NCBI RefSeq assembly: GCF_006345805.1
Contig: NC_043024.1
Location: 14,880,001-14,944,000, forward strand
DNA length: 64,000 bases
Direction of reading: 5' to 3'
DNA from: Octopus sinensis
Lineage: Eukaryota
Within the stretch, counting starts at the first letter, position 1, and each line of letters starts with the position of its first letter. The position numbers and the translations under genes are program-made. The notes under the pieces are model-generated. The model did no database searches. It saw only the letters and a program-made list of their open reading frames with translations, and had not been told where the DNA came from. Below are positions 1-64,000 of the stretch, piece by piece.

Positions 1-142
1 ATGTGGCTGGTTAGCAAGCTACTTACCACACAGCCACTGCCTTTCATCTTCAACATTTGATTTTCACAACAAAGATGCTTCGTATTTCACAGTTAAAACG
101 CTTCCCTCTTGTGCGTATTATGCTTTTTAAACTGTTCATTAT

Positions 143-300
143 CAGGCATGGCTGTGTTGTAAGAAGCTTGCTTCCCAACCACATGGTTCCAGGTTCAGTC
201 CCACTGTGTGGCACTTTGGGCAAGTGTCTTCTGCTATAGCCTCGGGCCGACCAAAGCCTTGTGAGTTGATTTGGTAGATGGAAACTGAAAGAAGCCAATC

Positions 301-335
<35 letters not shown>

Positions 336-490
336 TAGATAGATAGATAGATAGATATATAGAGAGAGAGATAGATAGATAGATATTGATGTGTGCATGT
401 CTTTGTTTCTGTATTTTTCGCCAGACAACTGGTGTTGGTGTGTTTACGTTCTCATAACTTCATTCAGCAAAAGAGGCTGATAGAATAAAT
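143..490 (+). mobile_element. tRNA-derived SINE (family B in this report) with a central (TA)n(GATA)n microsatellite
   Basis: Head ggctgtgttgtaagaagcttgcttcccaaccacatggttccaggttcagtcccac matches many other copies in the window; microsatellite at 304-388; decayed 3' half. A head fragment also lies at 1-41 (-). Confidence 0.8.
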
Positions 491-589
491 ATTTGGTTGG
501 TGTATAATTACTGCGGCTTTTTTCAACAAAAACAATAACATGTAACAAAAACATCTTTAAATGATTATTCCGGAGCATATTGTCTCAGT

Positions 590-800
590 CTTAGACGCAG
601 CAAATGATTTTAGCTCAATAGAGGCCATTGATTGGTTAAAATTCGAAAAATTAAACTACATTAAACAAATTACAATTTTCTTAAGAAAGCCAAGAGAAAA
701 AAATGTTTTATTTTGACACATTCTACCAGTATACGAAGTTTAAAAGTGTTTAGTTAACTAGAAATTGTGTTGAAAACTGGCATTCAAAAGGAAAAGATCC
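590..800. mobile_element. Terminal fragment of the GGATC-ended long-TIR DNA element
   Basis: acacattctaccagtatacgaagttttaaaagtgtttagttaactagaaa...gaaaagatcc matches 4978-5063, 29552-29630 and both ends of 52135-53037. Confidence 0.7.
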
Positions 801-804
801 ATTT

Positions 805-1176
805 ATTTTAACACAGAAGTAAACAACGAGACGCACGGAAGCGTGCTACTTGCTGTAAATGGATCGAGGTTAACCATGTAATACAAAAAGAAAATTGTAG
901 ATAAAATAAATATAAAAGTGAACAATAATCATTGAATACTGAAAAAAAACATTCATCTCCCCTAACCCTTAATAAAATATGGGAAAAGATGGAGATGAAT
1001 GTTTTGAAAACATTCTGAACTATTTTTCAGAATGGTTTACTTTTCAATGAAATATCATTTTGTTATTTTTCATGTTTTTATTCAATTTATCTGCAATTTT
1101 CTTCTTGTATTAGATGGATAACCCACCCTCCATTTACAGCAAGTAGCGCACGTCTTGTTTACCTGTGTGCTAAAAT
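805..1176. mobile_element. MITE-like element with imperfect terminal inverted repeats
   Basis: acacagaagtaaacaacgagacg...gctacttgctgtaaatgga (811-864) is the reverse complement of tccatttacagcaagtagc...tttacctgtgt (about 1129-1168). Confidence 0.55.
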
Positions 1177-1342
1177 CGACTACTTACAACTAACGCGCTC
1201 GCATGCGCAAATTCGTGACATGCACACTCCCAGAACTCGAATCCACACTTCTACAGTAGTGCCAAATTTTGGAACTGAGTTTGCACCCCCTAAGAAAATT
1301 TTGTTCCCGGGCCACTGTCCAGATGCTTACATTTTTAATATT

Positions 1343-4300
1343 TTCTGTGAATTTTTCAGGGGTCCAGCTAGTATGTATAAATATATTTTGAAGAATTGGA
1401 AAATTCCACCTATTCCTGTTTTCTGTGAATTCTTCACGGGTCCGGCTAGTATGTATAAATATATTTTGAAGAATTGGAAAATTCCACCTATTCCTGTTTT
1501 CTGTGAATTTTTCACGGGTCCAGCTAGTGTGTATAAATATATTTTGAAGAATGGAAAATTCCACCTATTCTGTTTTCTGTGAATTTTTCACGGGTCCAGC
1601 TAGTATGTATAATATATTTTGAAGAATTGGAAAATTCCGCCTAATCCTCTTTTCTGTGAATTTTTCACGGGTCCAGCTAGTATGTATAAATATATTTTGA
1701 AGAATTGGAAAATTCCACCTATTCCTGTTTTCTGTGAATTTTTCACGGGTCCAGCTAGTATGTATAAATATATTTTGAAGAATTGGAAAATTCCACCTAT
1801 TCCTGTTTTCTGTGAATTTTTCACTGGTCCAGCTAGTATGTATAAATATTTTTGAAGAATTGGAAAATTCCACCTATTCCTGTTTTCTGTGAATTTTTCA
1901 CGGGTCCAGCTAGTATGTATAAATATATTTTGAAGAATTGGAAAATTCCACCTATTCCTGTTTTCTGTGAATTCTTCACGGGTCCGGCTAGTATGTATAA
2001 ATATATTTTGAAGAATTGGAAAATTCCACCTATTCCTGTTATCTGTGAATTTTTCATGGGTCCAGCTAGTATGTATAAATATATTTTGAAGAATTGGAAA
2101 ATTCCACCTATTCCTGTTTTCTGTGAATTCTTCATGGGTCCGGCTAGTATGTATAAATATATTTTGAAGAATTGGAAAATTCCACCTATTCCTGTTTTCT
2201 GTGAATTTTTCACAGGTCCAGCTAGTATGTATAAATATATTTTGAAGAATTGGAAAATTCCACCTATTCCTGTTTTCTGTGAATTCTGCACGGGTCCGGC
2301 TAGTATGTATAAATATATTTTGAAGAATTGGAAAATTCCACCTATTCCTGTTTTCTGTGAATTCTGCACGGGTCCGGCTAGTATGTATAAATATATTTTG
2401 AAGAATTGGAAACTTCCACCTATTCCTGTTTTCTGTGAATTCTTCACGGGTCCAGCTAGTATGTATAAATATATTTTGAAGAATTGGAAAATTCCACCTA
2501 TTCCTGTTCTCTGTGAATTCTTCATGGGTCCAGCTAGTATATATAAATATATTTTGAAGAATTGGAAAATTCCGCCTATTCCTGTTGTCTGTGAATTTTT
2601 CAAGGGTCCAGCTAGTGTGTATAAATATATTTTGAAGAATTGGAAAATTCCACCTATTCCTGTTTTCTGTGAATTTTTCACAGGTCCAGCTAGTATGTAT
2701 AAATATATTTTGAAGAATTGGAAAATTCCACCTATTCCTGTTTTCTGTGAATTCTTCACGGGTCCAGCTAGTATGTATAAATATATTTTGAAGAATTGGA
2801 AAATTCCACCTATTCCTGTTTTCTGTGAATTCTTCACGGGTCCAGCTAGTATGTATAAATATTTTGAAGAATTGGAAAATTCCACCTATTCCTGTTTTCT
2901 GTGAATTTTTCACAGGTCCAGCTAGTATGTATAAATATATTTTGAAGAATTGGAAACTTCTACCTATTCCTGTTTACTGTGAATTTTTCACAGGTCCAGC
3001 TAGTATGTATAAATATATTTTGAAGAATTGGAAACTTCCACCTATTCCTGTTTTCTGTGAATTCTTCACGGGTCCGGCTAGTATGTATAAATATATTTTG
3101 AAGAATTGGAAGATTCCACCTATTCCTGTTTTCTGTGAATTTTTCACGGGTCCATCTAGTATGTATAAATATATTTTGAAGAATTGGAAAATTCCGCCTA
3201 ATCCTCTTTTCTGTGAATTTTTCACGGGTCCAGCTAGTATGTATAAATATATTTTGAAGAATTGGAAAATTCCACCTATTCCTGTTTTCTGTGAATTTTT
3301 CACGGGTCCAGCTAGTATGTATAAATATATTTTGAAGAATTGGAAAATTCCACCTATTCCTGTTTTCTGTGAATTTTTCACGGGTCCAGCTAGTATGTAT
3401 AAATATATTTTGAAGAATTGGAAAATTCCACCTATTCCTGTTTTCTGTGAATTTTTCACTGGTCCAGCTAGTATGTATAAATATATTTTGAAGAATTGGA
3501 AAATTCCACCTATTCCTGTTTTCTGTGAATTTTTCATGGGTCCAGCTAGTATGTATAAATATATTTTGAAGAATTGGAAAATTCCACCTATTCCTGTTTT
3601 CTGTGAATTCTTCACGGGTCCGGCTAGTATGTATAAATATATTTTGAAGAATTGGAAACTTCCACCTATTCCTGTTTTCTGTGAATTTTTCATGGGTCCA
3701 GCTAGTATGTATAAATATATTTTGAAGAATTGGAAAATTCCACCTATTCCTGTTCTCTGTGAATTCTTCATGGGTCCAGCTAGTATATATAAATATATTT
3801 TGAAGAATTGGAAAATTCCGCCTATTCCTGTTGTCTGTGAATTTTTCAAGGGTCCAGCTAGTATGTATAAATATATTTTGAAGAATTGGAAAATTCCACC
3901 TATTCCTGTTTTCTGTGAATTTTTCACAGGTCCATCTAGTATGTATAAATATATTTTGAAGAATTGGAAAATTCACAGGTCCAGCTAGTATGTATAAATA
4001 TATTTTGAAGAATTGGAAAATACCACCTATTCCTGTTTTCTGTGAATTCTTCACGGGTCCAGCTAGTATGTATAAATATATTTTGAAGAATTGGAAAATT
4101 CCACCTATTCCTGTTTTCTGTGAATTCTTCACGGGTCCAGCTAGTATGTATAAATATATTTTGAAGAATTGGAAAATTCCACCTATTCCTGTTTCTGTGA
4201 ATTTTTCACAGGTCCAGCTAGTATGTATAAATATATTTTGAAGAATTGGAAACTTCTACCTATTCCTGTTTACTGTGAATTTTTCACAGGTCCAGCTAGT

Positions 4301-4425
4301 ATGTATAAATATATTTTGAAGAATTGGAAAATTCCACCTATTCCTGTTTTCTGTGAATTCTTCACGGGTCCAGCTAGTATGTATAAATATATTTTGAAGA
4401 ATTGGAAAATTCCACCTATTCCTGA
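1343..4425. repeat. 78-bp tandem satellite, about 39-40 copies
   Basis: Unit ttctgtgaatttttcacgggtccagctagtatgtataaatatattttgaagaattggaaaattccacctattcctgtt; period 78 read directly (1381 to 1459); units nearly identical. Confidence 0.97.
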
Positions 4426-4739
4426 TTAACTAGTCAATATCTTTCCAGCCTTATCATTTAAGGTCACGGGGGATAACTCTTTTACCTTTTAACATTTTTA
4501 CATTTTAGTTATTCTTTTCAAAAATAGAAATATTAATATTTCTAAGTCTTTCTAAAGGAGACTACGGCAGCAGTACTTAATATTAATAGTTATCACCAAG
4601 CTAACATGGCAGTCCAGAATGCTGCCGTTGATTAGCTCCAAGAGGCCATTGCCTCTAGCTAGCTATGTGACACACAAACCTGTGTCCATTATAAATGAAC
4701 TAAGCTTTATTGCCAATTCTTCAACTGATAATGCAGGAT

Positions 4740-5063
4740 TCTCTTCAAGTAGGATTAGGGTTAGGGGTGGGGGAAGGGTATCTTTTTTTCTTCGCAAATG
4801 TAAATAAACCCAATCTGTTTCTTAAACAAGGGACATATTCATACAGCACGGAATGTTTTCACCCCAAATGGAGGTCAGCGATTGGTTAAAATTGCTGAAA
4901 TGCTCGAAATTAAAGTCGAAATATGTTAGAACATATAGAATTTTCTCAATAAAGCCAAGAAAAAATAATGTTTTATAAACACATTCTACCAGTATACGAA
5001 GTTTAAAAGTGTTTAGTTAACTAGAAATTATGTTGAAAACTGGCATTCAAAAGGAAAAGATCC
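4740..5063. mobile_element. Right half of the GGATC-ended DNA element
   Basis: gattagggttaggggtgggggaagggtatctttttttcttcgcaaatgtaaataaacccaatctg matches 52531-52612; ends in gaaaagatcc. Confidence 0.7.
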
Positions 5064-5065
5064 AA

Positions 5066-5330
5066 GTGATGCCTCAAGGAGCTTATCATCAAACTCAACT
5101 GAACGTCCTGTTCGTTCTTCATCTTCAAGGCTGAAATCTCCACTTCTGAATTTTGCAAACCATCTCCTGCAAGTTCCTTCATTCAACGGACACAGGCAGC
5201 ATTCGTCCTATTAATAGTTATTGTTTTCGTTTTCTACTTTATGCATTTTCTATATGCTGCCTCCTCAGTGGTTTCACGTTTCTTCTACTATTCAGTTCTT
5301 TTAGTCGGTTATGATAAGTGGTCTGAACCT
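5066..5330 (-). pseudogene. Mariner transposase N-terminal (HTH) fragment
   Basis: Minus strand translates CRRWFAKFRSGDFSLEDEERTGRSVEFDD, the typical mariner HTH-to-NLS segment. Confidence 0.8.
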
Positions 5331-5414
5331 GAAAAAGAAGTATTTCTCAATATATGAAACTGTTAGTAGAGCTTAAATACATGTATTGTGACCTTTAAAT
5401 AAATATTTCTCACC

Positions 5415-5580
5415 AGATGGAGTACGTTCTTTGTTCACGGATTTTTGTCAGTGAACAGGTCGCAGTCTCAAAGCGACGAAAATATTTTGACAAATTAAAC
5501 TTAGATGTTGAAGTGAATCGAACGGCTTTTGTGTGTTTCTTAAATGGCTTATAAACACCTTCCACACTGCAATTGTTTTC
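5415..5580. repeat. Unclassified interspersed repeat, second copy at about 15925-16075
   Basis: cacggatttttgtcagtgaacaggtcgcagtctcaaagcgacgaaaatattttgacaaattaaac occurs in both places in the same orientation. Confidence 0.65.
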
Positions 5581-5659
5581 GTTTCAGCACACGATCTCAG
5601 ATCAAATCACTTGCTATGCAGGTACATCTCCGTAAGTCCACTATAGATATATATATATT

Positions 5660-6018
5660 CTTTTACTCATTTCAGTCATTTCACTGCAGTCCTGCTGGAG
5701 CACAGCCTTTAGTTGAGCAAATCGACCTCAGGATTTATTCTTTGTAAGCCTAGTATTTATTCTATCGATCTCTTTTGCCGAACCACTAAGTTACGGGAAC
5801 GTAAACACACCAGCATCGGTTGTCAACCGATGCCGGGGGACAAACACACACACATATTTTCGATGGGCTTCTTTCAGTTTCTGTCTACCAAATCCACTCA
5901 CAAGGCTTTGATCGGCCCAAGGCTATAGTAGAAGACACTTGCCCAAGGTGCCACGCTGTAGGACTGAACCCGGAACTATGTGGTTGGTAAGCAAGCTACT
6001 TATCACACAGACACTCCT
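5660..6018 (-). mobile_element. SINE family B
   Basis: Reverse complement of the family B head, core and tail. Confidence 0.8.
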
Positions 6019-6032
6019 ACACACACACACAC

Positions 6033-6420
<388 letters not shown>

Positions 6421-6983
6421 AAATACAAGTCTGTTTATAGGGCAATATTACCTTGCTTAGAAATAGGAGAGGCTTGTGGGCAGAAAGGCAGTGAGCTGTG
6501 AAAAACCTGCTTGGAAAACGTCTAACTCACAGAAAGTATGGCCATGCAGGCTACAGATTTGCTTATCAGTTGCTTGACCTTAACCCCTTGAGCATGTCCC
6601 TTAGTGGTTGACAATATGTGCACCTCTGATCATGAGAAGGAGCAGTGAGAGAGCATCATAGCCATGTGTCGAGAGGGATTCTTTGGGGTTTGAGAAAATG
6701 TAACGGAAGCAAAGTTTGAAGGAGGATATTTTTCATAGTTTCAAGGAGCAAGCAAAAAGAAAATAACAGTTGCTACCCAAGGACAAAAATCATGTTATAC
6801 AGTGTAATGGTTTCAAATTTTCGTGCAAGGCCAGCAGCTTCATAGGCGGGGAGAGAAGTCAATTACATCAACCCCAGTATTCAACTGGTACTTATTTTAT
6901 CACCCCAGAAAGACTGAAAGGCAAAATTGACCTTAGTGGAATTTGAACTCAGAACGTAAAGATGGATAGAATGTTACTAAGCA

Positions 6984-7125
6984 TAGGAGTGGCTGTGTGG
7001 TAAGTAGCTTGCTTACCAACTACATGGTTCTGGGTTCAGTCCCACTGTGTGGTACCTTGAGCAAGTGTCTTCTACTATAGCCTTGGGATTTCATAGACAG
7101 AAACTGAAAGAAGCCCGTCGTGTAT
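6984..7125 (+). mobile_element. SINE family B, 5' half (a SINE family A fragment lies on - at about 6850-6980)
   Basis: taggagtggctgtgtggtaagtagcttgcttaccaactacatggttc head. Confidence 0.75.
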
Positions 7126-7142
7126 ATATATATATATATATA

Positions 7143-8382
7143 TCATCATCATCATCATCATCGTTTAACGTCCGCTTTCCATGCTAGCATGGGTTGGACA
7201 GTTCAATTGGGGTCTGGCAAGCCCGAAGGCTGCACCAGGCCAGTCAGATCTGGCAATGTTTCTACAGCTGGATGCCCTTCCTAAAGCCAACCACTCCGAG
7301 AGTGTAGTGGGTGATTTTATGTGCCACCAACACAGGTGCCAGACGAGGCTGGCAGACGGCCACGCTCGGATGGTGTTTTTTATGTGCCACCGACACAGGT
7401 TCCAGACGAGGCTGGCAGACGGCCACGCTCGGATGGTGTTTTTTATGTGCCACCGACACAGGTGCCAGACGAGGCTGGCGAACGGCCAAGATCGGATGGT
7501 GTTTGTTACGTGCCCACAGCATGGAGGCCAGTCGATGCGGTACTGGCTACGGCCACGTTTGGATGGTTTTCTTATGTGCCACCGGCACTGGTACCACAAG
7601 GATACAAATTCCATTGATGTTCATCTATTTTGATTTGGTTTGATTGATTTGGTTTTCACTTGCCTCAACAGGTCTTAACAAGTGTCACAAGAAGGAAGGT
7701 ATGCACAGGTGGACTGACTAGGTCCCAGGTAGGGGCCCCGGGTTATGGCTTCACTAGTCTTGCTGGGTCTTCTCACACACAGCATACTTCCATAGGTCTC
7801 GGTCTCTAGTCATTTCCATGGTGAGACCTAAAGTTCGAAGGTCGTGCTTTACCACCTCGTCCCAGGTTTTCCTGGGTCTACCTCTTCCACGGGTTCCCTC
7901 AACTGCTAGGGATTGGCACTTTCTCACACACCTATCTTCATCCATTCTTGCCACATGACCATACCAGCGCAATCGTCTCTCTTGCACACCACAACTGATG
8001 CTTCTTAGGTACAACATTTTTCTCAAGGAACTAACGCTCTGTCGAGTAAGTACACTGACATTACACATCCATCGGAGCATACTGGCTTCATTCCTCATGA
8101 GCTTACGCATGTCCTCAGCAGTCACGGCCCATGTTTCACGGCAGTTCGTACACATGCATCATACAGACTGCCTTTTACTCTGAGCGAGAGGCCTTTAGTC
8201 ACCAGCAGAGGTAAGAGCTCCCTAAACTTTGCCCAGGCTATTCTTATTCTAACAGTTACACTCTCAGCGCACCCACCCCCACTACTGACTTGGTCACCTA
8301 GATAACGGAAGCTATCAACTACTTCTAGTTTTTCCCCCTGGAAAGTGACGGAAGTTGTTTTCTGCAGCTTTTCGGAGGTCAA
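7143..8382 (-). mobile_element. 5'-truncated RTE-clade LINE: end of RT/thumb, 3' UTR with a 63-bp minisatellite, (GAT)n tail
   Basis: LEVVDSFRYLG...RIRIAWAKFRELLPLL and EASMLRWM...RRLRWYGHVARM...GRGRPRKTW are RTE ORF2 C-terminal motifs; the tail reads (cat)n on + at 7143-7162. Confidence 0.92.
7319..7590. repeat. 63-bp minisatellite inside the RTE 3' UTR, about 4.5 copies
   Basis: gtgccacc at 7321, 7384, 7447, 7510 and 7576. Confidence 0.9.
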
Positions 8383-9178
8383 TGCTCCCGAGCATCTGCC
8401 AATTCATGAAAATGGAAACTTCTAGAAACATTTCAAATAAAAAAAAAAAACATTCAATTTTCTGTTGTATTTCACCAATATTTTAAAATTCAAAATCATC
8501 AGAAGAAAAATTTGCAGTTGCTTCAAATTGGTTTTATTTCCATTATACAACTAACTGGTCGCTTTTAAACTGTATAATTAAACACAACTGACTAAGGGTG
8601 GAAAGAAAGGGGTAATAAATTAATTAATCAAATCAAAATTTGAAGTGTTACATGGCTTCATATGGGGGTTTATAAAACTCAATGTCCTAGCCAAGATACG
8701 CTGGAGCTAAATTTGACAAATGCAGCAGACCATAGATGAAGAGCATACAAGAGCCAGTCTCTTCTACGTTTGGTTCTACAGGAACCATAGAAGTGGCAGT
8801 CAGAGGGAAAGGAAATAGATGATAATGGTTCATGAAAGAGATACTTGTTTAGAATTGTTTTTGTCATTTATTGAGATGATGCAAGCGATTTGGATCAGAA
8901 CATTTGTCTTTGTGGAAATGAGAAATCCTTTTTTTTTTGTTTCCATACATTGGAGTTGGTCCTTATAAGGCATGAAGAGGCTAGGGAAAGTTGGACGGAA
9001 AGTTATTGAGTAGCAGAAATTCACAAACTTACAAGAACGGAGAAGTCAGTTTCTTTAACATCTGGTTGCAGAAAATTTGCTCCATCAAATTTTGTCTGAC
9101 TCTTGCAAACACGGAAATTTAAGTGAAATAATAATGAAGAATGATGAATGCAAGGAGCTGGAATAAGTGCCACAAGAT

Positions 9179-9916
9179 ATAATAATAATAATGAAATTAT
9201 TGCATAGTGCTCAGGTGCACCACAACTTGTCAGAAAGTGCATATAAAGTACATGCAGTAATGTAGAAATGTCTGGAAAGTGAACATGCTTGTGTGTGCAT
9301 GGAGGGGAGAAAATCAAGTGTAGTGTTGGCGAATCTCAGGAAGCATAGAAGTCTTGAAGGATGCAGTGCTCCGACAACTAACAACCGATGCCGGCAGTTT
9401 GTTCCATGCTTCAGCAACTCTCAGCGTGAAAAAATGTTTCCTGAAGTCATGGGAGCTGTGCTGTTTTCTTACTTTGTAAATATGTCCACGGGTGTTAGAT
9501 GGGTGGAGTTTGAAGAGGTGCTCAGAGTTATTGTTTGTGCGATGGTTGATAATTTTATGGGTGTCTGCCAAGTCAGCTGCCAGACGTCGGAGTTTCAATG
9601 TGTCTATGCCCAGGGAAGTAAGGCATTCAGGATATGGCAAATGCCTGATGGAGGGTATTCTTTTGGTTGCACGTCGCTGAACAGCTTCCAGACGAGTGAT
9701 GTCCTGGGCAAGATAGGGGTTCCAGACCGGTGATGCAAATTCCAGGTGAGGTCTTACCATAGCTATATAAAGCCGCAGATAGATAGCCGGAGAGCGGCTC
9801 ACAAAGGATTTGGTGAGTGATGCCAAGACACCCTCAGCCTTCTTGACAATTTTAGCGATGTGTTTTGTCCAACGCAAATCACTGTCGACAATAACACCCA
9901 GGTCACGTTCACATAT
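9179..9916 (-). mobile_element. 5'-truncated CR1-clade LINE with (ATT)n tail
   Basis: ERDLGVIVDSDL...VRPHLEFASPVWNPY...LEAVQRRATK...FFTLRVAEAWNKLP is the CR1 RT-thumb C-terminus; same family as 48349-50002. Confidence 0.93.
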
Positions 9917-10130
9917 TTTGTCTGACACTGAAATTACTGAGTCAATTCATCACTTTTTAATATAATATTAAATATTTCAAGATTGTTATTGCAGACTTTG
10001 GACGATACAGTTTTTATTCTTCTGTTTGAATAAACACCTGTATAGTAAAGAAACATATTTATTAGGAGAGAATGATTAACCACAAATATCAGATATTAGG
10101 CTTTTCTCTTCTATGAATAAATTTGTTTCT

Positions 10131-10245
10131 CAGTTCCATCTGAGAGAATGATTTACAAGATATCACAGTGAAATGGTTTTACTCATGTGTCGATGCACTT
10201 ATGCTCAGCTAAGTAATGATTTGAAGAGAATATGCCACAGATATC
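10131..10245 (-). pseudogene. Relic C2H2 fingers downstream of the 414-aa ZNF stop
   Basis: An out-of-frame continuation reads [28 protein letters not shown]. Confidence 0.75.
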
Positions 10246-11488
10246 ACTTCCCTCGGGTATGAATCCGTTTGTGTGTGCTTAAGTTACTACTTTGGGAAAA
10301 TGATTTACCACAGACAGCACAGCGAAATAGTTTCTCTCCAGTATGAATATATTTGTGTTTATTTAAGTCCCCTCTCTGAGAGAAGGATTTACCACATATG
10401 TCGCAGCGATATGGTTTTTCTCCTGTATGAATGCGTTTGTGCGTAGTTAAGGCACTTTTGTGAGGTAATAACTTACCACAGATATCACAGCGATATTGCT
10501 TTTCTCCTGTATGAATACGTCTGTGAACAGTCAAGCCACCATTCTGAGTAAAAGATTTACCACATATATCACAGCGGTATGGTTTCTCGCTTTCATGAAT
10601 ACATTCGATGTTGCAATCATCTGGTTTCTCCTTTTCAGGAGTATATTTGTGTTCAGTTAAGTCACCACTTACAGATAATGATTCATTACAGATATCACAC
10701 TCATGTTTCTTTCCTGTATGAACCTGTTTGTGAACAGTTAAGATATCTCCACGGGTAAATGATTTACCACAAATATCACAGCGGTATGGTTTCTCTTTGG
10801 TATGAATCCGTTTGTGAACAATTACACTGTATGGATGAGAGAATGATTTTCCACAGATATCACAATATGATTTTTCTCCTCTATGAATCCGTTTGTGGGT
10901 AGTTAATGTACCTTTACGGGAAAATGTTTTATGACAGACATCACAGCTAAATGGCTTTTCTCCCGTATGAGACAGTTTGTGGCTGGTTAATGTACCTTTA
11001 CAGGAGAATGATTTACCACAGATATCACAGCAAAAAGGCTTCTCTCCTGTATGAAGCTTTTTGTGTAAAGTCAAGCTATTTACATGAGAGAATGATTTAC
11101 CACAGAAATCACAATGGAATGGCTTCTCTCCTGTATGTGTACGGTTGTGAGTAGTTAAGCTGTCTTTATAAGGAAATGATTTACCACAGATATCACAGCG
11201 AAATGGCTTCTTGCCAGTATGAATACGTTGGTGAATAGATAGTTGTCCTGTATGGATAAATGATTTACCACAGATATCACAGCGAAATGGCTTTTCTCCT
11301 GTATGAACTCGTTTGTGAATATTCAACTGACCTGTATGAATAAATGATTTACCACAGATATCGCAACGAAATGGTTTCTCACCTGTATGAGTCCGACTGT
11401 GAATAGTGAAGTTTCCAGCATGGGCAAAAGTTTTACCGCATATATCACAGCGAAAAGGTTGCTCTGCTTTATGAATATATTTAGGCAT
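10244..11488 (-). CDS. C2H2 zinc-finger protein, 414 aa: 13 intact fingers plus 1 degenerate, no effector domain visible
   Basis: Repeated CxxC-x12-HxxxH with TGEKP linkers; finger 10 lacks its second His. The true start could be affected by upstream splicing. Confidence 0.92.
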
Positions 11489-11580
11489 AGTTAAGTTACG
11501 TTACCGAGAGAACAATATACTACAAATACCAAAGTTGGTCGGTCTCCTTTCTGTACAACTGCATCTGCAAGTTGAGATGT
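11489..11580 (-). pseudogene. Relic finger upstream of the 414-aa ZNF with an in-frame TAA
   Basis: Same frame reads [26 protein letters not shown]; TAA at 11501-11503. Confidence 0.7.
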
Positions 11581-12057
11581 TACGTTTTTTCAAAGAGTAG
11601 CAATTTACAGGTTGTACGATTATACAACAATATTCTTATCTCTTTCAGAACTTCTTCAGCAAAATATAATTCACTTCAAGCTTGTTAAATAGTTCCTTTT
11701 TCTGCTATTTTTCTATTGCCACATGGTTATTTTTCTTGTTTGTACCTCAAGTTTAAATATAACAAATAATTCTGCTGCTATATTCCCAGTAAATTTAATC
11801 CTTGTTGATGCCTAAAGATGTTCTTATCTACTTTGCGAATTTATTTCAACACAAATAAATGTCATATACATTGAAGACAGTTTCATAAGGAGAATTTCCC
11901 TGTTAATCTCAGCTGAGAGAAAATATTTCACAATAATTCACCATAGATTTATATAAAGAGGGTTATATCTGTTCTGTAGAATATTTCCCCTTAATATTGA
12001 AATGTTGAAAATGTCAATACATCTGAAGTTCAGAATTCTCTTCTGTCAATGTCATCC

Positions 12058-12075
12058 GATGCTCTGAAATGATAG
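12058..12075 (-). promoter_or_regulatory. Candidate splice acceptor opening the large ZNF exon (exon begins at 12063)
   Basis: ctctatcatttcag|agcatcggatgacattgacagaagag; homologous acceptors at 28841, 47975, 56638 and 61011. Confidence 0.55.
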
Positions 12076-12244
12076 AGAAGCAAAATGAGAAAGAGAGCAA
12101 ACTTAAGATGAGATAGAACTTAAAAAGATGGTTTTACTATATTTCTATATTCATAAACTGAAGATATAGACCTTCACCTGAACAAATCAACTTACCTAAT
12201 GATTGCCATTTTCAAGGCAGAAAGATGTATATGTAATATAACAC

Positions 12245-12477
12245 ATGGTGGCACGTAAAAAGCACCAACCGATCATGGCCGTTGCCTGCCTCCCCTGGTC
12301 CCTGTGCCGGTATCACGTAAAAAGCACCCACTACACTCATGGAGGAAGGGCATCCAGCTGTAGAAACACAGCCAGATCAGACTGGAGCCTGGTGCAGCCT
12401 CCTGGCTTCCCAGACCCTGGTCAAACCATCCAACCCATGCTAGCATGGAAAACGGACATTAAACGATGATGATGATA
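12245..12477 (+). mobile_element. RTE 3' UTR fragment with (GAT)n tail
   Basis: catgctagcatggaaaacggacattaaacgatgatgatgat matches the end of 7143-7300. Confidence 0.8.
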
Positions 12478-12503
12478 TATAAACATATGCATATAAATAG
12501 ATA

Positions 12504-13744
12504 CTGGGTCATCCCATAAATAATATGGTCTTTTTATTCTTCTTTTACTTTTCAAAATTCAGATAAAGTTCTTTTTTAATCTAAAATATACTCTCCTTCA
12601 TTTTCTACAATGCTCTTCCATCTATCTGGTAAACTTGCAAGGCCCCTCTTCCAAAATTCACTTGTCTGTGATAAAAAATACTCCTCCAGTGCTGTACTGA
12701 CCTCGTCTACAGAATTCATATTTTTGCTGTCCAAATGATTTTGAAGACTGCAGAATAAATGATAATCAGATGGGGCAATGTCTGGGGAATATGGTGGGTG
12801 GAGCATCGTTTCCCATTCAAACTGTTCCACCCTTTGGAATGTCATCCTCGCTATATGTGGCTGAGCATTATTCTGATGGAAGATTACCTTTCGTCTTGTA
12901 ACCAAAGATGGTCGTTTTTCTTCTAGTGCTGACTTAAGCCACTCAACCGACTCACAGTGGATCTCCTTTTTTATCATTTGGTTTGGGTTTAAATGTTCAA
13001 AGTGGACTAAATTTTCATATCCCACCAAACAGATAACAACACTTTACATTGGTGAAGACCTTCTTTAGTCTGTGGTGCGAATGTTTCTCCTTTCCCTACC
13101 TACTGTCTTTGGTGCTTGACATTTTTATAGAGAACCCATTTCTCGTCACCAGTCACTTTTTGGTCCCAGAAAAAGATTCATTCATGAGATATGACAGCAA
13201 AGAAGAGCACACATTCACTCTCTGTGTGCGATTAGACTCAGAAAGTTTGTGAAGAACCCATTGACTCAATTTTCTGACTTTTCTGATGGCATGCAGGTGT
13301 TAATGAATGGTTGACCGACCAAATCCAAGCTTCTCTGCTAGTTACTCAACAGTTACAATTTGATTTTGTTCCACCAGGGTTTGTAGGATGTCCTCTTTGA
13401 GCCCTACAGATTTTTCAGGACACTAGTCTTCTAGGCTGTAGTTTCTGGCTCAGAATTTCTGGAACTACTGTTGACACTGGATCACGCTTACTGTCCGATC
13501 CCCATATACTGCATTAATATTTCTCATCCTTGTCTTTATTGAACTCATAAAGCAAAATATGCTCCTTTGTTATTTCCATTATAGCTTTGAAAAAAATAAC
13601 TTAAAATTGAACTGCACTAAGAATAAATACAAAGTAAAATTACTACCTGCTTTTATAGCAAGTTGATGCAGGTAATTTATCCTGTCCTCCTCCGACTTTT
13701 ACTTCATGCAGCTGAAAAACTGCATTATTTATGGGATGACCCAA
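12504..13744 (-). mobile_element. Full-length defective mariner (DD34D type)
   Basis: TIRs (t/c)tgggtcatcccataaataat, TA on both sides; WVLHKL, VTGDEKW and YSPDIAPSDYHLF motifs; stops and frameshifts; second Asp replaced (HQNNA). Confidence 0.95.
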
Positions 13745-13750
13745 TATATA

Positions 13751-14293
13751 TCACATGGTAAAATGCGAGCATAAAAAGTAATATTCCTAAGATTATAAAC
13801 CTGGAAAAGTACAGGACGAGTTATTACACCTGTAAAAGTATAGGACGAGTTATTACACCTGTAAAAGTATAGGACAAGCTATTACTTCTAGTAAAGTAAA
13901 GAATAAGAAACTTTTTACTTAGAATATTGCAGTAAAGAATGCCAGTTCTTCTAATTTATCAATCTTTACAGTTCTCATCTTTTAAATTTATTGTACAAAA
14001 CTGTTCAGCTAATTCGTAAGTTTGTCTAATTAGTCACTTTGTTCTGTATTTAAGGTAGTAAATTGGCCAAATTCTACTTAAATAGGTATAGTGTTATTTG
14101 TAAACTATAATAAAATAAGTTTTACTATTCCAATTTTAATTTAACTGCAATATTTTAAGTAAAAGGTTTTTTTATTTTTTACAAGAAGTAATAGCTTCTC
14201 CTATACTTTTACAGGTGTAATGATTTGTTCTGTACTTTTCTAGGATTATAATCTTAAGAATATTACTTTTCATGCTCGCATTTTTCCATGTAA
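13751..14293. mobile_element. Foldback/MITE with ~190-bp TIRs containing short tandem subrepeats
   Basis: tcacatggtaaaatgcgagcataaaaagtaatattcctaagattata... is inverted at 14140-14293; ttattacacctgtaaaagtataggac is repeated in the left arm. Confidence 0.75.
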
Positions 14294-15624
14294 TCCATGA
14301 TTTTTCCAGGTATTGCTGTTATAAGATAATTAATAATGTGTCAATTAATAATTTAAGATTTTACCTTATAAAATACTGAATGATAATATTTCAATTTTTT
14401 TCATGTTTAATTTAAATATATGTTGTGATTGAATTATTTGATATTACCCATCCACACCAAATTAATGGCAGGGAATTTTACTATGTTGTTGGTTGCACCA
14501 TGGCTCACCAAAAGTTACAAACAACAAGATCCCAAAACCATCAGTTACCAGGCTCACCTTAAGTAACCTAATTTTGCAATATTAGGAGGTCACAGGAATT
14601 CATTTAACAAAAAAAAAATTCCAATGATTCCAGGCTTGGGAGGGGGGTGGAGAGAAACCCCCACCTCATTTTTTCTAAACCAAAATATTGGATTTGCAGC
14701 ATATTGGGAGGTCAGGGTACTTGATTCTACACAAAATATCAAATTTTTTGTTTTTTCTTTCTTAGTGAAAATGTTGGGTCCTCTGGGTGCTAGGATAAGA
14801 TGCGGATGAAAATCATGCAGGTGTTGATATAGAAATTTACCATAATGTTGTTATTTAGCTTCAAATCAACCCTGATGATGCAAACCAATCATCAAAGACA
14901 TTCCAGCCTTCAGCAAATTGTCTTTCTAGGGATAATCTAGGACATTACATAAAATGGGCATGTGATTTAGGTAGGGGGATACTTTGGCTGCTATTTTTAG
15001 TGTGTTGAGCGACCAGGTAGAGGCTCTTTCATTGGTTTGATTGCGTGATGAGATTTGTTTACACATATATGTAATATGTATATATATAATCAGCAGAAGT
15101 TGGAGATTAAGTCAAAAGCTGAGAGTTTCATATATTGGCACATATCAAACATGAATTTGTCCATTGTCACTCTAACTTCTGACGAAATAACTTCTAAAAT
15201 ACAAAATCTGAGAAAATATGAGGCGGTTGTGGGATGTGTAAGAAACAACAAGGCAAGACTTCTGCCTGTCTCCCCCCCCCCAAAAAAACCCCAACCCTTT
15301 AAAAAAAATTTTTTTTTGACACCAAATCCCGCCTCTTTTCAGCTACAGGGAATATGAAACTGAAAAAAAAAATTGGCAAAAATCGACATTTCTAAATAAC
15401 CCCCCCCACACACACACACACACACACACACATCCATTTCCTTCATTTTAAAGTTTTTTCACAATTTTTTTTTCAAAATATGCGGGAAAATACGGAGATT
15501 ATGATTCTGAAAAAAATTTCCCAAAATCTTTGTAAAATTTTTTTTTTAAGAATTTTTTTTTTTCCAAAATATGCGGAAAAATATAGACATAATGATTCGG
15601 ACAAAAATTTCAAAACATTTCCGT

Positions 15625-15670
15625 ACTTACGGTTACGGTGTTAGGGTTAGAGTTTTAGGGTTAGGGTTAG
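15625..15670. repeat. Short degenerate (TTAGGG)n-like tract inside an unclassified repeat (about 15250-15900, related to 43180-43380)
   Basis: gttagggttagagttttagggttagggttag; ggagattatgattctgaa recurs at 43316. Confidence 0.55.
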
Positions 15671-16723
15671 TGTTGGGGAAAAAAAGTCAAAATTTGAAGA
15701 AGTTGGGGGGGGGGGGATAAAAAATTTCACAATGTCGATTTTTGGCAATTTTCCGGAAAACCTCCGTATCCGAAAACGGGATTTTTGTGAAAACAAAAAA
15801 AATTACAAAAATAAACAAATTTGAGAGAAAATGTGGTGGGGGCGAAGTGTTTCCAACAACAGCTAAATCTATCTTAAATCACGTTTTCGTTTGAATTTCT
15901 TTTTTTTTATACCTGTTCCCTGGATGCAGCACGGATCTTTGTCAGTGAACAGGTCGCGGTCTTAAAGCGACGAAAATATTTTGACAAATTAAACTTAAAT
16001 GTTGAAGTGAACCGAACGGCTTTTGCGTGTTTCTTAAATGGAATACAAACACCTTCCACGCTGCAATTGTTTTTAAAATTGTTTTCATAAAAAGTTTTCC
16101 ACCATCGTTTCCAAGACCGTGATGCAAAAAACAATAATAAAATGGGAAAATACCCACCAAAACGGAGAAAATCCAACTTATGTAAGCATCCTGATCCGAA
16201 ACTCCGCCATCAATAGCAATTTTCAATAGTTCATTAAAATTCTATTGAAATGGTGTCATGTCCTAAAATCTCATGATTTATTTACCTCCATACCTCTTAG
16301 AAATGTGCCAAAACTCAAATCCCTGTGGCTTGTAGTTTTGGAAAACACTGCAAAAACGACCATTTGTTCAGGTAAATATTTAAAATATTGCCAAAAAATA
16401 AAAAGTTTTCTTTCCAGCAACCTTTAAAAAAAGGGGGCGGGAGGAGCAACAATTGGTCACTATTCATTTGTGTAATTTGGAGGTGATGATCACCTCAGTT
16501 TCAAAGATATGACATGACAAATATAGATGCTTATTCATTTAGGCAATATAGACAAAATTTTGACCAAATCGTTGACCAATCAAATTGTTGTATTTCCTAA
16601 AATATTCAACCAAATGTTTCTTTTTGGCCGTTCCGTTTAAAAATTCAATGATTATATTTATATTAACAATACTGAGTTCCTGTTGGGATGGCAATTCTTC
16701 CAAATTAGTACACGATGTCGTTC

Positions 16724-16790
16724 ACTTACACAGCCTTCCTTCGTAACCAAGAAAGCGGCTTAGGCCGAAGAAGAGGTGAAATGACGTCGT
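16724..16790 (-). promoter_or_regulatory. Candidate non-coding first exon and donor for the 414-aa ZNF gene
   Basis: CpG-containing patch with TGACGTC at 16782-16788 and a minus-strand GTAAGT donor at 16729-16724; inference only. Confidence 0.3.
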
Positions 16791-17497
16791 CTCTTCATAC
16801 CAAAGCTGAAGGACTTCCCAAGATGTTCAAACTATGAAAGTATATAAATAATACTTACATATTAATACAGAGCCAGTGTAGAGATGTCATAATACGCTTT
16901 ATGTTGTACCTATTACATTACACCTTTAATCTAAATTTCATTCGATTCCCTTAAATACAGGGAGACTTGTCAAGTAATACAGGTGTGACTGAAACGTCAG
17001 GTGTTAATTAATTAGGAAAACTGAACAATTAACTGACAGGGGAACTAACTCTAGATCTAGTTTCAACATCAGTCCCGGTGTAACGATTTCAAATCGATTC
17101 TTCGTCCTGGCCGTATTATTTCAAATTAACCACCTCAAAACCTTCCCCAAATATTCGCCGTTTCGACTGCATATAAAAGAATTATTGCTATTATCATTCT
17201 CATACTTACTTTTCCATTCTGTGATTTATAACTACCAATAGGAATGGTAGTTTTTGTAAAATCTGTCTGCTTATAATATAGCTCCCGATTGGTTGGTACC
17301 TCTTTTTGTTTAATTACATATATAGATGTGTGTATCGTTGGTTGGCGGGATGCAGACACGCCCAGTTCTCGTTAATGCGTAAGAACAAAAATACGGATAT
17401 TGTGTCCGTGTCCCACTTTCACTCTCTGACACAAACACAAACACACATCTCTGGAGATGATCGATAAGGATCTTTAGCTTAACTGATTAAGATACAA

Positions 17498-17713
17498 GGT
17501 ACTACATAAGAAGAGCGGTCTCGGTGCGCGCACTCGCGCTAGCTAGTCGTGACTAGTCGATCATTACTTTGTGTTTTTGTGTTTTATTTACTTTGTTTTT
17601 AAAAAATTATTTACTTTGTGTAAAAAAATTTATATATTTTGTGTTTTATTTACTTTGCTAGGTAGTCGTTGTAGGATCGACTAGTCACGGGACCATTCTT
17701 CTTAAGTAGTACC
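17498..17713. mobile_element. Mutator-like MITE
   Basis: TIRs ggtactac(a/t)taagaaga...cgtgactagtcgatc; perfect 9-bp TSD aagatacaa at 17489-17497 and 17714-17722. Confidence 0.88.
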
Positions 17714-18139
17714 AAGATACAATTATTAGTGAGAACAGGAAATTTCTTAAATAATTTGACAGAATCCTGGTTAAAGTACCCCATAAAACTTCTTTCTATT
17801 TTTTGAAATATTCCGAAAATTTTTTGCGATTTTGTGTTCTACACACGGGAATTTATACAGTTATGCGAAAAGAAAAAAAAATGAATTATTACCCCCTCCC
17901 TCACCAAACGAGTGCGTGTGTGTGTAGATGTAAGAAAAAACCCCCTTATAAACCCGCCAACATTTTCTGAAAAATCCCCAAACTAAAAGAATAGTTATGA
18001 GGGATTGTGTGGGATGTTTAAACTAAAATTTTGCCTCAATATTGATTTCCTGTATGAGAAGGTGCTAAAAAATTTCTGGTTTGGGGTAAAAGAAAATACA
18101 GGATTGTCAGTTTATTATGATTATATTCAACCACTAGTA

Positions 18140-18250
18140 AGGTGGCGAACTGGCAGAAACGTTAGCACGCCGGGCGAAATGCATAGCCGTATTTCGTCTG
18201 CCGTTACGTTCTGAGTTCAAATTCCACCAAGGTCGACTTTTCCTTTCGAC
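18140..18250 (+). mobile_element. tRNA-derived SINE family A, 5' part
   Basis: ggtggcgaactggcagaaacgttagcacgccgggcgaaatgc...gagttcaaattcc, with A-box and B-box. Confidence 0.8.
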
Positions 18251-18838
18251 TGCTGCTAAAATGACAAGGGACATGCAAGTCTCAAGCTATCTACTTTTTA
18301 AACTTACAGACACACTTGAGTCAAGTCGAGAACATGTAGATCAGTGTTTCTTTTTGACAGGACAATTGGCCGTATGCCAAGGGGGAGAACTTCCAGACTC
18401 GGTTTCAAATCTCAATTAGGGAGAGAAATTGTATTTCCACATTACCCCCTTCCTAGCCAGCTTTTCGAGAAACGAAAGTCGAACGATTCAGCAGGACATT
18501 ATCTACGAAAGTGCAATGGTTTAGGGTATTTTGTGTATGCTAGGAAAGGTGCATGCGTGCGTGCAATAAGATAAAACACATTGCAAAAAGGAGTAAAAAA
18601 TGTAGATGCAAGAGATTGTAACAATACATAGGAATGAAAAAGTTCAAACAAAATAAAGTTCGTTGTTTGAAATGAAATAAAAATTTTTTTGTTCATATAC
18701 TCTTAATTTTTGTGTTTGTGTGTGTGTTACAGAGTCAATTGGGTTATATGGGCAGAAATTGTGTATAACCATGAAAATGTTTTGACATATTGAATCAGAT
18801 GCTTTCAATTAAGTAATGATCAGCTGGAGAATTTGTAC

Positions 18839-19711
18839 TTATCTTAAAACCTGCATGTATCTCGCAGGCCATCGGACCATTCTTCCCGATGTGGTGTGCA
18901 CAGGTTGTGAAGAAATTGGGGTACTTGTGAAGGGTGAAGTTGTTGTTTTGGCCATTTCAGAAACGGTGGGAACTGGTGGTAAATCTGATTCGATGAATGC
19001 TTTGCTTTTTCAAGCAATCAATGCTGACTTAATTTTATTTTCTATTCATATCAAGAACGAAATACTTTGGTTTTCTGTCAATTACTTTGTAGGGCCCAGA
19101 CTAAAACATACATCCATGTATTGATGTCGTTTGGGGCATATGTAGCGACATTTTGCTGTTGAGGACTTACAGGTAAAAGATCAAACGACTGGCATACTTT
19201 GATGGAAATTCCTGTACAGAAACAGGTGTGATCATTTGACTGGGTAAGACTAGTGGCAGTGAAAGCGTTCGACCATGCCATTTGCTGTGGGGTGATATGC
19301 TGTTGTGCAGGTGTGTTTATACCTAAGGAGACGAGTCAGCTCGGTAAAGAGGTGAGAATCATACTGATGTCTTCTGTTGGTGGTGACTGTCATGGGTGTA
19401 TCAAAATGCAAAACCCAGTGAAATACTAATGCTTTGGTGAAAGTTTCCACCGAAGGCTCCAACAGTGGGAAAGTTTCAGGTCACCGAGAAAATTGATCAA
19501 TACAGGTAAGAAGGTGTGTGCAATTTTGGGAAGGTCCCACAATGTCTATGTGCATGTGCTGGAAAATGGGCATCAGGTGTCGCAAATAAACTGACCGGAA
19601 ATTGAATGTGCCAGTGAAGCTTGGTTTTTTGGCCTGCGATACAGCTCCTGGCCCATTTACGGATGTCCTTGTTGATACTGGCCCACATAAAATGGGTTGA
19701 TATCAGCTTTT
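18839..19711 (-). pseudogene. Gypsy-type integrase relic
   Basis: WARSCIAGQKTK, TTAYHPTANGMVERFH, VSIDCLK and TTSGRMVRWPARY across frameshifts; stop at 18839-18841. Confidence 0.88.
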
Positions 19712-19779
19712 GCACATTATTTACATTGGACAGATATGTGTCCTCATCTTGTTTGTTGTTACCACAACATTTCGGCTGA
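19712..19779 (-). repeat. Local inverted copy of the 3' half of element C (20141-20207)
   Basis: Shares the copy-specific variants gtggtaac and gacacatatc with 20141-20207. Confidence 0.85.
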
Positions 19780-19953
19780 CTGGTACTTAATTTATCAACC
19801 TTGAAAGGATGAAAGGCAAGGTCAATGCTGCCGGGGTCAACTTTGCCTTCCATCCTTTTGGATGATAAATTAAGTACCAGTTATGCACTGGAGACAATGT
19901 AATCGACTCATCCCTTTTGCCAAATTTCAGACCTTGTGCCTGTAGTAGAAAGG

Positions 19954-20207
19954 ATTATTATTATTATTTATTCAAGGCACTGCCTGGAATTGAACTCGCA
20001 ATCTTGGGGTTAATAGCCTACACTCTTAACCATTACGTTATATGCCCCAGCAAAAAAAAACCCAAAAAAACCTTAGGAATGAGAACCCAGGGTTGAGTTC
20101 AAAATTCCACCAGGACACCTGATGAAGGCTGGAGAGTAAATCAGCCGAAATGTTGTGGTAACAACAAACAAGATGAGGACACATATCCGTCCAATGTAAA
20201 TAATGTA
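19954..20207 (+). mobile_element. Element C copy: inverted tRNA-like head, body, minimal hammerhead motif
   Basis: tRNA-like head on - at 19975-20048; body ccttaggaatgagaaccc...; gacac-ctgatga-a-ggctg..cagcc-gaaa-tgtt at 20114-20154. Confidence 0.75.
20114..20159 (+). ncRNA. Minimal type-I hammerhead ribozyme motif, slightly decayed
   Basis: CUGAUGA 20119-25, stem II GGCUG/CAGCC, GAAA 20147-50, A(U)GU-U site, stem I GACAC/GUGGU with one mismatch. Activity untested. Confidence 0.6.
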
Positions 20208-20552
20208 CAGGGTTCCTCTTCTCTAAAATATAGAAACAGTATCAGCTTTTGCATGGAACAGATATATCTATGGAAGCCCGCACATGCAACGTTTTCGACA
20301 GCCACAGACTTTTCGATCAAATCTTGTACTTAACCTGCGTGCCACTTGAACTCTTGTACATAGACTTGAACTCTCTTTGCATTTCAAATACTGCTTTTTA
20401 CCTTTTAAGGATCTGGGTACTTTCTTGTCAAGTTTGTAATTTTAGCTTATTATGTTCTGTTTGTTTGCACTGCACACCTTCCTTTCTTTACAATCAACAC
20501 TCAATTCCACGGCAACTCATTTCACTAATTTCATATTTTCTCTCTTTTCCTC

Positions 20553-20943
20553 TTTTTACTTGTTTCAGTCATTTGACTGTGACCATGCTGGAGCACCGCC
20601 TTTCATCGAGCACATCGACCCCAGGGCTTATTCTTTGTAAGCCTAGTACTTATTCTATTGGTCTCTTTTGCCAAACCACTAAGTTACGGAGACGTAAACA
20701 CACCAGCATCGGTTGTCAAGCGATGTTGGGGGGACAAACACAGACACACAAACATACACACACGTACATATAAATATATATGCGCAGGAGTGTCAAATAG
20801 CTTGCTTACCAACCACATGGTTCCGGGTTCAGTCCCACTGCGTGGCACCTTGGGCAAGTGTCTTCTACTATAGCCTCGGGCTGACCAAAGCCTTGCGTGT
20901 GGATTTGGTAGATGGAAACTGAAAGAAGCCCGTCGTATATATG

Positions 20944-21007
<64 letters not shown>

Positions 21008-21410
21008 ATATATATATATATGTATGTATGTATGTGTGTGTGTCTGTGTTTGTCCCCACAACATCACTTAACAACCGATGTTGGTGTGTTTACATCCCCA
21101 TAATTTAGTGGTTCCGCTAAAGAGACAGATAGAATAAGTACTAGGCTTACAAAGTCCTAGGGTCGATTTGCTCGACTAAAGGCGGTGCTCCAGCATGGCA
21201 GCAGTCAAATGACTGAAACAAGTAAAAGAGTAAAGAGTATACATATAGACGACAGGCTTCTTTCAGTTTCCGTCTACCAAATCCACTCACAAAGCTTTGG
21301 TCAGCCTGAGGCTATAGAAGAAGACACTTGCCCAAGGAGCCATGCAGTGGGACTGAACCTGGAACCATGTGGTTGGTAAGCAAGCTACTTACCACACAGC
21401 CACTCCTACG
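20553..21410. mobile_element. Nested SINE B pair: a + copy (about 20775-21240) inserted in the central microsatellite of a - copy
   Basis: The 3' half of the - copy is at 20553-20770 and its 5' half at 21240-21410. Confidence 0.85.
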
Positions 21411-21669
21411 TTTTTGAATGTTCCATATTTTTATATTTTTTCTGATTGGTTGGCCACAGGCATTGCACATTTCATGCACATGCATTGTTCATCTGTTTTT
21501 ATTGCATAGTTTCTGCTACAGGTTGTTCTTTTGAATGTCTGCAATTTCTTTCTTCACCAGCTGACCCAGTTATACACATGCACCACGATATAGTACCTTT
21601 AGAGTTGTTTTTATCATGTCTGAGTTCACTCACCTCCTTTGTCTGACTCTGTGTATGTTGGATGTCAGC

Positions 21670-22783
21670 TCATGCAATCTGCGCTCTTGTCAGGCGTAAC
21701 CTGCCTCTGTTAGATCCCAGGTTGGCCACAAAATTAAAGGTCCTACACTACTCCTCAGCTAGAGAGTTTCACAAACAAAGGAACAAACAATTTAGGAAAA
21801 AGGCTGAGTGCATACAAGTATGTGTTTTAGGACAAGCAAAGTGAAAAGTATTTTGTTGTAGATGAATGTGATGCAAGGCCGAGAAAATCTGCACCCTTGT
21901 CAGGCATAACCTGCCTCTGTTAGATCCCAGGTTGGTCACAAAATTAAAGGTCCTACACTACTCCTCAGCTAGAGAGTTTCACAAACAAAGGAACAAACAA
22001 TTTAGGAAAAAGGCTGAGTGCATACAAGTATGTGTTTTAGGACAAGCAAAGTGAAAAGTATTTTGTTGTAGATGAATGTGATGCAAGGCCGAGAAAATCT
22101 GCGCCCTTGTCAGCATAACCTGCCTCTGTTAGATCCCAGGTTGGTCACAAAATTAAAGGTCCTACACTACTCCTCAGCTAGAGAGTTTCACAAACAAAGG
22201 AACAAACAATTTAGGAAAAAGGCTGAGTGCATACAAGTATTGTTTTAGGACAAGCAAAGTGAAAAGTATTTTGTTGTAGATGAATGTGATGCAAGGCCGA
22301 GAAAATCTGCACCCTTGTCAGGCATAACCTGCCTCTGTTAGATCCCAGGTTGGTCACAAAATTAAAGGTCCTACACTACTCCTCAGCTAGAGAGTTTCAC
22401 AACAAAGGAACAAACAATTTAGGAAAAAGGCTGAGTGCATACAAGTATGTGTTTTAGGACAAGCAAAGTGAAAAGTATTTTGTTGTAGATGAATGTGATG
22501 CAAGGCCGAGAAAATCTGCGCCCTTGTCAGGCATAACCTGCCTCTGTTAGATCCCAGGTTGGTCACAAAATTAAAGGTCCTACACTACTCCTCAGCTAGA
22601 GAGTTTCACAAACAAAGGAACAAACAATTTAGGAAAAAGGCTGAGTGCATACAAGTATGTGTTTTAGGACAAGCAAAGTGAAAAGTATTTTGTTGTAGAT
22701 GAATGTGATGCAAGGCCGAGAAAATCTGCACCCTTGTCAGGCATAACCTGCCTCTGTTAGATCCCAGGTTGGTCACAAAATTA
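21670..22783. repeat. ~210-bp tandem array, about 5.3 copies; partial inverted copy at 23730-23889
   Basis: caggc(a/g)taacc at 21691, 21901, 22111, 22319, 22528 and 22738. Confidence 0.95.
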
Positions 22784-23011
22784 ATGGAGAAAGTTGCTTG
22801 TCTCTCGCAACATGCCAGCCTGCCACACTGTTGACATTTTTGTTAATCTTGGCAAATACCCATGACAACAGCATGACACACATTTCGCTTTTGCACTACT
22901 GTTCAGGCATTTCCCTCTGAATGCAATCCTGCATGAAAAAAATTTAAGACATGGATTGAGAATGTGCTCATTCACTTGCTTTGGCTTAATCCACAGCTGT
23001 CGTCTCTCTCT

Positions 23012-23345
23012 CTCTCATGTATAAAAGGCTCCGCCGGTTACGACGACGAGGGTCCCAGCTGATACGATCAACGGAACAGCTTGCTCGTGAAATTAACGTG
23101 CAAATGGCTGAGCATTCCACAGACACATGTACCCTTAACGTAGTTCTCGGGGATAATCAGCGTGACACAGAGAGTGACAAGGCTGACCCTTTGAAATACA
23201 AGTACAACTCATTTTTGCCAGCTGAGTGGACTGGAGCAACGTGAAATAAAGTGTCTTGCTCAAGGACACAACGCGTCGCCGGGAATCGAACTCACAACCT
23301 TACGATCATGAGCTGAATGCCCTAACCACTAAGCCACGCGCCCTC
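23012..23345 (-). mobile_element. tRNA-headed SINE of a third family
   Basis: Minus strand gtggcttagtggttagggcattc...gagttcgattcccgg followed by gtgtccttgagcaagacactttatttcacgttgctccagtccactcagc. Confidence 0.8.
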
Positions 23346-23454
23346 ACCTCTCATGTATATACCCTCGTGCATACCCTCACTCATGCTGCCTCAGTCACAG
23401 ACTGCCACTTTGCACGCAAGGCGACACTGCTGTTTCGACTCACTTGAATAGATA

Positions 23455-24465
23455 CCTATTTCTTTATTACCCACAAGGGGCTAAACACAGAGGGAACAAA
23501 CAAGGACAGACATAGGTATTAAGTCGATTACATCGACCCCAGTGCGTAACTGGTATTTAATTTATCAACCCCGAAAGGATGAAAAGCAAAGTCGACCTCG
23601 GCGGAATTTGAACTCACAACATAACGGCAGACAAAATACCGCTAAACATTTCACCCGGCGTGCTAACCTTTCTGCCAGCCTTAACCAGCTCATACCTGTC
23701 CTGTATACATTCCCAGAATTTACTCTCATATTCACAATTTTTCTCGGCCTTGCATCACATTCATCTACAACAAAATACTTTTCACTTTGCTTGTCCTAAA
23801 ACACATACTTGTATGCACTCAGCCTTTTTCCTAAATTGTTTGTTCCTTTGTTTGTGAAACTCTCTAGCTGAGGAGTAGTGTAGGACCTTCCTTCTCCCTA
23901 CCTGAGATTCGAAACCAAATCCCCAGCTTGTTGCATGTCAAGCAAGCAAGAAATCCTATGTTTGCATCTTCACACCAAATAATTAATGTGAAACACTTGC
24001 CCTCCAACGACCTTACTGGTCACCAAAAGGTCAGTCTATATAACAGAGACCATTTCCCTTCTCGCCACTTTTGTGTCAGCTATGACCAGGAGCAACACTT
24101 CCCTTCATCCTTCTCTTGCCATACAAAGAGAAGCCTTCAGCCAAACTCAAGAAGGGACGATGTTGCCTTTGTCTTTTCTTCTTCTCTTGTCAGCACAGTG
24201 CAATCTTTACTCTATCTCTCTCTACTAGCAGACCTATTTCTTAATTACCCACAAGGGGCTAAACACAGAGAGGACAAACAAGGACAGACATAGGTATTAA
24301 GTCGATTACATCGACCCCAGTGCATAACTGGTACTTAATTTATCGACCCCGAAAGGATGAAAGGCAAAGTCGACCTCGGCGGAATTTGAACTCACAACGT
24401 AACGGCAGACGAAATACCGCTAAGCATTTCGCCCGGCGTGCTAACGTTTCTGCCAGCTCACCGCC
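23455..24465 (-). mobile_element. Two SINE family A copies (23455-23685 and 24236-24465)
   Basis: Reverse complement of the family A head and tail. Confidence 0.85.
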
Positions 24466-25439
24466 TTTCTACTACCAGACCACAACTCCCTTGCTACTAC
24501 CAAGTAGCGGGAGAACCTTTTGTCACTGTCACTACGATTACTACTTTCTTACTAACTGATTGCTGGGCAAATAAAGAATGTAAATAATATTCCTTCCTTG
24601 TTTTGGTGTTATTCTTCACTACTATCTCCATTGCGCGAACCTCAGGCATGACAGCTGCACGCTACACTTTTGTACACTTTTGTACATCAATCCCAAAATT
24701 TAGCTGCTACAGCTATATCAATCAGAGTATCAGATGCTGTTATTCACCATTGGTAACAATTGTAACCTGTTGTAGCTTTCAAATGATGCCACCCACCTTG
24801 TTGTCCAGGCAGGTGGGCAGGCTAGCATTCTCTCTGAACAGAAAGCTATTCTGTTGCTGATTTACCCATTTGCAGATGAGTGAACTGGAGCAAAGTGAAA
24901 AGAAGTCTTTTGCTCATTAGCATAACACACCACCTGTATGGTAATGTAATCATTTTACCTGTTTTATCATGCAGTCATTGAACTGCAGCCTTGCTGTTGA
25001 CGCCATCTTGAAGGGTGTTTTGTTTTTGGCAGACATGCAAAAGGAGAGACCAAGAACAAACGATGGTCTCTTCTGTAACCTCAGACTGACCAAAGCAATG
25101 TGAGTGGATTTGGTAGACAGAAACTGAAAGAAGCCCATTATATATATATGTACATATATGTGTGTCTGTCTGTGGGGGAAAACACAGTATTGGTGTATTT
25201 GCATCCCCATGACTTAATGGTTCAGCAGAAGTACTAGGGTCAATTCATTTGATTAAAAATTCAAGGCAGTACCACAGCATGGATGTAGTCTAATGACAAA
25301 CAAGTGAAAAGCAAAAGATTAAAGAACTAAATGAACTTGGTATTTCTTCTGTTGGTCTTTGTTTGCCGAACCACTAGGCTACAGTGATGTAAACAAAGCA
25401 ACAATCATTGGCAATTGGGAGACAAATGTAACGTGTTTC

Positions 25440-25850
25440 AGTCTAAAAGCTGCGCCCATAGTCTAAGGGCTGTGGCCATGTTGGATCACTGCCAGTATCA
25501 TCAGCTATTCAGTGAAAGGGTGAGTTTGATATTGCTACCCTTGTTTGCGTTCCTTGTCATGATGTAGGTTCATCTGGGATCTTGGACTGCAGAAGTTCCA
25601 GGTGTTTCTTGAAAATATCTGCTGCTGCTACTTCATGTAGATCTATAAGGTTTTTCTTGGCAAGATATTTAATAAATGGGGGCTTTCAAATTCCAAGGGA
25701 CTGCTGTATCAGGTCCTTATTCTTGACAGAATGGGTGGGACCTTTGGAACAATGCAATGATGTCCTGTTTCGAGGATTGTATAACTCTTGATGCCAAAGT
25801 TTAGTGCCAGCCCTGCTAGGATTTTCCATACATATTTTCCCAAAATTCCC
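25440..25850 (-). mobile_element. Old CR1/L2-superclade LINE 3' end (also at 57100-57425 and 60400-60760, partial at 48230-48348)
   Basis: TGHHCIVPKVP..IRTRYSSTL.F..PQL.NILP and ..LQSKIPDE C-terminal ORF2 motifs. Confidence 0.7.
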
Positions 25851-26084
25851 ATCTTTGCTCTACACACACATTTATAATATATGTATCTGTATCTGTATAT
25901 ATATATATATATATACATACATCTACACACACACACACACAGCTATTTGACACACTTCTTTAATTTTCCATCTATTAAATCCACTCACATGGCTTTGATT
26001 AGGTCAGTAAGGTCACATTCCAATGACTGAAACCTAGAATTCTCACTGTTTTTATCTCATCTTCTTAAGTATGCTATATATCTT

Positions 26085-28814
26085 TGTAGTGATCCTATAA
26101 CGGTGCACACGCACGCACCGTCCATTTTCTATTTCGCGCGTGTGAGTGTTGGTGCCTTCACCAAGGCACAGAAAGGAAGGGCCCTCTCGCGCATGCGCGA
26201 ACCACTGGAAGCACGACCCTTTTGCCTACGTGGTAGTTAGCCAAGGCAAGGGGGTCATAGAACGTTTGACCGCTAGCAGCAGCAGCCAAGGACTTGGGAC
26301 AGCAGCGACCGAAGGCGACGGACGTATATTTTCTCGCTGTCCAGCTCTGATAGCAGTCAGCCGAAGGTTCTCACCAAATTGTTGCCGTCCACATTCATCT
26401 TCCCTGTTCCGGACGCCATCTTTAACTCGTTCTGTTTTTAGCGGCTGAACATTGTAAATATTACAATCCATTAACCTTCAGCCTTGCGCGCCCAGAACCA
26501 AGGATATCAGATAACCACTTATTGTTACTGTTACCACATTAGAGAATAAAGTAGGATATATATATCTTACGTCTGCGTCTTGTTGTTCCTGACTGGTAGA
26601 ATTCTGGATTATTAAAGCAACGGCTAGTGATTGCTTTGTGCACCCCAAAAGTGCACGAGGATATTCACACATATTCCTTACAGTGGTAGACCCCCGACGT
26701 GATTCTGGTCTAAAACCAGAGATCACTTAACAACAAAGAAATCCAGTTTTTCTGCGAAGTCGGAACACGATTTAACTCTACGCAGTCATCATCTTTCGAC
26801 GATTTGTTTCCGGCCACCACAAACAGTTGTAGAAGGAGCCCCTTTTCTTATTCTACAGCCATGATGACGAACGCCATCATATCAACGATGCCTTTTCTCC
26901 ACCTTCGTCATCGCCATCGTCGTCTTTCTACTTCACGTCGTCGTTATCTTCGTCGCCATCATCACTAAGAACGATGTTGTCTCAAGTCCACTACAGTCAC
27001 CTTCCTCCACCACCGTCGACCAAGATGTACATAGCAACTCGCGGAACTTTAGCGTGCACGCTGTATGTGCATATGCACACCAAGGATTAACAGCACCGTC
27101 TATCTACGAGATTCTTCTGTTCCAGTTAACCTGTCACAGCATTGAAGCCACAACCGCTACACGATATGTGTTCAACCGGCATCTGCATTTGTGATTTCAA
27201 CATTCTGTTACAGAACGAACTGCTATTGTGCATCAGGCTATTAGAGACTGGTAAATTAACTCCATTGTCTGGGATAGCCTTGAGAGACATTTTTCCTATG
27301 CACTGTATTATTTTTTGCTCGCATTCACCTTGTATGTATTTTTGTCGCACACACGTACACACACATAAATGCTATCTCTCACATACATACGTCACACATG
27401 CTTTTCTCGCTTGTTTTTTCCATGCTAAATTTGCCTTTTGTGGACACACCTCATTTCTATAGACCCTAGGGGTCACGTATACATAGAGAGGGTTGTTTGT
27501 CCATTATAACGCGCCGGCATGCCATACCTTTGTTCCTGTACGAACAAGGCATATAATCGCTCAACCACTGGCATAATTCTTGCTGTTTTTCGGTCTGGCA
27601 AGCACTATTGCATTTCATGCGCTTTTGCTTCGCACGTGTACTTGCCTTGTTTTTTGCAACACGTTTGCGTTGGCTTAATTCTTTTCCCGACTCATAGGAC
27701 GTCGGATGTTCACATGCGCTGCGCCATGTTTAGGCGTAATTATTTTTCCCTGTTAGACCACTGTTGGTCACGTAATTAACAGAAAATTATCTGTGTCGCG
27801 CATCACACCAGCATGCTTGCATTTTTGCTTTTGTGTTACTAGCGATCTATCTGTCAATTCCATTTCCTCTCCTGCAACAATTGACTTAACTGCTATTTTC
27901 GCAGGATCAACTACCTTTAGAGAAGTTGGATTTTAATTTCGGCTAGGTTCATTGACTGTGAGTTTTGCTTTCCCTCCGCTCCTTTCAGCGGAAGGGTTTA
28001 TACTTTGTGACGTATACACTTTCATGCATGCACTCTTGATTTTTGCTCATGTTGAGTATTTTTTTTCTTTTTTCTCCTTTAGTAAATTTCTTGTGTATGT
28101 TATAAATTTTGCCATTTTATTATATTGTGTGCTATTTGGTTATCTGTTGTCCACCTTGAGTTTTGCAGTCACTACAATAAGTTTCCTTCGTGCATACGCA
28201 CTGGAGGGGAGCCTTGTAGTGATCCTATAACGGTGCGCGCACCGTCCATTTTCTATTTCGCGCGTGCAAGTGTTGGTGCCTTCACCAAGGCACAGAAAGG
28301 AAGGGCCCTCTCGCGCATGCGCGAAGCACCGGAAGAAGAACCCTATTGCCTACGTAGCAGTTAGCGAGGCAAGGGGGTCGTGGAACGTTTGACCACTAGC
28401 AGCAGTCAGCGGTGACTTGAGACAGCAGCGACTGAAGGCGACCGTCACGTAAATTTTCTCTCCGTCCACTTGATTCTAGCAGCACCATACCAAAAGGCCT
28501 TTAACCAAATTGTTGCAGACCTCATCTTCTTCCTCCGGACGCCATCTTTAACCCGTTCTGTTTTTAGCGGCTGAACATTGTAAATATTACAATCGATTAA
28601 CTTTCAGCCTTGCGCGCCCAGAACCAAAGGGATACCAGATAACCACTTATTGTTACTGTTACCACATTAGAGAATAAAGTAGTATATATATCTTTTACGT
28701 CTGCGTCTTGTTGTTTCTGACCGGTAGAATTCTGGATTAGTAAAGCAACGGCTAGTGATTGCTTTCTTGTACCCCGAAAGTACAAGCGAGGATATTCACA
28801 CTAAGTTCGTTACA
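26085..28814 (+). mobile_element. Non-autonomous LTR retrotransposon (Gypsy-like termini), 2730 bp
   Basis: LTRs 26085-26682 and 28215-28814 (TG...CA); 4-bp TSD TCTT; empty site in paralog C (atatcttattc near 60985); PBS tggtagacccccgacgtgatt at 26684-26704 resembles the tRNA-Trp 3' complement; PPT ggaggggag at 28203-28211; no gag/pol ORF. Confidence 0.92.
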
Positions 28815-29142
28815 TCTTATTCCGTTTCTCTTTTATTTCAGAACCTCAGATGACATTGACAGGAGAGAATATTTCACTTCGGTATCCTGGAAGATAGTAT
28901 TCAGAACAGATAGAACGGATGCATGGATTTACATGAATCTTTGAGGAATTCTGCTGAAATTTATTTTGTAAACAAAATTTCTCAAACGTCACTGTTTGGA
29001 ATGTGTGCAAGATTTTTGGATTCCAATTAAAGTTGAATGAATTTGCCTCGTGAGTGGATTTAGTAGACACAAACTGAAAGAAGCCAGCCGTATATATATA
29101 TAGATCTGTGAGTGTGTGTCTATGTATATACTTGTGCGTTTG

Positions 29143-29525
29143 TGGCGATCTTTCGTCTCTAGTAGACCTATCCGTCGATTTCCGTAAAAAATTTTTTTTT
29201 TTACATATGGGCTTGCGAGAACTTCTGAAGTAATATACATACATATACACATACACCGAGTAAAAAATTTCAGTTATCTCTTTCTTTCACACACACTAAC
29301 AGAAGCACTTCACTTACACAACATAATGTCTGTCTCCCACACCCCATCAAACACACACACACCCATGCACGGTAACTTCAAAAGAATTTCCCTCGTCATA
29401 CAATCGCTTTCTCTTAGTCTCTTTCGCTCTCATTACTTCAAAAGTTCCCGCAAGCCCATATGTAAAAAAAAATAATTTTTTTACGCAAATCGACGGAAAG
29501 GTCTACTAGAGACGAAAGATTGCCA
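29143..29525. mobile_element. Unclassified MITE with ~85-bp TIRs (TGGCGATCTTTCGTCTC...); second copy at 43415-43837
   Basis: Both TIRs and the internal sequence are shared between the two copies. Confidence 0.85.
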
Positions 29526-30722
29526 AGCCAAGAGGAAAAAATGTTATATTCTGACACATACTACCAGTATATGAAGTTTTAAAGTGTTTAGTTAACTAGA
29601 AATTGTCTGCCGTTCAAAAGGAAAAGATCCCGAAATTTTCCCGGTGTGTGTGTTAAATTATAAGGCCCAAAAAGAAAACGACTCTCCCCAGACACAATAG
29701 AATAGAAGTTTTATTAGTATGCATTAAATTACAATAGGGACATTTAAACTACGGCACCGGTGTTACTAAGTCAAGGGGAAAATTATCAACAACACCGGCT
29801 TTTTTGTATCAGTAGAATCAGATTAATTAATTTAATTGCATCGTTTGGTAATTATCTCGTGTCAAAATGAATATTAATGTTTGTGGATGAGAGAGGGCGA
29901 CTTCCAAGTTTCAGGTTCGATGCTTTATCATCTTGATGATTAAATATTTAATTTCATAACAGCCTTATTACATCTTTAATTGGTTGTCCCCCACAATACA
30001 AGAGAAGGCAAACAAGTTTTAATTATCAATTAATGAGTGATTAGTTTTCTTGATACTTCTTCACTTTTCCCGCAGCTTTCTGACCCAAAGACTGTAGTAT
30101 TTGTATCGTCATCCCGCACACCTACACATCTTTCTCTGACATTCAGCTTACATTGTGATAACTTTGCTTTTACACTCATAATGTCTGTACCTTTGCCTGA
30201 AATACAAGAATGTCGATCACACCAGAATCTCTGCTACCAGTAATTTTTGAATGTTCTCTTATTTGTTATCCTACATCAGGTCCGCTAGGAAGTTCGGGGC
30301 CCAATTAAAGAATTGTCGGTGGGACCCTCCACTCTACAAAAACTGGAGATTTATGTTTTGTGTAGTACGCCAGTCCCAGCCAAAATGCGATGGGGTCTTT
30401 ATATCCTAAAAATCATCACAAGGACCACCTTCGAGCCTGTGCACGGGGCTCGGCTTGAACAAATCTAATTGGCTTAAAACCCAGCCTGACTACATCGCTT
30501 CCATTCACTGTATTGACGTTTATCAGCATAAAACGGAAAGTTTTATTGATAAAAATTAAAATGCGAGCCACTTGGAGATTCCCTAGGCAACAACAAACAT
30601 TCAGGCTGTAAATAGAAGATATACCTACAAGCATTTTTTTCTCTATATATGAGCACAGCCTCATGATACCGAAGACAAGAAACTAAATCCTAACAGCTTT
30701 CAAGAATTCCCTGTGGATTAAG

Positions 30723-32288
30723 ATGGAAGATGTTATTCACTTGAACGCTTCTAACTCAGCTGTTTTTCAGACAGATTCAGTGACAGAGATTGACAGTGGT
30801 GAGGAATATTTATGTAGTGAAATATTTGCTAAACAAAGAACATTACACGGAAGCATTTCTGATTATCACTGTGAGATTTGTAGGAAAACATTCTCTTCAG
30901 AACGAGAAGTCTTTGCACACAAACGAATACACAGTGAAACGGTAAAACCCTTTCACTGTGAAATTTGTGGGAAATCTTTTTCTAATAATTCGAAATTTGT
31001 TATTCACAGTCGTATTCACAGAGGAGATAAACTTCATAGTTGTGAGATTTGTGATAAATCCTTTATGAAAAATAGTACTCTAACAATGCATAAACGGATA
31101 CACTCTGGAGAAAAACCATTTCACTGTGAAATATGTGGCAAAACTTTCATTAATAATTCAAATTTTGTTGTCCACAATCGTTTTCATACTGGAGAAAAGC
31201 CCTTTCATTGTGATATCTGTGGTAAGTCTTTCGTCTCTAACAGTACTTTAAAAAGACATAAGATTATACATTCTGGAGAAAAACTATTTCACTGTGAGAT
31301 CTGTGGAAAATCTTTTATTGATAATTCAAAGCTTGTTGTTCATATTCGAAGTCACAGTGGAGAGAAACCTTATCATTGTGATGTCTGTGGAAAATCTTTT
31401 ATGAAAAACAGTAATTTGACAACACACAGAAGAGTCCACACTGGGGAAAGACCGTTTCATTGTGAAATATGTGGGAAGAGTTTCTCTGTTAATTCAAATC
31501 TTGTAGTTCACATTAGGGTCCATACGGGAGAGAAGCCTTATAGCTGTGAAACTTGTGAGGAGTCGTTTACCACAAATAGTGATTTTACCAAACATAGAAG
31601 GATACATACGGGGGAACTGTTACGCTGTGAAACCTGTGGGAAAGCTTTCACCATTAACAGTCATCTGAAAACGCACAGACAAGTACACACGGGAGAAAAA
31701 TTATTTCACTGTGAAATCTGTGGAAAATCATTCTCTTCGAATTCGAGTCTTGTTATTCATGTGCGTCGTCATACCGGAGAAAAGCCATATCATTGCGACA
31801 TGTGTGAGAAGTCCTTTATGGTGAACAGTGACTTAACAAAGCACAAAAGGTTACATAGTGCGGAAAATTTGTTTCTCTGCGAAATCTGTGGTAAATCTGT
31901 GACTGAAAAATCCCACCTCATTATCCACAAACGTACCCACACTGGAGAAAAACCTTACGATTGTGAAGTCTGTGGTAAATCTTTCTCTGTTAATTCTCGC
32001 CTTGCAGTTCACAAAAGGTTACATACGGGAGAGAAGCTGTTACACTGTGAAGTCTGTGGGAAATCCTTTGTCACCAACAGTCACTTGAAGATACACAAAC
32101 GAAAACACACGGGAGAGAAACCATTTCACTGTGAAGTATGTGAGAAGTCATTTGCTATTAATTCCCATCTTGTCGCTCACCGAAGAATCCATACGGGAGA
32201 AAGACCCTTTCATTGTGATATATGTGAGAAGTCATTTATCACTAACACTCTTTTAAAAAAGCATAAACAAATTCATACTAGAGGGTAG
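30723..32288 (+). CDS. C2H2 zinc-finger protein, 521 aa, 17 tandem fingers, short acidic N-terminus
   Basis: 17 CxxC-x12-HxxxH units with TGEK(P/L) linkers; frame open upstream to 30687; possible acceptor ctaacag at 30696. Confidence 0.95.
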   Translation: MEDVIHLNASNSAVFQTDSVTEIDSGEEYLCSEIFAKQRTLHGSISDYHCEICRKTFSSEREVFAHKRIHSETVKPFHCEICGKSFSNNSKFVIHSRIHRGDKLHSCEICDKSFMKNSTLTMHKRIHSGEKPFHCEICGKTFINNSNFVVHNRFHTGEKPFHCDICGKSFVSNSTLKRHKIIHSGEKLFHCEICGKSFIDNSKLVVHIRSHSGEKPYHCDVCGKSFMKNSNLTTHRRVHTGERPFHCEICGKSFSVNSNLVVHIRVHTGEKPYSCETCEESFTTNSDFTKHRRIHTGELLRCETCGKAFTINSHLKTHRQVHTGEKLFHCEICGKSFSSNSSLVIHVRRHTGEKPYHCDMCEKSFMVNSDLTKHKRLHSAENLFLCEICGKSVTEKSHLIIHKRTHTGEKPYDCEVCGKSFSVNSRLAVHKRLHTGEKLLHCEVCGKSFVTNSHLKIHKRKHTGEKPFHCEVCEKSFAINSHLVAHRRIHTGERPFHCDICEKSFITNTLLKKHKQIHTRG

Positions 32289-32582
32289 CCTTTTAGCCCT
32301 TTTGTTACCCTATTTCTATTGACATATCTTTTATCTTTTACTTGTTTCAGTCATTAAACTGCAGCCATGCTGGGCCACCACCTTCAACAATTTTTGTTTT
32401 TGTACAGAGAATTAACAGGGTGATGCCATTAGTAGGAGAGGTTAGGAGGGTGAGAAGGGAAAGGGAAGTGTAGTATCTAAATGAAATGAGGGACACCAAG
32501 TGAAGAGAAGTTAGTATAAGAGACTTGTGAACATGATGGGAGAAATGAACAGTTAGAAGAAAGTAACAATTAAGCAATTGCT

Positions 32583-32880
32583 TGGATGGTGCTTTTTACA
32601 TGCCACCAGCAAGGAGGCCAGGTGAGGCGGGCAATGGCCACGATCAGATGGTGTTTCTTACGTGCCACTGTCGATGCGGCCATGTTCGGATGGTTCTCTT
32701 ATGTGCCACCGGCACTGGTATCACAACTACAAATTCCATTGATGTTGATCGATTTCGATTTTGATTTTCACTTGCCTCAACAGGTCTTCACAAGTAGAGT
32801 TATGTGTCCCAAGAAGGAAGGTATGCATCAGTGGACTGACTACGTCCCAGGTAGAGGCCACAGGTTATGGCCTCACTTGT
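32583..32880 (-). mobile_element. RTE 3' UTR fragment with minisatellite units (a tail fragment also at about 33270-33365)
   Basis: Matches 7500-7750. Confidence 0.8.
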
Positions 32881-32897
32881 CTATATATATATATATA

Positions 32898-33162
32898 GGT
32901 TTAAGAGACAGAACCACTTTCAAGCAACTCAATCAACATTGAACAGCATTATCTATGATAGAGATATATAAGATTAAATTCTATCAAAATTAATATTTAC
33001 AATTTCTATTCTGAATCATATATTAAATTATATATACAATGTGTGTTTCATGACAATATATCTATCGGTATTTTGATAAAATTTAATCTTATATATCTCT
33101 ATCATAGATAATGTTGTTTAATATTAATTGAGTTGCTTGATGGTGGGTCTGTCTCTTAAACC
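32898..33162. mobile_element. TA-flanked MITE with ~95-bp TIRs
   Basis: ggtttaagagacaga...atagagatatataagattaaatt is inverted at the right end; TA on both sides. Confidence 0.8.
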
Positions 33163-33558
33163 TATCTATTTATATATATATAATATAGCAAGAAATTCAT
33201 TTTAGTACCACTAAATTGAATTTCTCTTCCCTGTAGACTCGGAAATAACTTCCCTAATATTAATAATTATATCATCATCATTGTTTAACGTCCGCTTTCC
33301 ATGCTAGCATGGGTTGGACGGTTTGACTGAGGGCTGGCGAACCAGATGGCTGCACCAGGCTCCAGGGCTTCTTTTAGTTTCTGTCTACCAGATTCACTCA
33401 CAAGGCTTTGGTCAGCCCAAGGCTATAGAAGACACCTTTAGCATTTGTTTCAATTAATTTTTAAAATAATGAAGAGATTAGTAAAATAACTTTCTCATTA
33501 TTAAGCGGGGGTTTGGAACAAGTAGCATTCAATTTTGATTTAAAATTCTAATTTAGAT

Positions 33559-33825
33559 CAGTAGTTCCCAAACATTTTCAGGCTGCTGCTCCCTTGACAC
33601 CCAGGCCACATCCCTAGCGCCTCCTCACCCTCCCCATCACAAATATAAACCACTTTCAGCATCAAATTCAAAACAAGTGTATTTCACAAAACTTATACCT
33701 AATTTTTTTTACATCTCTCACCACATTTTGGCCATCCCATTATAATCCCACTTTTCTTCAATGTCCCCCCACCGGATACTTCCACCACTCCAACGTGGCA
33801 GTACTGCTTACTCTGGGATCCACTG
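33559..33825. mobile_element. hAT (Charlie-like) MITE
   Basis: TIRs cagtagttccca / tgggatccactg; perfect 8-bp TSD atttagat at 33551-33558 and 33826-33833. Confidence 0.88.
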
Positions 33826-34739
33826 ATTTAGATCACTTTAAAACAGTAAAGTTTGTGTCACAGGACCTTGGGTGGTTTCAAGCATCTTGGTATCAAAAGG
33901 GTTAACTGTGAAACCTGAGAAATTTTTCTTTTGTAAGTCTAAGCCGGTGCCTAAAATAAGGTGAAATAGAATCATACATGACTATTACATTATTAACAGA
34001 AAAAACAGACCATAGGGAAAATATGTACTCTTTCTCCAAACGCAGAGTAGATGAAACCATGGCGACTGAAGAAGGGGAATTTTCTTTGTGTTATTTGTCC
34101 TGTACTCTATTTTTTTGTTGTTTAAGAAAAATGTCCAGTTCCTTGGTTTTGTGTTTATGTTTTCATTTCTCATTGTGTTTGGCGTTTTTGGGGTGTCCTG
34201 TACCCATATATGCATGTATTTATACATGTAGAGGTACGTACGTACATAGATGTATGTATATATGCATATGTTTTATTTATTAATTCATTTATATATATAT
34301 GTAGCTATAGCTATATAGCTAGCATGGCTGCAGCTCTTGAGCTGAGACTAGTAAAGGAAAAATTGGAGCTTCTCTGAAAGTTGCTGACCTACAAGTGAAG
34401 ATATTGTTGTCAATTTTTCTGCTTATAAACAAATTATCTGCTGGTTTTGTGCCTTCTAAGATATATAGAATAAGAAATCTCTTTCTTGGAAGACAGGTGA
34501 AGTCTGACTGCAGAATCTCTTTTATAGTATATCCTACTGTTTTAAAAAAAGGGTGGAATGAATTTGAAAATAAAAAATTAAAAATGGACAGGATGGTCAT
34601 ATTTGAAGGACATCTTTGATCATAGCAGACCAAGGGCTAAAACAACAACAGTTAATGGATTCCTCTGCGGCTGATTATTCCTAGACATTAAATAGAACTG
34701 AAGTCCTACTTCCCTTCAGATCTATCTATATAGACATAT

Positions 34740-34772
<33 letters not shown>

Positions 34773-35084
34773 CCATCTTAATATCTCTTTTTCCTTGCTA
34801 AAATGGCTTAGAGAGGACTACCAATTGTACAGTCCTTCACTGTCTGACAAACTCAGCAACTCTGAAAACATCCAATCATCTTGTGTGTGTATTGTTTTCA
34901 GTTATTCATATGTTCATTTATTTGTGTAATTAAAAAAATTGTCAACATGCCTTAATACATTATCTTTATTGAGACATCTTAATGTTCTTTTCAATTTATG
35001 ATTTTTGTATGTACCTCCTTGCAAAATTTTATCATGTATTCTATGCATAAATTGGTCAAATGACAAAACAAAAAAAATTATTAA

Positions 35085-35715
35085 TAAGGCAGCGAGCTGG
35101 CAGAATCATTAGCACACTGGACGAAATGCTTAACAGTATTTTGTCTGCCACTACGTTCTGAGTTCAAATTCCGCCGAGGTCGACTTTTCCTTTCATCCTT
35201 TCAGGGTCGATTAAATAAGTACCAGTTACGAACTGGGGTCGATATTATCAACTTAATCCGTTTGTCTGTCCTTGTTTGTCCCCTCTGTGTTTAGCCCCTT
35301 GTGGGTAGTAAAGAAATAGGTATTTTGTCTGCTGCTATGTTCTGAGTTCAAATTCCTCCAAGGTCGACTTTGCCTTTCATCATTTCAGGGTCAATAAATT
35401 AAGTACCTATTTCTTTACTACCCACCAGGGGCTAAACACAGAGAGGACACACAAGGACAGACAAACGGATTAAGTCCATTATATCGACTCCAGTGCGTAA
35501 CTGGTACTTAATTTATCGACCCCGAAAGGATGAAAGTCGACCTCGGCGGAATTTGAACTCAGAACGCAGCGGTGGATGAAATACCAGAAAGCATTTAGCC
35601 CAGCGTGCTAACATTTCTGCCAGTTCACCACCTTAAGTACCAGTAATGCACTGGGGTCAATATAATCGACTAACTGCCCTCCCCTACAATTTCAAGTCTT
35701 CAGCCTATAGTTGAG
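35085..35715. mobile_element. SINE A cluster: full + copy, partial tandem re-entry, inverted copy, alternative tail
   Basis: The tail aagaaatagg runs straight into tattttgtctg (head-internal sequence) at 35320; the - copy starts at about 35408. Confidence 0.75.
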
Positions 35716-36249
35716 TATTATTGTTGTTAAGGTGGCAGAATCATTCACTGTATGGGCGAAGTGCTTAGTTCCATTTTATCCGTCTTTACATTCAGAGTTC
35801 AAATTCCACAGAAGCTGACTGACTTTTGTCCTTTTCAAGTCAATAAAAGAAGTATTTTTTATGCTTAGCAGCATTTCATCTGTCTGTCATTCTGAGTTCA
35901 TATTCTGCTGAGGTTGACATTTTTCTTTCATTTTTTCAGGATCAATGAAACAAGCCCCAATTGAGCATTGGGGTCAATGAAGTTGACCAGGCCTCTGCCC
36001 CCAAATTTCAGGTCTTGTGCCTATAGTAGATAAGATTATTATCATTCACTACTGACAAAGTAGACACATTTTTATTAGTTTTTTTTTTCAAAGTAAAAGG
36101 AATTTGCTTGATGAAATAGTTTTTTTACCAAGAAATACTTGCATAAAGGGCTCTCCCCTTACAGGAGCTGACCTTATTTACTTTTAGACAAAATTTATAT
36201 TTTTTCCTCTTTCTGATCAAAGATGCACATGACCATTTCATATCATACT

Positions 36250-36825
36250 CTTTTACTTGTTTCAGTCATTTTGACTATGGCCATGCTGGAGCACCACCTT
36301 TAGTCAAGCAAATCGACCCCAGGACTTATCCTTTGTAAGCCTAGTACTTATTCTATCGGTCTCTTTTGCCAAACCGCTATGTTACAGGGACGTAAATACA
36401 CCAGCATCGGTTGTCAAGGGATGTTGGGGGGGCGGACAAACACAGACACACAAACATACATATACATTATTATTATTTGGCTGTGTGGTAAGTAGCTTGT
36501 TTATCAACCACATGGTTCTGGGATCAGTCCCACTGCGTGGCACCTTGGGCAAATGTCTTCTACTATAGCCTCGGGCCGACCAAAGCATTGTGAGTGGATT
36601 TGGTAGACGGAAACTGAAAGAAGCCTGCCGTATATATGTATGTTTGTGTGTCTGTGTTTGTCCCCCCAACATCGCATGACAACCGATGCTGGTGTGTTTA
36701 CGTCCCCGTAGCTTAGCAGTTCGGCAAAAGAGTCTGATAGAATAAGTCCTGGGGTCGATTTTCTTGACTAAAGGCGGTGCTCCAGCATGGCTGCAGTCAA
36801 ATGACTGAAACAAGTAAAAGAGTAA
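36250..36825. mobile_element. Inverted SINE B pair: - 3' half (36250-36465) and + full copy (36478-36825)
   Basis: Direct reading against the family B consensus from other copies. Confidence 0.85.
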
Positions 36826-36829
36826 GAGT

Positions 36830-37122
36830 ATTATTATTATTATTCAGGTCACTGCCTCGAATCGAACTCAGAATCTTGGGGTTAGCAGCCTGTGGGCATT
36901 TGGCATAGTGGTTAAGAGCACGTGCTACTAACCCCAAGATTCCGAGTTTGATTCCAGGCAGTGACCTTAATAATAATAATAACATTGAAAAGTACCTTAG
37001 GAATGAGAACCCAAGTTCGAAATTTCCTCAAGACACCTGATGAAGGCTGGAGGGTATATCAGCTGAAATGTGTTAACAACAAACAAGATGAGGACAAATA
37101 TCCGTCAAATGAAAATAATGTA
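36830..37122 (+). mobile_element. Element C: inverted 60-bp arm, tRNA-like head, (AAT)n, body, hammerhead-like motif
   Basis: 36830-36889 is the reverse complement of 36924-36983; A-box tggcatagtgg at 36901, B-box near 36945; gacac-ctgatga-a-ggctg..cagct-gaaa at 37032-37068. Confidence 0.8.
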
Positions 37123-37524
37123 AAGCCCTTTGATATTAAACATTTTCCAGGGAGATCAAAAAACATGACAATATTTTGTGCTTAGCAGTATTTCACCTGA
37201 CTTAAATGTTCTGAGTTCAAATTCTGCCAAGGTCGACTTTGCCTTTCATCCTTTTGGGGTTGATAAATTAAGTACCAGTTGCATACTGGAGTTGATCTAA
37301 TCGAATGCCCTCCACCTCCAAAAAAATAAAATTTCAGGCTTTGTTCCTAGAGTAGAAAAGAATATTTTGTGCATTGAACTGCAGGTCCACCTTCCACAGG
37401 TAAACTGCAGAAGCCAATGAGAAAAAAAGAATAATGTACTTGTGTTTCATGTAAGATGCAACAGGATTTCTAATTCACTGCAACCATGAAGTGGAAAGAT
37501 ATCCTTTAGAAAGGAAGCAGGATT

Positions 37525-39036
37525 GGCTGTGTGGTAAGTAGCTTGTTTATCAACCACATGGTTCCGGGTTCAATCCCACTGCGTGGCACCTTGGGCAAGT
37601 GTCTTCTACTATAACCTCGGGCCGACCAAAGCCTTGTGAGTGGATTTGGTAGACGGAACTGAAAGAAGCCCGTCGTATATATGTACATATATATGTGTGT
37701 GTCTGTGTTTGTCCCCCTAGCATTGCTTGACAACCGATGCTGGTGTGTTTATGTCCCTGTTACTTAGCGGTTCGGCAAAAGAGACCGATAGAATAAGTAC
37801 TGGGCTTACAAAAGAATAAGTCCCGGGGTCGAGTTGCTTGAATAAAGGCGCTGCTCCAGCATGGCCGCAGTCAAATGACTGAAACAAGTAAAAGAGTATA
37901 TATAGGTTCAGGTGTAGCTGTCTGGTAAGAAACTTGCTTCCCAACCACTTGGGTCCAATTTCATTCCCACTGCATGGCACCTTGAGCAAGTGTCAAATAC
38001 TATAGCCTTAGGCCGACCAAAGCTATATGAGTGGATTTGGTAGATGGAAACTGAAAAGAAGCCCATCATTGTATATATTTGTGTCTATCTCTGTCGCCCC
38101 ACCACCATCACTTGATGGCTGATGGTGCCTTTGTGTTGCCATAACTTAGCAGTTCAGGAAAAGAGACCGATAGAATAAGAATGTCCTGGGGTTGATTTCT
38201 TCAATTCAAAGGCAGTGCTCCAGCATGACCATAGTCAGATGACTGAAACAAGTGAAAGAATAACGGAATATATCATTCAACCACGGTAGTGGTTGAATAT
38301 ATTCTTAAGTCCACCATTTCGTCACTCGCAGCAGCCTCCAAGCTTCACCACTAATTCAGTTCTCAACTAAATTGTAAACTTAATAGTTTTAAAGAGGGCA
38401 CCTCCTCAGCTACACTTTGGCATAGTTTGAGATTTGGTGCAGTAGAAAAAAAGTTACATCAAAATATCTGCGACTTCAGGGGTAAGGCATCTTCAATTAA
38501 CATAAATTTTTTTAATTTTAAATTAAAAGCATACTTTTCTTGGGCTTAAATGATAGAAAAATGCATGAGGAATTCGGAATTGTTAGTTGCATAGAACAAA
38601 AGTTAGTAGAAAAACAGTTATGAAATAAAATATTACAAATAAAATATTATATTGGGCGCAGGAGTGGCTGTGTGGTAAGTAGCTTGCTAACCAACCACAT
38701 GGTTCCGGGTTCAGTCCCACTGCGTGGCATCTTGGGCAAGTGTCTTCTGCTATAGCCCCGGGCCGACCAATGCCTTGTGAGTGGATTTGGTAGACAGAAA
38801 CTGAAAGAAGCCTGTCGTATATATGTATGTGTGTGTGTCTGTGTTTGTCCCCTTAGCATTGCTTGACAACCGATGCTGGTGTGTTTACATCCCTGTCACT
38901 TAGCAGTTCGGCAAAAGAGACCGATAGAATAAGTACTGGGCTTACAAAGAATAAGCCCCGGGGTCGATTTGCTCGACTAAAAGGTGGTGCTCCAGCATGG
39001 CCGCAGTCAAATGACTGAAACAAGTAAAAGAGTAAA
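37525..39036 (+). mobile_element. SINE B copies: full at 37525-37895 and 38655-39036, decayed at about 37905-38260
   Basis: Head ggcgcaggagtggctgtgtggtaag, central microsatellite, tail ctccagcatggccgcagtcaaatgactgaaacaagtaaaagag. Confidence 0.88.
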
Positions 39037-39288
39037 CTTTTATGTCAGTAAGTAAGGGAGTAACACTTAAGCAATAAGAAAAAAGAATATATTTCTAAAA
39101 TGAATGTTTACATTCTAAGGCGGCAAGCTGGAAGAAATGTTAGCACAAGAGGTATTTTGTTTGTCTTTACATTTTGAGTTCAATTTTTGCTGAGCTTCAC
39201 TTTGATATACAGTTTATTTGATTAATTTTTTTTAACACTTTCAAAATTCTGATACTGGTAGAATGTGTCACATAGAACGTTTTTGACA

Positions 39289-42061
39289 AGATTTTGTATT
39301 TTAGAAGTTATTTCGTCAGAAGTTAGAGTGACAATGGACAAATTCATGTTTGATATGTGCCAATATATGAAACTCTCAGCTTTTGACTTAATCTCCAACT
39401 TCTGCTGATTATATATATACATATTACATATATGTGTAAACAAATCTCATCACGCAATTGAACCAATGAAAGAGCCTCTGCCTGGTCGCTCAACACACTA
39501 AAAATAGCAGCCAAAGTATCCCCCTACCTAAATCACATGCCCATTTTATGTAATGTCCTAGATTATCCCTGAAAAGACAATTTGCTGAAGGCTGGAATGT
39601 CTTTGATGATTGGTTTGCATCATCAGGGTTGATTTGAGGCTAAATAACAACATTATGGTAAATTTCTATATCAACACCTGCATGATTTTCATCCGCATCT
39701 TATCCTAGCACCCAGAGGACCCAACATTTTCACTAAGAAAGAAAAAACAAAAAATTTGATATTTTGTGTAGAATCAAGTACCCTGACCTCCCAATATGCT
39801 GCAAATCCTATATTTTGGTTTGGAAAAAATGATGTGGGGGTTTCTCTCCACCCCCCTCCCAAGCCTGGAATCATTGGAATTTTTTTTTCATTAAATGAAT
39901 TCCTGTGACCTCCTAATATTGCAAAATTAGGTTACTTAAGGTGAGCCTGGTAACTGATGGTTTTGGGGTCTTGTTGTTTGTAACTTTTGGTGAGCCATGG
40001 TGCAACTAACAACATGGTAAAAATCCCTGCCATTAATTTGGTATGGATGGGTAATATCAAATAATTCAATCACAACATATATTTAAATTAAACATGAAAA
40101 AAATTGAAATATTATCACTTACATGGAAAAATTGAAATATTATCATTCAGTATTTTATAAGGTAAAATCTTAAATTATTAATTGACACATTATTAATTAT
40201 CTTATAACAGCAATGCCTGGAAAAATGCGAGCATGAAAAGTAATATTCTTAAGATTATAATCCTAGAAAAGTACAGAACAAATCATTACACCTGTAAAAG
40301 TATAGGAGAAGCTATTACTTCTTGTAAAAAATAAAAAAACCTTTTACTTAAAATATTGCAATTAAAATTAAAATTGGAATAGTAAAACTTATTTTATTAT
40401 AGTTTAAAAATAACACGATACTTATTTAAGTAGAATTTGGCCAATTTACTACCTTAAATACAGAACAAAGTGACTAATTAGACAAACTTACAAATTAGCT
40501 GAACAGTTTTGTACAATAAATTTAAAAGATGAAAACTGTAAAGATTGATAAATTAGAAGAACTGGCATTCTTTACTGCAATATTCTAAGTAAAAAGTTTC
40601 TTATTCTTTACTTTACTAGAAGTAATAGCTTGTCATATACTTTTACAGGTGTAATAACTCATCCTGTACTTTTACAGGTTTATAATCTTAGGAATATTAC
40701 TTTTTATGCTCGCATTTTACCTTGTAATATATATTGGGTCATCCCATAAATAATGCAGTTTTTCAGCTGCATGAAGTAAAAGTCGGAGGAGGACAGGATA
40801 AATTACCTGCATCAACTTGCTATAAAAGCAGGTAGTAATTTTACTTTGTATTTATTCTTAGTGCAAGTTTTGAAGAGTGCAGTTCAATTTTAAGTTATTT
40901 TTTTCAAAGCTATAATAGAAATAACAAAGGAGCATATTTTGCTTTATGAGTTCAATAAAGACAAGGATGAGAAATATTAATGCAGTATATGGGGATCAGA
41001 CAGTAAGCGTGATCCAGTGTCAACAGTAGTTCCAGAAATTCTGAGCCAGAAACTACAGCCTAGAAGACTAGTGTCCTGAAAAATCTGTAGGGCTCAAAGA
41101 GGACATCCTACAAACCCTGGTGGAACAAAATCAAATTGTAACTGTTGAGGAACTAGCAGGAAAGCTTGGATTTGGTCGGTCAACCATTCATTAACACCTG
41201 CATGCCATCAGAAATCTGAGTCAATGGGTTCTTCACAAACTTTCTGAGTCTAATCGCACACAGAGAGTGAATGTGTGCTCTTCTTTGCTGTCATATCTCA
41301 TGAATGAATCGTTTTCTGGGACCAAAAAGTGACTGGTGATGAGAAATGGGTTCTCTATAAAAATGTCAAGCACCAAAGACAGTAGGTAGGGAAAGGAGAA
41401 ACATTCGCACCACAGACTAAAGAAGGTCTTCACCCATCTAAGGTGTTGTTATCTGTTTGGTGGGATATGAAAATTTAGTCCACTTTGAACATTTAAACCC
41501 AAACCAAATGATAACAAAGGAGATCCACTGTGAGTCGGTTGAGTGGTTTAAGTCAGCACTAGAAGAAAAACGACCATCTTTGATTTCAAGACGAGAGGTG
41601 TTCTTCCATCAGGGTAATGCTTGGCCATATACAGCAAGGATAATATTTGAAAGGCTGGAACAGTTTGAATGGGAAACGATGTTCCACCCACCATATTCAC
41701 CAGACATTGCCCCATCTGATTATCATTTATTCTGCAGTCTTCAAAATCATTTGGACAGCAAAAATATGAATTCTGTGGACAAGGTCAGTACAGCACTGGA
41801 GGAGTATTTTTTATCACAGACAAGTGAATTTTGGAAGAGGGGCCTTGCTAGTCTAGCAAATTGATGGAAGAGCATTGTAGAAAATGAAGGAGAGTATATT
41901 TTAGATTAAAAAAGAACTTTATCTGAATTTTGAAAAGTAAAAGAAGAATAAAAAGACCATATTATTTATGGGATGACCCAGTATCTATTTATATGCATAT
42001 GTTTATATATCATCATCATCGTTTAATGTCCGTTTTCCATGCTAACATGGGTTGGATGGTT
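39289..42061. repeat. Inverted segmental duplicate of 12424-15209 (includes the foldback MITE at about 40212-40727)
   Basis: Colinear reverse complement with few differences. Confidence 0.95.
40734..41981 (+). mobile_element. Defective mariner, duplicate of 12504-13744
   Basis: Same TIRs and TA flanks; TGDEKW and YSPDIAPSDY motifs; second Asp replaced (HQGNA). Confidence 0.95.
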
Positions 42062-42399
42062 GGAGGATTGTGGTTTCAATTCCCAGACCGGGTGTTGTGT
42101 GTGTTTATTGAGCAAAAACACCTAAAGCTCCATGAGGCTCCGGCAGGGGCTGGTGGCAACCCCTGTTGTACAAAAAAATCCGTTTGTCTGTCCTTGTTTG
42201 TCCCCTCTGTGTTTAGCCCCATGTGGGTAGTCAAGAAATAAGTATTTAGTAGACATACTTATGCATGATACATTGATAAGTTTAAAGTACCAGGTAGGGC
42301 CCACATCGACAAAAAGGTATCACGAAGGGTGTCTATTTATTTTTGAAATCTGTGTATTATATCATTTATCTTTTCTTTTATTCTTTTACTGGTTTCAGT

Positions 42400-42925
42400 C
42401 ATTTGACTGTGGCCATGCTGGAGCACCACCTCGAAGGGTTTTAGTTGAACAAATCAACCCCAGGACTTATTTTTTTTTAAAGACTAGTACTTATTCTATT
42501 GGTCTCTTTTGCCGAACTGCTAAGTTATTCTTCTTAAGCGCAGGAGTTGCTGTGTGGTAAGTAGCTTGTTTACTAACCACATGGTTCCAAGTTCAGTCCC
42601 ACTGCATGGCACCTTCTACTATAGCCTCGGGTCGACCAATGCCTTGTGAGTGGATTTTGTAGATGGAAACTGAAAGAAGCCCATCGTATTTATGTATATA
42701 TATATATATGCGTGTGTGTGTTTGTGTGTCTGTGTTTGTCCCCCTAGCATTGTTTGACAACCGATGCTGGTGTGCTTACGTCCCTGTCACTTAGCGGTTC
42801 GGCAAGAAAGACCGATAGAATAAGTACTGGGCTTACAAAAGAATAAGTCCCGGGGTTGAGTTGCTCGATTAAAGGCGGTGCTCCAGCATGGCCGCAGTCA
42901 AATGACTGAAACAAGTAAAAGAGTA
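42400..42925. mobile_element. SINE B + copy (42538-42925) next to a - fragment
   Basis: Direct reading. Confidence 0.8.
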
Positions 42926-43836
42926 AAAGGGAGAGAGAGTAAGCCTAGTACTTATTCTATGTCCCTTCTGACGCAATTTACAGCTGGAGGCAAAATATTT
43001 TTCTAATGTAGTTATGCTTTTCGACCAATATGCATTCAGCAGTAACAAAACTCAAAGTGACATAGCTTCACCAACCACCACCACCACCACCACCACCACT
43101 AAACCACCCCCTTTGGGATTTTTAAGATTTTTTTTTTTAAAGGAACACACTAGATCGATGGAGGAGATTCCGAATCTACACAAAAGAAAAAGAAGCATTT
43201 CAAAATTTTAAATCCCCCCCCTTCCTGCTAGCCATTTCTTAAATTTTCCCTTTAGAAAAAATTGGGAAAGTGTGTGCATGTGTGTGGCGGGGGGCAAAAT
43301 ACGTAGAAAAATTCGGAGATTATGATACTGAAGAAAAAAAAAATTTGTAAAATTTCAATTTTTCAAAATAAATAAATAAACACCTCTCCCCTCCTCCCTA
43401 TGACACGAAATGACGCGATCTTTCGTCTCTAGTAGACCTTTCCGTCGATTTCCATAAAAAATTTTTTTTTTTACATATGGGCTTGCGGGAACTTTTGAAG
43501 TAATATACATACATATACACATACACCGAGTAAAATCTTTCAGTTATCTCTTTCTTTCACACATTACTCTGTCTCTTCACACACACTAACAGAAGCACTT
43601 CACTTACACATCATACTGTCTGTCTCCCACACCCCATCAAACACACACACACACACATGTACATCAATGCTTCCCCTGGACGGTAACTTCAAAAGAACTT
43701 CCCTCGTCATACAATCGCTTTCTCTTAGTCTCTTTCGCTCTCATTACTTCAAAAGTTCCCGCAAGCCCATATGTAAAAAAAAAAAAATTTTTTTATGGAA
43801 ATCGATGGAAAGGTCTACTAGAGACGAAAGATTGCC

Positions 43837-43869
<33 letters not shown>

Positions 43870-43895
43870 TATATGTTACAATTATTCAATAGTCA

Positions 43896-43958
43896 AGATA
43901 AAACTCTGAGTTTCGGATGCCGAAGTGGAAATCCACAACACCATCTCTTCGGTTATCT
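43896..43958 (-). ncRNA. Minimal type-I hammerhead ribozyme fold with a U4-to-C core change (Penelope-type relic)
   Basis: Minus strand AGAUAA-CCGAAGA-GAUG..GUGGA UU UCCAC..CAUC-C-GAAA-CUC A GAGU-U-UUAUCU: 6-bp stem I, 4-bp stem III, GUU site. Confidence 0.65.
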
Positions 43959-44429
43959 GGCCATCTGAAAAACGCCATGAAAAAATACCGTTATATGAAG
44001 GGAAATTACTGTGTTATAATTCCGCTACTAATATAAATTAAGATGAAAAGTTGATAGTAAACACGTAAGCATGGCTACTCATACGCTATACATATATACA
44101 GCATGCTTCTTTCAGTTTGCATCTACTAAATCCACTCACAAGGCTTTGTCGACCCGAGACTAAAAAAGACATTTGCCCAAGGTGCACTCAGATGAACTGA
44201 ACCCAGAGCCATGTAGTTGGGAAGCAAGCTTCTTTATCTCTTTTAAATTGCCCTAAAGGCATTACACAGAGGGGGACACTACAACACATGTGGGAACATA
44301 TAACAATTAAGAATATAAATATAAAATATGATATAATGAATGACACATGAAAAACAAATTAATATATGATAACATCAATGAATATCTGAAAATGATATTA
44401 TGAAGGGTCTGCTCCTCACCCCACACTGA

Positions 44430-45487
44430 GTAACAGCACTCGCCGCCTCTGGGTCCTAAGTCCTTTTTTCCCTTTCTCCACCACGTAGTGACATCATTCT
44501 CTCCACTATGCATTCGTAAACTTTTTTGCCGGCGGCGGGTGGTGTCTGTTCTTTTTTTTTTCTTGGGAGGGGAAATGGGGTGGGTGGATTTGGTGTCAAT
44601 ATGGGTAGTGGGGGTCTGAGTTGTCTTGGGTGGGATGGAATGGACTAGGGTGCATCTTACACAGTGTTTTTTCTTTTTTTCTCTTTCTCCTTCTGCTCTC
44701 TGTAACTTTCCATTCTTCCTCTCTTTTCTCTTCCGTCTCCACAACTGTATCCTCATCCATTTTCCTCCGTAGAGGGCAGTATGCTCTAATGTGGCCCTTT
44801 TGGCCACATTTAAAACAACGTGGTACTCTGCCCTCTACCCACGCCCTCAGCACGATTTCCCCCAACATCACCATCTCTGCCAAGTTCTCCAGGTGTCCCT
44901 CCTCCACTTGAATAATGAGTTCAAGTGTCCTTCCTTTCCACCCTCCTTCTTCCGTTTCTGTGGCTTGGAGGATAGCCACCCTCTCGATTCCAACAAGCAC
45001 AGCTGTTGTTACCCAAGCCACTTCTATATCTGAAGGAATTGATTCTACCCTCACCTTGGAAGCCTTTCTTCCAAAATATGTGGACAGATGCACTACTTCC
45101 TCTGTTTTCACCGCCAGACTCTTCTACCATATTAAATTAGATGACCATTGTCCCATGTTCTTCTTTTGGTTATGTCAGTTATCTCCTTTGATCGTTCCCT
45201 CAGTACCTTTACCATTTCTGCTTTTTTTCCTTTCAATGAGTTCACGTTATGGGTGATCGTTTTCTTTTCCATTCTCTCCATTATTCCTTTGGGGAGAAAC
45301 AACTTCACGTCGCCACCCACCTTCTGAGCCATCTTCTCATACTTTTCGGAACAGCCAAGTCCAGCTTCCTTCACTTCAACTCCGTGGCTTCAGCAAAATT
45401 CCTTGTCTTCAACAAGCCATCCATCTTTATGACTGCCCTTACCAGCTCCTCCTCCGACAACTCAGACCTGTCAACGTCTGAGTACAT
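44430..45487 (-). pseudogene. LINE ORF1/gag-like relic with a CCHC zinc knuckle; paralog at 53130-54166
   Basis: VEGRVPRCFKCGQKGHIRAYC; ATG at 45487 (54166 in the paralog); frameshifts; no ORF2 follows. Confidence 0.82.
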
Positions 45488-46227
45488 CTTCTAAACACAA
45501 AAAACTACATCCGACTCTTACAAAATCCAGACAGCCGATAACCTGACACATGCATGGAAGCAAGCTCCTTACCACACTGCCCCTACATACACATATCTAT
45601 AGCTGTTAGGTATATTGTATTTTGATTTGCAATCATAATTTACTATTAAGAATATTAAGGGTTTGTAAGTCCGTATCGTATCCTACTTCAGTGTTAGCAG
45701 TGCATTATTTTCGTTTTTAAGTTAATTTCTATTGATTAACACAGGGAAACAAAGTTTCTGTTGGGTTAATAGCAGTTTCCGTCTACCAAATTCACTCAAG
45801 GCTGTGGTAAGCCTCAGGCCAGAAAAGAAACCCCTTGCCCAAAGTGCTGTGTAGTGGAACAGAGCTTAAGACCCCATGGTTAGCAACCAAGCTTCACAAC
45901 CACACAGACAGAATATATAGATGCGTTAATGGAGCAAGCTGAATTCACATCTGAAGTTAGTTTTCCTCTGAAATCTCTAGATTTTATGCAATTCAACTCA
46001 CTCTTTCTTCTAGAAATTTGGGTACATCTCACATGAGGATATGGACACACAGTCTTAACATTAGACTCAAAATAACCACCTGATGCTTACAGATGGGGAA
46101 ACTACGTTTAAAAAAAGTGTTGTTCTTATTTTTCAGTGGCAATACATTTCTCAGCTTTTTACCTGCAATAAAATTTCCCTTCTGAAAATATATTACACGG
46201 AATCATGTGTGTTCATCATTTTGACAT

Positions 46228-46269
46228 CCATCTGATCCTGCAAAGTATAGACTTTGCAGGATCAGATGG
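46228..46269. other. Perfect 19-bp inverted repeat with a 4-nt loop (also 62716-62757; one mismatch at 54907-54948)
   Basis: ccatctgatcctgcaaagt-atag-actttgcaggatcagatgg. Confidence 0.95.
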
Positions 46270-46943
46270 GGTTTCAATGAAGATTTTCTACAGCAGTATG
46301 ACTTTCTTGTTGTCATCCCTCACTTGTTCCCAAGTAAGATAATATATACTCATGACCAGACATTTGGAAATAAATAATACTGCTTGTGTGAGGGTAATAT
46401 TGAGACAACGGTACACGCAAACACACACACACATTCACATATGACGAGCTTCTTCCAGTTTCCGTCTACCAAATTCACTCACAAGGCTTTGGTCAGCCCA
46501 AAGTGCTGTGCAGTAGAACTGAACTTGAGACCACATGGTTAGCAAGCAAGCTTCACAACCACACAGACTATACATTAGAAGGAATATATATGAAGATTCT
46601 GAAAGAATGATTTATTAAAAATATCAGTTATAATTTATTGCATTAAAGTGGACATAGATATGGTTATACAAAGTGTCTGAAGATTGCTATATCTTCTTTG
46701 TCAAACAAATACACCGATGGTTATATAACATGAGATTTATGGAAAGATTTTTGACATTATATGGTAAATCTTCTGTATGAATATATACAGGTGTAGCTAA
46801 GTGGCTGCTTTGAGAGAATACTTTACCATGGATAGGGTTACATTCATGATATTCTCTTCTCTCTGAGTCTACATGTGGATTATTCAAGGGACTTCCCTTC
46901 AAAATATGATTCATCAGGTATTGATGAATACACCTGTGTCCAG

Positions 46944-47603
46944 TCAAGTTACAATAGATAATGAATTGTTACAGGTGTCACAATGATATGGATTGTCTCC
47001 TGTATGAATGAGTCTGTGCTTGTTTAAGCTACCTACCTGAGAGAATGATTTACCACAGATATCGCATTTAAAAGGTTTGATTCCTGAATGGCAGCGCTTG
47101 TGTTTAGTTAAGGTACTTCCTTCCGAGAAAGATTTACCACAGACATCACAGTGATATGGCTTTTTTCCTGTATGAATGTTTTTATGAGTGGTCAAGTGGC
47201 TTTTTCTAGAGAATGATTTATCACAGACATCACAATGAAATGGTTTCTCTCCTGTATGAAAGTACTTGTGTTTAGTTAAGTCACATTTTTGATAGAACGT
47301 TTTGCCACAAATATCACAAAGATATGGTTTTTCTCCAGTATGTGTACGTTTGTGAGTTGTCAAGTGACTTCCTTCAGAGTATGATTTATCACAGATATCA
47401 CAGTGATATGGTTTCTCACCTGTATGTACGCGTTTATGTCTAATTAAGAGATTATTTTCAGAAAAGGTTTTATCACAAATATCACACCGATGTGGTTTTG
47501 CTACTTTGGGAATTCGTCTGGGAGTCAAGATGTTACATTTTTGAGAGGATGACTTTTCACAGATATCACTACTATCTGTTGATTTCCCTGTCCCTTCTGC
47601 CAT
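46944..47603 (-). CDS. C2H2 zinc-finger protein, paralog A, 219 aa: 6 intact fingers plus a truncated 7th
   Basis: Six CxxC-x12-HxxxH units; upstream acceptor at 47975-47976; relic fingers continue out of frame. Confidence 0.9.
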   Translation of the reverse strand: MAEGTGKSTDSSDICEKSSSQKCNILTPRRIPKVAKPHRCDICDKTFSENNLLIRHKRVHTGEKPYHCDICDKSYSEGSHLTTHKRTHTGEKPYLCDICGKTFYQKCDLTKHKYFHTGEKPFHCDVCDKSFSRKSHLTTHKNIHTGKKPYHCDVCGKSFSEGSTLTKHKRCHSGIKPFKCDICGKSFSQVGSLNKHRLIHTGDNPYHCDTCNNSLSIVT

Positions 47604-48348
47604 CTCTTGAGGAAAATAAACTCAATCCTTTCACTTTCTCAAATAGATTTTTAAATAATTTCTCCTCTACCACAACTATATATATACAGTTGTACTTATA
47701 GTTTAATCATACATATTTTAACACCTATATTCCCATCAACAGTGATCTTTGTTGATATCTAAAGATGCTGCAAATTTATTCAACTTTAATTGGAATCCAA
47801 AAATCTTGCACACATTCCAAACAGTGATGTTTGAGAAATTTTGTTTACAAAAGAAATTTCAATAGAATTCCTCAAAGATTTATGTAAATCCATGCATCCG
47901 TTCTGTCTGTTCTGAATACTATCTTCCAGGATACCAAAGTGAAATATTCTCTCTTGTCAATGTCATCTGAGGTTCTGAAATAAAAGAGAAACAGGATAAG
48001 ATATATAGCATACTTAAGAAGATAAGATAAAAACAGTGAGAATTCTAGGTTTCAGTCATTGGAATGTGACCATGCTGACCTAATCAAAGCCATGTGAGTG
48101 GATTTAATAGATGGAAACTGAATGAAGTGTGTCAAATAGCTGTGTGTGTGCATATATATATATATATATATATAAATGTGTGTGTAGAGCAAAGATGGGA
48201 ATGTGGGAAAATATGTATAGAAAATCCTAGAAGAGCTGGCACTAAACTTTGGCATCAAGAGTTATACAATCCTCCAAACAGGACATCATTGCATTGTTCC
48301 AAAGGTCCCACCCATCCTGTCAAGAATAAGGACCAGATACAGCAGTAC

Positions 48349-50002
48349 ATTGCTGGATGCTATGCAGGCATCTTTACTGTCGAAGATCAAAATGTTCCAT
48401 CTCTCTCACCTCTGACACCGAACTCTATATCTACTATGAAATTTACACCAGCAATGCTACAACGCCACCTTAAGAATAAATGCAACTATGCCTCTCCTGG
48501 TCTCGATGGTGTTACATACCTACTTCTCAAACGCGGGGAGTACTTTCTTCTCAACCAACTTTCACTATTCTTCCAATTCTGTCTTGTCAATGGTGCTACT
48601 CCAGAGCAGTGGAAAACTGCCAGTGTTATCCCTCTGTTTAAAAAAGGTGACCGCACATCGCCTGTCAACTATCACCCTGTTAGTCTTTCTAGCTGCATCG
48701 CCAAACTGATGGAAGTCTCACAGCCTCATCCAGCCGTCATAATTTGGTTTTATTCCTAACTCCAGCTGCTGTAATCAACTTTGTGTTTCTTGAGGACATT
48801 ACCCAAATCACTGATCACGGATCCTGGGTGGATGTTGTTTACCTGGACTTTGCTAAGGCTTTTAATTCTGTGCAACACAAAAGACTTATGGTGAAACTCT
48901 CTGCAATGGGTGTAAAAGACGATCTCTATAACTGGTTGAAGTCCTTTATTATCGGCCTAAAAGAGGTTGTCACAGTTCTAGGACAGCACTCTTCACCCTA
49001 TGAGATGACATCTGGTGTACCACAGGGATCTGTTCTTGGCCCCCTTTTATTTGTTGCATATGTTAATGACATAGATGCCAACCTAAAGAATGCCACAGTG
49101 CTGAAATATGCAGATGACATCAAGCTGTACCTCAAAATAAAGAGGTCTGATCCTGTACACTATAGATCTCTATTGCAATCAGACCTGGACACAATGCAGC
49201 AGTGGATCATGGACTGGCAACTAAAGCTGGCTGTGGAATAATGTACCACCATGCATTTTGGGAGGAAAAACCCAGTGTCTACTTACTCCCTCCACAACAC
49301 TAATCTCAAAAAGTCTTCTTGTGAACATGATCTGGGCGTTATTGGCGACAGCGATTTGCGTTGGACAAAACACATCGCTAAAATTGCCAAGAAGGCTGAG
49401 GGTGTCTTGGCATCACTCACCAAGTCTTTTGTGAGCTGCTCTCTGGCTATATATCAGCGGCTTTATATAGCTATGGCATGCCTTACTTTCCTGGGTATGG
49501 ACACATTGAAACTCCGACATCTGGCAGTGGACTTGGCAGACACCCATAAAATTATTAACCATCTTACAAACAATGTTTGTAAGATGGTTACAAACCCCAT
49601 CACAGAGTGCAGAATGTGGCCATGTTTCCATGACTGTGATGAGCACCTTTTCAAACTCCACCTGTCTAACACCCGTGGACATATTTACAAAGTCACAAAA
49701 CAGCACAGCTCCCATGACTTTCGGAAACATTTTTTCACGCTAAGAGTTGCTGAAGCATGGAACAGACTGCCGGCATCAGTTGTTAGTTGTCGGAGCACTG
49801 CATCCTTCAAAACTTCCATGCTTCCTGAGATTCGCCAACACTACACCTGATTTTCCCCGCTCCATACACACGCAAGCATGTATCTGACTCATACACTGTT
49901 CACTTTCCAGACATTTGTACATTACTGCATATACTTTATCCGCACTTTCTAACAAGTTGTGGTGCACCTGAGCACTGTATACAATAATTTCATTATTATT
50001 AT
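48349..50002 (+). mobile_element. 5'-truncated, internally deleted CR1-clade LINE, present only in copy A
   Basis: SPGLDGV, WKTASVIPLFKKG, YLDFAKAF, GVPQGSVLGPLLF, YADD; (ATT)n tail; absent from B and C. Confidence 0.93.
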
Positions 50003-50701
50003 AAATTACACAAAAATGAAAATAACACTGACATCTCACTTTAACAGATGTCTCCTTCTCGGTGAATGCTGCCATAATCGTTGCCTTCAGTTTATCTTTG
50101 ATTGTTACAAGGAGTTTTGTCGGTCTCTTACTCAACTGTGCCCAACACATAATAATCAAGGGGGTTGCAGTGTGTGGAGTCAAGTGTCCAGATGTTAGGG
50201 GCGATGTGATTGTAAAAATTGTCTGACAGCCATGACTGGGTTCTCCTGCTTGTGTGGCACAGTGCAGTCCTGTTGCCAGACACAAGGTCTCCCAACAACC
50301 ACCCTTTTGATCCAGGCCAGCACTACCTCCTCCAGGCACTTGATATAGATCTTCGTATTGAGTTTGAGACCATGTGGGAAAGTGAATGGAGGAATAACGT
50401 CATCATCACTAGTGATTACTCCAAACACCATCATGTTGACTGGATGTTTGGTTTTTATCCCTTTCGTTACAAGTCCCCAGATTGATAAACAATCCGAAAT
50501 GTTCCGGCGAGTATGCCAACCAATACGGCATATCATTTCCAGAATTCTAAGAGAGTGAATTGCGTCATGGTCCTGTTTTTCCACACAGACGGTGACCAAT
50601 TGACCCCTATCATATTGCGTAGGGGAGAAAATCAAAAACAAGGAGCATCAGCGAAATAAAAAAAACCCATAAAATTGCGACAGTTTACCCGTAGCACCCT
50701 G
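50003..50701 (-). mobile_element. maT/DD37D-type Tc1-mariner relic in copy A, retaining part of the catalytic core
   Basis: KHPVNMMVFGVITSD...PPFTFPHGLKLNT..YIKCLEEVVL.WI..V..GRP.VWQQD; TIR cagggtgctacggg with TA at 50702. Confidence 0.8.
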
Positions 50702-51135
50702 TAGATGTATTCAAATTATAGATACGGACACATTATGTGATAAGGTAGTTAAAAACAATTACTACATTACCATCACTTGAAGCTCACTGTATATTTCTTC
50801 CAGAAGGCGTGACTAAGACGACGGCCCACAGCTTCTCCAAACACCGTCCGCTGCTCGGCTCTCTTTCTCTCTCCAGTTTCTTACTATTGGCAATATATTA
50901 ACAGTGTACATTTGTTTGTTTGTTTAACATTATATTCACGAATTAAAGTTAATCAGTTGCAAAGGATCGAAACAAAAGCCCTTCTTTTGGCGTCGATTCA
51001 TAAACGGGTGCAACGGACAGCGATAAGGGGGTGGAGACGGACTTCCGGTTGACCATGCGCATGACGACGTCCGGGAACGCAAACAAACACCGGTTGTCAA
51101 GCAGTGCTTGGTAACCAACACAAACATTCGCGGCC
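50702..51135 (-). promoter_or_regulatory. Candidate promoter and first-exon cassette for paralog A (a partial inverted copy at 51653-51802)
   Basis: CpG-rich patch with ACTTCCGG (ETS) at 51041-51048 and ATGCGCAT; near-identical to the B and C cassettes. Confidence 0.5.
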
Positions 51136-51347
51136 ATGCTGGAGTCTTTTATTTGTTCCAGTAATTTGACTGCGGCCATGCTGGAGTACCGTCTTTAGTC
51201 GAACAAATCGACCCTAGGATTTATTCTTTTTAAGCTTAGTAGTTATTCTGTCGGTCAATATTTCCGAACCGCTATATATGTGTGTGTTTATGTATGTGTA
51301 TACTTGTGTGTTTGTGTCTGCCGATTTGTTCGACTAAAGGCGGTACT

Positions 51348-51401
<54 letters not shown>

Positions 51402-51800
51402 GTATGTGTGTGTTTGTGAGAGAGAGAGTGTGTGTGTGTGTATGTATATACATGTGTGTTTGTGTCTGTCCCTCACCATCGCTTGACAACCGATGTTGGT
51501 GTGTTTACTTGATAGTTCGAAAAGATTGACCGATAAAAGAACCTCTGGGCTTACAAAGAATAAGTTCTAGGGTCGATTTGTTCGACTAAAGAGGGTACTC
51601 CAGCATGGCCGCAGTCAAATGACTGAAACAAATAAAAGACTCCAGCATTGTCGTGAATGTTTGTGTTGGTTACCAAGCACTGCTTGACAACCGGTGTTTG
51701 TTTGCGTTCCCGGAAGTCGTCATGCGCATGGTCAACCGGAAATCAGTATCCACCCCTTATCGCTGTCCGTTGCACCCGTTTATTAATCGACGCCAAAAGA

Positions 51801-52035
51801 AGGCGGCGTGCTGGCAGACTCGTTAGCGCGTCGGGCGAAATGCTTAGCGGTATTTCGTCTGTCGTTACGTTCTGAGTTCAAATTCTGCCGAGGTCGACTT
51901 TACCTTTCATCCTTTCGGGGTTGATAAATAAAGTACCAGTTTCGCACTGGGGGATGGATGTAATCGACTTAATCCGGTTGTCTGTCCTTGTTTCTCCCCT
52001 CTATGTTTAGCCCCTTGTGGATAGTAAAGAAATAA
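51801..52035 (+). mobile_element. SINE A at the A/B tandem-duplication junction
   Basis: Starts at aagg shared with the truncated cassette; followed by (TA)n. Confidence 0.85.
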
Positions 52036-52134
52036 TATATATATATATATATATATATACGGCTGGCTTCTTTCAGTTTATGCCTACTAAATCCACTCAC
52101 AAGGCTTTGGTCGAACCGAGGCTATAGAAGACAC

Positions 52135-53037
52135 GGATCTTTACACTTTGACCGGCAGATTTTTAAAATAATTTCTTTGTAACTAAACACTTTTAAACTT
52201 CGTATACTGGTAGGGTGTTACATAAAACATCTTTTTCTCTTGGCTTTCTTGAGAAAAATTTGTAGTTTGTAAGCTATTTCTTGCATTTCGGCAATTTCAA
52301 CCAATCAATGACGTCTGTTAAGGTGAATACAATATCTGCCGTATTTTGTCAACAGCATTTTCTGGTGATGTCATATGAATTTGTCACTGTTATTTATGAG
52401 AAAAAAGATACCCTGTGGTCATAAACAGAGTCACTCGTAAACAAAGCTGGATAACAAAACCGTTCTCTCTTTACTGTCCACCCATAATTATGACCCTAGT
52501 ATCGATATGTTGCATTTCAATCTGTTTTAGGATTAGGGCTAGAGTTAGGGTTAGAGGTGGGAGAAGGGTATCTTTTTTTCTTCAGAAATGTAAATAAACC
52601 CAATCTGTTTCTAAACGAATATATAATATGTAATGTGTGTATCTGTGCAACAGAGAGGGAAATTAAAACTGCGTATGTTGTGAACTTAGAATATGTGTTT
52701 ATTAATAAAAGTTTAATAACGATAATCTTTTATTCATACGAACGTAAATGATATGAAATATGTCATAAATAACAGTGACAAATTTATATGACACCACCAG
52801 AAAATGTTGTTGACAAAATACGTCAGATATCGTACTCACCTTAATAGACGTCATTGATTGGTTGAAATTGCCGAAATGCAAAAAATTAAACAACAAATAG
52901 CTTCCAAACTACAGAATTTTCTCAAGAAATCCAAGAGAAAAAGATGTTTTATGTAACACACTACCAGTATACGAAGTGTAAGTGTTTAGTTACAAAGAAA
53001 TTATTTAAAAAATCTGCTGGTCAAAGTGAAAAGATCC
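52135..53037. mobile_element. Complete non-autonomous DNA element with long TIRs starting GGATC, inserted in a SINE B
   Basis: ggatctttacactttgacc...ggtcaaagtgaaaagatcc; TSD gaagacac/aaagacac (7 of 8); the uninterrupted SINE is in copy A near 44165. Confidence 0.85.
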
Positions 53038-55608
53038 AAAGACACTTGCCCAAGGTGCACAAAGATGAACGGAACCTAGAATCATGTAGTTGGGAAGGAA
53101 GCGTCTTTATTTCTGTTAAATTGCCAGACTAATCCTTTTTCCCCTTTCTCCATCACTTAGTGACATCATTCTCTCTGCCATACATTCGTAACCTTTTTCA
53201 CCTGTGTGGAGGGGGTCTTCTAAATTTTGTGGTGTCTGTTCTTTCTTTTTTTCTTGTGGGGGGAAACGGGATGGGTGTGTTTTGTGTCTGGAGGGTGGGT
53301 CTGAGTGGTCTTGGGTGGGATGGAATGGACTAGGGTACCACATCATACTCAGTGTTTTTTCTTTTTTTTTCTCTTTCTCTTCTGCTCTCTGTAACTTTCC
53401 ATTCTTCCTCTCTTTTCTCTTCCGTCTCCACAACTGTATCCTCAACCATTGTCCTCCGTAGAGGGCAGTATGCTCTAATGTGGCCCTTTTGGCCACATTT
53501 AAAACAACGTGGTACTCTGCCCTCTACCCACACCTTCAGCTCAATTTCCCCCAACGTTACTGTCTCTGCCAAGTTCTCCAGTAGACCCTCCTCCACCCGA
53601 ATAATGATTTCAAGTGTCCTTCCTTTCCACCCTTCTTCTTCCACTTCTGTGGTTTGGAGGACAGCTACCTTGTCGTTTCCAACAAGGACAGCTGCTGCTA
53701 CACAAAACGCTTTTATATCCAATGGAATTGCTTCTACCCTCACCTTGGAAGTCTTTCTTCCAAGGTACGTGGGCAGAAGCACTACTTCCTGTTTTCATTG
53801 CCACACTCGCCTCTTCTACTGTCCTAAAATGGACAACCATTGTCCCATACGTTCTTCATTTCGTTATGTACATTATCTCCTTTGACTGTTCCCGCAGAAC
53901 CTTTTTTCCTTTTCACGAGTACACCTTATAGGTGATCATTTTTTCTCCATCGTCTCCATAATTCCTTTGGGGAGCAATAACTTCATATCGTCTCCCTCCT
54001 TCTGAGCCATCTTCTCATACTCCTTCAGACCAGCCAAATCTAGCGCCCTTCGCTTCACCTCCGTGGCTTCTGCAAAACTCCTTGTCTTCAACAAGCCATC
54101 CATCTTTATGACTGCCCTTACCAGCTCCTCCTCTGACAACTCAGACCCGTCAACGTCTGAGTACATCTTCTAAACACAAAAAACTACATCCGACTCTTAC
54201 AAAATCCAGACAGCTGATAACCTGACACATGCATGGAAGCAAGCTCCTGACCACACTGCCCCTACATACACATATCTATAGCTGGTAGGTATATTGTATT
54301 TCGATTTGCAATCATAATTTACTATTAAGAATATTAAGGGTTTGTAAGTCCGTATCGTATCCTACTTCAGTGTTAGCAGTGCATTATTTTCGTTTTTCAG
54401 TTCATCTCAACTGATTATCACAAGGAAACAATGTTTTTGTTGTGTTAATAGCAATTTCCATCTACCAAATTCACTCAAGGCTGTGGTAAGCCTCAGGCCA
54501 GAAAAGAAACCCCTTGCCCAAAGTGCTGTGTAGTAGAACAGTGCTTAAGACCCCATGGTTAGCAACCAAGCTTCACAACCACACAGACGGAATATATAGA
54601 TGCGTTAATGGAGCAAGCTGAATTCACATCTGAAGTTAGTTTTCCTCTGAAATCTCTAGATTTTATGCAATTCAACTCACTCTTTCTTCTAGAAATTTGG
54701 GTACATCTCACATGAGGATATGGACACACAGTCTTAACATTAGACTCAAAATAACCACCTGATGCTTACTGATGGGGAAACTACATTTGAAAAAAGTGTT
54801 GTTCTCGTTTTTCAGTGGCAATACATTTCTCAGCTTTTTACCTGCAATAAAATTTCCCTTCTGAAAATATATTACACGGAATCATGTGTGTTCATCATTC
54901 TGACATCCATCTGATCCTGCAAAGTATAGACTTTGCAGGATGAGATGGGGTTTCAATGAAGATTTTCTACAGCACTATGACTTTCTTGTTGTCATCCCTC
55001 ACTTGTTCCCAAGTAAGGTAATATATACTCATGACCAGACATTTGGAAATAAATAATACTGTTTGTGTGAGGGTAATATTGAGACAAACACACACACATT
55101 CACATGACAAGGTTCTTCCAGTTTCTGTCTACCAAATTCACTCACAAGGCTTTGGTCAGCCCAGAGTGCTGTGCAGTGGAACTGAACTTGAGACCACATG
55201 GTTAGCAGGCAAGCTTCACAACCACACAGACTCTACATTAGAAGGAATATATATGAAGATTCTGAAAGAATGTATTATTGAAAATATCAGTTATAATTTA
55301 TTGCATTAAAGTGGACATAGATATGGTTATACAAAGTGTCTGAAGATTGCTGTATCTTCTTTGTCAAACAAATACACCGATGGTTAATAACATGAGATTT
55401 ATTTATGGAAGATTTTTGACATTATATGGTTAATCTTCTGTATGAATATATACAGGTGTAGCTAAGTGGCTGCTTTGAGAGAATACTTTACCATGGATGG
55501 GGTTACATTCATGATATTCTCTTCTCTCTGAGTCTACATGTGGATTATTCAAGAGACTTCCCTTCAAAATATGATTCATTAAGTATTGATGAATACACCT
55601 GTGTCCAA

Positions 55609-56268
55609 TCAAGTTACGATAGATATTGATTTGCCACAGGTGTCACAATGATATGGATTGTTTCCTGTATGAATGAGTTTGTGTCTATTTAAGCTACCTA
55701 CCTGAGAGAATGATTTACCACAGATATCACATTTAAAAGGTTTGATTCCTGAATGGCGACGCTTATGCTTAGTTAAGGTACTTCCTTCCGAGAAAGATTT
55801 ACCACAGACATCACAGTGATATGGCTTTTTTCCTGTATGAATGTTGTTATGAGTGGTCAAGTGGCTTTTTCTAGAGAATGATTTATCACAGACATCACAG
55901 TGAAATGGCTTCTCTCCTGTATGAAAGTACTTGTGTTCGGTTAAGTTACATTTTTGATAGAATGTTTTGCCACAAATATCACAAAGATATGGTTTTTCTC
56001 CTGTATGTGTACGATTGTGAGTTGTCAAGTGACTTCTTTCAGAGTATGATTTATCACAGATATCACAGTGATATGGTTTCTCACCTGTATGTACGCGTAT
56101 GTGTCTAATTAAGAGATTATTTTCAGAAAAGGTTTTACCACAAATATCACAACGATGTGGCTTTGCTACTTTGGGAGTTCGTCTGGGAGTCAAGATGTTA
56201 CGTTTTCGAGAGGATGACTTTTCACAGATATCACTACTGTCTGTTGATTTCCCTGTCTCTTCTGCCAT
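55609..56268 (-). CDS. C2H2 zinc-finger protein, paralog B, 219 aa: 6 intact fingers plus a truncated 7th
   Basis: Colinear with A; about 18 amino-acid differences counted by eye. Confidence 0.9.
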
Positions 56269-56733
56269 CTCTTGAGGAAAATAAACTCAATCCTTTCACT
56301 TTCTCACATAATTTTTAAATAATTTCTCCTCTATCACAACTATATATATACAGTTGTACTTATAGTTTAATCATACATATTTTACCACCTATATTTCCAT
56401 CTGCAGTGATCTTTGTTGATATCTAAAGATGCTGCAAATTCATTCAACTTAAATTGGAATCCAAAAATCTTGCACACATTCCAAACAGTGATGTTTGAGA
56501 ATTTTTGTTTACAAAAGAAATTTCAATAGAATTCCTCAAAGATTTATGTAAATCCATGCATCCGTTCTATCTGTTCTGAATACTATCTTCCAGGATACTG
56601 AAGTGAAATATTCTCTCTGTCAATGTCATCTGAGGTTCTGAAATAAAAGAGAAACGGAATAAGATATATAGCATACTTAAGAAGATGAGATAAAAACAGT
56701 GAGAATTCTAGGTTTCAGTCATTGGAATGTGAC

Positions 56734-56955
56734 TGTTATGTGTGGTTTGTGTTCTAATGGGAAAGACAACCAAATGAAAACCATTGTTATTGTTTACGTA
56801 TTTTATTGACTATTACATGATACACGGACGACACATATTACAGTGTAGTAATACATTGTATACTTTACACACAGTTTGTACTATTCACTACAAAATAGTG
56901 CCAAGAGTGGGGAGTAGTTTGGCATACACAAACACACAGATATGAATGTGTAACA
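56734..56955. mobile_element. Solo LTR, 222 bp, present only in copy B
   Basis: TGTTA...TAACA termini; 5-bp TSD GTGAC at 56729-56733 and 56956-56960; empty site in A, C and D. Confidence 0.82.
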
Positions 56956-57693
56956 GTGACCTTACTGACCTAATCAAAGCCATGTGAGTGGATTTAATAG
57001 ATGGAAACTGAATGAAGCCTGTCGTCTGAGAAATAGCTGTGTGTGTGTGTGTATGTATGTATGTGTGTGAAGCAAAGAAGGGAATGTGGGAAAATATATC
57101 AAGAGTTGGCATCAAGAGTTATACAATCCTCCAAACAGGACATCATTGCATTGTTCTAAAGGCCCTATCCATCCCATCAATAATAAGGACCAGATACAGC
57201 AGTACCTTGAGATTTGAAAGCCCCCAGTTATTAAATATCTTGCCAAGAAAAACCTTGTTGATCTACATGCAGTAGCAGCAGTAGATATTTTCAAGAAAAA
57301 CCTTGAGCTTCTGCAGTCCAAGATCCCAGATGAAGCTACATTAGGACAAGGGCAGCAATATCAAACTCACCCTTTCACTGAATAGGTGATGATACTGGTG
57401 GTGACCCAGCATGGTTGCAGCCCGTAGACTTAACCACATAAAATGTGTGTGTTTCCAGGTGGTGTGTAATGCTCATGAGCAAAAGACTTCTTTTCACTTT
57501 GCTCCAGTTCACTCATCTGCAAATGGATAAACCAGCAACAAAATAGCTTTCTGTTCAGAGGGAATGCTAGCCTGCCCACCTGCCCAGACAACAGGGTGGG
57601 TGGCATAATTCGAAAGCTACAACAGTGGAAGAAAGCGCAGTGTAACAAGCGGTGTATAACAACATCCAATGCTGCAGTCGATACAGCGATATA

Positions 57694-58378
57694 CAGGGTG
57701 CAGTGAATAAAATGCCATCTAAATTACACAAAAATGAAAATAACACTGACATCTCATTTTAACAGATATATTTACCAAAATTACATAAACATGTCTTGAA
57801 ATACTAAAGAGTAAATTATTCAATGAAATCGCCAGTGGCTTTCACCACGGCCTCCAGATGACTTCAGAATCCCCTGCAATTCTTCTTAACTGTCTCCTTG
57901 TTCAAGTTGGTGAATGCTGCCATAATCGTTGCCTTCAGTTCATCTTTGATTGTTACAAGGAGTTTTGTCGGTCTCTTACTCCACTGTGCCCAACACAAAA
58001 TAATCAAGGGTGTTGCAGTGTGTGGAGTCAAGTGTCCAGATGCTGTGTCCTCACACATACTCAGAGGAACAAGCATGCACGCACAACCCATTAGCTTCCT
58101 CTTCGCAACTGACAGTTGACAAGACAATATGTGGTCACGGACATCACCGAATTCACTGTTTACATAATTTCGAGTCAAAACGAAAGGTCGCCGCCAACCG
58201 GTACAGCATGTCGTTTCCAGAATTCTAGGAGAGTCAACTGCGTCATGGTCCTGTTCTTCCACACTGACGGTGACCAACTGACCCCTATCATATTGTGGAG
58301 AAGGCAAAATCAAAAACAAGGCCCATCAGCGAAATAAAAAAACCCATAAAATTGCGACAGTTTACCCGTAGCACCCTG
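57694..58378 (-). mobile_element. Internally deleted maT/DD37D element in copy B
   Basis: TIRs cagggtgc with TA flanks; C-terminal TKDELKATIMAAFTNLNKETV. Confidence 0.85.
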
Positions 58379-58822
58379 TAGATGTATTCAAATTATAGAT
58401 ACGGACACATTATGTGATAAGGTAGGTAAAAACAATTACTACATTACCATCACTTGAAGCTCACTGTATATTTCTTCCAGAAGGCGTGACTAAGACGACG
58501 GCCCACAGCTTCTCCAAACACCGTCCGCCGCTCGGCTCTCTTTCTCTCTCCAGTTTCTTACTATTGGCAAATATATTAACAGTGTACATTTGTTTGTTTG
58601 TTTAACATTATATTCACGAATTAAAGTTAATCAGTGGCAAAGGATCGAAACAAAAGCCCTTCTTTTGGCGTCGATTCATAAACGGGTGCAACGGACAGCG
58701 ATAAGGGGGTGGAGACGGACTTCCGGTTGTCCATGCGCATGACGTCTTCCGGGAACGCAAACAAACACCGGTTGTCAAGCAGTGCTTGGTAACCAACACA
58801 AACATTCACGGAAACGAAACAT

Positions 58823-58871
<49 letters not shown>

Positions 58872-59461
58872 CTTGTGTGTTTGTGTCTGTCCCTCACCAT
58901 CGCTTGACAATCGACGTTGGTGTGTTTACTTGATGGTTCGAAAAAATTGACCGATAAAAGAACCTCTGGGCTTACAAACAATAAGTCCTAGGGTAGATTC
59001 GTTCGACTAAAGAGGGTACTCCAGCATGGCCGTGAATGTTTGTGTTGGTTACCAAGCACTGCTTGACAACCGGTGTTTGTTTGCGTTCCCGGACGTCGTC
59101 ATGCGCATGGTCAACCGGAAGTCCGTCTCCACCCCTTATCGCTGTCCGTTGCACCCGTTTATGAATCGACGCCAAAAGAAGGGCTTTTGTTTCGATCCTT
59201 TGCAACTGATTAACTTTAATTCGTGAATATAATGTTAAACAAACAAACAAATGTACACTGTTAATATATTTGCCAATAGTAAGAAACTGGAGAGAGAAAG
59301 AGAGCCGAGCGGCGGACGGTGTTTGGAGAAGCTGTGGGCCGTCGTCTTAGTCACGCCTTCTGGAAGAAATATACAGTGAGCTTCAAGTGATGGTAATGTA
59401 GTAATTGTTTTTACCTACCTTATCACATAATGTTTCCGTATTTATAATTTGAATACATCTA
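58379..59461. promoter_or_regulatory. Palindrome centre: two divergent promoter-like cassettes (58379-58810 -, 59030-59461 +) around a ~220-bp SINE/microsatellite spacer
   Basis: ETS sites at 58719-58726 and 59115-59122, ATGCGCAT cores, candidate donor GTAATG at 59393. Confidence 0.55.
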
Positions 59462-60135
59462 CAGGGTGCTACGGGTAAACTGTCGCAATTTTATGGTTTT
59501 TTATTTCGCTGATGGGCCTTGTTTTTGATTTTCTCCCCTACGCAATATGATAGGGGTCAGTTGGTCAACGTCTGTGTGGAAAAACAGGACCATGATGCAA
59601 TTCAGTTTCTCAGAAGTTTGGAAACGACATGCTGTACCGGTTGGCGGCGACCTTTCGTTTTGACTCGAAAATATGTAAACAGTGAAATCGGTGGTGTCCG
59701 TGACCACATATTGTCTTGTCAACTGTCAGTTGCGAAGAGGAAGCTAATGGGTTGTGCGTGCATGCTTGTTCCTCTGTGTATGTGTGTGTGTGGACACTTG
59801 ACTCCACACACTGCAACCCCCTTGATTATTAGGAGTTGGGCACAGTTGAGTAAGAGACCGACAAAACTCCTTGTAACAATCAAAGACGAACTGAAGGCAA
59901 CGATTATGGCAGCATTCACCAACTTGAACAAGGATACAGTCCAGAAGAATTGCAGGGGATTCTGAAGTCATCTGGAGGCCGTGGTGAAAGCCAATGGCGA
60001 TTTCATTGAATAATTTACTCTTTAGTATTTCAAGACATGTTTATGTAATTTTAGTAAATATATCTGTTAAAATGAGATGTCAGTGTTATTTTCATTTTTG
60101 TGTAATTTAGATGGCATTTTATTCACTGCACCCTG
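59462..60135 (+). mobile_element. Internally deleted maT/DD37D element in copy C
   Basis: TIRs and TA flanks; same internal structure as in B. Confidence 0.85.
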
Positions 60136-60798
60136 TATATCGCTGTATCGACTGCAGCATTGGATGTTGTTATACACCGCTTGTTACACTGCGCTTTCTT
60201 CCACTGTTGTAGCTTTCGAATTATGCCACCCACCCTGTTGTCTGGGCAGGTAAGTTAGCATTCCTCTGAACAGAAAGCTATTGTTGCTGGTTTATCCATT
60301 TGCAGATGAGTGAACTGGAGCAAAGTGAAAAGAAGTCTTTTGCTCATGAGCATTACACATCCACACAGTGGGAACAAATGGAACACACATTTTATGTGGT
60401 TAAGTTACAGGCTGCAACCATGCTGGGTCACCACCAGTATCATCACCTATTCAGTGAAAGGGTGAGTTTGATATTGCAGCCCTTGTTTGTATTGTATGTC
60501 ATGATGTCAGTTCATCTGGGATCTTGGACTGCAGAAGCTCAAGGTGTTTCCCTAAAATATCTGCTGCTGCAACATGTGAATCTCTAAGGTTTTTCTTGGC
60601 AAGATTTTTAATAACTGGGGGCCTTCGTATCCCGAGATATTGCTCTATCTGGTCCTTATTCTTCACAGGATGGGTGGGACCTTTGGAACAATGCAATGAT
60701 GTCCTGTTTGGAGGATTGTATAACTCTTGATGCCAAAGTTTAGTGTCAGCCCTTCTAGGATTTTCCCACATTCCCATCTTTGCTCTACACACACATTG

Positions 60799-60830
<32 letters not shown>

Positions 60831-61385
60831 ATATGCACACACACAGCTATTTGACACACTTCTTTAATTTTCCATCTATTAAATCCACTCACATGGCTGT
60901 GATTAGATCAGGATGGCCACATTCCAATGACTGAAACCTAGAATTCTCACTGTTTTTATCTCATCTTCTTAAGTATGCTATATATCTTATTCTATTTCTC
61001 TTTCATTTCAGAAACTCAGATAACATTGACAGAGAGAATATTTCACTTTGGTATCCTGGAAGATAGTATTCAGAACAGATAGAACGGATGCATGGATTTA
61101 CAGAAATCTTTGAGGAATTCTATTGAAATTTCTTTTGTAAACAAAATTTCTCAAACATCACTGTTTGGAATGCGTGCAAGATTTTTGGATTCCAATTAAA
61201 GTTGAATGAATTTGCATCATCTTTAGATATCAACAAAGATCACTGCAGATTGAAATATAGGTGGTAAAATATTTGTGATTAAACTATAAATACAACTATA
61301 TATATATCTATAGTTTTGATAGAGGAGAAATTATTTAAAAATCTATTCGAGAAAGTGAAAGGACGGAGTTCATTTTCCTCAAGAG

Positions 61386-62045
61386 ATGGCAGAAGGGACA
61401 GGGAAATCAACAGACAGTAGTGATATCTGTGAAAAGTCATCCTCTCAAAAATGTAACATCTTGACTCCCAGACGAACTCCCAAAGAAGCAAAGCTACATC
61501 GCTGTGTTATTTGCGGTAAAACTTTCTCTGAAAATAGCTACTTAGTTACACACATACGTGTACATACAGGTGAGAAACCATATCACTGTGATGTCTGTGG
61601 TAGATCATTCTCTGAAGGAAGTCACTTGACAACTCACAAACGTACACATACAGGAGAAAAACCATATCTTTGTGATATTTGTGGCAAAACGTTCTATCAA
61701 AAATGTCACTTAACCGAACACAAGCACTTTCATACGGGAGACAAGCAATTTCACTGTGATATCTGTGATAAATCATTTTTTCAAAAGAGTCACTTAACAG
61801 CACATAAGAACATCCATACAGGTGAGAAGCCATATCATTGTGATGTCTGTGGTAAATCTTTCTCGGAAGGAAGTACCTTAACTAAACATAAACGTAGCCA
61901 TTCAGGAATCAAACCTTTTAAATGTGATATCTGTGGTAAATCATTCTCTCGGAAAAGTAGCTTAAACAGTCACAAACTCATTCATACAGGAGACAATCCA
62001 TATGATTGTGACACCTGTTGCAAATCATTATCTATTGTAACTTGA
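61386..62045 (+). CDS. C2H2 zinc-finger protein, paralog C, 219 aa: 6 intact fingers plus a truncated 7th
   Basis: Colinear with A and B; about 35 differences from B; acceptor at 61010-61011; AATAAA at 62350. Confidence 0.9.
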
Positions 62046-62998
62046 CTGGACACAGGTGTATTCATCAATACTTAATGAATCATATTTTGAAGGGAAGTGC
62101 CTTGAATAATCCACATGTAGACTCAGAGAGAAGAGAATATCATGAATGTAACCCCATCCATGGTAAAGTATTCTCTCAAAGAAGCCACTTAGCTACACCT
62201 GTATATATTCATACAGAAGATTAACCATATAATGTCAAAAATCTTTCCATAAATCTCATGTTATATAACCATCGGTGTATTTGTTTGACAAAGAAGATAT
62301 AGCAATCTTCAGACACTTTGTATAACCATATCTATGTCCACTTTAATGCAATAAATTATAACTGATATTTTTAATAAATCATTCTTTCAGAATATTCATA
62401 TATATTCCTTTCTAATGTATAGTCTTTGTGGTTGTGAAGCTTGCTTGCTAACCATGTGGTCTCAAGTTCAGTTCTACTGCACGTCACTTTGGGCTGTCCA
62501 AAGTCTTGTGAGTGGATTTGGTAGATGGAAACTGGAAGAAACTCGTCATGTGAATGTGTGTGTGTTTGCGTGTACCGTTTCTCAATATTACCATCATACA
62601 AGCAGTGTTATTTATTTCCAAATGTCTCGTCATGAGGAAATATTACCTTACTTGGGAACAAGTGAGGGATGACAACAAGAAAGTCATAGTGCTGTAGAAA
62701 ATCTTCATTGAAACCCCATCTGATCCTGCAAAGTCTATACTTTGCAGGATCAGATGGATGTCAAAATGATGAACACACATGATTCCGTGTAATATATTTT
62801 CAGAAGGGAAATTTTATTGCAGGTAAAAAGCTGAGAAATGTATTGCCACTGAAAAATGAGAACATCACTTTTTTCAAATGTAGTTTCCCCATCAGTAAGC
62901 ATCAGGTGGTTATTTTGAGTCTAATGTTAAGACTGTGTTGCCATAAATTTTTCATATTGACCATATACCCATGTGAGATGTACCCAAATTTCTAGAAG

Positions 62999-63560
62999 CC
63001 AGCCTACGTATGCATACCTTCCCTTCTTGGGACACAAAACTCTACTTGTGAAGACCCGTTGAGGCAAGTGAGGATCAGAATCGAAATCGATCAATGGAAA
63101 TTGCAGATGTGTTACCAGTGCCGGTGGCATGTCGAAACTCTACTTGTGAAGACCCGTTGAGGCAAGTGAGGATCAGAATGGAAATTGATCAATGGAAATT
63201 GCAGATGTGTTACCAGTGCCGGTGGCATGTAAGAGAACCTTCCGTTTCGTGACCATTGCCAGCACCGCCCTGTTTCATGTCCGTTGCCAGCCTTGCCTGG
63301 CCCTCGTGCCAGTGGCACATAAAAAGCACCATCCGTTCGTGGCCGTTTGCCAGCTCTGTCTGGCACCTGTGCGGGTGGCAGGAAAAAAGCACCCACTACA
63401 CTCACGGAGTGGGTGGCGTTAGGAAGGGCATCCAGCCGTAGAAACACTGCCAGATTTGACTGGGCCTGATGAAGCCTTCTGGCTTCACAGACCCAAGTAG
63501 AACCGTCCAACCCATGCTAGCATGGAAAACGGACGCTAAACGACGATGATGATGATGATG
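62999..63560 (+). mobile_element. RTE 3' UTR insertion present only in copy C, with an internal 98-bp tandem duplication and (GAT)n tail
   Basis: The empty site ctagaag|aaagagtg is in A and B. Confidence 0.85.
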
Positions 63561-64000
63561 AAAGAGTGAGTTGAATTGCATAAAATCTAGAGATTTCAGA
63601 GGAAAACTAACTTCAGATGTGAATTCAGCTTGCTCCATTAACGCATCTATATATTCCGTCTGTGTGGTTGTGAAGCTTGGTTGCTAACCATGGGGTCTCA
63701 AGATCAGCCACACTACACAGCACTTGGGGCAAGGGCTTTCTTTTCTGGCCTGAGGCTTACCACAGCCTTGAGTGAATTTGGTAGATGGAAACTGCTATTA
63801 ACACAACAAAAACATTGTTTCCTTGTGATAATCAGTTGAGATGAACTGAAAAACGAAAATAATGCACTGCTAACACTGAAGTAGGATACGATACGGACTT
63901 ACAAACCCTCAATATTCTTAATAGTAAATTATGATTGCAAATCGAAATACGATATACCTACCAGTTATAGATATGTGTATGTAGGGGCAGTGTGGTTAGG

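Follow-up and report, generated by a model that had tools for sequence, protein, structure and literature searches.

How did two zinc-finger (ZNF) genes come to lie head to head in the arms of a long inverted repeat in Octopus sinensis, and what has become of the repeat since? A sequence-only reading of the locus had described a simple two-arm DNA palindrome. We analyzed the 64-kb stretch that contains it (CM016886.1:14,880,001-14,944,000; the window), adjoining O. sinensis sequence rightward as far as the unit called D below, and 26 kb of O. vulgaris, from the A′ stub rightward. Sequence comparison indicates that the feature is instead the head-to-head junction of two opposed tandem arrays, within a C2H2 zinc-finger gene cluster. 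The general structure is of an already known kind.

Two opposed tandem arrays meet head to head

The repeat units are 6.5-7.5 kb long, each with one intact C2H2 zinc-finger ORF. Their order in O. sinensis (window plus adjoining sequence) is A(-) B(-) / C(+) D(+), and O. vulgaris carries an extra fifth (+) unit, E. The features in the window are:

44087-51269, - strand: unit A, outer (-) unit, direct repeat of B (SINE1 mapping)
44088-44234: SINE1 head of unit A, reverse-complemented (SINE1 mapping)
46944-47603, - strand: ZNF ORF A, 219 aa, six full C2H2 fingers plus a truncated seventh
~48094-50050: RTE-like element of unit A (Pfam RVT_1 match at 48744-49241)
Within unit A: gag-like remnant (Pfam zf-CCHC match)
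50694-50703: 5′ TIR of the putative Tc1/mariner remnant of unit A (TIR search)
51145-51274: alpha-type SINE1 3′ half of unit A (SINE1 mapping)
51270-51440, no strand: A/B boundary microsatellite block, (TA)n/(TG)n/(GA)n, with a stray 29-bp SINE1 fragment at 51322-51350
51441-51803, + strand: A′ stub, inverted extra copy of the (+)-unit start, 363 bp, consisting of a beta-type SINE1 3′ half (51441-51639) and then ~163 bp of unit start
51804-52034, + strand: full-length copy of a second SINE family at the A/B boundary, followed by (TA)n at 52035-52059
52048-58811, - strand: unit B, left palindrome arm, including a gag-like remnant and the inner-arm segment
52134-53037: ~900-bp foldback-like insertion that splits the SINE1 head of unit B
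55609-56268, - strand: ZNF ORF B, 219 aa
57692-58380: putative Tc1/mariner remnant of unit B (TIR search)
58715-58753, - strand: inner-arm motif cluster (ETS-like CCGGAAG, ACGTC core, CATGCGCATG), candidate distal promoter only
58812-59029, + strand: spacer, 218 bp, made of filler, (TA)n and one SINE1 half
58812-58827: spacer filler, aaacgaaacattgcca
~58828-58865: spacer (TA)n
58858-59029: spacer beta-type SINE1 3′ half (consensus positions 151-334)
59030-64000, continuing to ~65403 past the window, + strand: unit C, right arm, including the inner-arm segment
59460-60137: putative Tc1/mariner remnant of unit C (TIR search)
61285-61385, + strand: proximal upstream region of ORF C, with TATA-like TATAAATA and acceptor-like site
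61386-62045, + strand: ZNF ORF C, 219 aa
62998-63559: private 562-bp insertion of unit C, non-LTR-like, with a (GAT)n tail

The putative Tc1/mariner remnants have TA-flanked TIRs (TACAGGGTGC) at 57692/58380 in B and 59460/60137 in C, and their transposase-like ORF had no match in Pfam or PDB.

An inverted repeat with a ~220-bp spacer, as the sequence-only reading had reported, is present: the blocks at 54246-58811 and 59030-64000 are 92-99% complementary, they are separated by 218 nt, and there are no Ns across the region. Since the palindrome centre folds as single-stranded DNA into a single hairpin with z = -63 relative to shuffles, the repeat is far beyond chance. The arms, previously put at 4.5 kb or more, are long but were understated, as each extends ~5.7-6.4 kb, with C reaching ~65403. 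Arms B and C are 93.3% identical over 5398 aligned bases (5.4 kb), and the inner 500 bp alone reaches 98.8%. The B and C proteins differ at exactly 35 positions, agreeing with the earlier estimate of ~35, and the private insertions were also recovered (227 bp at 56738-56964 and the ~900-bp insertion in B, the 562-bp insertion in C). The insertion in C had been called an RTE; it is non-LTR-like, but the sole Pfam reverse-transcriptase match is in unit A. For B a solo LTR had been named; its 227-bp insertion could be assigned to no class of element.

Symmetry continues beyond these innermost arms, with unit A on the left (a direct repeat of B, ~92%) and, on the right, unit D (94.7% identical over 4.1 kb to C, of which it is a direct copy). 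The description as a simple palindrome must therefore be abandoned, as two opposed tandem rows meet, A B / C D (E). The opposed arrays, ~14 kb each, are mosaic. Their outer ends are asymmetric: unit E of O. vulgaris ends ~560 bp past its own ORF, and nothing but interspersed SINEs is common to the right flank and the left flank of A.

The junction is shared with O. vulgaris

The O. vulgaris assembly, which is independent and ONT-based (PMC10700109), contains the same B(-)/C(+) junction, as well as the A′ stub and the C/D junction. The inverted junction is therefore not an artefact and is older than the ~2.5-Myr species split, which upholds the proposal of a long-lived, gene-bearing inverted repeat with divergent ZNF genes. 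Unit B is 96.2% identical to its O. vulgaris orthologue over 6.2 kb. Beyond 1.35 kb from the centre, the sites at which O. sinensis B and C differ have matching arm-specific states in O. vulgaris.

The two species differ at the centre. In O. sinensis, the order is arm, filler, (TA)n, SINE half, arm. The O. vulgaris spacer, flanked by the same two arms, is the exact reverse complement, filler included, so the search for spacer flipping that had been proposed revealed opposite orientations. These comparisons show that an asymmetric central deletion, which lost one inner SINE half, predates the split, and that the spacer was inverted in one lineage by exchange between near-identical inner arms. 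An inversion of ~660 bp at the far end of D, with gtgtg microhomology, is specific to O. sinensis. Inverted-repeat fragility falls with arm distance and with divergence (PMC10164571). The proneness to cruciform formation ascribed to the palindrome was thus overstated, since the deletion has already stabilized the centre, the spacer is 218-262 bp and the arms are ~7% diverged.

Unit boundaries fall in the (TA)n tract of a SINE-like repeat

SINE1 is a 362-bp repeat with at least 11 copies in 64 kb, no ORF and a defined 3′ end, and we term it SINE-like by size, copy number, missing ORF and 3′ end only. As to a tRNA-related head, ARAGORN detected no tRNA in the window, nor did Rfam detect one at E ≤ 0.1 within 43-64 kb. 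Every unit boundary, whether tandem or inverted, maps to SINE1 consensus positions ~150-175, in its (TA)n microsatellite. Because SINE1 fragments are common within units as well, some coincidence of boundaries with SINEs is expected by chance. The palindrome centre is built of SINE1 3′ halves, and its symmetry axis lies in the self-complementary (TA)n tract, consistent with fold-back.

A smaller palindrome occurs at the A/B boundary, where the end of A (50980-51269) matches the stub (51515-51803) at 92%; the A centre retains both SINE1 3′ halves tail-outward around (TA)n/(TG)n. The SINE half of the A′ stub, which is also found in O. vulgaris, is 94.7% identical to the half at the B/C centre versus 88.8% to A's own. 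A 363-bp copy of an inverted junction at A/B means that at least one copying event came after such a junction formed. This accords with the earlier idea that palindrome formation preceded tandem copying, but only in part. Both boundary types, alpha and beta, are present on each side of the junction, and the inverted event was thus probably preceded by a tandem array with two or more units.

Flanks are homogenized among units

Support for relationships among the four O. sinensis units is mosaic, with 46 sites for AB/CD, 43 for AC/BD and 20 for AD/BC. B and D, an inverted pair, differ by 1.0% over 615 bp, while C and D are identical across 145 bp. In the inner 500 bp, divergence between paralogues (0.6-1.9%) is below that between orthologues (1.8-2.9%), and in distal blocks orthology is broken. 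Inner-arm divergence, mosaic quartets and broken distal orthology together indicate ongoing arm-to-arm gene conversion. Conversion and unequal exchange, between both direct and inverted pairs, hold the non-coding flanks at 1-6% divergence.

Origin of the junction

With moderate confidence, we favor a history of inverted copying at the SINE (TA)n, followed by deletion, flip, conversion and further copying. A short tandem array with unit boundaries within the SINE would have been copied in inverted orientation by fold-back or template switch. The axis would have been the self-complementary (TA)n inside the SINE, so that two SINE 3′ halves ended tail-outward around it. What followed is shown by the sequence comparisons. 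An asymmetric central deletion before the species split removed one SINE half, leaving the 218-262 bp spacer with its short filler, and inner-arm exchange flipped that spacer in one of the two lineages. The flanks of all units were homogenized by conversion and unequal exchange, with the ORFs escaping and diversifying at their contacts. Further copying at the same microsatellites added units and the 363-bp inverted stub. The mirror topology AD/BC, predicted by a single inverted duplication of the pair A B, has the weakest site support, and dS is 0.24 between the ORFs of A and E, which would be mirror partners; the fold-back model therefore requires heavy later conversion.

We infer this mechanism of birth, and a direct array of five units would arrive at the same arrangement if its distal part were inverted. 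A balanced inversion of the distal three of five direct (-) units, between two SINE microsatellites, is possible, though doubtful. Every breakpoint falls in the (TA)n tract of a SINE1 copy, and because (TA)n reads the same on both strands, one tract can pair with another in inverted orientation. The order before such an inversion (A alpha, B beta, E alpha, D beta, C beta) would resemble a duplicated two-unit super-repeat. The locus has undergone other inversions (the spacer flip and that at the far end of D), and the outer array ends are not mirror images. However, this route takes one step more than an inverted duplication and leaves the A′ stub (51441-51803) unexplained, since the stub is an extra inverted copy that inversion alone cannot make. 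Moreover, neither the 26 kb of O. vulgaris nor the O. sinensis sequence available contains a tail-to-tail junction.

A replication-based inverted triplication (ODIRA or DUP-TRP/INV-DUP), which gives direct-inverted-direct copies in one event, is very improbable. While the short self-complementary (TA)n at junctions suits the short-inverted-repeat requirement of the model (PMC4689423) and the A′ stub resembles template-switch copying, triplication predicts both head-to-head and tail-to-tail junctions, flanked on either side by direct copies. The sequence shows only a single head-to-head junction, and to the right of E in O. vulgaris the array gives way to other sequence, the O. sinensis sequence being incomplete to the right of D. 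Lastly, an assembly artefact, whether from a chimeric or folded-back long read or from contigs joined in the wrong orientation at a microsatellite, is scarcely credible: although the junction falls within (TA)n, which is error-prone for assemblers, and the O. sinensis assembly derives from PacBio continuous long reads, O. vulgaris has the same junction with orthologous arm-specific variants, the region lacks Ns, a diverged second junction copy lies at 51.3-51.8 kb, and arms ~7% apart with private insertions of 227, 562 and ~900 bp are not the product of a missed-adapter read.

The inner arms as a candidate promoter

In the functional interpretation of the sequence-only reading, the palindrome could have been kept because a shared, mirrored bidirectional promoter at its centre co-regulates the divergent ZNF pair, but we consider this unlikely. 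The innermost 300 bp, with their ETS-like, ACGTC and CATGCGCATG motifs, are near-invariant in every unit; the motif cluster at 58715-58753 mirrors one at 59088-59126, 335 bp apart, and is near-invariant in all eight units. The motif-bearing segment falls outside the putative Tc1/mariner remnant, and local GC is 43.6% versus ~37%. A conserved acceptor-like site 2 nt upstream of each ATG (ttttcctcaag/ag, in all eight units, with one substitution each in O. vulgaris B and E) would suit a spliced 5′ UTR. However, orthologue divergence of the inner segment (~1.7-3.3%) is no lower than elsewhere, and its invariance among paralogues is thus explained by conversion rather than extra constraint. As the same segment heads A, D and E, away from the centre, it belongs to each unit and does not result from mirroring. 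In addition, the divergent ORF starts are 5.1 kb apart, and each ATG has a TATA-like box ~95 bp upstream (TATAAATA in C and D, TATAAGTA in O. sinensis A and B, TCTAAGTA in O. vulgaris B and E).

Comparison with known inverted repeats

The primate X and Y gene palindromes include P1-P8 and 26 human X palindromes, with human X spacers from 77 bp (PMC8327919, PMC3723533). The octopus locus resembles them in its inverted gene-bearing arms, short spacer and arm-to-arm exchange, in instability at the centre (spacer deletions, and inversions between species), and in cross-species conservation with purifying selection on arm genes. In contrast, the octopus arms are 93% rather than >99% identical, with ~6 kb per unit versus 8-140 kb or more; conversion is patchy, sparing ORFs that diverge; the arms are themselves tandem arrays; and the genes are DNA-binding ZNFs rather than testis-expressed families. 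At ~5.7-6.4 kb and 93.3% over 5398 bp, the locus falls outside the size and identity class of large ampliconic palindromes (at least 8 kb and at least 99%; PMC8327919), although it has two inverted arms, a spacer and intact, constrained genes shared across species.

Conserved long inverted repeats of Caenorhabditis hold divergent or convergent pairs of paralogous genes (Zhao et al., 2007; PMC1803023). There, too, whole genes and intergenic sequence are inverted, and structure is conserved more than sequence, implying ongoing homogenization. Unlike the octopus arms, these repeats are near-perfect and lie outside opposed tandem arrays, and no SINE microsatellite axis is described for them.

Palindromic duplication by fold-back, primed at short inverted repeats, and inverted amplification of the ODIRA type (PMC4689423, PMC5314454) share with the locus a self-complementary axis, asymmetric deletion that stabilizes the centre and small inverted stubs at like sites. 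A transgenic palindrome in the mouse likewise underwent asymmetric deletions at its centre (Akgun et al., 1997, as cited in PMC8327919). Those fold-back and ODIRA events are somatic, experimental or tumor-derived, whereas the octopus product is a fixed germline structure with an age of at least 2.5 Myr, and its single-junction structure does not match ODIRA triplication.

The ZNF ORFs diversify at DNA-contact residues

ORFs B and C point outward from the palindrome centre. The ZNF proteins match Pfam zf-C2H2 and zf-H2C2_2 (E = 4e-33 and 6e-57) and are tandem-finger C2H2 proteins, with six complete fingers by the pattern C-X2-C-X12-H-X3-H, TGEKP-type linkers and a truncated seventh finger. No KRAB domain was matched in the ORFs, which are not of the vertebrate KRAB-ZNF type. 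The single relative of their 37-aa N-terminus is the O. vulgaris orthologue, clustered-protein searches returned no protein at least 90% identical to the ORFs, and none of the transcript-derived contigs encodes them. The zinc-finger gene of the array is young.

Octopod C2H2 zinc-finger clusters have been described as tandem duplications (PMC9795677, citing Albertin et al., 2015). An opposed-array or palindromic arrangement, or SINE-microsatellite boundaries, in such clusters was not found in the literature searched. The locus resembles these clusters in gene family, in lineage-specific local duplication and in fast-changing DNA-contact residues.

The ORFs are intact in 8/8 units across both species. 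Orthologues diverge by 1.4-2.8% versus 4.5-10% for paralogues, and dN/dS is 0.18-0.67. Within the fingers, pN/pS is 0.70 at contact codons versus 0.27 elsewhere, and variable positions make up 12/24 DNA-contact sites versus 44/195 others (Fisher p = 0.006). The ZNF ORFs are thus constrained, escape homogenization and stay orthologous, and diversify preferentially at the residues that contact DNA.

Two opposed arrays of ZNF units meet at a 218-nt spacer

Exact protein matches locate the window on O. sinensis CM016886.1 (GCA_006345805.1), 14,880,001-14,944,000. The long inverted repeat claimed by the sequence-only reading is present at that position. Its arms (54246-58811 and 59030-64000) consist of blocks that are 92-99% complementary, with 93.3% identity over 5398 aligned bases for the whole arm, and 218 nt lie between their innermost ends. 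Folded as single-stranded DNA, the central 721 nt form a single hairpin (-341 kcal/mol, z = -63). Each arm contains an intact ZNF ORF directed away from the centre, and the two proteins differ at 35 residues, in agreement with the roughly 35 differences read earlier. Units A (44087-51269) and B (52048-58811) are direct repeats of each other, and A carries a third copy of the ORF. On extending the O. sinensis locus 8 kb beyond the window (L002; extended coordinates continue the window numbering), we found that arm C ends at ~65403 and that unit D, with an intact ORF of 215 aa, lies beyond it.

ZNF units and ORFs at the O. sinensis locus
10244-11488, (-), unrelated ZNF ORF, intact multi-finger C2H2, 414 aa
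30723-32288, (+), unrelated ZNF ORF, intact multi-finger C2H2, 521 aa
46944-47603, (-), ORF A, third copy
55609-56268, (-), ORF B, intact, 219 aa, directed away from the centre
61386-62045, (+), ORF C, intact, 219 aa, directed away from the centre
from ~65975 (extended), (+), unit D, direct copy of C, 94.7% over 4.1 kb

The order is A(-) B(-) / C(+) D(+), and the "palindrome" is thus the junction where two opposed tandem arrays meet. The two unrelated C2H2 ORFs, which share 66-75% DNA identity with the array units, confirm that the window lies within a ZNF cluster; C2H2 gene clusters on a few small O. sinensis chromosomes were already known (PMC9795677). Overall, the observation made from sequence was confirmed and extended, while its interpretation was supported in part.

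The inverted junction predates the split from O. vulgaris

The orthologous locus of O. vulgaris (L004; GCA_951406725.2 OX597840.1:12,145,104-12,171,154) has the order B(-) / C(+) D(+) E(+). The O. vulgaris assembly was built de novo from ONT and Omni-C data (PMC10700109), and that of O. sinensis from PacBio and Hi-C data. From the A' stub, an extra inverted start of a (+) unit at the A/B boundary, through the end of B, the two species are 96.2% identical over 6.2 kb, and units C and D are ~96% identical. From 1.35 kb outward, positions diagnostic for B or C in O. sinensis carry the corresponding B or C state in O. vulgaris, and ORFs differ by 1.4-2.8% between orthologues vs 4.5-10% between paralogues. 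Because junction, diagnostic states, and ORF orthology are shared, the inverted junction, the stub, and at least four units are older than the species split, dated to ~2.5 Mya (PMC10700109). The same junction, with orthologous arms, in an independent assembly establishes that it is real and excludes an assembly artefact; arm divergence and private indels rule out a missed-adapter or fold-back read artefact. Since paralogue dS (0.07-0.27) exceeds the orthologue mean (~0.05) by a factor of 1.5-5, the duplications are a few to roughly a dozen million years old, a rough estimate based on ~150 synonymous sites.

All unit boundaries lie within the microsatellite of a SINE

The spacer and inner arm ends are built from pieces of SINE1, our name for a ~362-bp interspersed repeat with at least 11 other copies in the window.

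SINE1 consensus
1-144, head
~150-175, internal (TA)n/(TG)n microsatellite
to 362, 3' part

Every unit is bounded by a SINE1 3' half on the promoter side and by a SINE1 head on the other, so a tandem boundary amounts to a single SINE1 whose microsatellite holds additional sequence. At the head-to-head junction, two SINE1 3' halves surround (TA)n. A symmetric centre of this kind occurs at the A/B boundary, where the 3' half of A (51145-51274) lies opposite the A' stub (51441-51803), which comprises an inverted SINE1 3' half and the first 163 bp of a (+) unit. The O. sinensis B/C centre keeps one SINE1 half; on the B side, a 16-bp filler (aaacgaaacattgcca) adjoins (TA)n instead, and the loss of this half is an asymmetric central deletion. 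Two boundary types recur: alpha, a divergent SINE1 3' half with a stray 29-bp fragment, heads A (-) and, mirrored, O. vulgaris E (+), while beta heads the B/C centre, D, and the A' stub. All five unit boundaries, the inverted stub, and the centre fall within the SINE1 (TA)n microsatellite.

Within the microsatellite of the C/D boundary sits a 300-bp foldback or MITE-like hairpin, 95.7% self-complementary (L002 14201-14499; extended 65586-65884); this boundary is ~240 bp shorter in O. vulgaris than in O. sinensis. Rfam and ARAGORN detected no tRNA in the centre. The only Rfam hits, "miRNA" matches (mir-297, mir-1277, and mir-3149) on TA/TG microsatellites at 51282-51415, 58808-58890, and 60780-60850, were sub-threshold (29-39 bits vs gathering scores of 81-100) and were treated as low-complexity artefacts.

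The centre broke once and was later inverted

In O. vulgaris the centre measures 262 bp and is colinear with the O. sinensis spacer in reverse complement, filler included; the same B and C arms surround it. SINE1 mapping agrees, placing the central half in (+) orientation in O. sinensis but in (-) orientation in O. vulgaris. A search for spacer-orientation flipping had been proposed as a check, and the two species indeed carry opposite orientations. Since the filler is common to both, the deletion occurred once, before the split, and the spacer was inverted later in one lineage. Both O. vulgaris inner arms have the same state at diagnostic sites over their first ~0.9 kb, so the crossover left no trace by which to place it. 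Primate X palindromes likewise display spacer inversions and centre instability (PMC8327919), and such behaviour has also been described for human Y palindrome P6 (PMC3723533).

These data bear on the expectation that a short-spacer palindrome should break. The centre did break, as a SINE half was deleted and the spacer later inverted. What remains is a 218-262 bp spacer between diverged arms, and spacer and arm divergence alike lower hairpin- or cruciform-driven instability (PMC10164571); natural palindrome spacers can be as short as 77 bp (PMC8327919). The sequence largely answers the puzzle of how such a palindrome persists.

Gene conversion is patchy and spares the ORFs

Quartet-informative sites form a mosaic along the unit (AB/CD 46, AC/BD 43, AD/BC 20). 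Divergence between B and D is 1.0% along a 615-bp stretch, and a 145-bp stretch shows no difference between C and D. Over the inner 500 bp, divergence is 0.6-1.9% for paralogues and 1.8-2.9% for orthologues, while in distal blocks orthology is broken (e.g., sC-sA 4.4% vs sC-vC 8.0%; s and v denote O. sinensis and O. vulgaris copies). Together, these patterns indicate that exchange continues among both direct and inverted pairs. The ORFs retain clean orthology, with paralogue divergence higher than in the flanks. Conversion homogenises the flanking DNA but leaves the DNA-binding ORFs distinct. Separately, the gag-like part of B (53129-54000) differs by 17-20% from A, C, and D, against 2.2% from its O. 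vulgaris counterpart; apparently it was either replaced from another retroelement copy or left untouched by all conversion.

The innermost ~430 bp of each arm, which lie outside a Tc1/mariner-type remnant, carry ETS-like, ACGTC, and CATGCGCATG motifs (58715-58753 and 59088-59126). This segment is nearly invariant in 8/8 units. Since orthologue divergence there is not below that elsewhere, the invariance is explained by conversion. As the segment also heads A, D, and E, away from the centre, it belongs to each unit in its own right. At ~95 bp before each ATG there is a TATA-like box, which reads TATAAATA in C and D, TATAAGTA in sA and sB, and TCTAAGTA in vB and vE. The idea of a mirrored bidirectional promoter is weakened by these three points (orthologue divergence, per-unit placement, and the TATA-like box). 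An acceptor-like site is conserved 2 nt before each ATG. Each unit may possess a candidate proximal promoter, or a candidate distal one with a spliced 5' UTR. A sigma-70 promoter/terminator scan returned 8 sites vs 9.9 expected; this bacterial tool is uninformative here.

The ORFs are intact, constrained, and apparently poorly annotated

Pfam recognised tandem C2H2 fingers (zf-H2C2_2, E = 6e-57), and a pattern search identified six complete fingers and a truncated seventh. All eight ORFs of the two species, O. vulgaris C included, are intact, with dN/dS of 0.18-0.67. Within the fingers, pN/pS is 0.70 at DNA-contact codons vs 0.27 in the rest, and variable positions make up 12/24 contact vs 44/195 other positions (p = 0.006). 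Intact ORFs, constraint, and contact-site variation are the usual signature of functional, diversifying ZNF genes, which we would expect these to be from sequence.

By exact look-up, none of four ZNF proteins was present in the clustered protein collection, and a full-length protein search returned generic ZNFs alone (at most 58% identity). A query with the family-specific N-terminus retrieved a single protein that the full-length query had not recovered, the O. vulgaris orthologue, whose locus is L004. In that species, the annotated product of unit C, P0121 (105 aa, "hypothetical predicted protein"), comes from a mis-spliced model, as its locus contains an intact 219-aa ORF orthologous to C (L004 10001-10660). 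The absence of the ORFs and close relatives from protein searches suggests that the annotated proteins of both species lack the subfamily or mis-model it.

Insertions and mobile elements

The private insertions described earlier are present in B and C; an RTE had been assigned to C, and the sole reverse-transcriptase match (Pfam) is in unit A, not C. The 227-bp and ~900-bp insertions of B are common to O. vulgaris B and are therefore older than the split. The 562-bp insertion of C has a (GAT)n end and further copies in the window; as neither O. vulgaris C nor units A, B, and D carry it, it is post-split.

The ~900-bp insertion (52134-53037) has ~265-bp inverted arms and splits the SINE1 head of B; relatives of these arms at 614-800, 4841-5063, and 29525-29630 suggest that it belongs to a foldback-type element family. 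The Tc1/mariner-type remnant in the arms (57692-58380 and 59460-60137) has TA-flanked TIRs; its transposase-like ORF had no Pfam or PDB match. In unit A only, it is broken by an RTE-like non-LTR element (48094-50050, Pfam RVT_1), and a second copy of the 3' part of this element lies at ~9.2-9.9 kb (9182-9928). The window also contains a 78-bp satellite (1341-4424; ~39 copies, ~95% identity, higher-order periods of 155 and 233 bp) and a tandem repeat of 210-bp period (21676-22784; 5.3 copies, 98% identical). A second long inverted pair (12424-15209 and 39289-42061; ~2.8 kb, 94.6% identical, 24 kb apart) could represent mobile-element copies or a further segmental inverted duplication in the cluster.

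Origin of the opposed arrays

Since each side has both alpha and beta boundaries, the inverted event was probably preceded by a tandem array of two or more units (beta inside, alpha outside). The proposal that a palindrome formed first and was then copied in tandem is at best partly supported: later tandem copying is part of the simplest history, but an earlier array is probable. In the simplest history, ~1.6 units would have been duplicated in inverted orientation around an axis in the SINE (TA)n of the inner unit. Asymmetric deletion at the centre would have come next, and then additional tandem copies on the right and the stub's insertion on the left.

Alternatively, a direct array of five units could have had its three distal units inverted via exchange between self-complementary (TA)n tracts. 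This would yield the same end state, and inversions do occur at the locus (the spacer flip and a ~660-bp O. sinensis-specific inversion at the far end of D), but it takes one step more than inverted duplication. The A' stub, as an extra inverted copy, indicates that duplication-type template switching did happen at these microsatellites. Three points temper any firm ordering of the events: among topologies the mirror one has the least support, A is not close to E across the ORF (dS 0.24), and the outer ends are not mirrored, since matches between the right flank of the array and the left flank of A are interspersed SINEs only. The plain mirror tree, which pairs A with D and B with C, was rejected, as fewest sites support it (20 sites).

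The ~660-bp inversion after D (L002 20425-20660, extended 71806-72045 and beyond, vs L004 ~19302-19961) contains a SINE1 head and (TA)n, with a visible breakpoint with gtgtg microhomology. By comparison with unit C, the ancestral arrangement is that of O. vulgaris. A minus-strand SINE head right of D, once taken as a sign of a C-D inverted block within a direct array, proved on comparison with O. vulgaris to belong to this local inversion, and that reading was withdrawn.

Implications for ZNF cluster growth

Octopus genomes have very large lineage-specific C2H2 zinc-finger expansions and a high SINE load. In the literature searched, we found no description of how octopus ZNF clusters grow at base-pair resolution. 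The locus provides a dated case, older than the ~2.5-Myr split and confirmed in two species, in which tandem and inverted copying, central deletion, spacer flip, and patchy gene conversion can be read from the sequence. Conserved inverted duplications that carry genes and show centre instability, spacer inversion, and gene conversion are known, and the structure is one of them; it establishes neither a new element type nor a new mechanism. Centre instability, spacer inversion, and selection keeping arm genes, regarded as typical of mammalian sex-chromosome palindromes, also occur in this invertebrate cluster. The difference is that here conversion evens out the flanks while the DNA-binding ORFs are kept distinct.

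The placement of all boundaries in the SINE's self-complementary microsatellite is a specific clue that is possibly general. That the self-complementary (TA)n of this abundant octopus SINE is a general hotspot for tandem and inverted duplications and small inversions strikes us as a long shot. If true, it would provide a mechanistic link from octopus SINE expansion to C2H2 cluster expansion and orientation scrambling, and the locus would be an example caught in the act.
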